DNA of 64,000 nucleotides from Phallusia mammillata (taxonomy: Eukaryota), in NCBI GenBank assembly GCA_965637545.1, contig OZ281497.1:22816001-22880000 (forward strand), read 5' to 3'. Positions 1 to 64,000 of this stretch are shown in pieces. The notes beneath the pieces are model-generated. The model did no database searches and was not told the DNA's origin. It worked only from the letters and a program-made list of their open reading frames with translations. A program made the position numbers and the translations under genes. Numbering within the stretch: the first letter of the stretch is position 1; each line of letters starts with the position of its first letter.

Positions 1-24
1 AAACACATGAAATATTGTGTTCAG

Positions 25-1448
25 ACAAGAACACGACAGTGAAAATTTGGGACAAAAAACTTAAGATTATACAGCAACTGGATGCTTCGTATATTCAGGT
101 GATAATACAAACTACTTTCAATTTCAATTTGCGGCGTATGTAGCGTTTAACTTTCTTTTAGTGTTTTAAAGTAAAGTCAAATATGTTTCAAGATGATTGT
201 ATAAATACTTTTACATACAAGCATCATTAGCAAACCGTTCAGGTAAAATGTCAAAAAGTTTTAATGCTTTACATGCATGTCACAATGTAAATGATCTTTG
301 TCCTTGTGACAAAACATTGTTCTCTTTGGTCTACTTTAATCTAGTTTCAAATACAGGAACAAGGATCTTCGGAATGTTTCATCGCTGCAAAAAATCCTGC
401 TGCTGGAGAAAAAGAAATCTTCTGGAAGATGATTGTGGAGAAAAAAGCTATGGTTGTCATTGATTTGGAGAATAGCATTGATGTACGATTGTCATTTTTT
501 CAAATCACAATTTCTTTACATAATAAATCATAAAATTGTTTTTAGATTCCAGTGAATACAGCTTTACAATACGAAGATATTTCGGTTTCTGTATGTGATG
601 TAAATGAAAGCAACGTTTACAATCTGACAACTGTTGACGTTTGGTCAACAACCAACGCTTTTGTAAGTTGAAAACTTTAGAACAGCATTGCTTCAGAACA
701 AAGTACAAAGTTTGCTGTGGTCTTGTGTGTGAAAAACAAATCAGTACATAATCTATCAAAAAACAACCCAAAAATGCCTTTCACAACATAGCATTATTTC
801 AAAATTTGCGTAACTGCTCGGATCAACATACCGGCTTTTAGCATTTCAAGACCAGTTTTATAACGTGCATAATGAAACTTAGCTTTAATTGTTTTCAGGC
901 TGATACTCAATTGTTGCTTCTGCAAGTCACGGGATGGAATGAAGTGGAACAGCCCCCGACAGAAATGGATTTCATCAAAATTATCGAGGAAATGCAACGG
1001 CTAAAGGCCAAACAGAATTGCCAATATGTGCTGGTTGTCTGCAGGTAATATATTGTTTGCATTTTACACACAAAACAAGGAGATCTGCTACAACCAATTG
1101 ATATCAAGCCAATTTGCCAACAAAATTCTAAAAATCATGAACATGTTCTCAAGACAAAATAATATTGATATGTTCCCAGCAACGGATCAACAAGAACTGG
1201 AACCTTTATCGCTTTGGTGAACATTTTCGAACGTTTGAAGGCACAAAAGCGGGTGGATGTATTCCGAACTGTGAAAGACCTGAGAGATATGAGACCGAAT
1301 ATGGTCGACAACAAAGTAACGTTTTTCTTTGGGCTAAGGTAGACATCTCTTTAAATAAAGTTTATTTTGACAGGAACTGTACAAATACTGCTACTCGGTC
1401 GTCATGCAATATCTGTCTGATTTCGACATTTATTCAAACTTCCAATGA
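25..1448 (+). CDS. Copy A: last six exons of a receptor tyrosine phosphatase (D2 domain and C-terminus); gene starts upstream of the window
   Basis: Exons 25-98, 357-482, 546-662, 899-1044, 1180-1315 and 1374-1448 have AG/GT ends and consistent phases. They translate to ...[21 protein letters not shown]...FWKMIVEK.../LLQVTGWNE...[75 protein letters not shown], a degenerate D2 PTP signature. The same exons occur in copies D, E and F. Confidence 0.9.
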
Positions 1449-2279
1449 ACTGCAAACAGACAACGGCATTATTAAGAAATCTGAGCGTTTGCTTTTGCTC
1501 GTTAATAGATTTTCTGTCATTTTTGAAACATTTGTTGTTTAATCATGCTGATCTGCAATCTGCTGCTTGTGTGTTGCCCCGTTTTCCGAAAATAATTATA
1601 TGTGTAAGATTTGTTGAAACTTTAATTCCCAGAATTTTTTCTTAAATCATTTCTGCGTTATCACCCAAAAAAGAAAAATTGTGCTGGAAAAATTCTTTAG
1701 CGTTATTTGAAAGAATTTTAGCGTTATTTGAAAGATAGGCCTATACAATAATAAACCCACTAAAATCTATGCTTGTCGTTAGTTGCTAAATTCAAGTTAA
1801 ATATGTCAGATATTTAAACAGGTGTTATTCAGTTTTTAAGTAAAGTAGTAAAAAAGAATCTACAAAACAAGCAGCCGACACAACGACAGTGAAGCATTTT
1901 CTGTTGAGTCGATTTCCATGCAGTAAAACTTGCTGTAAAATGTTGAGGGTCGGACAAACTTTTCGTCACAAGCTCATGATAACCGTTGTGTGTTAACTCG
2001 GTTTTTGAACACTCACAAAACCTTTTCATTCTTTATATTGGGCACATGGGCTTGAAAGTTTACCCCACACAAATACTGGGAGCTGAAAACAAGTTTTTGA
2101 TAGACTTTATATTTGCCAAATACGTTAAGCAAGTTTAGAAAGTATCAGTTTTACAAAACGCAACCTGTACGCACGAAACATGACAAGCACTAAAACCAAC
2201 AAGCCAGTGTCAGTAGCTAGCACTAACACAAGACTGGGATTTTTTGTATAAGTTGCGTGACTACTTTGGACAAAAGTTT

Positions 2280-2850
2280 CTCCGTATTCTGCGATACGCC
2301 GTCGCGGCGAATCACTCACAGCACTTGCCGATATCGCGCTATCTCACCATATTGTGACTTGGGTGTTCTAATTTTTAAAGACTTTTACAAGCTTAAAGTG
2401 GCCAAAGTATTACACGACTGTCATTCTTGTACACTGCCTTTCACATACAACTCACTTTTCACGCCTATTGAGTCAGTACAGTATTACAACACCCAAAGTG
2501 CTGAAAACCAGAATTACTTTCACCAACACCACGTCTATCAAAAGATCAATTTGCCATCGAGGTCCAAAAGTATGGAAAGAATTACCACACGACATAAAGT
2601 CTCGACCACGTTCGTCCTCTTGCAAAACAAAAAGTATTGCTTGCATTTATTGAGGCAATATGACCACTCAATAACTAAAAAACCTCTGTGCCATCGCTCA
2701 TACCAGAATGCATATAATACAGCTTGTTCTTCTATACCAAAAATTACACTAGTTTTAGCTACCTTTTTCTGTTTTTATGTATGTTTTAGTTTTATCTTAG
2801 CGTTCTTTCACCTTTATTCTTTTTACTCGTTTGTATTATAACAATGAACT
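2280..2850 (+). mobile_element. 3' fragment of a non-LTR retrotransposon (L2/CR1-group ORF2 C-terminus plus 3'UTR), frameshifted
   Basis: Two frames give ...ISPYCDLGVLIFKDFYKLKVAKVLH...TLP...LFTPIESVQYYNTQSAENQNYF and RSICHRGPKVWKELPHDIK. This matches the typical post-RT C-terminus of L2/CR1-clade ORF2 (recognised from memory of the family, not searched). Confidence 0.65.
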
Positions 2851-3570
2851 AGATCTCGCCGTCGATTCTACAAACCCTGGGGAATAGATGCTCGATGGCA
2901 ACATTTTCATCGTGCTAAAGGATGTCCTCGTGGACCCAGGCCTGTTTACAGGATCACAGGAAACGTTCCGAGGAACAGCGCTGGTGTTTCCTGTTAAGGC
3001 GGGTTTCATTGGGCCAACAAAACTCGCGAGTTCAACTACCGTCTTATGCAACAGGACGTACCCCGCCAGGATCGTGCGGTCGGTTGCGATTCTACGGTAC
3101 GACATACCCAGAAAACCAAATTTAACCAACACTTGAATCGATAATGTATGGATTCTTTCGGTGTCCTTGCCTTTTCCGTTTCTGTTCAACAAAAAAAGGG
3201 ATTGTTATGATAAAGTGCCTATGCAAAAAAATCACTTGACTTGACAGTGCTTTATGACTTCAATAAAGGTGAAGGTGCCAATGTTCGCAGTAAAACATAA
3301 AAACGCTTTAACGAGTTGGTAAACACCCAAGTGTCAGACGATTCTTAAGAAACACAAGGACTTTCATTTCTTCTGTCAGTGCGAATTGAGCAATGCTTTT
3401 CAGTGTTTCAAGTTCAGAAGCAAGGGAGCGTTTAAGCTTTTTTAATTAGTATTTATTTGGAAAATTATAATCACAGAGTGCCTAACAAACAGCTTTATGA
3501 TTGAAGAATAGATTGCTTAATTCAAAACCTAAAAGTCATTTATTGATATTTCGGTCTGTCAATGTTAGTC

Positions 3571-3870
3571 ATGATCTCTGGTCACAAGATTGTGGTGTTG
3601 TTGTTTCTTGTTCACTACTCACTCACTCAACACAACAGTAAGTTACATCGAAACCAACTATATTTTTGAAACAAATACAAAGCAAACTTCTAAATTGTTT
3701 TTTAGGTTGCACACACCCTGCATGCAAGCAGTGAAGGACAATGTGTTGGTATTACTATGGTATTTACAATCTGTTTTGCAGCAAACTCTACCGACAGCAC
3801 TACAGATCAACATGAATACGAAAACTACAAACCAACAAATGAAAACCCTACATACGAAACAATAACATAA
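3571..3870 (+). pseudogene. Relic R: collapsed Tyr-tail receptor (signal exon, 5' part of lectin exon 2, terminal exon)
   Basis: Exon 3571-3637 gives MISGHKIVVLLFLVHYSLTQHN (phase 1). 3706-~3755 is a frameshifted start of lectin exon 2 (MQAVKDNVL). It is joined to the last intron and terminal exon 3782-3870 (NSTDSTTDQHEYENYKPTNENPTYETIT*), homologous to 21880-21967. Confidence 0.75.
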
Positions 3871-5380
3871 CCAGTTTTTTTATCAGTTGTATCCACTAAA
3901 TTTTCTTCAGTATAATTTTCTGTTCAGTTTCTTGAAGCGGTAAATGCTTTCGAAAATATGTAGTGTTCAATAACTATATTCTTGGTTTGTACATAGTGCG
4001 CATTCCATGATAAAATCATAGACAAACAGATAAGAGAAAGGCTGATTGTGTTTTTACTGTTGTTTTAATAAGTGCAGGTTTTTGTAACTGTTTGCATGTC
4101 TTTAACCAAATACTACATTAAAACGTAACTATAACTCATAAAGATTTTAAAATAAAGTTTGATTAATTTGCAATACAAGTGTCTCAAGTTCTGCCTACGT
4201 AGAATTTAATGAGTGTTAAAACACCGAAAACACAGTAATCGGATATTTTAAAACGCTTAAGCGAAAACCTAAAATTTCTGCAAAAAAACACTACTACAAA
4301 ATGTCACCATCAAAGATATTGGAATTTGAGCTTAAAGTTGAGGTTTTGTTTGTCTTCAAAAGACGCCAATCACTCAATATTACAATGAACCTGAAAAGGA
4401 TCATATTGATGTTGCCTCCTTTCGTGTTTTACATTTCATGTGACATCGTTATCTTCATCGTTTTTTTATGATACGCGCCCGAGCCTGAAACCACTTTCAC
4501 TTTTTTTCTGTTATTTTTAACTACTTTGTTAGTTTACACAAGAATTCGCAGATGCTAAGATTTGTGTTTAATCACTTTTATTTTGTTATCAAACAAACGG
4601 CTTTGTCCAATCGATGTTGTCATAAATAAATCCATTTTTATATCTATTGACCACATATCTGGACAACAGACGTATCAACAGTAGAGATGGAGATGGTGTT
4701 TTGGGAAGAGATACACTAAGAGTAGTTGATGAAAGTCAGGTTTTGTTTAACAACTGCACTAAATCAATCACCAGACTCGTAAGATTAAAAATTTAGAGCG
4801 CGAGAAAAGTGGAAGTCAAAGCAACAAGGCATTGTTGATCAGGAATGGCAAACAGTTTATAGGATCAGCTGAGTAACACTATTGAAAAGTGAAAGAGAAT
4901 TTAGGCTGTCTCAGGAATAACCTATTGTTCTAAAAAAAAATAATATTTGTCAGAAGCAATAAGAAAGAGTTTGTTTTGATTTTTGACTCAAATATTGTTT
5001 TGTACCATCTTGTTTAGCAGGAAATATATTAAAGGACAAAAATCAGCAAAAACAGTTGTTACATTTGTATAAAATGCTCTCAACGATGAAGAGAAAAGAT
5101 CTAAATAAAGTTTTGGTTTTCATTTTCATTCAGTATTCGACGGGACAAACAAACAGTAAGTAGCCTACTAGCGTTGTTTTAATAATGTAAAAAGGTCTTA
5201 GCACAAAAGCTGCGTCAAATGTATGTATTTTATGAAACAGCATCAGGCCAAAGAAGATGCGGCAGACAGTGCTAACTGTTTCGACCTAAAAGGTCTAGAT
5301 AAAGCATAGCTTAAAGTATCAGGTAAAGCTGTTATTCCAACGAACTGTTGGATAGCTACACAAGCTAACACGGCCTATAC

Positions 5381-5836
5381 CAGGGCTGTCAAACATGCGG
5401 CCCTTCAAGAGTTTCTGTGCGGCCCGTGAAGTAACTTTTAGAAGTTATGTGTTTTACTCAGACAGGATATACTCTCAGGCCAGTGTTTACATGAATCAAT
5501 CATTCTCTATTAGTGGTATATGGAACGTTTTAATAAGATGATGTAAATAACCCATCTTTAGAACCAGCAATTGCGATAGTTGCGTCATTGTATATCGTTG
5601 TTTTCACCCAAAGCAATAAAGCACAGTTGGTTCTTTCACTCTTCTACTGTATATCTGTTTGTTATTTATTACAATATTTTTTTTAATGTAGTTAATCACA
5701 TTATGGAACATTTTCCTTTTTTATTATGCAATTTTGTTGTTGTCATGTTACACCGTTTAGAATAAGATAGTGCGGGCCACGACTTGCTTAAATGTTTATT
5801 TTTGGCCCTCAAAGTTATTTGAGTTTGACATGCCTA
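5381..5836. mobile_element. hAT-type MITE in intron 1 of copy B
   Basis: Imperfect TIRs CAGGGCTGTCAAAC ... GTTTGACATGCCTA, flanked by a perfect 8-bp TSD GCCTATAC (5373-5380, 5837-5844). Confidence 0.85.
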
Positions 5837-5879
5837 GCCTATACCACGTCACCAGCTCCAATGATGAAACCTTATAGTT

Positions 5880-6416
5880 CAGGGATGGCGAGTCACTGAC
5901 CCGCGGGTCACGACGTGACCCGCCAAGTGAATTTTAGTGACCCACTTATAGTTTTTGAAATTGATACTGATTACTTTAGGTAGGGTTACCAAACTTTCAA
6001 GATTAAAAGCAAAACAACAGTTAGATCAAAGTCCTTTGCCCGACTGCGTATTGTCTTAAAATCCTGATTGTTGAGTCAATTGTGAAGCAACAGATATGTT
6101 TATTGAAACGTAAGTTACAAATTAAAACGAATTGTTGTAACTTTATTGACGCTGATCGGTTCAAAATATTCATGCGAATCGTTGTTTTCACACATGAATT
6201 TGGTAAAATCAAGTGCCTGGAATCGTCTAAGCTCAGATATGACTGCTGCGTGAATTAAACTTAAAACTATCTAGGATTTTAAGACTTGCAGAGAAGACGT
6301 AGCAACAAGCTTCTCACTGATATTGACATGTAATAAAATATGTGACCCACTTTGTTTTTTTTCCGAATTTTGATATCATATATGACCCATTTAACTAAAA
6401 AGGTTTGCCATCCCTG
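5880..6416. mobile_element. hAT-type MITE in intron 1 of copy B
   Basis: TIRs CAGGGATGGC ... GCCATCCCTG; 8-bp TSD TTATAGTT (5872-5879, 6417-6424). Confidence 0.85.
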
Positions 6417-9400
6417 TTATAGTTTGAAACACTGTGCATCTGCAGCTTGATTTTAGGAAAACTGTTCAATCATAAGACATCAATCTCGAGTGATAAAACG
6501 ACACAACACTACAACGTAACCGATGTGTTCGTTTCAGCATAACTGTACAAATCAACTTATTGATGTAGCTTATTCTCGTTGGTTTTCAATGATATAATGT
6601 CGTTTTTTAGATATAGCGTAAAATGAAAATCGGTTGTTGTTATTTCTGTTTCTTGCTACGGTATACAAATCACGGTGAAGTGAAAAGAACATGTTTCTAG
6701 GTTGTGGAAAGACCATGAAGGCAGTGGAGGACAGTGTTTTGATACTATCTGACGATCTTGTGGATGCAGACACTGCACAGGAGAAATGTTCTTTGCTGGG
6801 TGGATGTCTTGCAATAACTGCTGACTCACAGATCAACACTACTCTCACTGAACTCATGACAGATAAATACACGACAGGTTTGTATTGTGAAAAAAATATT
6901 ACTGTTTTTCAAATGCGCTTCAAACTTGTTTTAAGGCGTAACTGATTAAACCAGTCTGGTGACAATTAAATTTAAAATGTGTGAAGCAGCTTTGTTTCAG
7001 ATTTGCAGCGGGTTTATATTTTTTATGACCCCGTCACATATGAAAGATGCAAATACTCAAAGAATTCGACTGAAGTGGATTTCTGGAAAAGTACAAAAAA
7101 TCTGTGGTATTTCGACTTGTATAAACGGTAAAGAACATTAAATGGCGACAAATATACTTAAAAATTTCAAAATTCTTAATAAATAAAAAAATAAAGCACT
7201 AATGTCAAAAACGTTTTAAGCACATCTGAAAACACAATGGTGGGAATTTACTTCTGCAATGCCCCAATTTGGGCAGACCAGGGCAAAGACAAATGGACTG
7301 TAACCATTGGAACAAGCTGTAAATTCAAAATCGATGGAAGTTGGAATGGTTTGTGCTAAACAACTAGTTAATGAAATAACTTACATGAAACAGTGGCACA
7401 ACCATGTTCGCATTGATGTATTTCAGGATGGGAAGTAAGATTTTCATTGTTTTCCAAAACTCACAAACGTCAACAGAAAATATACAACTACAAAAATGAT
7501 GCCATAAATTCGGACAAGTTGCGCAGTGTCAACGAAACATTCGGAAACTTTTCAGAATACAGAGGATCCTTCCTGGCACCAGGTGAGTGTTTGGTTCAAA
7601 GCACAAAAATTTTCTTCAATCGTTTAGATGCACAATCACGTACATTTTCTAGATATTAAAGTTTTAATTGGAGCTCGTTATAACACGTCGTTGAATGGAT
7701 GGTATTGGAGCGACAGATCTCCGGCAAACTTTCCTGTTTCCAACGTTACAACTTGCCAGCAGGGAGCGCTGCATTATGGGATCGGATGGGTGCAGTCAGG
7801 CATAAACTGCGGTGGTGAACCGGCGTACTACGCTTGTCAAGTACAATGTGAGTTATCATACAACAACTTGACTGGTTTCTATGTATTTACTTTTACTGCA
7901 ATCGTGGCTAGTGGTTGTTCATTTAACGTTATAGATTCAAGTTTTGTTTAAGATTAATCATTAAATTTGCTAAGGAAATATATTTTAGTGAAGGTTTTTG
8001 TGGATAAATTCAAATGCAATGCTTCCACTATAAACATAAGTTGGACTGGACTTGATCAATTCATCATCAACAACAATCTCAATGCTGAGGTAGTAGAGTT
8101 AGTTCTACTCATGAAATTTTGTTGTGCTTGACCAATTTTATATTCAGGTTGAAATTCATGTTTTGGAAGTAAACCGAAAAATTACATCACCCTATGCAAA
8201 TCTATCGACAACCATTGGAAACCTAAGATTAGCAACTAATTATAACATTGCTGTAAGTACTTATTATCTGTGTAAATATCATGTCTAAAGGCATGTATTA
8301 CCTCAAAGTAAAGTCCCGGTAATAAATAAAATCAAATGTACCACCTATTTGAAAACATCATTCACTTGCATGTTTACAGATCACTGCAATGCTTACAGGA
8401 TGCCTTAACACTAACGTCTCAACAACCATTCCAATAAAAACTTACGGAAATCCCTCCTCGAGTTGCTATCCCCCAGGTAAGCAAACGTGTTGTGTGGTAT
8501 AATAAATGTCAATCCATAATAAGGAAATATTTACTATGTCCAAACCCTTAACAAAGATATTTGTAGTAAACACGACTGCAAAGATATTTCCTTGCAACGC
8601 TTCAACTGTGCTTGTCTGTTGGACTGGACTTGAGCAATTCATCGACAACAACAATCTTATTGCACAGGTGCTGATAATTGTCGTGTTGTTGTTGTTTTTA
8701 CTTGAGTGTTCGGACATTGAAAACAATTCTGTTTACAAAAAATCTAATCCATAATAAATTGCCAATACACACAGGTTGAAATTTATGTCCTTGAACTTAA
8801 TCAAACAACGTGTGTTCCTTATTCTAATAAATCCACAGAAATAGGAAATCTCATTCATTCTACTTCGTATGAATTTCAAGTAAGCATGTTTTTCTTTTAG
8901 CAATAAGCCAGAAAAAGAAAATTAAAAATAATAAACGAATTATATTTTATGTTCCAGATCACAGTCATTGTCACTGGTTCAATCAACACAAACATCACAT
9001 CCAATCTGACAGTAACAACTCCGGGTAATCCCCCTCCAAGTTGTTTTCCTGGAGATAACACGACCGATTCTACAACCAGTGCTGGAATGATTGCTGGTCT
9101 GGTGATCGGGCTGTTGGTTCTGGTTCTGGCCATTGTTGGGCTGATGGTCGTGTGTATACGTCAAAGACACAGGTTTGCTTTAATTGATTCAAAAATTACA
9201 ATTTACGCGGAAGGAAAATCAGTTCAGCGTTTCGCAACTAGCTTGGATAATAAACACAACACTATGTTAATGCGCTATAAACTTACACATTCTCTAGGAA
9301 AATGAGAATGATGAAAATAAATTGTACGCATAGTTCATGATCAGATGCAAGTTTTGAATCGGTAAAGTTCTGCATGTGACAGAATATTTTATCACAAATA

Positions 9401-10759
9401 AAGCTCAGCAATCCAATAAACACATTTCTCAAACACATCTTGGCAATTTGTATCATTGTGATAAATGATGTTTTTGTTATTTTCTACAGAGCAACACACA
9501 CTAAACCATCTGTTAATTCAATGGCAACTGTGCGTTCCCCACAACAAAGTACAAACGGTATGAAAGTAAACAATAACATTACCAAGTTTTAAAAGTTGTT
9601 TCTTCTTTTTCAGGGCCTTCTACCTCTGGAAATGTCGATCAACATGAATATGAAAATTTCAGGAATGAATATGAAAACGTGAATATAAACGCAACAAATA
9701 AAGACGCTGCTTACGAGGAAATAAAATAAATATTTAAAATTTGAATCCTTGTTTTCGGCATTTAATATTATGCTGGTTTATGTTGTTAGTTATTTGTAGT
9801 GCTCTTACGATTGTCTCGATGCTTGTATATAAACGATATTACATTTTAACCAGTGGTTCCCAACTTTTAGTAGTTATACAGACCTTTCATAAAATTGACA
9901 AAAAACTATTTAGTTTAATGATGACGAAGGTAGAACTAACAGCAGCCTCGTGATAACCTCCCATTTCAGGGTTTTTTTCTGCAACAATAAGTCACCATCG
10001 TATCAGCAAGTTGAGGTGCTTTCACACACTTTACTAAGACGGAAATAAAATACAATTCTTAACAAGAAAATGTTAACAAACTGAATTAACAGCAGATTGC
10101 AGGGAGATGAATCAACCAGATTGATCAAAAAGTCGTGCAAACAAATATTTAGCCAATTCGGTTTGTATTTGTGGACAGAACTCGTGTATGGAGAAAAGAT
10201 AGTTTTGTACCAAAATTCATTTCTTGTCTCAGGAAGGATATGTGTGACACTTTACAATCATGAATGAACTAGTTCGTTTATTGTTACACATTTCTGAAAT
10301 GCTTGTAGTAGTTACATTTTGTTACCATAAGATATGATTGAATGTTTTGGTTTCAATCTTACTAGACTTGAATATGTGCTGTTGCAGCTTTATAATACCT
10401 CTTGCATATTATGTAAGAGTTCGAGTCACATATGGAACCTCTTGATTCAGTATTCACTTTGACGCTTTTACACGCCTACGTACTGTAAGTGTGACGAAAT
10501 AGTTGCTTTGTATAACTGCCCCAGGTCACATTCTATTCACGAAGGCATGTGATTCAATATTATCAGGATGTTTTCCATGAAGTGAATCATTTCTATCACA
10601 CACAAGAAAATGAATTGAAGACAATTAGTCTTTGAGTAGGTTGGTGTTTTGCAAGTGCGAAGTTAGTTAGGCAAGAATGAATACAAGGTCGTGCCCCCAG
10701 TTTATGCAGAGTTTACCAAGACGCATGATCTTAAACAAATATAATTTATTAATGATGAA

Positions 10760-11428
10760 TGTAACGTCAGGAATTTGCGCGCCTGGTACCGCGCTGGCGT
10801 CACACTAGATAAGTCCAATTTCTGGAAACGCGTGAATTTATTTTACACGTCAACACGGTTCAATACGACACGGTAATCACGTCACGTTCACGGTAGACAC
10901 GTCACGTTCAAGATAATCACGGTTTTCTGCAAAGAGAACATTCGCTCAAAAATGGGAAACAGGAGTTAATTTTAAGCCTGCAGAAATAAAGCTTACCAGA
11001 GTTTTGGACCAGGGTATCAAAGACAAACACAGTTTGATATCGTCAGAAAGCGTTCTACACAGATGAAAAACGATAATTCAAATGTACGGCCAAACGGGGA
11101 ACTGAAATACAAATCAAGCTTACCTTGCAAAGGCAACATTATTCCTTTTCGTCAGAGTTTTTAAGTTTATAAAGCATTACCGTCTATTAATGACAAACAA
11201 ATTATAATTAGTCACTTTCATTACTTTATCTAACGTTTGCAAATTAAAGTCAGCAACTAATGAACTACACGTGGTCCAAACTAAACTCAATACTAAATGG
11301 CCAAAGGCACAGCATAGAGAAATAAACTACAATGATATTGTTACGTCATAGGGGATTCTGGCATTGTGGTGCAATCACACCATATAAGATGTGACGTAGG
11401 TTACGGTTGAGTGATTTACGATGTTACA
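10760..11428 (-). repeat. 3' LTR of the BEL/Pao element
   Basis: TGTAACGTCAGG...GATGTTACA, a direct repeat of 17856-18524. It is immediately followed on + by TTCTCCCCCCTA (PPT TAGGGGGGAGAA on the - strand, 11429-11440). Confidence 0.97.
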
Positions 11429-11712
11429 TTCTCCCCCCTAAATGTGTGCTTACACTTCAAACACATTTACAAACAAACCAAGAAAACATCGAATCATGAA
11501 ACAACGAAAACACACACGAAAGCTAAACAGTCGTGTCGCGAAACACCGTTGGTGAGCAAAGCTCCAACATGGCGTATTTCAGAGTGCGGCATGTGTAATG
11601 CAGCAAACAGCATAGCGTCCATGATATCTCTTCTTCCATCAGCACCAGGATCTTGTGCACCGCAATTCAGGGTCAGTTCGACGACTGCGTGGCCTGAATG
11701 CGTCGGATGCAC

Positions 11713-14700
11713 TTATTGGCATTTGGTGCTTGCCTCGCAGAGCAAGCACAATTTTGCAATCGGCCGTCTGTACGTGGAACCAGATTGCGTTTTAACGTTG
11801 ACTTGGCGGACAACACCGTGGATGTCCGGAAACGCGTGCAGAACGCGTCCAATCTCCCATCGACGTCGAGGCTGAGTCTCATCAACGATCATCACCACAT
11901 CTCCCGGTTGGAAATTGCGTTGTCGGTCGGGCCACTTTTGGCGTAAGGCAATTGTGGGCAAATATTCCCGAGACCATCTTCTCCAGAAATCATCGGCGAG
12001 AAGTTGGATTTGTTTCCATCGTCTTCGGCTATAGCAGTCCTTTGGATTGATAAGTCCCACTGGAACACTGTCAGAAGCACGCCCCAACAACAAATGGTTG
12101 GGCGTCAGTGGCTCATCTTCAGTAGACGTGAAGCTGATCGGTGTCAACGGTCTGGAATTTAAAATGCTTTCCACTTCGATCATCAAAGTTTGCAACATGT
12201 CCGCACCAAACGTTTGGTTTCTTGTTAGCATCGCATTTAGGATGCGACGAATAGATCTAATCATTCTCACCCACGAGCCTCCCATGTGAGAAGCAGCGGG
12301 ACAATTGAAATTCCACTTGATTTCCAGTCGTTTAAAGTACGATTCTAGTCGGGACTGCTGGAGACCTTGTAGGGCTTCACGTAATACTCTTTCAGCACCA
12401 ACAAAGTTCGTGCCGTTATCGCTGTATATCTCCTTTGGTCTGCCTCTTCTTCCTATGAATCGACGCAGGGCATTGATAAATGCATCAGTGGATAAATCAG
12501 GTGCCACCTCGATGTGTACAGCTCGCATAGTCAAGCAGGTGAATATGCACCCATAACTTTTCGTTTCACTTCTTCCTCGCTTTACCATGAATGGACCGAA
12601 GTAGTCAATGCCAACGTAAGTAAACGGTGGCTCATCAGGCTTCAATCGGGCAAATGGCAGTTCCGCCATTTGCTGTTGTCCTCGTCGTACGGTTCTCTTG
12701 CGACACAGCATGCAATTGCTGAGTTCCTTCCTCACAGCGGCGCCTCCCTTAATAATCCAGAAGCGCTGGCGCAGTGACGTCCAGATATGAGCAGTTCCAC
12801 AATGGCCAAGTTCTTGATGGTGGCTCTGAATAATCATTCTTGTTAGGTGGTGATCATACGGCAGTATAATCGGGTGTTTTGCGTCAAAGGCAATAGGCGC
12901 TTTTTCCAATCTCCCCCCAATTCGCAGTAGGCCATTGAAAACCTGGGGGCTAAGTTTCGCCAACGAATTAGCGTGTGGCGATTTCTTCAATTTCCTTTGC
13001 AGCTCCCTATCGGATTGTCCGTCGCTGGACAAAGCGTCGATAGCAGGAGCGAAACACTGGCGTTGCACATACTTTATTATCTCTAACTCCGCATCCTTCA
13101 GCTCATCCACGCTCAGCTTGCCGGTGGGCACAAAAATCTTTGAGCGCAGGAACGACTTAAAACGCAGCAGCCATGCGACCGTTGTCTTCAGGTTATGAAG
13201 AGATGAATATCGATTCAGCAAACGGTCGGTTGACCCTGACTGTGCAGAAACGTTTACAACAATCCTCTTCCGCTCAGCTGGCTGGAACTCTGGAGGAAGC
13301 TGAGCCTTCAACTCCGGCGGGGTTGGCCATCGATCTTTAGTTTGCCAAAGAAACTTTGGACCAGTCAGCCATCGAGAGCGGATGAGCTTGTGCACGGACA
13401 AACCTCGCGAAGCATCATCGGCGGGGTTTAGCTGGGAATTTACGTGCCTCCATTGATCAGGACTTGTCTGTCGATGAATTTCGGCCAACCTGTTGGCAAC
13501 AAATGTACCAAAGCGTTTGCTTTGGTTGTAAATACTTTGTCGGACGGCACACGAGTCTGTCCAAAACACGGACTCGCAGTTATCAAATTTTAGTTGGCGT
13601 CGAAGCCATTTGTCCGCTTTTACAGCTAAGACAGCAGCAGCAAGTTCAAGCCTCGGAATGCTTTCAGTTTTCGGGGGCGTCACCTTCGATTTGCCAAATA
13701 GAAACGAGCAGAGGACTTGTCCATCAGCATCTTCCAGACGAAGCCTTGAGTTGAAGCATTCGAAAAATGGTGCATCTCGCACTTCGCGACTGAGCCGAAG
13801 GTAGGAGGCTTAAAGCAGCGGGGAAGCGTCAACTTTTCGAGCTCCGGCAATTGAGAAAGCCAGCGTCGCCATTCGTCAATGTCGTCTTTGGGCAGCTCGT
13901 CATCCCACCCCAGCTTCTGTCGGACTATTTCTTGTTGTAACACCTTAGCAATCAAAGTTACAGGTGCAGCAAAACCCAAAGGGTCATAAAGCGTGTTAAC
14001 AGCACATAAAATATTGCGTCGGGTAAATTTCTTGCCTTGCATCGTGTCAGTTATGCTGAATCCAAATTCATCACTCTGTACCCGCCAGTAAACGCCTAGA
14101 ACGCGCTCTTTAACGGAAGCGTCCAAGTTTACATCGGTCAGCGATTTTGCTCTCTCTGCCTCTGGGATTTGATCCAAGACACGTTGATTGTTAGATAGCC
14201 ATTTGGTCAGGCGAAATCCTTCTTTCTTCAGCAAGGCGCGTAGTTGCTTGACCAACTCGGTGGCACGCTGTTTCGGCTGACGTCAAACAATCGTCTACGT
14301 AAAAATCATTGCGGACAATGTCCCCAACATCTTTATCAAACATTTTTCCAAACTGCTTCGCGGTTTCACGCAAGCAGAATGTGGCGCAGCTGGGCGATGA
14401 CGTAGCGCCAAAAATGTGCACGAAGCATACGATGAACGGTGGGCGTTCGGGATAGATCTCCCCCCGGCCACCATGAAAACCTTAAAGCACAATGTCAGAC
14501 TTGTGAACGCGGACCTGGTGGAACATTGCTTCCACGTCCGCTACCAGAGCAATACTGTTCATGCGAAATCTTTCCAAGACACCGATTAAACTATTAACCA
14601 AATCGGGTCCTTGCAGCAAGGCGTCGTTAAGAGACAATCCTCTGTGCTGCGCTGCGCAATCAAAAACGATGCGTACCTTGTCGGGTTTGCGCGGGTGGCA

Positions 14701-17700
14701 AACTGGATGATGTGGCAAATACCATTGAATACTGCCTGAAGCGTCCTCGGCTTCTTCATTTGTAACTTCTTCTGCGTAGCCCTCATCAATGTAGTCCTGC
14801 ATCTTTTGGACGTACTTGTCTTTAAGAGAGACATCGCGCGAGAAGCGTTTCTTCAGCGACCAAAGCCGTCGTTCAGCCATGTGACGGCTGTCTTTCGGTA
14901 AAGTAACATCACTTCGCCACGGAAGAGGCAAACAAAAATGTCCGTCCGTGTGTTTCACTGAGCTCTTCATCATGCGTATCACCTTCCGGTCTTCAACTGA
15001 CGTAGGAAAGGGCAAGTCGTTTGGGTCTTGCATAAATTCGTCCACCCAAGAATCACCGCTTAGTTCCTGGGTCTCTTTGCATCTAAAGAAGTTTACCGAA
15101 ATATTATCAACAGCAGGATAGCAGACGTATGGGCCAACAAGTGACCATCCAAGCGGGGTTCTCGCAGCAAAAGGTTGCTTGCGTTCCCCTGTTCTCATTT
15201 CCAGTACTCTATGTGCGTATGGGACGTCAGTGCCGATAAGTAGTAGCACCTCTCCTTCATCCAACTCGGGAAATTCCAAACCCTGTAGGTGTGGAAACCT
15301 GTTCACTTCCGACTTTGTTGGTGTCGGATTCGGCTCAACCGGTATGGTGTCGATGGACAGAGCGTTGTCGACACTAATCTCTTCATTTTCATCTAGCGAC
15401 AAAACGCTAAAACTTGCGCTTATTCCGCTATGGTTCGCCGGTCTTCTTCCGACGCTGGACATCGTAACTTGTTTTGGTCTTCCACTTATTGGAAGCAGAT
15501 CTGCCAACCTTTTATCATAGAAGCTTGTGTCAGACCCTTGGTCGAGAAACGCGTACGTTCTGATCTGCTGACCGTTCGACCGAATTTTCACTGGAATAAC
15601 AGAAAAGTACGATGAATGACAATTCTTTATCGCGTTGCACCTGGCTGTAGAACTAGATGCCTGTCCATTAGAAGGTTCGCTGCGCGGAGCTCTGTTGTAT
15701 CTCTCAGGAGCATGTGCGTAGGTCCTGGAACGCACGGGATTTTGCATATTTTCATGTAGCAACGTGTGCTGTGAAAGGTTGCAACCTCTCACAGTATAAC
15801 TACACCCTTTCGATAACCAAAACAGTTAAAGCACATAAACTTATCTCTTAGAAACTCTCTTCTTTACACCGTGGACTTTCTGCCGAACACTTCACATCTT
15901 TCCAACACGTGATTTCGTTTACAACACGGGCAGCTTATGGGTGACACAGGAGCAGGACTCTGGTTTGTGGTCACAGTCGCACAGGTAACGTTCCTCCCAC
16001 CGGGTTTTGCGGGGCGCTTCTTTTCTTCAGCCTTTCGGGAAACACACAATTGACCAGGTAAAGTATTTACTACGGCAGACTCTTCTTCGACGAACTCAAC
16101 GAGATCGGCAAAATCCGCTTCTCTTCCAGTTTTCCTTACAGTCTGCGCGACTCGGCGGCGCCAAAGCCTTTGCGACTCGTACGGGAGCCTATTTGCAAGA
16201 GCCACTAAACGGTCAACTGTGTTAAGATCAGCAAAATTCCCTAGCTGGCGAAGTACCAGCAGACATTTCCTCATAGTCTGCGCATAAGTGCGCATACCAG
16301 TAGCATCGTCCGGTTTTAAGTTCGGACCCTTAGTTAACTCTTCAACAAATGCTCTAGCCACTATGTAGGGCTTATCGAAGTTCTGATAAAGAATTCTTCT
16401 TGCATTGGGATAACCTTCTTCCGTATCTAGAACAGAGCAGTGTTCAATTAAAGACCTCGCTTTTCCCTTGCACTGATTTATAAGCAGTGTCAATCGCATA
16501 TCATCGCTTCGTGTTTTGCATTCGAGATTAGATTCAAAGTAGCGTACAAACATCCAATAGTCAGTAGGATTGCCCGAGAACGTCATGTGATCGGGCTTCG
16601 GCATACGCATGCCCTCTCCAACTGCCTTCACTATACATGGAAGCACAGCTGGGTTTTCTTCGTTCACTTTAACAACTGAATGGGCCTTCGTCACAGGAAC
16701 ACGTACATTAGGACGCAAAGTTTCCTGTGGTTCTACTCTATCTCGAATAGGAAACGTAGAGTTCCTAGAAGCAGAAGATGTTAACGGACCGTCATTGGAG
16801 ACTGCATCCGAAAAAACCGTCACTACGTCTGGAATCTGGTCATCGTTGGATCTTTTGTCCATTTGTGATAAACGTTCATCATCTTCATTCAGGATTCTAG
16901 CTCTGGCGTCGGCAGCCTGAAACTCATATTTTGCCTGTAGTTTTCGCCTTTCCGCTCGTAGGGCAATCTGTTCTAGCTCCGCCTTTCTTTGTTTTTGTTC
17001 TTCTTCTAGATCTGCCTTTCTCTGTTTTTCTTCCTTTTCCAGTTCTGCCTTCCTCTGTTTTTCTTCCTTTTCTAGTTCTGCCTTCCTCTGTTTTTCTTCC
17101 TTTTCCAGTTCCGCCTTCCTCTGTTTCTCCTTCTTTTCCAGCGCAATTTACCGCTGCTCTTCGATTCCTAGAGCTTCGCGCTTAGCAAGCTCGTTTTCCT
17201 CATCAATTTGTTTGAGGCGGATTAACGCAAGCTGCCGCTCTACCTTGGCCTCTCGGCGACTTCTCTCCGTAGCAGATGTGCTCGCGCTAGATGAACGTGA
17301 GCGGCCGGATCGTGACGTCCTACTGGAAACAACAGTCGGGGCCCTGAACTGTGGACTTAGCACAAGTTCTGGCAGTGAGTCAGGCGTTTTGGAAGGCGGT
17401 AGCTCTGATACTCTATTTTCGAATTCAAGTTTGCTGTGTTCAAGAGATTTTAAATCTTCTTTGGAAGCAGCAAGTTTCTCTGGGTCGTTACATGAATTAA
17501 TAAATGCATCGTACATACTGTGAAGTATCGTATAGTTTTCGTTTTGTTTTTGAGCCACTCGCAACGTAGAGTGCTCTTTATTTAGAATGCCAGTATCAGC
17601 CACAACATACCAGCTATTCAATTTATCTGCACATCGGCGTAGATCGTCGTAGGTTGGGACTGGTTGTGCAGCAAATGGTCTCAAACGTGTAGGCACCGGC

Positions 17701-17741
17701 GATTCCATCGGAGATGGTGTCTTTTCCAAATCTTCAGCCAT
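11713..17741 (-). pseudogene. Disrupted gag-pol polyprotein of the BEL/Pao element
   Basis: ORF pieces: 17148-17741 and 15864-16862 (gag, same frame, TAA at 17148-17150 and 15864-15866), 14482-15792 (protease AFLDQGSDT, RT N-terminus), 14191-14421 (FGATSSP...YVDD), 13680-14255 (RT/RH), 11713-13782 (RH, integrase). They are joined by at least five frameshifts. Confidence 0.92.
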
Positions 17742-17855
17742 CGTGGTGAAATTCGCTTTATAGATAACTCTGGAATCTTTATTTTCAGAAACACTGAAAA
17801 CTTTATTTTCAGGAAACTCTGAAAACTTTATTTTCAGCCACTCTGAAAACTTTAA

Positions 17856-18524
17856 TGTAACGTCAGGAATTTGCGCGCCTGGTACCGCGCTGGCGTCACA
17901 CTAGAGAAGTCCAATTTCTGGAAACGCGTGAATTTATTTTACACGTCAACACGGTTCAATACGACACGGTAATCACGTCACGTTCACGGTAGACACGTCA
18001 CGTTCAAGATAATCACGGTTTTCTGCAAAGAGAACATTCGCTCAAAAATGGGAAACAGGAGTTAATTTTAAGCCTGCAGAAATAAAGCTTACCAGAGTTT
18101 TGGACCAGGGTATCAAAGACAAACACAGTTTGATGTCGTCAGAAAGCGTTCTACACAGATGAAAAACGATAATTCAAATGTACGGCCAATCGGGGAACTG
18201 AAATACAAATCAAGCTTACCTTGCAAAGGCAACATTATTCCTTTTCGTCAGAGTTTTTAAGTTTATAAAGCATTACCGTCTATTAATGACAAACAAATTA
18301 TAATTAGTCACTTTCATTACTTTATCTAACGTTTGCAAATTAAAGTCAGCAACTAATGAACTACACGTGGTCCAAACTAAACTCAATACTAAATGGCCAA
18401 AGGCACAGCATAGAGAAATAAACTACAATGATATTGTTACGTCATAGGGGATTCTGGCATTGTGGTGCAATCACACCATATAAGATGTGACGTAGGTTAC
18501 GGTTGAGTGATTTACGATGTTACA
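17856..18524 (-). repeat. 5' LTR of the BEL/Pao element
   Basis: Direct repeat of 10760-11428. Candidate TATAAA on - near 18261-18268 and AATAAA on - near 17933-17938. Confidence 0.97.
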
Positions 18525-18577
18525 ATGAAAAATTGTTTTATATATCGTTTTACCGTTTTGCAGAAACAAAAACGGAC

Positions 18578-21500
18578 ATGGCGGTGAAGTGTAATTATCT
18601 AGTCAAATTATTATTTTTTACTTTAATTCCGTCTTCTACAGGACAGACCAACGGTAAGTAGCAATAATGTATAGCAATATACATACAGACGCGTATTATT
18701 TCGTTATCATATTATTAGACACTAGAACAAAAATTCTAATTCCTTAAAATTCGTTCATTGAAATTTTTTCTGTTCATGTGTAATTTTCAGGTTGTAACAC
18801 ACGAAACAAAGGCATTAAATGATGAGTGGAATTTCGTGTTTGTTTTGTTAAACTAAAACGCAAGTGATTTGACCAACCTCTGCGGAGACAATTGCACCAA
18901 CAATTACATACGTAAACAGTATTAAACATATTTCACTTAGCAGAAAAACTATGAGAGCAGTGAAGGACAGTGTGTTGATTTTATCTGACGATCTTATGGA
19001 TGCAAACACTGCACTGGAGAAATGTTCTTTGCTGGGTGGAAATCTTGCAATGACTGATGACCCACAGATCAACACAACTCTCACTCAACTCATGACAGAC
19101 AAATACACAACAGGTTTGGGTTGTTGATGGAACAAAACTTTAACTTCAAACCGATTAAAAGTTTAATTTTTGTTTCATTTTTATGGCCACATTTTTTTAT
19201 GGGTCACGTTGTCATTTAAGTATTTTTAGTTTCACCCAATTTTGGCAACAAAAACAAAACATTTTACGTACTATCTTTCCTTGTGTATTTGCTAAAAGGA
19301 ATGGAATGGCATTACAGTATTCTTTTTTTCTACACTGACATTAGAAAACACCCAAAAAATATTCAGTCATGGAAGCATAGGCAGCATGCGTTCAAGCAAG
19401 TTGCGAAGTGTTAAAGAATCTTTTGAGAGCTTTACCACATATAAAGGATCGTTTCTGGCACCAAGTAAGAGTTTGGTTTCAAAGAACAAAATATCCTACT
19501 TCATTTCAAAAATAAATGTAATAGGAAGCAAATGCCAAATTGTAAATCAGTTCGAGACATATACTTTGCGTATACAGACATCTCCAGTCTTTAAAAAGCT
19601 TCAAACAATAAAAGTTAAATAGAAGAATCAGTTTCAAAAACATGGAAACCACCATCATGTCGAACCCGCAAACCGAGAATAGTTCGGAGTACGGCTTTTC
19701 GATGGGTCCTGGAATTATTAACTGCAAAAAAAAACGGGATTAGCAACTTTTAGCCACTCTTGTTTACAAACGGGCAAGCACCCTGTGGAACCTGCTTACC
19801 AATTACTGGAGGTTGGCCCACGCGCAGGAACAACACAATCCAGTCTTGCCTTTGCAGAAAAAGTGCATTATGCGGCAATCATGGCGGTCATAGAAACATG
19901 GTTTACAAACAGTGCGGTTTCAGAACACATGGACAAGTTTTAAAATTAAAAAATTCAATAGACCTTGATTGCAAGTGCTGAGGTGTATATGCGGCAACTT
20001 ACATCATATGCAATGGACAATACGCAGGACAGACAAAAACCGTTTCGGCACCGGTTGGACACACCACAGGTCCAATATGGAAGGAACATACAGTAAAGGA
20101 TGAAAATGACAATGCAGCATTACTGCATCACTACGTCACAGTACATCCAACAGATTTTGCCACATACCCCGTCATAGCGCAATGTTGCGGACGTTCGGCA
20201 CCCAAAGACCTGGATGCGTGTGAAGCCAAGTTGATAAAAATTACACAGGCCGGCCACCATTAATATTTAAACAAATGGTTTTACCTACATTGCGCTGATT
20301 TGTAGTTTTAATGCGTATCTGTTTACGTTGTTATCTTATTTACGTTTATCGCATGTCCTCGTAGGTTTGATGCAGTTGTTCTGTTGTGGGCTATTAGAAC
20401 CAAGATGAAAAAAAAATGTCATTTAGTTTTCCTATTTTATTTTGTATGCATTTGCATCTGTTCCCCTGTATTTAACCTTCGTTGTTTGCAGTTTTTAGAG
20501 ACTCACGATGCCTGTACAGTAAAATATATATCTCGACTTTAACAACTTCATGTCTACTGATTTCGAGTTAAAAGCATTTCCTTCTTTATTATCACTTACT
20601 GAAACAGTTGATAAAAAATGCGTTTTACATTTTGTAGACGTCAAAGTCTTCATTGGAGCTCGTTACAACAAGTCATTGAATGGTTGGTATTGGAGCGAAG
20701 GATCTTCGGCAAACTTTTCCGTTTCCAACGTTACAACTTGCCAGCAGGGAACGTTGCATTATGGGATCGGATGGGAGCAGTCAAGCATGAACTGCAGTGG
20801 AGAACCGACTTACTACGCTTGTCAAGTGAAATGTGAGTTGTTTCAAAACAACAGATTTTTTCCAAATTAAAAAGTAGACTTAACACCATTTTTTGCAAGA
20901 TCTCTTAAATTAATTTCAGTTAAAGTATTTGTGGAAAAATTTAAATGCAATGCATCAACTGTGGTGGTCAGTTGGTGTGGACTTGATCGATTCATCAAGA
21001 ATAACAATCTCGAAGGTATTGTTTCGTCACATTAAGCTTTTTTTAACATGTGGATATACTGTGTCTTTTTACAAATGGTGTATTTAGGTTGAAATTTGTG
21101 TTGTGGAAATAGACAAGAGGATCTTAGCACCGTATGCAGATCAAAACACATCCATTTGAAACCTATGAGAATATAACTTCAGTGTAAGTTAGACAAGTTT
21201 GAAATATTTTAAGTCAGCTTACCCATGCTTCAGAAAATTAAGTACAAGCTGCTTAATGTTGAAATTGAATTCGTTACACAACCTAAGTAAAATAAGTGTT
21301 TCATTTGACAAAGAATGTAAATGATATAACACTAGTTTGGCCTCCAAACTTGTAATGGTCCACTTATAACTGTCGGGTCTATGGAAATTCAGATCCGTTT
21401 TGTATTCTTTTATTCTTCACCACACATTATATCGAACATGAATCCAAATTCAAGTCCAAAGATGCAATTACGTAACGGGTCAGATTTCCTTAAAAATGCG

Positions 21501-21967
21501 ACCGTTGGTGCTCAATCCTATATTTAAATAGATTCAATAAAAAGTAACACGTTAATGATATGACAGATTCCGCACAACTGCACAATTCTCATCACACAAC
21601 TTAACACATCAAGTGAGGCGCACGCAGTGTGAAGCGCAACAGAACTGCCACTTACGTTAGATTCCAAACACTCGTTTTTCCCACAGATCATCATAATAAG
21701 TAAACATTGGTTCCACAGAACATCTGGAAAACAAGCGACCCCGCCACAGTTTCCACATCAGAGAAAAGAAGGTAAGGAAACATTTTACACCAGAAAAGCA
21801 AGTTTTTCTCAAAAAAAATTAAAATTAACTCTATGACATAATTGCCTCTTAACTATGAGATTTACAATCTGTTTTGCAGCAAACTCTACCACCAAATAAC
21901 GGATGAACATGAATACGAAAACTACAAACCAACAAATGAAAACCCTAGATACGAAACAATAACATAA
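18578..21967 (+). pseudogene. Copy C: decayed Tyr-tail receptor
   Basis: Signal exon 18578-18653. Lectin exon 2 is split by an ~140-bp insert (18791...19113). Exons 3-4 are absent. Exon 5 homolog ~19295-19465 and exon 6 20638-20832 are present. FN3 exons 20920-21015 (5-nt deletion) and ~21088-21184 (stop) follow, with no TM exon. Tail exons ~21688-21774 and 21880-21967 (HEYENYKPTNENPRYETIT*, 1-nt deletion). Confidence 0.85.
19540..20290 (+). mobile_element. Penelope-like element 3' fragment (degenerate GIY-YIG endonuclease region) inside copy C
   Basis: Frame-broken translation CRKSALCGNHGGHRNMV...LKLKNSIDLDCKC*GVYAATYIICNGQYAGQT...DENDNAALLHHYVTVH...DLDACEAK. This is the Cys-rich linker plus GIY-YIG motif layout of Penelope-like elements (family knowledge). 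Confidence 0.7.
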
Positions 21968-23986
21968 CATTTTTTTTACTTTGTTATCAGTTGTATCCAC
22001 TTAATTTTCTTCTGTTTAATTGTCAGTTCGGTTTCCTAAAGTGGTAAATGTTTTGTAAAATTATAATGTTCAACTATAATGCTTTGCTTTCACTTTGTTT
22101 GTACATAGTGCACATTTCCTAATAAAATCACAGACAAACAAATAAGAGAAAAGCATGTTGTGTTTTTGTTGTTGTTTTAGTAATTGCAGATTTTTGTAAC
22201 TATTTGCATGGCTTTAACCAAAAGCTGCATGAAAAAGTTTACTTAGTGACTATAATCTCATAAAAGTTTAAAAATAAAGTATGATTAATTTGGAAAACAA
22301 GTGCTGTCTACGTAGAATTTCATGAGTGTAAGAACCCCGAAAACACAGTAATCGGACATTTGAAACAGGCGAAGAACCGAAACCTAAAATTTCCCCATTA
22401 AAACACTACTTTGACGCTCAAATTATAAAATGTCACGGGTAAAAGAAACTGGAATATAACCTAATCGATTTCAGGAAAGAATTTAAGGTAAGCAAACTCC
22501 ACAAATGCAACCCAAAAAAAAGTCGCAAAGTTACAAGAAAAGTGAAGCGGAATGAGATTGACCTTAAAGTTGAGGTTTTGTTTCCTTTGCTGGATACCGG
22601 AGGTAACATTTACACATTTGTAAAAATAAAAGTTGATACATACAACGCTCCACAGCACAGTGTTGGACCTTTGCTTGAAATTACACAAATACTGATCGTT
22701 GTTTGTATGTGTGTAAAACCTTGTTCAAAAACTAATTACAACTGTTTCAAAAGACGCGACTCACTCAAAGTTACGATAAAAAACATAAAAAAGATGAAAT
22801 CATACTGATGTTTTCTTCTGTGTTTCATCCCATATGTCATCGTTACAAATGGTCATCGGTTTTATATGATGAGCGCCCGACCCCTAAAACCACTTTGACT
22901 TTCAATTTTTTGTTACGTACCATTAGATTGTTAGTTTACGCAAGACAAAGCAGATGGTAAGATTTGTTTAAAATCACTTTCATTTTGTGAGCAAACAAAC
23001 GGCTTTGTTCAATCGATGTTGTTCTAAATAGATTCCTCTGTATACGAACAGGCTGCAGAACTGGACAACGACAACAACAGACGTATCAATAGCAGATATA
23101 GTGTTTTGGAAAAAGATAGACTAAAAGTAATTGTTAAAAGTTCACTTCCTAAGGGCTGTACATTGCAATTACACAAAAACTATTACTTAGGCCTTAGGTG
23201 AAAATGCTCACGTTTAAACACAAGACCAAAAGAAAGTGATTAAAAGCATGGCGGCTTAATCGTCATCATAAAGCATTATGTGACGAAACCTCACATTGGA
23301 GAGGATCATCCAACCTAGGGAAACAAGTAGGATCAGCAAATTGAGTAGAGTTAGGATTATTTGGTTTGGTGAAAGAACATGGAAGAAAAATTTTATTGAA
23401 AAAACCTCAAGTCGGAAAAAGCTTCGCAACCTACAGCCTAAAAGTTGTAGGTCCCAATTATTGAAAGCGTCAAGTCAGATCGATCATACAGTTGCATATA
23501 CAGCACAATATGCGTTTTTGCTCCACGGACATACGTAAAAGTTTCACCTGCTTTGTTGTGATGCTTCTCCATTTTTGCTTCAAACGTGCAAGTGCAAAAA
23601 GCTTTAGGGTCAGTTCAAGTGACAAATTGATTTAAAAGTCAATGATGGATAAATGTTTAGATATACAGGCAGCATTATGTAATATTTCTCACGCGCCGCT
23701 TTCGCAATGCTAGTGGATGATTTCAACTAGGCACAAGAAATTGTTATGTAGACGGTGACTCAGAGGCAAATCAACAAGGCATTGTAATCAGGAGTGGCAA
23801 ACAAGCAGATGCGCAGTGTATAGGGTCAGTTAAGTTAAACTGTTGTAAAGTGTGACAGATTACGGACCATAGTTTACCAGAAGTCATAAAACAAACACTA
23901 TTTGAAAAATTTCTGTTTTCACAGAAAATATAAACGACAAATAGCTGCAGAAACTGTTGGTTTATTTTCAGATATTCCTCTCAGAA

Positions 23987-26900
23987 ATGAAGTGTGTTGA
24001 CCCCCATCAATTTTTGGTCTTCATTTTTATTCACTCTTCAACGGGACAGAACAGCAGTAAGCACACTACCAGTGTTTTATCAAAGCACAAAATGTCTTTG
24101 TGTCTGATTAATCATTAAGTAATAGAATATTTGCAAAATGATTTCAACGGACTGGCACTCGCATCTCCAACGTCATTATCGCTTTATTTTCTTTAATTGA
24201 ACAAAAGAAATTGGGGAACGTGATTAGAAGTTGTGGAAAGTTAAGTGACGAGATCCAAATAATAATCTTCAGTGACGAACCACTCATTAACTTATGTCGA
24301 AATTTTAGTATTTCTTACAACTACAATCAAGTTAGTGTTGGTATTGCTGGTTGCTGTTGTTGATTAAATGAGATAAAACCAAATATTAACCCAAATAACA
24401 TTTTCTAGAAATAAGCTATTGCTGCCAGGCATAATGTATGACCAAGTATTGCTCATCCAGCAGTTTTATTGTAAACAATCGACGTTTCGACGTCTTATAC
24501 AAGACGCCTTCATCAGGATAATGACATAACCTGCAGGAAAACTTCCTTTTTAAAGCGACAAAATGCAAAACACACACATGTAAAACAGCGATAACAAGAT
24601 CGCGCGGCTGCAACTCGCACCACCGTAGCGATAAAACAAGCTCAGTGGTGTAAAAGCGACCGATAATTTATCGGCATTAGAACATTTTCTAGGTTGCAAC
24701 AACACTTTGCAAGCAGTGAAGGACAGTGTCTTGATATTATCTGACGATCTTGTGGATGCAAACACTGCACAGGAGAAATGTTCTTTGCTGGGTGGAAATC
24801 TTGCAATGACTGATGACCCACAGATCAACACAACTCTCACTCAACTCATGACAGACAAATACACGACAGGTAACGTTTGTGAAAAAAGCAGTCATGTTTT
24901 ATAAATGCGCTCCAAACCATGCTAAATCACAGTACGCCAGGCCCATTGAAGGCGCCTTACCGAATCAGCCGGTCACCAAGCATTCTCCACCATATGGCAA
25001 GGCGTAGGCTAGAAAAATCTAGGGGCCTGTGTAGCTCAGGAGCCTGTGTAGCTCAGTTGGTAGAGCGCGAGTCCCGAAAAGACTCCTGTCGTGGGTTCGA
25101 ATCCCACCGCAGGATAGATTTTTCTAGCCTACGCCTTGCCATATGGTGGAGAATGCTTGGTGACCGGCTGATTCGGTATAGCGCCTTCAATAGGCCTGTC
25201 GTACTGTGATTTATATATGAGTGTGCCGTGATCGCTGGTCTGCATAGACCATAGACGCTTCAAGGCTGATCCCAGTTATGAATTTATGTTCATCTTAACC
25301 AAACCATGCTAGTGATAAATTTGAAATCTTGTAAGCAAACTTTGTTTCAGATTTGCAGCGGGTTTATATTTTTTATGACCCCGTCACATACGAACGATAT
25401 AAATACTCAAACAATTCGGTTGAAGAGGATTTCTGGAAAAGTACAAAATCTATCGGACATCTCTGGTATTTCGACTTGCACAAAAGGTATAAACCTAATA
25501 ATCGCAAACTTGTCATTATCAAATGGATCAGCGGTTCTCCAACCTTTCAGTTATATTTTCATAGCGACCCGTTCCATCATCTCGAGGATACGCGGTCTAT
25601 AAAGCAGAATGTTTACTTTAGAAAACAAAAATCTGAATTAAAATCAATACATAATATTCAATACATAATAATATACAAAAATGAAACTAGTTTTACCAAA
25701 TTACGCTTAACAATCACCCAAAGGTAGTTTTTTACCGACAAGAATAAAAACATCAAGATTTTTCGCGAAAAATAGCCTTTTTGATAATTTGTGATAGAAT
25801 AAAGGGCATTGGTCTGTTTCTGGGAAGTACACGCAAAATTGCTTTACTGAATGAATTTTGTCGAACAGGAATACTGAAAACGCGATGGAATCAATTTACA
25901 TTTGCGAGGCTTGGAAAGACAGAAATAAGGAGAAGTGGAATGTGACCATTGAGAGAAATTGTGAAGGCAAAGACCACAATGGCAATTGGAACGGTTGGTG
26001 TTCTACTTACCTCAGTAACGTTTATTCGCAAAAATATTATGTTATATTATTATTTGATCTGAAACAGGATGGACATTGCGATATCCCTTGTTTTCCGACA
26101 CTAACATTACGAAACACCCAACAAAGATATTTAGTTATGGAAGCACAGGCAGCATGCGTTCAAGCAAGTTGCGAAGTGTTAACGAATCGTTTGAAAGCTT
26201 TACTACATATGATGGATCGTTTCTGACACCAAGTTAGCGTTTGATCTTGAAAAGTGGAGCTCACACCCTTAAAACTTTTATTATATTTGAGATATCAACG
26301 TCTTCATTGGAGCTCGTTACAACAAGTCGTTGCATGGTTGGTATTGGAGCGACGGATCTCCGGCAAACTTTCCCGTTTTCAACGTTACAACTTGCCAGCA
26401 GATAGCGTTGCATTATGGGATCGGATGGGAGCAGTCAAGCATGAAGTGCAGTGGAGAACCGGCTTACTACGCTTGTCAAGTAAAATGTAAGTAATTTCAA
26501 AACAGCGCATTGTTTTCTTCTTTTTTTTAAAAGATTTGTTTATTGTATTTCTAACGGCCTCTTTATGTTCAGGTATATTTTGACGCGGCAAAATTTTTTA
26601 AACTTTTACTTCTTAAAATAATTGTTCTTTTACGGTTTAGTAAACGTAACTATGGAGAAATTCAAATGCAACGCTTCCGCTATTAACATCAGTTGGACTA
26701 GACTCGATCAAATCATCAAAAAAAATTTGCTCACTGCTGAGGTACAGTTCCATTTACTTCCGACATCTTGTAACTTTCGTAACCAGTGATTATGTAGTTT
26801 GTAACAAATATGGTATTTAGGTTGAGGTTAAAGTTTTGGAACTCAACAGAAGAATCACAGCACCTTATACAGATCTATCGACAACCATTGGGAACCTAAG

Positions 26901-29900
26901 TTTTGCAACTAATTATAACATTATGGTAAGTAATGTAAATTATGTTTTAAACAACTGGCATGTTATCTATGTAACATCTTGTCTGAAAATCACATTGTCC
27001 CAAAAGAGTAAAAACATAACAAAGCTTTTTTTCATAACTATTTAAACCAAGCAATGGTAAAGTAATAAAATAAAATATACCAACACACGGTTGACATTCC
27101 GTTGGATATTTACAGGTCACTACATTGCTTACCGGATGCCTAAACGCTAACGTCTCAACATCCATATCAGTGACAACTTATGGAAATCCCCCATCGAGTT
27201 GCTATCCTCCAGGTAAGCAAACGTGTTGTGTGGTATTTTAAATTCCAAGAATTAAGCAGGAAATATTTACCATACCCAAGCCTTAACAACGATTTTTAGT
27301 AAACACCACTGCAAAGACATTCCCATGCAACGCTTCAACTGTGCTTGTCAGTTGGACTGGACTTGATCAATTCATTATCAACAACGGCTTAACAGCACAG
27401 GTACTATCAAATAATTTTGTGTTTTGTTTCCTATCAAATGAAAAATAAATCACAAACCTCATGCAGGTTAAGATTCGTGCCAGGTATTTTAATCAGACAA
27501 TATCTGTTCCATATTCAGACAATTCCACATATATAGAAGATCTTACTTACTTCACTTTCTATGAATTCCAGGTCAGCTCTTTTTCTTTTACAAATAGTTA
27601 ACCCGAAAAATAAGAACTTATTGTGTATTGACAAAACATTGAAATAAATACAACAATAAGCACAAGATTGAAGACAATAAATTTGTTGTTGCACTGTTTG
27701 TATTCCAGGTCACAGTGATTGTCACTGGTTCAATCAACACAAACATCACATCCAATCTGACAGTAACAACTCCGGGTAATCCCCCTCAAAGCTGCTATCC
27801 TAAAGGTGAATTGCAATGGATTTTTTTCTTTGCGGAAATAAAACCGGTTGAATAGGTTGGTAATAATGTTTTCTGAGAAGCGAGTAAAGTGTTTACTTGA
27901 TAGCTCATTGGTTAGTGCTCACAAGGTTGCCGCTTCTAATCTTGTCCAGAGCATTTTTGTATTTTTGAGCAAGAAGTTTGGGCGGCATGGCTTTAATACA
28001 TTGGAATCTAAAGGATTAAAATATATCAGAAACTTAGAAAAACAGACGACCTTTGTGAATATGACTCATTTAGCCTGAAACGAGGATGAAACCGAAAAAA
28101 ATATAACAAACGTAAATGATGTAGAGCAAAACATTAATCGTCCCTGTAGCTTTCCAAATATTCTAAACATTTGCAATGCAACGACTTTTGTAGTAAACGC
28201 GACTGCACAGACATTCCCATGCAACACTTCAACTGTGCTTGTCAGTTGGACTGGACTTGATCAATTCATCAACAACAACGATCTAACAGCACAGGTGCAA
28301 AAACGTTTGTTTTGTTATTTAATTCTTGTGCATTTGAATATTAAACAAGGTTTTGTTCATAATATGTCATAAGTTGACTTGAACTTCTGAAACTACACAC
28401 AGGTTGATATTTATGTCGATGGACTGAATCAAACAACCTCTGTTCCGTATTTTAATAAATCTACAGAAATAGGAAATCTCATTTACTCTACTTCGCATGA
28501 ATTTCAAGTAAGCCTCGTTTTCTTTTAGTATTAAGCCAAAAAAAAGAAAATTATAAATAATAAACCAATTATATCGGATGCTCCAGGTCACAGTGATTGT
28601 CACTGGTTCAATCAACACAAACATCACATCCAATCTGACAGTAGCAACTCTGGGCAATCCCCCTCCAAGTTGTTTTCCTGGAGATAACGCGGCCAATCCT
28701 GCCATGAGTACTGAAACGATTGCTGGTTTGGTGATCGGGATGTTGTTTCTGCTACTTGTCATCGTTGGGCTGGTGGTTATGTTCATACGTCGAAGACAAA
28801 GGTTTGTCAATAATTGATTTGGCTCACTGCGTATTTGGGTGATTTGGCTCACTGCGTATTTAGCTTCAGTCGATGCTTTGACATAGTCTACTGCTAACCA
28901 CATAAAAAACATTTACCAAACACTTTCTCGCATAAAACTGTGCAGATACTGAGTATTCATTCTTTACAATCATGCAAATCTTAACATCATAAGGATAGAG
29001 TTATTTACTTTACGAATATTAAACAAAACTTGTTTTAAGTTGAAAACGGTGTCTACCAAAACGTAGCATTTGATGCCGGGTCGAATTCCAACTTGTTCGA
29101 GTTGTTCAAGAAAAATGCTGAGTCAGGATTTCTTTTTGCCAACGAATTTGAGGTTTGTTTTGATGCAAATCAATGCCAACATGTTAAGTAGTGTGTATAT
29201 AACATGTCATAGTTTCGTTTTCGTATGTTAGTGTGATTTAAGTTCGTTCTTGTTTACGAAAAATCCAAGGTAAGACATCTGCCATCAAATCAGACAACAG
29301 TTTTTCTTCTATTGTTTGTGATTTATCCATTTTCATTTAGAAAATCCAAAACAAAAGCAGAACTAACCAGAAAACAAGGGACGTGTCACAGTTGCCGCAA
29401 AATGCTGTGAGAAACCGATACAAGAATATTTTTCCGTGTAAGTATTAAAACAAAAAATTTCCAAGTGGTAATTGTTTTGCTTTTTTTAGTGTTGGCAATA
29501 TGGTGAAGTCAATTGAAAATAATCAGTAAATTAGTTTAACAGCAACTTGTTCAAATTTACAGTTATTTATGAGCACACGTACCGATCATTACATTCCTGT
29601 CACAAGTTGTTTTGTCACACAAAGGCAATATTAAACCTTTGCGGATCATGTCTTGTACATTATTCAAGTACATAAATTCTAAAGGTGGCTGTTTCATTTT
29701 CGCCCAGTTAATAAATGGCTGAAGGCTGGATTTCACACATTGTGTAAATATAATAAAGGTGTATGTTGTCAGCTAAATAGACACTGGATTTTCAAACAAA
29801 CAGGACATACATTAAATCGATGTTGTTTGCATTGCAATTGCGCTCAAACAGACCCGTGTTAAATAAAGATTTTTATTGGAATGAACAGATGTATTGATAG

Positions 29901-32900
29901 TGTTTCATTCTGATTCTACTTCTTCAACAACACACATTTTTAATAGGCTGTTTTTCTTTTGTGGTCATTTTTAATTTAATAGACTGTTTTTCTTTTCTGG
30001 TATAATTCATGACATATATAAACAGCAAACTACTTTTTTTATTCTTGTAGTTTGCTTGCTCAAACAGTAATGAATAGCCAACCTAATGTTGTTTATATAA
30101 GACTTTTGTTTTTATGCCGCACTTGTGCTGGAGATAAATCAATTGACTACTTGATTGAAAATCGGCGATTAACTTACCATATGTTTCCAGGAGTATCCTT
30201 ATATTGATCAAAATTAAGAGCCTAAACGACAAATCAATACAGAGTTTTTTTGAAAACGCGTGCAAGGTAAAATTACGAGGGCTTGCATTGCTTTCCTCCC
30301 TTTGCCGTTCATTGCAATGTGACTGATACGTGTGTAATTGGCTTCCAGTATAACTTGTGTTTGTTCAATAGATGATCATGCTCGAGTGATTTTGCAAGGA
30401 AGCGGTGGAAACGATTACATCAACGCCGCTTATATACCGGGTTACGATAACGAGAGGAAGTTCATCGCCACTCAGGGTCCGAAGAAGGAGACAATCAACG
30501 ATTTCTGGTTGATGGTTTGGCAGGAAAACTCCAACATCATCATAATGCTTACCGGCTTGAGGGAAAACGGAAAGGTTGGTTTTAAACCATGTTTCGGTAA
30601 ACATAATCGTCTGTTGGTTTACTATGTTGGTGTTGCAAAAACGCGTTTTTCTGCAGTCAAAGTGTGAACAATACTGGTCCGACCTTAAATCTGAAAGGAA
30701 ATTGTCGCCAGACCTTACAGTTCAAACACAACTTGAAACAACCATTGGTGGAATCGTTCAACGACAGTTCGTCATATCCACGACAACAGTAAATAAAATG
30801 TTTGTAACAAACAGTTTGTAGTTGCTTGGGGAGATTACGTTTGATGATTGTGTTTCCTTAAGCATTCGAAATAATTCTTAGCGTAATGTGGCTTGAAGGT
30901 ATTCATGTTCAAATGCACACTATGTTTAGCTGGTTACCATTATGCAAACGCATGAGGCTGCTAATTGGAAATGCACAAATCGACACAAAAATATAGACTT
31001 AGATTTTGCCTTGGATTAAACCGATTATCCCACTTACAACATTACAAACATGAAAAGAAAGAAGTCTAACTTTGCCCATTAAACAATTGTTTCGTTTCCC
31101 AGGAACAACAAAACACAGCTGCAGTTTACATCTTGGCCCGATCATGGGATTCCAGTAACTACATCCAACATGATCCACCTACGAAACATGGTCGATGATT
31201 TGCAAAACACAAATGCACCAATCATTGTACACTGCAGGTAAAGATTTGACAAATCCTATTTTGATTTGATCATTCAAATCAAGCATATGTTTTATGTAGT
31301 GCTGGAGTGGGACGCACAGGTACTTACATAGCAATGGACACTTTGTTTCATGAACTTGACGACAAAGGAAGAGTTGATGTTCCACGAACCGTGATGAGAA
31401 TGAGAGAAAATCGAATAGACATGATACAAAATGCGGTGAGGTTTGAAAATTAGACTTTGTTATGTCAGGTTTTGTGAATTATTTTTCGTTACAAAATTAT
31501 TTAAATGTAAGTTGCTTGGTAAGTTAAGCAAAATGGGTTTTGACAATGCCTTTCAAATATTTAAGAATTCTACATGGATGTATTTTTGCAGCAATAGTTT
31601 TAATTATTATTGTTACAGAAACAATACATGTATGTCTACAAACTGCTTATGGAGCGTGAGAGTTTAATGGAAACAGATAAATATGTTACGAAACTGCAAT
31701 CAATGACTTCGAATGAAATGTGAGCAACCCTATGACATTCCTAGCCTATGTGCATTGACTCGATTGTAAAACTAGCTAATAAGAAGTCAAATAAATAGTG
31801 ATGGTTGCGAATAATACACAACTGATAGTTGTTTATGTTGTAATGTACAACAAGCATCTTGTATTGATTTTTTAAACTTTTAAAATGCTGGAGCAAGAAT
31901 TCAAAACATTGTCATCGTGGAGATTTGGTGAGAAATGGCAGGAAAATCACCCACAGTTGAGAACATGTAAATAAATGTCTTGCAATGTTAGACATCTATA
32001 ATCACCCTGTTAAAAATGAATTTAGATAAGAACACTTCGATCAAACTTTGGGACAACAAATAACATTCATGAGTTGGATGCTTCATACATTCAGGTGAAA
32101 TTACTAACATTTGCTTATAATGATCAATGTGGAAAACCGTTTTCGACATTTCCATAAAACACTATGTATTTCTTTTAATATACAGAACCATGGCTCTTCA
32201 GGCTTCATCGCGGCAAGAAATCCTGCAGCTGGAGAACATGAAAACTTCTGGAAGATGATTGTGGAGAAGAAATCTTTGGTTGTTGTTGATTTGGAGAGCA
32301 GCATTGATGTAAGTTTGTCAAAAATTTTGCCGAAAATTGTTTTATGCTTTCAAAAACATGTTACCATTTTTAGATTCCACTCAATGCAGCTTTACAATAT
32401 GAAGACATTTCGGTATCAGTTCGTGATGTGAATGAAAGCAACGTTTACAATATAATAACTCTCGACGTCTGGTCTGCAACCAACGCCTTTGTGAGTTTAG
32501 TTTACTTATAATAAAAACAAAGCAGTTGCGATACTTGTTGTTCTCACATGTTGAATACAACCTTTATTTTCTTGTCAGGCTGCCCAACAATTGATGCTTC
32601 TGCAAGTCAAGGGATGGAGTGACGTGAAACGACCTCCGAAAGTAATGGATTTCATCAAAATTATTGAAGAAATGCAACGGCAAAAGTCTAAACAGAATTG
32701 CAAGTGTGTGTTGGTAGGATGCAGGTGAAAAACAATTTATTATATTAAGTTCAAAATCAACCGACCTTCACTAAATGTCTTAAATTAATAAAACGCTTCA
32801 CACAATGTCATTTTTACTATTGTAGCTCTACATTGAAAACTACATTAATCAAATTCATTCGAGTTTTATTCACTTAAATTAAACTTACTAAATTCTTTCG

Positions 32901-33183
32901 TGTAATGCCGCAGTAACGGATCAACCAGAACTGGGACCTTCATCGCTCTGGTGAACATTCTTGAACGTTTGAAGGCACAAAAGCGGGTGGATGTATTCCG
33001 AACTGTGAAAGACCTGAGAGATATGAGACCGAATATGGTCGACAACAAGGTAATTCAAGTAAGGTTTGTGTTTACAGATATCCTCTTTTAATAATGATGT
33101 TGTTACAGGAACTCTACAAGTTCTGCTACTCGGTCGTCATGCAATATCTTTCTGATTTCGACACTTATTCAAACTATAAATAA
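23987..33183 (+). CDS. Copy D: lectin-like / 3xFN3 / TM receptor with an intact ectodomain and decayed tandem PTP exons
   Basis: Exons 23987-24056, 24693-24869, 25351-25486, 25869-26014, 26068-26232, 26292-26486, 26641-26741, 26821-26925, 27116-27212, 27300-27400, 27467-27571, 27709-27805, 28194-28294, 28403-28507 and 28587-28801 (TM) are all in frame. PTP-half exons are 29040-29152, 29341-29437, 30372-30574, 30657-30788, 31103-31237, 31300-31435, 31619-31719, ~31878-31967, 32026-32094, 32186-32308, 32374-32490, 32579-32724, 32914-33049 and 33109-33183, carrying four lesions (see findings). Confidence 0.8.
24409..24680 (-). mobile_element. Penelope-like terminal-repeat fragment with a minimal hammerhead ribozyme motif
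   Basis: The - strand reads CTGATGA-aggcgtcttgtataagacgtc-GAAACGTC (24481-24516), followed by AATAAA. The 12-bp TSD AACATTTTCTAG lies at 24397-24408 and 24681-24692. The terminus ATGCCTGGCAGCAATAGC is shared with 42270-42290. Confidence 0.75.
24925..25298 (+). mobile_element. tRNA-derived SINE with a 5' inverted duplication of its own body (fold-back)
   Basis: 13-bp TSD CCAAACCATGCTA (24912-24924, 25299-25311). tRNA-like head at 25042-25115 with A box TAGCTCAGTTGG and B box GGTTCGAATCC. Inverted arms at 24925-25021 and 25115-25211. Confidence 0.8.
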
Positions 33184-34091
33184 ACTTGAAGTTAACTATA
33201 CTAGTAATATTTTACGAGCGATTACATATATGTAACGATTTTAGAGTTTTTATTCAACAAAATGAGTAAAGTGAGTCATGAGTTGAAAAGTTTTTTCGTG
33301 AAACAAACTATTTGTGTCGGCCTCTTTAGCATGTTTACGTTTGTGTGTATCGAACTGTCGTTGTCGCATAAAAAGTGCGTTTTCGTTGTTAGTCAATCTT
33401 TTAACATTGAACTGCTGTTGGCAATGTCTTGTCTGTTTCATTGTATTAAGGTAGAACGGAAAACTTTCTGTTATCCGACTTGTTATCGGGACTATGTAAA
33501 CTACACTACTGCTCAATTACTCGTTTCAAGATTTTGAAATGCTTTTGTCTGAAAGCAATATACCTAAAAAGTTTAGTAGCTGATTTGTTGTGAGCATGTG
33601 TGGAGCCACAACATAGGTGAACACATCGAACGAGTGTTCTACAGTCAAATATTTGCGAATTAAAGCATTCTACCACTCCGTATTTTTAGGATGCAAGGAC
33701 AGTACGTAGTGTAAGAGGGTTATTTGTGACCGGTTGCGTTGACTGCAAATACTTGATATCAGTCTTTCCAAAAAAATCCCACTCACATAGCTGCTTTCCA
33801 ACTGATTTAGACGGCTTTTTCTTGTTGGGATTATAAGGTTGAAGTCTAATTCACGTGTCGTAATTTTCCTGTTCGAATTTGTAAGTTTCGGCGTCAATCG
33901 AGCTTAAATTTTAACAAATTAATGATCAGGCTGTGCTTCGAGCTGGTAGTTTCGGGTTCGGTCCCAAACTTCGTACTTTTCCATTATGACTTTGTCATCA
34001 AGTACCGCATGTATTGTGTCACCCGGAACGATCTTCAAATCCTACGTTTACCACTAGGAAGTGACAAAGAGACTGGCTGAAGAATTTAAAC

Positions 34092-34420
34092 CAGGGGTTC
34101 CCAAACTTTTTTGGTCTGTGGCCCAAATGTCTATTTAACAGCGATTCGTGGCTCACCGCGTGCTGCAAATTTGGGGACAAAATAAAAAATAACTCAAAAA
34201 CAGGCGAAATGGTTTCTAGCATATTATTTTAATGAGATACATGCTCCTGAAATTTGGCTACAAGATACGGAATTCTTTGCAAAAATTACGTTTTCAAAAC
34301 AAAGCGCATAATATCTACAGTATAACAAAACAGTAGAATCTGTTCAAATGGCTCTGTGGCCCATTGAAAATGTCTTGGTGGACTAGTACTTGGCCATGGC
34401 CCACAGTTTAGGAACCACTG
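34092..34420. mobile_element. hAT-type MITE
   Basis: TIRs CAGGGGTTCCCAAAC ... GTTTAGGAACCACTG; near-perfect 8-bp TSD ATTTAAAC/CTTTAAAC. Confidence 0.8.
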
Positions 34421-35949
34421 CTTTAAACGCATCTTACATGTTATCGGATTTTATCCAAAGCAAATAGACGCTGAGACGGACGTTTTGAGGCATAATAAAC
34501 CGAAGCCAAATCATTTAAATTTCTAGATATATTCCTTCACACAACACATTGTCTGGTAAACATTCATCAAATCATATCTAGACTGTTGCAAACAAGCAGA
34601 ATGGAGTTACAAAGCTAAAGCATAAAAAAGGCCCAGTTTGCTTTTAAAATAACTCTCAGAAAAAAGCAGTACCACGAGGCAGACAACTCAGAGATTTCAA
34701 TTGTTTGCAGTTGAAAGCTGCAGGGAGATAAGGTCGCAATAACGCAGCTGGTGACCATTTTATAGCCAGATTTCGGCAAACTAGTCTGTCAGGAGAAACA
34801 GGCTGAACATCTCACTGCATAACTGTTCAATGTTTTTGTTACAAAGGTGCTTTTTGAAACAAAGTGCATCCTTTAGCAAATGGTAACAACAAGCAGAAGC
34901 AAAATGATTTTTTGAATGCAACGAAACAACAACTTTATACTCTAATGACTTCAAAAAGACTCATTGAAAAAATTAAAGCTCAAGTTTCGCTTACCGTTAG
35001 AAAAATCACGTGTGACCTTCACAAGACACCAATGTCAACCGGATCGAAACTGACACGTTTAAAACTCGCATTTCAAGATACAGCAACACTAAGGGCACCA
35101 TAGAGTGTGTGTGACGCAATAAGGATTTAACTTCAACACTTCAGTGACAATTCATTGCATTGCGCATAAACTTAAAAGCTTGGAAGACACAAGTCCACAA
35201 ACCGCATGTGCGTTTTTTCGGTGCTATGCCGTTGATTCAGCTTTCTTAAGTTGTATAAAAACCGGAACGGTGAATTTAGAGTAAGATAAGTTTACTGCGT
35301 GGCGTGTTAATCTCACTAGTATTGAATATTTTCTGTTGCAGGTACCACACTTAACAAACCAGACATCTTACATCATTAAGCGGTAATTAAACGACAAAGG
35401 TTACGTTTTGTATATTTCCATGCAAAAGGAATTCCGTAAGGTATGGTAAGTAAGTCGCTACTGATTGGTAATATTCGAATTACAGAGGCTACTGCAAAGT
35501 TTTCTAGTCTAGGTCATGTTACAACAAACCTAATGATTCAGTTTGAACATTGTGCAATAGTGCGTACTGTGATGTATGCATGAGGAAATATGACGCTTAC
35601 TCAATCGTTGCTCTGTAGAACTACTCCAGAGCTAATCCTCGTAACGAGTTCAAATTACAGTCAGTGGTATCTTGATGCGGTCGATGCAGTGAATCATTTC
35701 TATTATGTACAAGAAACTGAATTAAAGATAATTAGTCAGAGGTAAAGCAACAAGTCTTCGTTAGTCACAAATGCAGAGCAGGCAATCGTAATGGCTGTTT
35801 CGTGAGTCTGTTGTAAAGTTAGGCCAGGATGTATAGAGAGTCGTGTCCGTAATATGATTGAGTTTATCAAAACGCATAATTAAAATGAAACGGCTTATGT
35901 AAACCTCGTTTGTGTACTGTGTTTCGTAGATACAGAAACAGACACAGCA

Positions 35950-38900
35950 ATGAAGGGAAATTATCTGAGCTATATTTTGGTTTTGGTTTTGATTCAGTAT
36001 TCGACGGGACAAGGTAATAGTAAGTAGGTCCAACAACAACGTGCAACAATGTACGTACAATTGGTAAAACAAAAGGCGATGGAGCAAAATTACTGATCGA
36101 TTATTGAAAAGTGTTGCTCTTGTGCATGTTGCAAATTTTGCTCAGGTTTTGTGTAATTAAATTAAATGCTAAAGATGTGACATTTAAAGCTAAGGTATGG
36201 AACAAACGATTACTTCCGAAAAATAAAGGTGCAAGTGATTTGAATTGAACACTATTGAATTGAACACTATTGAACATATTTCAGGCTACAACAAAATCAA
36301 GAAAGAAAAACAAAGACAAACACAACCATCTCTAGATAACCCATACGCTTGTACTTTCAGGTTGTACCACAACGATGCAAGCAGTGAAGGACAGTTTGTT
36401 GATATTATCTGACGATCTTGCGGATGCAAACACTGCACAGGAGAAATGTTCTTTGCTGGGTGGAAATCTTGCACTGACTGATGACCCACAGATCAACACA
36501 ACTCTCACTCAACTCATGACAGACAAATACACAACAGGTTTCATGAATGCAAAATAATGATATTGTAGATATGGTATATAGTCCAACACACATACTGTGT
36601 TCTGTAGCAACCAATTGATAAAAATTAGTTCTACAAACTATTGTCCAACAGCAATCCTGGAATTCATAGCCAAGAAATTTACTTCTGCTATTATGAAATC
36701 AGCGCTGACTCGGAGAGGTGGAATGTGACCATTGGAAGGAACTGTGGGGTCCAAGGTAGGCGTTTCTCTCAGCTTAGTAATTGCTAACGTTCCGAAACAA
36801 AATAAGGGCACTAAAATTTTACACAAAAATGCCAAAATTTTATAAAAACTGTTCATATTGATGCCCAAATTTACAAAAAAAAACATTACGCAAGGAAACA
36901 AACACACTACGGTCTGAAAAGTCTCCAACAACAACCAATCCAAAAGTATTCAATAACGGAAAAATGCTGTTTAGACTGTTTTATTTCAACCGTGTAGTTT
37001 TCCTAGAATAATACTATTGTGTTACTATCTTGCTATTTATCCCGTTTTAACCAATACGTTCTTACCTTCATCTTCATTATTGTAGTCACACATAAACCTT
37101 TTTACATAAGGTTGACCTGCAACCAAATCTGCACTGTTTTCAGGATGGCAATCCCGGTATTCCTTATTCTCCGAAATTAACACCCTGGGGCGCCAAAAAG
37201 AAATATTTACCTATGCAAGATATACACAGCCAATTTCAAGCAAGTTACGAAGTGTCAATGAGACGTATAAAACTTTTACAAAATATGAAGGATCTTTTCT
37301 GGCACGAAGTAAGTGTTTGGTTTGAAAAAATACAAAGACAAAGGGTTTCGACCTTGTAATTTATATTTTTGAATAACATTCGCAAATTTTGTCTAGACAT
37401 TAAAATTCTGATTGGATCTCGTTATAACACGTCCTTAAATGGTTGGTATTGGAGCGACGGATCTCCGGCAAACTTTCCTGTTCCCAACGTTACAACTTGC
37501 CAGCAGGGAGCGTTGCATTATGGGATCGGATGGGAGCAGTCAAGTATGAAATGCAGTGGGGAGCCGGCTTACTACGCTTGCCAATCTAAAAGTAAGCAAT
37601 TATAAAACAAAATTATTTAGACCAGGTAAACGATAGATAAAAATTCATAAATATTTGTTTAAATTTTTGATTCGTTTTTGTACTTAACTATATCCAAAAA
37701 ATATAATTGTGTGCAAATTACAGATTAGGTCCTAATTTTTTTTTGCAATTTGATGATTTGTGTTTCAATGATACAGTGCATGACTTTGTCGTGACGTTTC
37801 TTGCAAAATATTACAACGTTTAGTGATTCATCTGCAGTCACTTCCATTTAAACTTTTGACCCACTTTTAGTCAAAGCTCTTGTGGAGAAATCCAAATGCA
37901 ACGCATCAACTGTGTTTGTCAGTTGGACTGGAATTAACCCATTCATCACGAATAACAATCTCGAAGCAAAGGTATTGTTATAAAGTTTGTTTGACATGTG
38001 GGTGTTACGTCTTTTCACAAATGCTGTATTCAGGTTGAAATTTATGTTGTGGGAATAAACAAGAGGACTGTAACACCGTATGCAGATCAAAACGCAATTA
38101 TTGAAAACCTAAGTTTTGAAACAGAATATAAGATCACTGTAAGTAGTGCTTAAAGCGTCAAGTTTGGACCGATCACAAATAAAATACTACGGCTTACCAA
38201 AACTCTTATTAAGTTGCATTAAAGCTTTGTTGGATTATATTGGCCTCCAAATGATTGTCTCATTTTCAACATGTGACTAAACTAATGATATGCTTATAGC
38301 ATCACTATAAGTAGTGCAAAAATAATCACTGAATGCAATAACAATTTGCTTTATCAGAACTTAACTGTTTGTACTGGAAGCCCTGACAAATAAAAAATTC
38401 AAACAAATTTAAAATTCACAGATCACTGCAATGCTTATGGGATGCATAAACGCCAACGTCTCGACATCCAAACTAGTAACAACTTTTGGAAATCCCCCAT
38501 CGAGTTGCTATCCTCCAGGTAAGCGATCGTGTTTATAATTTTGATAATCTTGATGTTTTATAACTTATCTATGACTATTTTTAGTAAACACCACTGCAGA
38601 GACATTTCCATGCAACGCTTCAACTGTGCTTGTCAGTTGGACTGGACTTGATCAGTTCATCATCAACAACAATCTTATTGCACTGGTTTAAAACAAAGTT
38701 TGTGTTTTGTTGAATTGTTTTTGAATCCCAAACACATGCAGGTTGTGGTTCAAGTCCATGGTTCACACCAAACAATCTCTGTTCCGTATTCTGACAAAGC
38801 GACAATAGAAGATCTCATTCACTCTACTTTGTATGAAATTCAGGTAATAAACTTCTTTTTTCATAGCAATACATCAAAACAACCAGGACACAAAACATAT

Positions 38901-41900
38901 TTTTTGATACATCGCAGATCACAGTGATTGTCACCGGTTCAATCAACACAAACATCACATCCAATCTGACAGTAACAACTCCGGGTAATCCTCCTCAAAG
39001 CTGTTACCCTAAAGGTAAAATTAAACGTTATGTGGCTCAATCTTGCACTTTAAGTTGTGTAAAAATAAACCTAATGTTTATCACTTTATAGTGAATATAG
39101 TTTCCAAGAAACGAGTAAAATTTTTGACAACCCGCCCATATTGTAAACCACAAACAGTAGAGTTTTCTTACTTACATTGCAGTAAACATGACTGCTGAGA
39201 CATTTCCATGCAACGCTTCAACTGTGCTTATCAGTTGGACTGGACTTGATCAATTCATCAGCAATAACAATCTTATTGCACAGGTGAAGATAAAAGTTGT
39301 TTTGTTGTTGTCAAACAAAACCACGTTAAACTTCTCTTTGCCAATATCAAAATGCAGGTTGAGATTCAGGGCCAGAGTTTGAACCAAACCATCTTAGTCC
39401 CGTATTATGATAATTCCATCGCAATCCTAGATATCATTCACTCTACTTCGTATGAAATCCTGGTAAGCACAGTTCTTATAATTTGGTGCGCCCAAACACT
39501 CTTATTTTGATATTATAGATCACAGTGATTGTTACTGGCTCCATAAACACAAACATCACATCCAATGTAACAGTAGCAACTCCGGATAAACCCTCACCAA
39601 GTTGTTTACGAGATAACACGGCCAAGCCTCCAATGACTCATGGAATGATTGTTGGTCTGGTGATCGGGCTGTTGCTTCTGGTACTTGTTATTGGTGCGCT
39701 TGTGATTCTGTTTATACGTCGAAGACAAAGGTTTGTGTATGATTCTCTTGGCGTGTTAAAAGTTTACGTTGCAGCATTAATCGATGCTGTGGTTTGTCTC
39801 ATATTGATATGAGTCAACGCAAATTCACTTTGTAGCTTTTATCCATGTTGATTGAGAGGGAGGAATAAACTGAAAGTGCCATCGTGATTTCACACTAAAA
39901 AGAAAGTTTTTTGAAAGGGATTTTAAGCGAAAAGTTATCGGACAAACACTCAGTTTATTCCTCCCTCTCAATCAACACAGATAAAAGCTATAAATTGAAT
40001 TCGTGTTGAGTCATATTAATATAAGACAAATCATAGCATTAATAATAGCAGTGATTCACGCTTCTAGGCAATTTACTAAAAATCTGATACGACAATTCAG
40101 GCAATTGAAATACAAATAGGGAGGGAAAACAATTAAAGAACCAATACGTAATGTTTAATTGCTTTTATAGAATGAGAAAAGATCAATATCCACAAGTAAA
40201 CAATTTTACCGCTGCATCTCACACAGGTAAAGTTTGCAATCATTAACTGGCTTGTTTTTGGAATTGTGTACATTAAATTAGCACATATATACATAGCGAT
40301 ATACACTACTATTCGTTATACACACTTTACGGTTTAAACAGGAAACGTGACATACGAAAACCTATCTCCTTCTGCTGGTGCATCTAGAAACTGTAAAGTC
40401 ACCAACTTGTTTGAAGTGTACAAGAAAAATGTTGAGTCAGGAATTCTGTTTGCCAACGAGTTTGAGGTTAGAGTTAAAACAATGGCGAAAATATACATGC
40501 AAAGTTAAGTTAAATAAACTAAAGTAACCTAATACCTTTTATTCCATTCTTTTTTTATTTCCAGGGGATTGAAGCACAAATCATAAATAACCAGCGAACA
40601 AATGGCGTGTCACAGTTGCCGCAAAATGCTGTGAGAAACCGCTACAAGAATATTTTCCCCTGTAAGTAGCGAAACACGAAATGCAAAGTAGTTACATCAA
40701 TGAGTTTGTGAAATTGGCTGATTTTTCCCATTCATCAAAATTGCGGGGGAAAAGGTTATTTTGTCGATTTAACTTGTGTTTGTTCAATAGACGATCATGC
40801 TCGAGTGGTTTTGCAAGGAAGCGGTGGAAACGATTACATCAACGCCGCTTATATACCGGGTTACGATAACGAGAGGAAGTTCATCGCCACTCAGGGTCCG
40901 AAGAAGGAGACAATCAACGATTTCTGGTTGATGGTTTGGCAGGAAAACTCCAACATCATCGTAATGCTAACTGGCTTGGTGGAAAACGGAAAGGTAATTA
41001 TCGGCATTGATTTCGTGTTAAAAATGTCGGGTTTGAATGTATTCCAACTCAGAAACAAACAGTTATCCCTTTTTCAACGTGTTTTACATGCAGTCAAAGT
41101 GTGAACAGTATTGGCCTGACAATGAATCCGAAATTAAGATGTCGAATTTGGAAGTTCGAACACAACATGAAGTAACCATCGGTGGCATCGTTCAACGACA
41201 GATCGTTTTGTCTTCAACCAAGGTATGTGTAAACTTATTTAAAAACGTGAATGTCTAACAGATATTTGTCATACTCAAACGGTATCGTATAAAGTTTTCA
41301 TGCAAAATAAAACTGGCATGAGATTGGACAACAACAATAACAGGTAGAAAATTACACAATATTTTCTTGAGTTTTTGTAGCATTAACAAAAAACAAACCT
41401 ACTTTTCTAAGTACCTTGACTATCATTAGGGTTTTGTCATGCAAAATTTCATGAAGGAAATTATGATCACATATTTTTTATCCTCAGGAGCAACGAACCA
41501 TAACACAGTTGCAGTTTACAACTTGGCCCGATCATGGAATTCCAGTAACTACATCCAACATGATCCACCTGCGTAACATGGTCGATGATTTGCAAAACAC
41601 AAATGCTCCAATTATTGTGCACTGCAGGTAAAGACTTGACAAACCCTGTGTTATTTCGATCAATCAATTACACATTTAAATTCAGTGCTGGAGTGGGACG
41701 CACAGGTACTTACATGGCGATGGACACTTTGTTTCATGAACTTGACGACAAAGGAACAGTTGATGTGCCACTAACTGTGTTAAGAATGAGAGAAAACCGA
41801 ACAGACATGATTCAAAACTTGGTAAACCAGTTACAAATGTTGATCTGACAACGTAAAAACAAAAGACAGAAGGAATTTAGCATAAAATTCAAAAAAATGC

Positions 41901-44781
41901 TTCTAAAAAGGAGCACATGTAATTAGGACAAGCAACGAATTGAAATCATATTTGTATTACTTAATTTGCATTTCTACAGAAACAATACATGTACGTCTAC
42001 AAACTTCTTACCGAGCGTGAAAATTTAAAGGAAACAGATAAAGATGCTTCGGAACTACAATCGATGACTTTAAGTGAAATGTGAGCAATTGTATTTTGTT
42101 TTGTCAAATCACATATTTTGTTCGCCATTATACAAATCTTTTTGCTTTGCGATGTAAACAATCTAGCATTAGATAAACTAATCGTACACAAACACTACAA
42201 TCGGGTTTGTGGGAGTAACAGAATTTCGTTTCAAACGCTTTTTTTACAACGGAAATATTAGAATAAAAAAGCTATTGCTGCCAGGCATAGTATCAATTTT
42301 ATAGAGCTCTTCTGGCAAACGTATTTTTGTTCCGACGTTTCGACGTCCTATTCAGGTCGTCTTCATCAGGGTAAATAAAACCGAATGCTACTAGTACAGT
42401 GCAGTGCATAGATACATTTGCCAGAAGAGCTTTGTAAACTTGAACGTATTTGAAAGTTGTCACTATGCTGTACAGGCGTTTTCGTCCACCAGGTTGCATA
42501 TTTAACAAAAATGTCGTTCAACCGGTGTAATGTTAAACAAAAATACTAGTTGTTTCTATCCATAACTTGTATTTTCGCTGACGTTTCGCCCACCAGATCG
42601 GTAGGGCTTCATCAGAGCAATGAATGACGAATGCAAGCAACAAGCGAAAGGCGCAAGAACAGCGTGATACCATGTAAAATAATTATATTATAACAAAGGC
42701 TATCCGAAAAGAGTAGCGTCCGTTGCAAAACGATGAAGGCACTAATGTCCAAAATTTCGGTACCATCAAAAAAGAATATGGCCACATCAGATTTGGATAG
42801 ACTACATTACGAACTTAGGCTCAATCGCTCCTAGGGGACAGCTCGATGTACCAACGGTTTGAAAAGGAATCCACCCAAGACGCCCAACCAAACCATCAAA
42901 TTTCGGACATTAGTGCCGCTTCATCGTTTTACAACGGACGCTACTCTTTTCGGATGGCCTTTGTTGTAATATAATTATTTTTCATGGTATCACGCTGTTC
43001 TTGCGCTTTTCGCTTGTTGCTTGCATTCGTCATTCAATGCTCTGATGAAGCCCTACCGATCTGGTGGGCGAAACGTCAGCGAAAATACAAGTTATGGATA
43101 GAAACAACTAGTATTTTTGTTTAACATTACACCGGTTGAACGACATTTTTGTTAAAGTTGTCACTATGTTGTGCTATTTACAATAAACTGCCTTTTAAAT
43201 TTTATTCCCACGACATCAAAGCTTTTGTTTTACAGTAACGAAATGCAAGAGCAAGAATTCAACACGTTGTCATCTTGGAGATTTGGTGAGGAATGGCTGG
43301 AAAATCACCCACAGCTAAGAACATGTAACTAAATATCTGAGAATATTGTACATACATTTCACACTCTTAATTGTTTTTAGACAACAACACGGCAGTGAAA
43401 GTTTGGAGCGACAAACTTGAGCTGATGCAGCAGTTGGATGCTTCATATATTCAGGTGATAATATAAACAGCAAATATGCCATCACATCTAAACTTATGCG
43501 TATGTAGCATTATTGTCTTCTAATTAGTTTAAAGTCGAATCAAGTATGTTTTTGTGGTTTGACAAACATTTACTTGCACTTTGACCTTTGTGAAGAGACA
43601 TTGTTTGTGACCTTATTTGTCTGGTCTAGTTTAATTTAGTTTTAAATACAGGAACAAGGATCTTCGGAATGTTTTATCGCTGCGCGAAATCCTGCAGCAG
43701 GAGAAAAGGATAATTTCTGGAAGATGATTGTAGAGAAGAAAGCTTTGGTTGTCGTTGATTTGGAGAATGGCATAGAAGTAAGTTTGTCTTATTTGAAACA
43801 GTGAGTTACTTTACGTTGCCGCATCCTTTATTAAAACATGAAATTGTATTAAGATTCCAGTAAATGCAGCTTTCCAAATTGAAGACATTTCGGCTTCTGT
43901 ATGCGATATGAATGAAACTAACGTGCACAATCTTATAACTGTTGACGTCTGGTCTGCAACTAAGGCCTTTGTAAGTTGAAAACTTTAAACACATGACTAC
44001 CTACAATTAAGGTTTGATTGTGGTCTAGTATGTGTAAACCATTTTGCAGTAAATAATGAAAACGTCCTAAAACAAATAGAACAACATAGCTATTTATTCA
44101 AATCTCGTATTTTTTGCTATTTAAGACCGGTTTTAAAGCGTTGCATAATCAAAATTTGATTTAATTGTTTTCAGGCTGATTTTCAATTGATGCTGTTGCA
44201 AGTCAAGGGATGGAATGACGTGGAACGGCCACCGAAAGAAAGGGATTTTATTAAAATTATTGAGGAAATGCAACGGCTAAAGACCAGACGGAATTGCCAA
44301 TATGTGTTGGTAACATGCAGGTAAAATTTGTTTACATTTTTTTGGCAAAACATGAAGATTCAATACAACAACCTTTTATTTCATAAAATTACTTGTTGTT
44401 ATGTCAATGTTTAAAAGTGACATCAGCCTCTCAAAGCAAATAAGAGTTGCTAAAACTCATCAATCAGATAACAAGATAAAATGTTCCCGACATGTTTCCA
44501 GTAACGGGTCAACAAGAACTGGGACCTTCATCGCTCTGGTGAACATTCTCGAACGTTTGAAGGCACAAAAGCGGGTGGATGTATTTCGAACTGTGAAAGA
44601 CCTGAGAGATATGACACCGAATATGGTCGACAACAAGGTAACGTTTTTGCGTATGGTTGGTATACTACAAACACTGCACCTTTATGTAATGTTCATGTGT
44701 GTACAGGAACTCTACAAATACTGCTACTCGGTCATCATGCAATATTTGTCCGATTTCGACACTTATTCAAACTACAAATGA
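35950..44781 (+). CDS. Copy E: receptor-type protein tyrosine phosphatase (lectin-like / 3xFN3 / TM / D1 / D2); exon 3 uncertain
   Basis: Exons: 35950-36019, 36361-36537, (36572-36599?), 36652-36776, 37144-37308, 37397-37591, 37871-37971, 38034-38138, 38422-38518, 38585-38685, 38742-38843, 38918-39014, 39183-39283, 39358-39462, 39519-39730 (TM), 40171-40226, 40342-40466, 40565-40661, 40791-40993, 41094-41222, 41488-41627, 41686-41821, 41980-42080, 43236-43324, 43381-43454, 43652-43777, 43854-43970, 44175-44320, 44502-44637, 44707-44781. D1 has [44 protein letters not shown] and the Q-loop all intact. Confidence 0.85.
39785..40039. mobile_element. Fold-back (MITE-like) element in the intron after the TM exon of copy E
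   Basis: ~90-bp imperfect inverted arms at 39785-39873 and 39950-40039 (core GTTGATTGAGAGGGAGGAATAAACTGA / TCAGTTTATTCCTCCCTCTCAATCAAC). Confidence 0.7.
42270..42452 (-). mobile_element. Penelope-like terminal fragment with a minimal hammerhead motif (same family as 24409-24680)
   Basis: The - strand reads CTGATGA-agacgacctgaataggacgtc-GAAACGTC (42334-42369) and shares the end ATGCCTGGCAGCAATAGC. The left boundary is clear; the right boundary is approximate. Confidence 0.65.
42468..43156. mobile_element. Inverted-repeat Penelope-like element carrying two opposed hammerhead motifs
   Basis: ~255-bp inverted arms (42501-~42760 and ~42895-43156) with a 33-bp one-sided extension (42468-42500). 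Flanking direct repeat AAAGTTGTCACTATG (42453-42467, 43154-43168). Hammerhead cores at 43042-43077 (+) and 42580-42615 (-). Confidence 0.8.
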
Positions 44782-46379
44782 ACTTTAATCAACTGAAGTT
44801 CAATCTACTAGAAATATGTTACCAGCAATTAGATGTATTTTAAACATAACGATTTCAATGTTAATTTTTATACAAGTAATTTGCTTTGTCACAAACTTAT
44901 TAGCTTTTTTTTAACTTGAAACGAAATACTTGTGTAGATCTCTCTTGTATGTTTGCATTAGCGTGTGTCGTGCGTTTTTATTTTTATTTTCTGTCCTTTT
45001 CAAACTGTACAAAAGCGAGCTTTTTGTTTCGGACAGTTTTTTGATATTGAACTGCTGTGGAATAAAGCGTTATCCTCTTTACATTTATGTTTTATCGCTG
45101 TTTTAGTTTTTTTGAATTTTTAGATTTATGCTTGTGCACTAATGTATACACAAATACATAAAATTGTAAATAAACTAAGATTTCTTGTATGTTTCATAAT
45201 GTATGGTACTTGCAGGTATTTTGGCCAGAATGGAAATAAAGCCCATTTCCCATATATTATCATTATTTTTAGTGTACAAGGAATCGAAAAGATTTTCATC
45301 TATTCACAGTATATGCGCACACGATATGGTTTACAAACATATAAATCAGATCGGTATAGCCTAATAGTTGCTACGGCCAATCCAAAATTAAAACTGCTCC
45401 TTTATGACCATATATTATTTTTAAAAAAGATTTTTGATCTTTTTTAACAAACATTCAAAAGTTTTGCTGTTGAAAAGAAAACTTGTCAGGATATATCAGG
45501 AAGTGGGTCAAAAAATCACGATGTCCGGTCAAATTTATTGCATAAAGATAAAAGGTAAAAAATATTTACAAACCGAAGTAAATCGTATATGCATTGTCAT
45601 CTCAACTACGTATACTACACTTATGCTCAATTACACTATTAATTGTTTTAAGAGTTTAAAGTGGTATTGTCTAATTTAAGATGTTGATTTTTGTGAGCAT
45701 GTATTGTTGGGATTCACAAACACAGGAGAGCAAATCGCATGCGTGATGTGCAATACATGTTTGCGATTTGAAGAACTTGAACACTCGTATTTGTAAGTTG
45801 CAAGGACAGTAGGTGGCGTCAGAGGGTGATTTGAGTCCAGTTGTGTTAACTGCAAATACTTGCCATCACCCTTTGCCAAAAAATACCCTTCGCATTGTTT
45901 GTTTCCAAATGAGTTAAAAGCAGAGTTATGAGTTGTGTCAAGCTTTTTCTGTTAAACATATAGGCCGCGCTTATAGGGTTGAAGTCTGATTCAAGTGTCC
46001 TGATTTTATTCAGGTGTCATACGTTGAATTTCTGGCGTCAAACCATTTAATTAGGGATCAGGCTTTGTTTCGGGCTTGTAGTTCGGGTCCACTACGATCC
46101 CGCTCCAAAGCAGGGGAAAGGCAAAGTGGTGAAGTTTGACAATCTATCAGAAACTGCATTGAAAATATTTACTCAACCAAGTTTTATGAATTAGTGCTGT
46201 TAGTTAGGCTCGATAATCTAAGTTGATGAATCTATGAAAATGACGCTAGGAAATTCGAATTTAATTATTTTCTTTAGTGGGAAACTGCACCAAAAAGATT
46301 AAAAACCACCGTTTAAATCATCCCATATGCTGACGAATCCCGATCAGGTGTATATGGGTCAGGCGCGCCAGGCCATTCG

Positions 46380-48200
46380 GCCAAGTTCCCGCCCCAAATT
46401 GAAGATGGTTTTGTACAGAAATTAATTTCTTGTCCTTCAAATTCCGTTTCAAATCAAATCAAATTGAATGCAAATGCCACAAACACTTACTTCTATTGCT
46501 AGTGATTTACCACATTAAATTCGGAAAATCGAAAAACAAACCAAACACAACCAGAACAAGGGACGTGTCACACTTGCCTGAAAATGCTGTGAGAAACCGA
46601 TAGAAGAATATTTTCCCTTGTAAGTATTGAAACACAAAGTCTTAAGTGGGGGCTTAAACGTAGCTTTAAATATTTGGTTCGAAGATTTTGTCAGGCCAAA
46701 ATCAGAAACAGCATTTTAAACAAATAACTTCAACTTTTGTGTTTTACTTCCGTGTTAGGCTACGACCTAGTCCAAGGTACAGGCTTTGTTATTACAACCG
46801 AAACTGATACAATGCTGTATAAGTTCTATTCATCTATAGGTAGCAAGCCTGACTACGCAAATAGCAACCGATATTCTATTGAAAGGAAGCAAAATTCCCT
46901 TTAAAAAGGCACATTTAGTGTTGTAAAAAGTTATGTACAATTGGATTTTGCCAGGTGGACTTTATTCATCGGGTAGCGCATGTATTTCTGACTAGGAATT
47001 TTCCCATAGCGCTTACGTGTGCTCGCAATAACGACGCTCCAAGACAAATCACAGTACGTCAGATTAACTACCTACGTTTACCTCACGGAAATACGTGGTA
47101 GACGGGATTGATTACTTTAAAGGCCCTCTTCCATGCTTGGTGTTTTCTTTACGTTAACCGCTCCTGTAGGTTAAAGGAATTAAATAAACAAATAGATGAT
47201 GAGATATACAGGCAGACAACGTTCAGTCATGCTTTGCGACACAGCGCTCTTTCTTTTAACCATTGTGTTAATTTCTACAACATACAGAAAATTCCATTGA
47301 AGCTAATCAACAATGTGTTATGAGTCAGTACCGTCGGTTGGGCAGATGTGCAGTGTGTAGTCATACCTGATGTAAGGTTAACATCTTGAAGCATGAGGAA
47401 GTGTACATGTGTTGTATACCCAATGATGAAAATAACGACCCAAACAGGCGAAAAATACTAAATGCTTATGTCATCATCAGTGATATGAGAGGCCCCATCA
47501 GTTACACCTGTTTACATAAACTTGAGTCACGTAAAAGATTGATAAAAAATGTGCAAACAAGCGTCGCGTAAAAAGACGGTTGGTGTATGTTATTTTGTAC
47601 AGCACATTGTAAGGTACATTTATCAAATAGAGTGTTGTACATTTAAGCTAGACTGCTGTGAATAAACTAATATTAGTTACAAAGCTTTAGCACAGATAAG
47701 GCCCAGTTTAATTGTGAAATAATCGTGGTCCAGAAGCAAAGCAGTATCGCGAGCAGTACAAGTATAATATAGTTACCATACTGTTTAATTTAAAACGAAA
47801 GCTGATGTGGTCTTAACAGTGCAGCTCGTGACAATATGTAGGCCGTGTATGTTAGTATAGCCAGATTTCGGTACACTAGTTTGTCAGGAGTTACAGGCCG
47901 AAATACCCACAGCCCAACTGCACGATGTTTATGTTATAATTGTAGTGTTTGAAACGCAGCTTGTCTTACAACAAACAAAGCAACAAACACTTTCTTTAAA
48001 TCGGAAGCGAATTGTAATGACAAATAGAAAGTGACCATATATTTGTTCATTGTGACAAACCAGACGTGATGATTGTGGCTTGTATCAGCAAGGTTGTGGT
48101 TATTTCCATGATGGTTCATGTAATAACCGCACAAATTAAACGTAAGTGTGTCACGTTTACTATCAAAAAAGTTAATATCTGATTGCTTGGTTTTAAACCC
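46380..48200 (+). repeat. Duplicated intergenic spacer (paralog of ~58250-60530) containing an orphan PTP exon and the upstream region of the next gene
   Basis: Colinear matches include TTTGTACAGAAA...TTTCAAATCAAATCAAATTGA, AAATCACAGTACGTCAGATT and CAGTTACA...CACCTAAGTCAC/AACTTGAGTCAC, and continue to the signal-peptide exons of F and G. Boundaries are approximate. Confidence 0.75.
46525..46619 (+). pseudogene. Orphan PTP D1 first exon (RNRY exon), with nonsense codon
   Basis: Homologous to 29341-29437 and 51283-51379. The acceptor is mutated to CGG and TAG (46601-46603) replaces the Tyr codon. No neighbouring PTP exons. Confidence 0.8.
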
Positions 48201-51200
48201 AGGTGAGTCAACTATCAACAAAACTGTTAATATTTGTTATTAGGGGTATTTAACTTTGCTGTTTTTGGCAATTAATTGCGTTTAACAACTTATTTGGCGA
48301 AATATTTGCACTTAACAACAAGTTGTTTTCCAGGTTTTAACAAGACCATGGATGCAGTGAAGGACAGTGTGTTGATATTATCTGACGATCTTGTGGATGC
48401 AAACACTGCACAGGAGAAATGTTCTTTGCTGGGTGGAAATCTTGCAATGACTGATGACCCACAGATCAACACAACTCTCACTCAACTCATGACAGACAAA
48501 TACACAACAGGTTTGTGTTGTGGAAAAGAAACCGTTCTAAACTTGATAGTGTTATAAATTAGATGTTGAATGCACTCAGCATATTTTTTTTTAGATTTGA
48601 AGCCAGTATATATTTTTTGAAATGTTTAAACAAAACTTTGTTTCAGATTTGCAGCGGGTTTATATTTTTTATGATCAATCTAAAAAATACGAACGATGCA
48701 AATACTCAAAACATTCGGCTGAAATGGATTTTTGGAAAAGTACAAAATCTCTTGGACATTTGTGGTATTTCGATTTGTATAAAAGGTGAAAACAAGATAG
48801 TAACAAAATTTGTTTACTTGTGATTTTTCTTTTAAAGCTTTATGTTTTTTCAGCAAATATGAAAACACGATGGTGGAAATTTACTTCTGCAATGCCCCGG
48901 GTTGGGTAAACCAGGGTAAAGACAAGTGGGGTGTAACCATTGGAACAAGCTGTAGATTCAATGACGAAAAAGGAAATTGGAATGGTTTGTGCCACACAGC
49001 TAGTTAATGAAAGAATTTATAGGAAATAGCGGCAAAACCGTGCCTTATAACTTTCAGGACGGGAAGTAAGATTTTCATTGTTTTCCAAAACTCAAAAACT
49101 ACAAAAGAAAATATACAACTACAAAAGTGACGCCATAAATTCGGACAAGTTGCGCAGTGTGAATGAAACGTTCGGAAACTTCTCGGTGTACATAGGATCA
49201 TTTCTGGCACCAAGTGAGTGTTTGAATAAATCCACAAAAATACAAACCGTCGGTTTGGATGCAAAAACACAAATAATTTTTAGATATCAAAGTTTTTATT
49301 GGAGCTCGCTACAACACGTCATTGAATGGTTGGTATTGGAGCGACGGATCTCCGGCAAACGTTCCCGTTTCTAAGATTACAACTTGCCAACAAGGAGCGT
49401 TGCATTATGGGATCGGATGGGTGCAGTCAAGCATGAACTGCAGTAAGAAACCGGCTTACTACGCTTGCCAAGTACGATGTGAGTAATCACATCGTTTCAA
49501 AACGGATTAAAAAATACATATGTTTTTTAAATGCTCTTCAATGTTTCTGATTTTCTTGTCTTATGGGAAAGCTACTCGACAAATTTGTGACCAAATTTTC
49601 TTTATGATTTGCTATAACGTCAGGAATCACTTTTAGTTAAACCTTCTGTGACAAAATTTCCATGCAACGCATCAACTGTGCTGGTCAATTGGACTGGACT
49701 TGATCAATTGATCATCAACAACAATTTAACAGCACAGGTCGAAATACAAGTTTTGGTGTTTATTATTTGCGTTAAATCCACCAAATAATGAAATCAACTA
49801 ATGTTTCATTTACATGCGAATACATACAGGTTGAGATTCAAGTCCAGAGTTTCAATCAAACAATCTCCGTTCCGTACTCGGTTCAATCACTTTTAATAGA
49901 AGGTCTTAATCACACTACATTGTATGATATTCTGGTAAGCATATTTTAAAAAAAGGCTGAAATTTGCACAATGCTGTAGTTGACTGCAAATAATGAATCA
50001 ACCATATTTTATATTCCAGATTATAGTAGTTGTCACTGGTTCAATCAACGCAAACGTCATATCCAATCTAACAGTAACAACCCCGGGTAATCCGCCCCCA
50101 AACTGTTTTCCGGGAGACAACACGTCCAATCCTGCAACGAGTATTGGAATGATTGCTGGTCTGGTGATCGGGCTTTTGCTTCTGGTACTTGTCATTGTTG
50201 GGCTGGTGGTCATGTTTATACGTCGAAGACATAGGTTTGTTTTGAATTGATTTGGCTCAAGGCGAATTCGCATTGTAGCTTTTGTCAATGATATGACAAA
50301 TTGTTATCAAAAGTACCATCGTGATTTTAACTTCCTCGAAAGTTAACGGTCGTTTGTTGTAAGTCATTCGTCCAAAAAGAGAAAGCGAAACCCACTTAGT
50401 CATTTAACCTTATATAAATTAAGTTAACTCGCAATGGATATCTAAATATTAGCAAGTACCTTTGTTGAAATACTGAACTGAAACTAACATTCTATTGTAT
50501 TTACAGGCCAAGCAAGGATCAACCTCCACAAGTGGAAGATTCCAGTCATCAATCTTTAGGGTCACCGCAAGGTAGATACGAGGGTAAAATAGCGGACCTG
50601 TTACTACAAAAAGTGCATACGTAGGCATAGGTACCAAACGGTGTGGAAGGGTAATTTTTCCGCAGAAATAAACCTTTTTCATTAATGAGATGTTCAGAAA
50701 ACAAGACAAAAAAAGGATTTATTGGTTTCTTTCAAAAAACTCGCCCTTCCTCTATTTAAGTTTTAGCACCTATGTATATCAATAGGTTGTCGTATCAATT
50801 GTTAATGACTAAGCCTTTAAAATCTGGTTTTCAAGTTGGAAACGGTGTCTACCAAAACGTAGCGCATGAAGCCAGGTCGAATTACACCTTGTTCAAGTTG
50901 TTCAAGAAGAATGTTGAGTCAGGATTTCTTTTTGCCAACGAATTTGAGGTTTGTTGTGTTAACTGCAAGGAAAAGTCTCAAGGAAAAACGTAAAGGGAAA
51001 GTCTGAATACTGTTTATACAACACACACCGTGGATTTATACCCGATGTGACGTCAAATGCCACGTAGTGATCACGTCATTTAGTATTTTGTGGCCTATTC
51101 AGATGAAAATTTTTGATTCTAATCATGTCTTATCAAAACAAGTTCTGGGTTAAAACCTCAATTAACAAACAATCACAACGTGCAAGTTATCATAACACGA

Positions 51201-54200
51201 TTAATTAACTCTTGAAGCAAGTGCCACAAGTAAGGGAAATCATTTACTTCTATTGTTTTTGATGTACCAACTTTCATTTCAGAAAGTCGAAAACCAAAGC
51301 AAAAACAACCACAGAACAAAGGACGTGTCACAGTTGCCGCAAAATGCTGTCAGAAACCGCTACAAGAACATTTTCCCTTGTAAGTATTGAAACACAAAGT
51401 TGAAACGAGGGTTACATGTACTTAAAGTAGCTTCACATGTTTGGATCAAAGCCAAAAAGTTACAAGCCAAAAGCAGAAACAGTATTTTCACAACAAAGAA
51501 CTTCAACTTCTGTGTTTGGATACAATTTGTTGTAAGCAACATTGACTAAACTTGATTCAAAAATATTGTGTCAAAGAACTTTAAATCGCCTTTGTTTAGT
51601 TTCTATTTCATCGTAGTAAAAATGACCAAGGAATAACCCATAACGTCTTTTTCTGTCCTCTAAGACAACCGGGCATTAAAAGGTAATGACGTAACAACTG
51701 GTATGAGAGTCGTTACTCACGTGGGTCATGCACTATTACGTCACACAAGAAAAACAGGTGTTTGTTTACATTTCTAGTCAAACATTTCTGCGTCAGATAA
51801 TTACTTATACATTGATTTTCCACCACAATGATTGTACGTTTTATCTTGTATTTTATATTATTAATTTCAGTCTGTTTTAGTGGATTTTTTGTGTAGGGTT
51901 TGCTACGATAACTTAAATCAATTGTTTACATGGCAAATTTTCGATAAGAGTAAAGAAATAAGTATTGAGCCACCAAGGTCTGATAACAATTAAAACCATA
52001 ATGAAAGCATGAAAGGTGGTCATGCATGGATAGTTTTGCCCTCAGAGTGTTCATTACATTGTAACTGAAACGTGTGTAATTGACTTCCTGTATAACATTT
52101 GTTTGTTCAATAGACGATCATGCTCGAGTGGTTTTGCAAGGAAGCGGTGGAAACGATTACATCAACGCCGCTTATATACCGGGTTACGATAACGAGAAGA
52201 AGTTCATCGCCACTCAGGGTCCAAAGAAGGAGACAATCAACGATTTCTGGTTGATGGTTTGGCAGGAAAACTCCAACATCATCGTAATGCTTACTGGCTT
52301 GGTGGAAAACGGAAAGGTTGCCTTTGTTTACTTACTAACTTAACCAGCCAAAACTCGTTACAAAGATAATATTTAACAAACAAATTTGTCATTCAACTGG
52401 TGTAATGTTAAACAAATATTGGTTTTTTTTCAAGAACTTGTTTTTTGCTGACGTTTCGCCCACCAGAACGGTATGGCTTCTTCAGCTCAATGAATTGGTG
52501 TTCGCAATATATCATCCATTGCTCTGAAGAAGCCAAACCGTTCTGGTGGGCGAAACGTCAGCAAAAAACAAGTTCTTGAAAAAACAGCTAGTATTTTGTT
52601 TACCATTACACCAGTTGAATGACAAATTTGTTAAATATGCAACATGGTAGACGAAACGCTTGTTCGGTATTTGACGACCTTTTCATACTGCCTACATTTG
52701 ATAGCTATTAGTCACTTTATCATTCTACCCGCCGCATCTGTTCGTCACAAAGTACGAAAATTCCCCTATTTCACAAAACATTTATAATTGGGTAATAATT
52801 ATTCCGTACAAAGAGCTTCGTGTGCTGACGCATTTTCAACCAAAATTAAAACCACTTTATCCAAGCTCTATTCAGCCATAAATAGCAGGCCTCACTTTCC
52901 AATTATCAACCGATGTTTTGTTAAAACAAAGTTAACTCGAGATTTCAGTTTTTATTTAAAACCTGTTTTTCTGCAGTCAAAGTGTGAACAATACTGGCCC
53001 GACGTTGAATCTCAAAAGAAATTGTTGCCAGACTTCACAGTTCGAACACAACTTGAAACAACCATCGGTGGAACCGTTCATCGACAGTTCGTCATATCTA
53101 CGACAGCAGTAAGTAAACTGCAAAACAAACAAAGGGTTTGGGCAATTTTCGCTTCTATATGTACACCTTAATGCATAATGACTTGTATCTTCGTCAATAC
53201 CTGATTTTAATTTCAATTTTTACTGCAGGTTAAACCTTCCTTTTGTTGCATTCAAATTTGTTTCTCCACAGAAGAAATTACAAAACAATGTTGCAATAAC
53301 TACTGTTTAAAATTCGAAATTAAACTGTAATATTTTTTCCACACAACAGTCTTGTTACACTTTCTAGGAGCAACGAACCATAACACAGCTGCAGTTTACA
53401 ACTTGGCCCGATCATGGGATTCCAGTAACTACATCCAACATGATCCACCTACGTAACATGGTCGATAATTTACAAAACACAAATGCTCCAATCATCGTGC
53501 ACTGCAGGTAAAGACTTGACAAACCCTATGTTTATTTGATCACTCAAATGAATCATATGTTTGGATGCAGTGTTGGAGTGGGACGCACCGGTACTTACAT
53601 AGCAATGGACACTTTGTTTCATGAACTTGACAACAATAGAACAGTTGATGTTCCACAAACTGTGTTAAAAATGAAAGAGAATCGAATAGACATGATCCAA
53701 AACTCGGTAAACTGTTGTTGCACATATTCTGACTCGAATAACAAATAGAAAAATATGTTTTTAATTACAATCCACGTTTGGTTCTCTAGTGGAGGGTGTA
53801 TGTTGTGACCAAGTCTAGCAACGAATTAATCATATCTTTTTTACTAATTCTGTATTTCTACAGAATCAATACATGTACGTCTACAAACTACTTATGGAGC
53901 GTGAGAGTTTAATGGAAACAGATAGAGATGTGCAAGAACTACAGTCGATGACTTCAAGTGAAATGTGAGCAGTTGTAGTATAGTAACTCGAGCCAAATCT
54001 GCAAGCTAGTACGTCAGAATTGGTGTTGCTGTTCACAATTCACATTTTCTATTTTTTTAACGTTAAAAAGGTTTTTTCTGCTGCAGCAATTTGACTGTCA
54101 TTCAAGCCCGTGAAAGAGCTGTTGCTGTAATTGACACGTTACCCCAGTATTTAACTTGTGTTACAGCCAGAAAATGCAAGAACAAGAATTTGAAGTATTG

Positions 54201-55771
54201 TCATCGTGGAGATTTGGCGAGGAATGGCAAGAAAATCACCCACAGCTGAGAACATGTAAGCTTATATATATGTAGATCAGTGATTCCCAACCTTTCTGTG
54301 GTCGCGTACCACTTTAAGGCTGCGCGTCGTCACCGCGTACCACCTGGCGTCCTAATTTTGCATCAGCTTAGCAAGTGATACGCAACCCGGTGTTTTAAGT
54401 AACAAACGTGTGCAAAAATACGAAATAAATATACTTAAAGGTGACTGAAATTATTTCATTCGGTAACAAATTACATTTAACTTTATTTTACAGACAAGAA
54501 CACGGTGGTCAAACTTTGGGACAATAAAAGCCAAAGCATTGAACAGTTGGATGCTTCCTATATTCAGGCGAGAATAAAATTTGCTTTCACATTGGTTCAA
54601 GCTCTTTTACGCGAAGTGCCTTACTTATATTTAATACCGTAGTTAACATGTATTTTCTCGTTAAAATGCATTTTCTCACATATAATGCGGTTAAATTTTC
54701 AAAAATGTTCTTTCTTTGCTTTTGATACATGCAGGAACATGGCTCTTCGGAATGTATTATCGCTGCAAGAAATCCTGCTTCAGGAGAAGAAGAAAACTTC
54801 TGGAAGATGATCGTTGAACGAGGAGCTTCACTTGTCGTTGATTTAGACAACAGCATTCAAGTAAAATTGACATTTTGCATTTTCCTATAATAGCCCTTTA
54901 CCATATACCATACATCTTTTTCAGATTCCAATCGATGCAGCTTTACAATATGAGGACATTTCGGTTTCTGCATGTGACGTAAATGAAAGTAAACAAAATC
55001 TGATGACTGTCGACGTCTGGTCTGCAACCAACGCTTTTGTAAGCAACCCAATTGCTATGTTTTGTTGTAAAATAGGACAATCTCTCTATAAATACCGTAT
55101 TAGGTAGCAATGCTGATTGAAACTCTGTATTCCGTATTTTTAGGTAGCCCAGCAACTGATGCTTCTGCAAGTCAAGGGATGGAGTGACGTGGAACGACCT
55201 CCGAAAGAAATGGATTTCATCAAACTTATCGAGGAAATGCAACGACTAAGAGCCAAACAGAATTGCAAGTGTGTGTTGGTGGGATGCAGGTAACGAACAA
55301 ATTAGTTTTCCTCATTAGCTACCTGAAAAGTAGATTTAATTTCGGTTAAGTTTTTTCTAAAGGCGTATTGTCTGATGTGAACTCTCAAAGTAACCGGATT
55401 CAACCAACTTTCTTTATTTACAGTAACGGATCAACCAGAACGGGAACCTTCATCGCTCTGGTGAACATTCTCGAACGTTTGAAGGCCCAAAAGCGGGTGG
55501 ATGTATTCCGAACTGTGAAAGACCTGAGAGATATGAGACCGAATATGGTCGACAACAAGGTAACGTTTTATGTAATAAAGAAAATAGGAATGCTAAAAGT
55601 TGGTTTCATATTTCTGACTTCTGAACAAGCAAGATTAAATTCTGTGGATTGGGAAATTAGAACTTTTCCCATAATATTAAATACATCTTGTTACAGGAAC
55701 TCTACATATACTGTTACTCGGTCGTCATGCAATATCTGTCTGATTTCGACACTTATTCAAACTTCAAGTGA
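48069..55771 (+). CDS. Copy F: receptor-type protein tyrosine phosphatase (lectin-like / 1xFN3 / TM / D1 / D2)
   Basis: Exons 48069-48141, 48334-48510, 48647-48785, 48854-49002, 49058-49213, 49284-49478, 49637-49737, 49830-49934, 50020-50234 (TM), 50507-50571, 50836-50948, 51283-51379, 52114-52316, 52977-53108, 53368-53507, 53571-53706, 53864-53964, 54167-54255, 54494-54567 (GC donor), 54735-54860, 54925-55038, 55144-55289, 55424-55559 and 55697-55771 give a continuous frame. The P-loop reads [11 protein letters not shown]. Confidence 0.88.
52372..52665. mobile_element. Short inverted-repeat Penelope-like element with two opposed hammerhead motifs (same family as 42468-43156)
   Basis: Arms TTTAACAAA...CATTCAACTGGTGTAATG / CATTACACCAGTTGAATGACAAATTTGTTAAA. 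The + strand core is CTGAAGA-agccaaaccgttctggtgggc-GAAACGTC (52524-52559). A one-sided ~30-bp extension on the right matches 42468-42500 in reverse. Confidence 0.8.
54278..54350. mobile_element. Truncated hAT-type MITE end
   Basis: CAGTGATTCCCAACCTTT...CGCGTACCAC resembles the left end of 57597-58128. No second TIR was found. Confidence 0.55.
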
Positions 55772-57596
55772 ACTAAGCACCAAGGAGAATTAAAAGTAAA
55801 AAAAAGTCGTAAATTTGCAACGGGCTTAATTAAACTCACGCAACTTCTGTCCAACACTATTTGCAAATTATTTCTTACACTTTACCGACAGTAGTTGTTA
55901 AACAGCGCCGATTTGTTTGTTTTTTGTTGGCATCTTTGTACGCCTTTCCCAACAGATAATAGTTTCCGAACAGATAATAGTCGCATATTTGTCCGATGTT
56001 TATCGTTGTTGTGTGATTTACTTGTGCAATATTTGTTGTAAACAGCAACAAAATTTCTGTATTTTAGTAACAGCTAATTTAACTTTATTTCACAGTGCAA
56101 CTTTTTTGCGCTATAAGTGCTTTGTATCTGTGAAAGATTTTTGTTTTCGCCTTTTTTTAAAAAAATTCCTCGTTATTTTTCAACGCATGTTTTACCAACA
56201 CAAGCTATTGCGACGAATTAATGTCCTTGTTCATTTTGTAAACTTACACAAATCAATATTCCAGTTGTACCAAAACCAATGCGAGAATTTCACATGAAAA
56301 TAATAATTGTAGTTAATGAAATAGATTTAAAAATGTAAGTTTATATTTCAGTAAACAATCTTGACATAAGAAACATCAGTTTTCGTTTTACTAACCACTA
56401 GATAGCATGAATGGATAGAGCTAGCACGACTATGATGGCAACTGTTGTAGTGAATTTAAGTCTGCTTGATCCGTTTCCGGAGTTGCAGTTGTCTAAATGT
56501 AAATATTTACTAAACAATCCGAACATTCAAATAAACATTTCAAACTTTTCTACAAATTGGAATCATTTGTTGCAGATTTTAATTTATGTTTTAAAACTAA
56601 GAAACAAAATCACAAAAAAACGGGGGAAGATAGTTCCCAAAGAGAAACCGAAAATTACAGAGCAACTTAATTAAAAACACTCCAAAACCTCTGCACGACA
56701 CAACTGCACCCTTTCCATAGGAACTTATAGGTGCGAGAGAGGCACATGCTCTTCTTGAAATACAATTATATGTTCCGTAGGTTGTCCTACAAAAAAATTC
56801 TGAAAGCAGTTGAAAAAACACCAGCATAAGGCGACAAATGACAGAAGTAAAAAGCATAAGAAGTGCTGTTTTTGTCACCTTCAACGAATAAGATCAAATC
56901 TTGCAAATTTCTTGTTATAAAAGTTATTTGCATTGTAAGATGGTCAGGTTGACTTTAGTCAACAAACATCTAATGCATAGTCCTGGTGCGTCAGATTCAC
57001 CAGCTACGCTAACCCCAGGGAAACACCAAGTATAGACGGTATTGATCACCTAAAAGGCCTCATGCAGGTCATGGAATTTTATATTTGTCAGACAGTGCAT
57101 AGTGAGGACAAAAGGTTCGGGGTAGATTCAGGGTAGATACATATGAAAAAATGTAAGTAAAGTTTGTGAAATACAGGCAGAGTTGCGTCATGCTTTTCCA
57201 AGATGCGTTCTTTTTTTCAGACTATTGTTCACTTCTACAACCCACGGTTCATTGAAGCAAGGCAACAGACTTTTATGAGTCAGTTCATAAGTCAATTCAT
57301 TCAACCACACACAGGAAACTGCAATGAAGATCTTTTAGGCAGATGTGCAGCGGGCAGTCATAAGTCATGTTGTAATGTTAACATACTGTAACGTATTAAT
57401 CTTCAAGCAAGGAAACAAATGTAGATTCGTGTATCGTTGTTATGTATTGCTTCGTACAGAACACTGCCTAGTAAACATTTCTCAAATACAGAGGTTTGTT
57501 GTAGGTGGACTTACATAATTTACACAGCTTAAGCACAGTTAAGGTTTGGTAGAGCCGTAATTATTTTGATCTAAAGCAAAATAATACATTCTAGTG

Positions 57597-58128
57597 CAGT
57601 GGTTCCCAAACTTTATCTACTCGCGTACCATTTTTTTGGTTCATGCAGCGTTCTCGTACCACCTACAATCATGTTAGAATTTAATGAATAAAAATGTTAC
57701 TAAACTTTACTAACTAACTTTACCTTAGTAACTTTGGCCTTCAGTAACCAAAGGCTCGTAAATATTAAACAAAACTTAGTCAAACTTTTACCGCCCTCGC
57801 TACAGTGCTACTGTCAACACAACTAGTAGCTTATTACAAAAACTGACTTTAAGGACTTATTACGTTGTAATAACAGATTCATTACGTCATAATAAATCTA
57901 TTTCGTCACAAAGAAACCTTGCTTAACAGTTCAATGCGGCAATACACCAATGAATTAGAATTTAGTAGGAAATATAGTGTGAAATTTCACGCTCTACGTA
58001 ATTTGTGTGAATTAAAACTTGTGTGAAATAAAGATCGCTTTGTGTGAACTTAATAAGTTGCTCGCGTACCACCTTGGAGACCTTCGCGTACCACTAGTGG
58101 TACGCGTACCATAGTTTGGGAACCACTG
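57597..58128. mobile_element. hAT-type MITE
   Basis: Perfect TIRs CAGTGGTTCCCAAACT ... AGTTTGGGAACCACTG; 8-bp TSD TTCTAGTG (57589-57596, 58129-58136); GCGTACCA subterminal repeats. Confidence 0.9.
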
Positions 58129-58423
58129 TTCTAGTGCAACTAAAAATTAAACAATTTAAAGCGTTTGCAGGTAAAAGCAGGAGTTGAATCAGTCAGGTAG
58201 ATCAAAATGTCGTGCAAACGTTTTGAGAAGCAACTGAGTATTGATTTTTCCACTGACATCGTGTATGGAAAGTTTCGAAATTGAAAATATTTTGTACAGA
58301 AAGTAATTTGTTGTCCTTAAACAGTCTTTTTACATCAAACTCCATTTCAAATCAAATCAAATTGATTGAAAATGTCAAAAACGTTTACTTTTGTTATTAG
58401 TAATGTACCACATTTAAATTCAG

Positions 58424-58520
58424 AAAATCGAAAACCAAAGTAAAAACAACCAAAGAACAAGGGACGTGTCTCAGTTGCCGCAAAATGCTGTAAGAAACCA
58501 ATACAAGAATATTTTCCCGT
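58424..58520 (+). pseudogene. Orphan PTP D1 first exon
   Basis: 97-nt exon [32 protein letters not shown] with a CAG acceptor and a GT donor, but no flanking PTP exons. It lies in the spacer paralogous to 46525-46619. Confidence 0.8.
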
Positions 58521-60258
58521 GTACTAAAAGACAAAGTTTAAACGGGGGATACACTTTCCTAAACGTAGTATGAAATATTTTGGATTAAAGATTTGGTCAA
58601 AGGCTAAAGTCGGAACCGGCATTTTTACACAATGAACTTCAACTTGTGTTTTTTACTTCTTTGTTAGCCTGCGACCTAGTCCGCAGTACAGGCTAAGTAT
58701 AAACTAAAGTTGTCTAAGTTTCTTTCAGCTACAGGTAGCAAGCCTCAATGATGAAATAGCAATCGATGTTTTATTGAAAGAGTTGCTTTATTTAGAAAGA
58801 AGGAGTTGTTTCAAGCTGCATACAGTGCACAATCTTTCAACCAAGAAGATAAGCCGTTGGTGACAAGAGATAAGCCTTCATGGCCAGTGCAGCCACCCAG
58901 TTTGTTGGAAGTAACAGACTATAAGTCAATGCTCCACCTAGTGTATGAAGCCTGGCCACTTAAACACAATAGGTGAGTCATGGCTTTATAGTCCTGATCC
59001 TTTGACGGCGTTGTTATAATCATCTTGTATACCTAGAGATTTCAGTTGTTGATGCAAAACCTCTGGCTGCGGCCAAAGTATAAAAATACTTGACTGAATT
59101 TCAATGCAAAATCGAAAAAGGTCTTGAGCCTTTTCAGACAAGCACAAAGTGAAAAACACAAGCAGGACATTCGTATAACATGCATCATTAGGAAGGACAG
59201 AAGGAAAGTACTGTTACATTCACTTACAACGAATGTGACCAAAGACACACCGACAAATTTAGTGTTTCTGACTAGGAATTTCCCTGCAACGTTTATGTGC
59301 ATTCACAATAACGACGCACCATAATAAATCACAGTACGTCAGATTTACTAACTACGCTTACATCACGAAAATAACTGGTAGGCGGGATTAATTACGTTAA
59401 CCACCTCTTGTATGCTCGGTGTTTTCTTTACGTTAGCCGCTTCTACGGGTTATAGAAATTTAAAAACAAATGGAGGATGAGATATACAGGCAGGCAACGT
59501 TGAGTCATGCTTTGCGAAGCAGCGCTGTTTCTTTCAACCATCCCTGATAATTTTTACAACATACAGAAAACGCAATGTGTTATTAGTCAGTACCGTTGGT
59601 TTTGCAGATGTGCAGTGGGTAGTCATACCTGTTGTAAGGTTAACATCTTGACGCATGAGAAAAAGGAATATAATAGTGTAAATGTTTTGCATATTTATTG
59701 ATGAAAATAACGGCCCAAATAGACGTAAAAAGCGACATGCTTTATATTTCAAACGTTTCGGTAAATGCTCGTGTCATCATCAGTGAAATAAATGGCCACA
59801 CCAGTTACATCCGTTTATATACACCTAAGTCACATAAAAAAAATTGAGTTGCGGTTACGTAACAGATTATTAAAAAAGGTGGGAAGCAAGCGTAAAGACG
59901 GTATGTTACTTTGTACTGCACAGTGTCTAATACTTTTATCAGATAGAGTGTTGTACATTTTAGCTAGATTGTTGTGAATGAACTAGTATCAGTTACAGAG
60001 CTTCAGCACAGAAAAGGCCCAGTTCAATTGCGAAATAACTGTGGTGCAAAGCAAAACAGCACCGCGAGGAATTCAACTATGATACAGCCACTATACAATT
60101 TAAAACGATTGCAGTTAAAAGCTGCAGTAATCGTCAGTGCAGCTAGTGACAACATATTGGCCGTATTGGCTATACCCACATTACGTCACTCCAGCTTGTC
60201 AGGAGTAACAGGCTGGAAAGCCCACAGCCCAACTGTTTGTTCGATGTTTATGTTAGTG

Positions 60259-60351
60259 CAGCGGTTTTTAACCGTTTTTGTACACCCATTTTTGTTTAAT
60301 AAATTTGTTTAGTTAACTTTTGGCTCACGCCCCCCTGGTTAAGAGCCACTG
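60259..60351. mobile_element. Internally deleted hAT-type mini-MITE
   Basis: TIRs CAGCGGTTTTTAACC ... GGTTAAGAGCCACTG; flanks TGTTAGTG/TTTTAGTG (7/8 TSD match). It is absent from the paralogous spacer near 47930. Confidence 0.7.
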
Positions 60352-60449
60352 TTTTAGTGTGTTTCAAACAGATTGACTTCTACATCTGCAGCGAGTAGTA
60401 ATGACAAGTAAAAAGTGGCCGTATATTTGTTCATTGTAACAAACCAGAC

Positions 60450-63400
60450 ATGATGACTGGGCTTTCCATCAGCAAGATTGTGGTTATTTCAATGATGATT
60501 CATGTTATAACCGCACAGGCTAAATGTAAGTTTCACTGTCACTAACTGTTATTATTCGTTTGTTTGTTTGGTTTATATCCAGGACTACTTTATTGCTCTG
60601 CGACCCCTTGATGGGTATAGCCCAGGGGTGCACAACCTTACCCGCATCACAAATTTTTATTTCACCAACAGCCCTTTATTGCCTGCTTGCTTGTGTTTTA
60701 AATTACTGCTGCAAAGAAATACTTGTATATTAAAAAAATATATATACTATTTAATAGCGCCTAAAAAGCCTAAATTAATTTCTTACTTAAAACAGAAATT
60801 GGCAGTCTTAGCTTTTATGACGTCATAATCTATATTGTGACGCTTGTGGCATATCCCTTTTCAGGTTGTTTGCACACAAACGGCATAAAAAATATTGGCA
60901 TATATGGCTACTAGGCAGGTAATACTCTTTTAAATTCCACAAAATGTGTTTAGAGCTGTTTGAAAATCAAAATATTGATCAAAAGAGTTTTTATTTACGT
61001 CAAAGCCGCAGCATAAACTCGTCTCTGTACGGCCGCAAGGTTGTGCACCCCTCGTATAGCCTTCACACGAGAATGAAGTATAAACAATTAATTGACGCGC
61101 GTATACCATTTTTTGAGACTGAAAATTATTGGGGTCGCGACCCACAGTTTGAGAAGCCCTGTCTTAAGTGACTCTGTTCAAGTAATAAAATAGGACTTAG
61201 GTCTAAACACAGCCCTTACACACCTGAACTAGTTTATGTGATTAATTGTGCCAAAAGCGCTGCAATGCCCCAAGCTTAAGCATGTTAATGCAATAAACAA
61301 CTCATTATTCGAAATATTTGCAGTTAACTATGAGTTATTGTGCAGGTTGCAACAAAACTTTTCAAGCACTGAAGGACAGTGTGTTGATATTATCTGACGA
61401 TCTTGTGGATGCAAACACTGCACAGGAGAAATGTTCTTTGCTGGGTGGAAATCTTGCAATGACTGATGACCCACAGATCAACACAACTCTCACTCAACTC
61501 ATGACAGACAAATACACAACAGGTTGGCATATGTGTATATGATGTTAAGCCTTAGCAACAAAGTTCAACAAAGACACCTAACTGCCTGTCCCAACAAAAC
61601 GTTGTTTCAGATTTGCAGCGTGTTTATGTTTTTTATGATCAATCTAAAAAATACGAACGATGTAAATACTCAAACAATTCGGCTGAAGTGGATTTCTGGA
61701 AAAGCACAAAATCTCTCGGACATCTCTGGTATTTCGACTTGTACGAATGGTAAAAAACAGATATTTACAAAACTTGTCATTATCAATTGGATCAGCGGTC
61801 CTCAAACTTTTCAGTATAGCTGCCCGTTCCATCATCTCGAGGATATTCGGTAGAATGTTTACATTAGAAAACAAAAACTTGAATTAAAATCACTTGTATG
61901 AAAGGTTCACACCAGATAGTTACAAACTTGTCGCTACCAAGTAGACTGAATTTTTTTGAACAGGAATCCTGAAAACTCAATGGAATCAATTTACTTCTGC
62001 GAGACTTGGAAAGACAGAAATAAGGAGAAGTGGAATGTGACCATTGGAAGAAATTGTGAAGGCCTAGACAACTATGGAAATTGGAACGGTTGGTGTTCTA
62101 TTTACCTCAGTAACGTTTATTTAATCACAATAACATATTGAAGAAAAAAAACATATTGAAGTATTTCTACTGTTTATGGTTTTGCTTCTAATTGACGACA
62201 ACAAAATCTTTTATTTAATGTTTCGATCTCACTTACAAATATTTGCAGGATGGAACCTACGATATTCTTTATTTTCCGACACCAAAACAAGGAAACTCCA
62301 AAAGGAAATATTTAGCTATGGAAGCATCGGTCAAATGCGTGGAAGCAAATTGCGAAGTGTAAATGAATCGTTTGAAGGCTTCACTACATATGATGGATCG
62401 TTCCTGGCACCAAGTGAGCGTTTGATGTTAAAAATATACCCCCATGTTATAATGAATTTAGTGTATTTCTAGAAGTTAATGTGTTTGTTGGAGCTCGTTA
62501 CAACACATCTACAAATGGTTGGTATTGGAGCGACGGATCTCCGGCAAACTTTCCTGTTTCCAACGTTACAACTTGCCAGCAGGGAGCGTTGCATTATGGG
62601 ATCGGATGGGAGCAGTCAAGCATGAACTGCAGTCGTGAACCGGCATACTACGCTTGCCAAGTGAAATGTGAGTAGTTGCAAGGTTTTCACAGTATATCAC
62701 TACAAAGCTTGGCAAAAGGTATAACCTTTTGGATTGAAGTTTTATCTTATTTTTAAATTGGCTAAGTATGTTTCAGTGAACGTTTGTAAAAAGGTTTGAA
62801 AGCAACTTCTATAGTTACAAACATAATTTGTGAGGTATTTCACTTTAAAACTTAACAACTTTTTGCAGTAAACACGACTGCAGATACATTTCCATGCAAC
62901 GCTTCAACAGTGCTTGTCAGTTGGACTGGACTTGATCCATTCATCAACAACAACAATTTAACAGCACAAGTGAAAATAAAAGTTTTGTTGTTTATTATTT
63001 GCGTTAATGCACCGAATAATACAAATCATCTACAGTTTAGTTTACAAACAAATACATACAGGTTGAGATTCAGGTTCATGGGTGGAATCAAACATTATTT
63101 GTTCCGTATTCGGTTAAATCACTTTTATTTGAAGGTTTTAATCACTCTACATTTTATGATATTCAGGTAAGCATATTTTGCGCTAAAACTAAAAACTAAA
63201 GCGTCTGGAATTTGCACAACGCCTAACTTAGCTGCAAATACTAAACCATTTTTATTTTTATTTCAGATCACAGTCGTTTTCACTGGTTCAACCACATCCA
63301 ACATCACCGCCAATCTGACAGTAAGAACTCCGGGTAACCCCCCTCCAAGCTGTTTTCCTGGAGATAACACGGCCAGTCCCGCAACGAGTGCTGGAATGAT

Positions 63401-64000
63401 TGCTGGTCTGGTCATCGGGCTGTTGCTTCTTGTACTTGTCATGGTTGGGGTGGGGATCATATTTAAACGTCGAAGGCACAGGTTCGTATTTGATTGATAA
63501 ATCAATACATTTTAATGAATAGATAAATCAGTTCTGCTTTCGTTACGACTAAAACCAGCTGGGATAATAAAGACAAACACGTTATCGGTAAAATCAGATT
63601 TAAAAAGGGTTTGTTTCTACGCAAACCTCATGCACCAGATACATGTTTTGAATCCCCAAAAATTCGCTTTTTTGTTTCGGTAGCTGTGTTGTTTGGCCAA
63701 AAACAAAGCTCATCAATCAACTTAGGACATTTCCCACTTTGAACCACTGCTAAAAAGCATGTTTTTGTTTCATTTTCTGCAGAGCAACACACGGTAAACG
63801 AACTACTAATTCATTGCCAACTGCGCGTTCTCAACAACAAAGAACAGAAGGTAAGAGAAACGTGCACAATAACATGAGATGCCTTTGAAAGTTGTTTCGA
63901 CTTTTGCAGGGCCGTCTACCGCTGGAAATGTAGATGAACATGAATATGAGAACTTCAGAACTGAATATGAAAACATGAATGTAACAACAACAAACCCCAA
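60450..64000 (+). CDS. Copy G: lectin-like / 1xFN3 / TM / tyrosine-motif-tail receptor without PTP domains; last exon runs off the window
   Basis: Exons 60450-60525, 61346-61522, 61611-61749, 61964-62109, 62249-62413, 62473-62667, 62869-62969, 63062-63166, 63267-63481 (TM), 63783-63850 and 63910->64000 (GPSTAGNVDEHEYENFRTEYENMNVTTTNP...). No stop or frameshift was found. Confidence 0.88.
60623..61053. mobile_element. hAT-type MITE in intron 1 of copy G
   Basis: TIRs CAGGGGTGCACAACC ... GGTTGTGCACCCCTC; 8-bp TSD GTATAGCC (60615-60622, 61054-61061). Confidence 0.85.

What the first reader, a model, noticed from the sequence alone, without database searches (positions are those of the whole stretch)
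48069..64000. Candidate paired-receptor system: one ectodomain family wired either to tandem tyrosine phosphatases or to a phosphatase-free tyrosine-motif tail
Seen: adjacent intact copies F and G share the signal-exon type, a split lectin-like domain, a single FN3 repeat and a near-identical stalk/TM ([33 protein letters not shown]). After the phase-2 intron following the TM, F continues into PTP D1+D2, while G has two short exons with EYENF/EYENM. Copy B has the same short tail, and D/E/A have PTPs. Established: vertebrate paired receptors (KIR, Ly49, SIRP, PILR) couple similar ectodomains to opposing tyrosine signalling, and their inhibitory members recruit SHP phosphatases through ITIMs. 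Inference: here the dephosphorylating arm is built into the receptor, and the short-tail copies are kinase-substrate/SH2-docking partners. That would make this a rapidly evolving recognition cluster (immunity or allorecognition). I do not know of a description of this lectin-FN3-PTP versus Tyr-tail pairing, but could not search.
Basis: partly seen in the sequence, partly recalled or inferred. Interest (0 to 1): 0.9.

Follow-up and report, generated by a model that had tools for sequence, protein, structure and literature searches.

The report
Lectin-type receptors: phosphatase or docking tail
A sea-squirt gene cluster puts one lectin-like outer domain either on a PTP-alpha-type tyrosine phosphatase or on a short tail of phosphotyrosine docking motifs; the family is real and unstudied, but an activating/inhibitory "paired receptor" role is not shown.

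Summary
F (48069-55771) splices into an open 987-aa receptor: signal peptide, C-type-lectin-like domain split by a three-exon insert, one FN3-like module, stalk/TM, then PTP D1+D2. G (60450-64000) has the same 9-exon ectodomain and the same phase-2 intron after the TM exon. It then has two short exons carrying EYENF and EYENM. The window ends inside G's last exon. Copy B has the same tail, with a stop and poly(A) signals at 9727.

Homologues in Clavelina (both classes) and Ciona (short class) are annotated "uncharacterized"; no paper describes them. Modelled homologues confirm the CTLD fold; FN3 support rests on a low-confidence model.

The phosphatase is PTP-alpha/epsilon-type, including its C-terminal Y-x-N-F-K Grb2/Src site, so the two classes share docking motifs and are not clearly opposed. 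The short tails have no ITIM or ITAM, and the TM has no charged residue. No pairwise dN/dS exceeds 1. RNA data did not show G transcribed.

New here: the genes are mosaics. The insert exons E4-E5 fall into two old types, F~B and G~D, while the core lectin exons are homogenised.

The scan had already noted arrays of this family on other pieces of this genome.

The parts
48069..55771 (+). Copy F: complete 23-exon gene, 987-aa receptor tyrosine phosphatase
   Evidence: Spliced model is one open frame with GT-AG introns throughout, except one GC donor. Exons are conserved in copies D, E and A.
48069..48141 (+). F exon 1: start codon and signal peptide ([24 protein letters not shown]), donor GTAAGT, phase 1
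   Evidence: The only other copy in the window is G's exon 1.
48334..48510 (+). F exon 2: N-terminal half of the C-type-lectin-like domain
   Evidence: Aligns to the N-half of Clavelina P0014 and Ciona P0019. The P0014 model matches CTLD structures.
48647..49213 (+). F exons 3-5 (48647-48785, 48854-48984, 49058-49213): about 140-aa insert inside the lectin-like domain; E4-E5 are the variable cassette (type I, shared with B)
   Evidence: The insert is conserved in the Clavelina and Ciona proteins. E4/E5 aa identity: F-B 73/88%, F-G 51/58%. dS is 0.33 within the type and above 1.1 between types.
49284..49478 (+). F exon 6: C-terminal half of the lectin-like domain (FIGARYN..WYWSDGS..C..C..YYACQ)
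   Evidence: A profile of this exon gives only NK-type CTLDs as its (weak) PDB hits. It retrieved the ascidian family from 1.84 billion proteins.
49637..50234 (+). F exons 7-9 (49637-49737, 49830-49934, 50020-50234): one FN3-like module, Pro-rich stalk, TM helix, RRRH stop-transfer; the donor leaves phase 2
   Evidence: The equivalent Ciona module models as a 7-strand sandwich whose Foldseek hits are almost all FN3, but the model has low pLDDT.
50786..50948 (+). F exon 10: juxtamembrane segment with VYQNV (YxN) and the start of PTP D1
51283..53964 (+). F exons 11-16: PTP domain D1 with [25 protein letters not shown] and Q-loop
   Evidence: Pfam PF00102 on these exons, E 1e-11 to 9e-28; model
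54167..55771 (+). F exons 17-23: degenerate PTP domain D2 ([14 protein letters not shown]) and C-terminal ...[10 protein letters not shown]-stop
   Evidence: Pfam hit. The last exon aligns end to end with PTPRA/PTPRE '...FSDYANFK'.
54568..54569 (+). GC dinucleotide at the donor of F intron 18 (CAG|GCGAGA); A, D and E have GT here
58424..58519 (+). Relic copy of PTP exon 11 (open, 87.5% aa identity to F's) in the F-G spacer. It belongs to a 2.2-kb unit (58278-60531) duplicated from 46396-48147 upstream of F.
60450..64000 (+). Copy G: 11 exons visible, 484+ aa, phosphatase-less receptor; the window ends inside the last exon
   Evidence: Genomic contigs of two DNA runs match it without differences at several places.
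60450..60525 (+). G exon 1: signal peptide of the same type as F
61346..62667 (+). G exons 2-6 (61346-61522, 61611-61749, 61964-62088, 62249-62413, 62473-62667): split lectin-like domain; E4-E5 cassette of type II, shared with PTP-bearing copy D
   Evidence: G-D similarity runs through the introns.
62869..63481 (+). G exons 7-9 (62869-62969, 63062-63166, 63267-63481): FN3-like module, stalk, TM ([24 protein letters not shown], no charged residue), phase-2 donor
63783..63850 (+). G tail exon T1 (ATHGKRTTNSLPTARSQQQRTE)
   Evidence: Best-scoring GT/AG pair in frame. Collinear with B's T1.
63910..64000 (+). G tail exon T2, cut by the window end (GPSTAGNVDEHEYENFRTEYENMNVTTTNP...)
   Evidence: It is 75% identical to B's T2, which runs about 10 codons further to a stop.
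6709..9729 (+). Copy B (comparison): same ectodomain with two FN3-like modules, TM, tail exons 9490-9557 and 9614-9729 ending ...EYENFRNEYENVNINATNKDAAYEEIK-stop, AATAAA overlapping the stop

Best explanation
Shown:
- The window is a tandem, same-strand array of an ascidian-specific family of type-I receptors.
- The ectodomain is a signal peptide, a C-type-lectin-like domain interrupted by a roughly 140-aa beta-rich insert, 1-3 FN3-like modules and a Pro-rich stalk.
- F is a full receptor tyrosine phosphatase of the PTP-alpha/epsilon (R4) type. Its D1 has all catalytic motifs, its D2 is degenerate, and its end carries the R4-specific C-terminal Y-x-N-F-K.
- G, like B, is a separate phosphatase-less paralogue. 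After the same phase-2 intron its cytoplasmic part is a tail of about 65 aa with repeated E-Y-E-N-x motifs; B adds YEEI.
- Array members are mosaics made by duplication and segmental exchange. G combines an F-like 5' region and FN3/TM, a D-like insert cassette and a B-like tail. This exchange is how one ectodomain comes to sit on either cytoplasmic module.

Inferred:
- Both classes feed the same Src-family-kinase/Grb2 circuit.
- The long form acts like PTP-alpha: it dephosphorylates substrates such as the inhibitory tail of Src-type kinases, and is itself docked by Grb2/Src at its YxN sites.
- The short form acts as a ligand-binding, LAT/NTAL-like docking receptor that recruits Grb2 (pYxN) and Src-type SH2 domains (pYEEI) once phosphorylated.
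- Whether the two classes cooperate or oppose each other is open.
For: Gene models and domains:
- Gene models with conserved splice sites and an open 987-aa frame for F.
- Exon map of seven copies.
- Pfam Y_phosphatase on the D1 and D2 exons.

R4 type:
- The best PDB match of the Clavelina homologue's PTP part is PTPRA at 373 bits, then PTPRE at 349 and PTPRS/LAR at about 345.
- F's last exon hits PTPRA and PTPRE best, aligned end to end onto ...DYANFK.
- PTPRA pY789 binds Grb2 and Src, and PTPRA dephosphorylates Src Y527 (PMC7959691).

Short form as a gene of its own:
- B's tail ends in a stop with a poly(A) signal.
- B and G tails, and the intron before them, are collinear.
- Clavelina XP_076817574 (592 aa, tail ...IYEND...MYQNTYEK) lies about 93 kb from the PTP form XP_076817985, with no PTP exons downstream.
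- Ciona XP_002129521 is a short form.
- Ectodomain dN/dS is 0.13-0.63 in B, D, F and G, so these copies are under constraint.

Folds: CTLD and FN3-like.

Mosaic: per-exon identities, dS values and intron-spanning blastn blocks.

Ascidians have Src, Syk and Grb2 but no LAT or SLP-76 (PMC12065747).
Against: - No transcript evidence for F or G. The two runs that hold the stretch are genomic DNA, and the small RNA runs showed only repeats and a paralogue's E6/E7.
- G's stop codon lies beyond the window.
- Tail dN/dS for B versus G is 0.78 over only 51 codons, which is weak constraint outside the Tyr motifs.
- BLASTP finds no significant similarity between short tails and the juxtamembrane region of long forms, or between tails of different species. 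Homology of the tails is motif-level only.
- F's GC donor could truncate D2.
- All signalling roles are inferred from motifs and from vertebrate PTP-alpha. Nothing about ligand, cell type or phosphorylation was tested.
Confidence: 0.7

Rival explanations
1. Long (phosphatase) and short (Tyr-tail) receptors with matched ectodomains bind the same ligands and give opposite signals. They would serve immune or allorecognition in a fast-evolving cluster.
For: - Clustered genes with similar ectodomains and two cytoplasmic classes.
- Each of the two old E4-E5 cassette types occurs once with a phosphatase and once with a tail: F/B and D/G.
- Both classes persist in Clavelina.
- The family is much expanded in this genome according to earlier scan notes.
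- A snail cluster of PTPRA-like receptors with sugar-binding ectodomains is associated with parasite resistance (PMC12297450).
Against: - One PTP and one tail per cassette type is expected by chance in 4 of 6 arrangements, so it is not evidence.
- The PTP is of the Src-activating R4 type and carries the same YxN motifs as the tails.
- The short tails have no ITIM or ITAM, and the TM has no charged residue.
- Pairwise dN/dS stays below 1 everywhere.
- There are no expression or polymorphism data.
Confidence: 0.2
2. The short-tail copies are by-products of array turnover. They would be truncated duplicates that have lost the phosphatase and are silent, decaying or at most passive decoys, with the tyrosine motifs having no signalling role.
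For: - No RNA support for G.
- Tail dN/dS is 0.78.
- The array contains clear debris: copy C lacks a TM exon, an orphan tail exon lies at 3787-3867, and relic PTP exons lie at 46544 and 58424.
Against: - G keeps 11 exons open with good splice sites, and its ectodomain dN/dS is 0.13-0.63.
- The EYEN motifs are conserved between B and G, and YxN recurs in the Clavelina short form.
- RefSeq models of short forms exist in Clavelina and Ciona.
- Earlier follow-ups on other arrays report a transcribed short-tail copy. I did not check this.
Confidence: 0.12
3. G is not phosphatase-free. T1/T2 would be cassette or alternative exons, and the gene would continue into PTP exons beyond position 64000.
For: - The window ends inside T2 with the frame still open.
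- An orphan tail-like exon sits downstream of PTP-bearing copy A.
Against: - B's T2 is collinear with G's. It ends in a stop overlapped by AATAAA about 10 codons past the point where G is cut, and no PTP exon follows B within the window, where a retrotransposon and then copy C come next.
- F, D and E have no tail exons between the TM exon and E10.
Confidence: 0.06

Closest known systems
Vertebrate R4 receptor tyrosine phosphatases PTPRA / PTPRE (RPTP-alpha / -epsilon)
   Same: - Tandem D1 (active motifs) and D2 domains.
- Best PDB sequence match.
- The last exon aligns end to end with ...FSDYANFK, including the Tyr789-type Y-x-N-F-K Grb2/Src site.
- Heavily N-glycosylated ectodomain: 13 sequons in F and 15 in G.
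   Different: - The R4 ectodomain is short, disordered and without domains. Here it is about 400 aa with a split CTLD and FN3-like modules.
- Here the genes form large tandem arrays with phosphatase-less paralogues.
Paired immune receptors (KIR, Ly49, SIRP, PILR)
   Same: Clustered paralogues with similar ectodomains and two alternative cytoplasmic designs. Sequence is exchanged between members. The lectin-like domain is NK-receptor-like in fold.
   Different: - No ITIM on one partner.
- No charged TM residue or ITAM adaptor logic on the other.
- The ectodomain is type I, not the type II of NK lectin receptors.
- Opposing outputs are not shown, and both classes share YxN motifs.
Transmembrane adaptor proteins LAT / NTAL (LAB)
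   Same: The short cytoplasmic tail's main features are several pY-x-N (Grb2-type) sites and no enzymatic domain. Ascidians are reported to lack LAT (PMC12065747). The comparison itself rests on my knowledge of LAT/NTAL motifs.
   Different: LAT and NTAL have almost no ectodomain and a juxtamembrane palmitoylation CxxC. Here there is a large ligand-binding ectodomain and no CxxC. There is no sequence homology.
Biomphalaria sudanica SudRes1 cluster of PTPRA-like receptor phosphatases (MEGF + galactose-binding domains)
   Same: An invertebrate gene cluster of tandem-PTP receptors with diverse carbohydrate- or protein-binding ectodomains. Haplotypes differ in gene content, and an immune association is proposed (PMC12297450).
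   Different: Different phylum and different ectodomain modules. No phosphatase-less docking-tail partners are described there.
Uncharacterized ascidian proteins XP_076817985.1 and XP_076817574.1 (Clavelina lepadiformis) and XP_002129521.1 (Ciona intestinalis)
   Same: True family members. They have the same split CTLD with insert, FN3-like modules and TM, followed by either PTP D1+D2 or a short Tyr tail.
   Different: Identity to the window's copies is about 30-50% where the exons align (E2, E3, E6). The two Clavelina genes lie about 93 kb apart and are not in a tight array. Only one gene, a short form, was found in Ciona. The tails do not align between species.

Membership tests
R4-type receptor PTP (PTPRA/PTPRE) | Tandem PTP domains, D1 with the catalytic motifs (KNRY-type, WPD, HCxxGxxRTG, Q-loop) | tested here: met
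   F: [26 protein letters not shown]. Pfam PF00102 matches the D1 and D2 exons.
R4-type receptor PTP (PTPRA/PTPRE) | Closer in sequence to PTPRA/PTPRE than to other RPTP subtypes | tested here: inconclusive
   The Clavelina homologue scores PTPRA 373 bits, PTPRE 349 and PTPRS/LAR about 345, which is a small margin. F's last exon scores best against PTPRA and PTPRE, with a weaker, partial PTPRD match. No tree was built.
R4-type receptor PTP (PTPRA/PTPRE) | C-terminal Tyr in Y-x-N-F-K (Tyr789 Grb2/Src SH2 site) | tested here: met
   F ends ...DTYSNFK-stop, aligned with ...DYANFK of PTPRA/PTPRE. A, D and E end in YSNFQ or YSNYK.
R4-type receptor PTP (PTPRA/PTPRE) | Short ectodomain without folded domains | tested here: not met
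   The ectodomain is about 400 aa with a split CTLD and an FN3-like module.
[quoted passage not shown] | CTLD fold | tested here: met
   The AF2 model of Clavelina P0014:24-300 has pLDDT 85-93 in the two halves. Foldseek gives CLEC9A, LOX-1, CLEC-2, Mincle and NKR-P1 at TM-by-target 0.76-0.80 and probability 1.0. The window's E2 and E6 align to those halves. The fold was tested on a homologue, not on the window's own protein.
[quoted passage not shown] | Sequence-profile match (Pfam Lectin_C) | tested here: not met
   No Lectin_C hit on the window exons or on P0014, P0015 or P0019. The E6 profile gives only weak PDB hits, E 0.15-2.6, but all are NK-type CTLDs.
[quoted passage not shown] | Ca2+/sugar-binding motifs (EPN or QPD, plus WND) | tested here: not met
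   E6 in all six copies reads ...GIGW(E/V)QS..NC... with no EPN, QPD or WND. The domain is lectin-like, and sugar binding is not implied.
Fibronectin type III domain | Seven-strand FN3 sandwich | tested here: inconclusive
   The Ciona P0019:270-400 model has 7 strands, and nearly all of the top 50 Foldseek hits are FN3 domains (TM-by-target 0.6-0.73). But pLDDT is only 58, and Pfam fn3 is not matched.
Paired receptors (KIR/Ly49/SIRP/PILR type) | Clustered genes with closely similar ectodomains | tested here: met
   Seven tandem copies. Identity is 73-95% in most exons, with two cassette types in E4-E5.
Paired receptors (KIR/Ly49/SIRP/PILR type) | Inhibitory member signals through a cytoplasmic ITIM | tested here: not met
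   The short tails have no ITIM. The long form has a PTP domain instead. LSYQLL, seven residues from the membrane in F, is the only ITIM-like string outside the PTP domains.
Paired receptors (KIR/Ly49/SIRP/PILR type) | Activating member has a charged TM residue that recruits an ITAM adaptor, or carries its own ITAM | tested here: not met
   The TM is [24 protein letters not shown], with no charged residue. Tyr spacing is YENF-x3-YENM in G and YENV-x10-YEEI in B, which is not the canonical YxxL/I-x6-8-YxxL/I.
Paired receptors (KIR/Ly49/SIRP/PILR type) | Opposite signalling outputs; expression on immune cells | not testable with these tools
   The only RNA runs were tiny and showed no G transcript.
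Transmembrane adaptor proteins (LAT/NTAL type) | Multiple pYxN sites in a short tail without an enzymatic domain | tested here: met
   G has YENF and YENM. B has YENF, YENV and YEEI.
Transmembrane adaptor proteins (LAT/NTAL type) | Minimal ectodomain and juxtamembrane CxxC palmitoylation motif | tested here: not met
   The ectodomain is about 400 aa and there is no CxxC after the TM.

The most novel reading that the evidence does not exclude
Ascidians, which lack LAT, may have built a lineage-specific recognition system from this family. An expandable set of lectin-like ectodomain cassettes would be shuffled within arrays onto either a Src-regulating PTP-alpha-type phosphatase or a Grb2/Src-docking tail. 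The same ligand would then be read by matched phosphatase and docking receptors. That would be a paired-receptor logic with the enzyme built into one partner, used in immunity or allorecognition.
Probability: 0.2. Interest if true: 0.85.

Novelty: new variant of a known kind. Interest (0 to 1): 0.55.

Why it matters
Receptor tyrosine phosphatases of the alpha/epsilon type are known only with a short, featureless outer part and no known ligand. Here the same enzyme sits behind a folded, variable, lectin-like binding domain. The genes are amplified into arrays and accompanied by phosphatase-less paralogues that keep only the Grb2/Src docking motif.

This gives a natural system for asking two questions. 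The first is how ligand binding controls an R4-type phosphatase. The second is whether invertebrate chordates evolved a receptor pairing that does not use ITIM/ITAM.

The array also shows, through its mosaic copies, how cytoplasmic modules are swapped between ectodomain types. The family is present but unnamed in public ascidian annotations, so a description would be new.

Tried and rejected
- RNA test. The one sequencing-run search returned two runs that proved to be genomic DNA, plus very small RNA runs. Laying them on 58001-64000 gave no spliced contig of G. It gave only repeats and a paralogue's E6/E7, so expression and splice junctions remain unverified.
- The three word-index protein searches recovered almost nothing beyond the query proteins. 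They added one further Clavelina PTP form, P0040. The family members came from the HMMER scan with the E6 profile.
- Pfam on single exons and on full-length homologues gave no lectin or FN3 call.
- I tested whether the short tail is homologous to the juxtamembrane segment of the long form. A MAFFT alignment suggested ESMYQNT versus ESVYVNT in Clavelina, but BLASTP found nothing significant. I treat it as a motif-level resemblance only.
- I considered the 'matched pairs' (F/B and D/G share cassette types) as evidence for pairing and rejected it. With 2+2 genes it is expected by chance in 4 of 6 arrangements.
- I considered positive selection on the variable cassette. Pairwise dN/dS is 0.2-0.3, and the large divergence is old (dS above 1), not fast.
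- I considered that the insert is a second CTLD. AFDB hits to tandem-CTLD proteins have TM below 0.25, and the insert is modelled as all-beta. The point is not settled.
- Literature searches for this architecture or for the Ciona locus name found nothing.
- I could not pass the window's own spliced proteins to the fold and profile tools, so folds were tested on database homologues.

Full report
**What the window is.** The window is AT-rich (about 36% G+C) and has no N. A self-comparison and a tblastn map with exon peptides show seven paralogous gene copies, all on the + strand:
- A is partial: D2 exons at 27-1445.
- B spans 6709-9729.
- C spans 18945-21958 and is degenerate. No TM exon was found.
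- D spans 24698-33180.
- E spans 36372-44778.
- F spans 48069-55771.
- G spans 60450-64000+.

A, D, E and F carry PTP exons. B and G carry a short tail. C, and an orphan exon at 3787-3867, carry a second tail type (EYENYKPTNENPxYETIT-stop). Earlier notes of this scan report arrays of the same family on at least five other pieces of this genome. I treated those notes as leads, not evidence.

**Gene models.** I paired GT/AG sites between conserved open segments.
- F is a 23-exon gene whose spliced sequence is one open frame of 987 aa ending at a stop at 55769-55771.
- G has 11 exons in the window. Exons 1-9 correspond one to one with F's.
- The donor after the TM exon (…AG|GTT…) leaves phase 2 in B, D, E, F and G.
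- In F the next exon (50786-50948) begins the juxtamembrane/PTP region.
- In G the next exons are 63783-63850 and 63910-64000+, which encode ATHGKRTTNSLPTARSQQQRTE and GPSTAGNVDEHEYENFRTEYENMNVTTTNP. The window ends there.
- B's tail is collinear with G's, including the intron before it. It reads …EYENFRNEYENVNINATNKDAAYEEIK-stop, with AATAAA overlapping the stop.
- No tail-like exon lies between the TM exon and E10 in F, D or E, and no PTP exon follows B.

G's stop is outside the window. F's intron-18 donor is GC where A, D and E have GT. No transcript was seen.

**RNA test.** When laid on 58001-64000, the first two proved to be genomic DNA, because their contigs cover introns and spacers. 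The RNA runs matched only repeats and a paralogue's E6/E7, with 4 differences in 88 bases. Expression of G is neither shown nor refuted. In the DNA runs the summed word depth over E2, E6 and E7 is 50-200 times the flanking baseline, while E4-E5 stay near baseline. The tool warns that depth is not a copy number. This is only a hint that the core exons are shared by many copies and the cassette is not.

**Relatives.** A profile of exon 6 from six copies was scanned against 1.84 billion representatives. It gave only 22 hits. Three were full-length proteins:
- Clavelina lepadiformis XP_076817985.1, 1090 aa: same ectodomain, TM, PTP D1+D2, ending …ATYSNFA.
- Clavelina XP_076817574.1 / CAK8679940.1, 592 aa: same ectodomain, TM, tail …AIYENDIEPESMYQNTYEK.
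- Ciona intestinalis XP_002129521.1, 483 aa: same ectodomain, TM, Tyr-containing tail.

All three are labelled uncharacterized. The remaining significant hits are mostly short ORF fragments from metagenome contigs. In Clavelina the two genes lie about 93 kb apart on one chromosome, on opposite strands. The short gene is followed by an HSP20 gene and has no PTP exons within about 10 kb. So both classes exist as separate genes outside this genome. The insert exons E3 and E4 align to these proteins, so the insert is a real, conserved part of the family.

**Folds.** Pfam calls only Y_phosphatase.
- An AlphaFold model of Clavelina P0014:24-300 has pLDDT 71 overall, 85-93 in the two lectin halves and 72-80 in most of the insert.
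- Foldseek matches it to CTLD structures: CLEC9A, LOX-1, CLEC-2, Mincle, NKR-P1, Dectin-1 and CD94/NKG2A. TM by target is 0.76-0.80 and the alignment spans about 255 query columns, so this is a CTLD split by an insertion.
- The E6 profile's only PDB sequence hits, though weak, are NK-type CTLDs.
- The sugar-binding motifs EPN/QPD and WND are absent.
- The membrane-proximal module of the Ciona protein models as a 7-strand sandwich whose Foldseek hits are almost all FN3 domains, but pLDDT is only 58.

**The phosphatase.** F's D1 has [25 protein letters not shown] and a Q-loop. D2 is degenerate. The Clavelina PTP region scores best against PTPRA (373 bits) and PTPRE (349), just ahead of PTPRS/LAR at about 345. 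F's last exon, [24 protein letters not shown], scores best against PTPRA and PTPRE, with a weaker, partial match to PTPRD. It aligns end to end with [24 protein letters not shown]. This is the Tyr789 site. When phosphorylated it binds Grb2 and Src, and PTPRA dephosphorylates the inhibitory Y527 of Src (PMC7959691). The long forms also have a juxtamembrane YxN: VYQNV in F and D, TYENL in E.

**The short tails.** G has YENF and YENM. B has YENF, YENV and YEEI. By established SH2 specificity (my knowledge), pYxN is the Grb2 consensus and pYEEI the Src-family SH2 optimum. There is no ITIM, no ITSM and no canonical ITAM spacing, and the TM has no charged residue. The tails resemble the docking site of PTP-alpha in isolation, or a LAT/NTAL-type adaptor tail. 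A review states that ascidian genomes have Src, Syk and Grb2 but lack LAT and SLP-76 (PMC12065747).

**Evolution within the array.** Per-exon identities and Nei-Gojobori estimates show a mosaic.
- The CTLD core exons E2+E6 have dS of about 0.2 in every pair.
- E4+E5 fall into two old types. F~B has dS 0.33 and G~D has dS 0.54. Between types dS is 1.15-1.64 and aa identity is about 50%.
- E3 and E8 group F with G, and B with D.
- The blastn blocks linking F to B and G to D run through introns.
- G therefore combines an F-like 5' region (a duplicated 2.2-kb upstream unit with a relic PTP exon, plus E1-E3), a D-like cassette, an F-like FN3/TM and a B-like tail.
- dN/dS is 0.13-0.63 in the ectodomain exon groups E2-E8, up to 0.82 for the stalk/TM exon E9, and 0.78 for the tail (51 codons). 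None exceeds 1.
- Each cassette type occurs once with a PTP and once with a tail. With 2+2 genes this is expected by chance in 4 of 6 arrangements.

**Reading.**
- The architecture and the two gene classes are shown.
- It is inferred that both classes plug into Src-family/Grb2 signalling. This rests on motif conservation and on the PTP-alpha homology.
The phosphatase subtype is a Src activator in vertebrates, and both classes share the docking motif.
- A snail cluster of PTPRA-like receptors with sugar-binding ectodomains, associated with parasite resistance, is an independent precedent for clustered R4-like phosphatases as candidate recognition receptors (PMC12297450).
- No paper was found on the ascidian family.

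Noticed in passing
window 11716-17900 (- strand): The G+C-rich block between copies B and C is a BEL/Pao-type LTR retrotransposon. Its long ORFs match Peptidase_A17, Integrase_H2C2, rve, DUF5641 and DUF1759.
   Followed up: partly
window 46544-46618 and 58424-58519: Two relic copies of PTP exon 11 lie about 2 kb upstream of the signal exons of F and G. The first has an in-frame stop and the second is open. They sit inside a duplicated 2.2-kb unit (46396-48147 ~ 58278-60531).
   Followed up: partly
window 3787-3867 and 21902-21964: A second tail type, ...EYENYKPTNENP(T/R)YETIT-stop, carries YxN plus an NPxY PTB-type motif. It occurs once as an orphan exon downstream of PTP-bearing copy A and once at the end of degenerate copy C.
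   Followed up: partly
window 54568: The F intron-18 donor is GC (CAG|GCGAGA), whereas A, D and E have GT at the same site. It may be a functional GC-AG intron, or a lesion that would truncate D2.
   Followed up: partly
window 52379-52632: A 254-bp near-perfect palindrome (88% self reverse-complement) lies in F intron 12. Related copies lie in copy E's D1-D2 intron (about 42472-43156). It looks like a MITE.
   Followed up: no
window 48563-48820 and 61470-61850: The exon-3 region is open in two frames in F, G and B. The non-coding frame (C.NKT...DANTQ) resembles exon 2, which hints at an old duplication of exon 2.
   Followed up: no
window 29033-29152 and 32028-32094: Copy D shows a stop at the start of the E10 alignment and a frame shift within E18, so its phosphatase half may be decaying.
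   Followed up: no
window 62515-62602 and 62904-62948: An RNA-run contig matches G's E6 and E7 with 2-4 differences and diverges at both sides. A close paralogue elsewhere in the genome is therefore transcribed.
   Followed up: no
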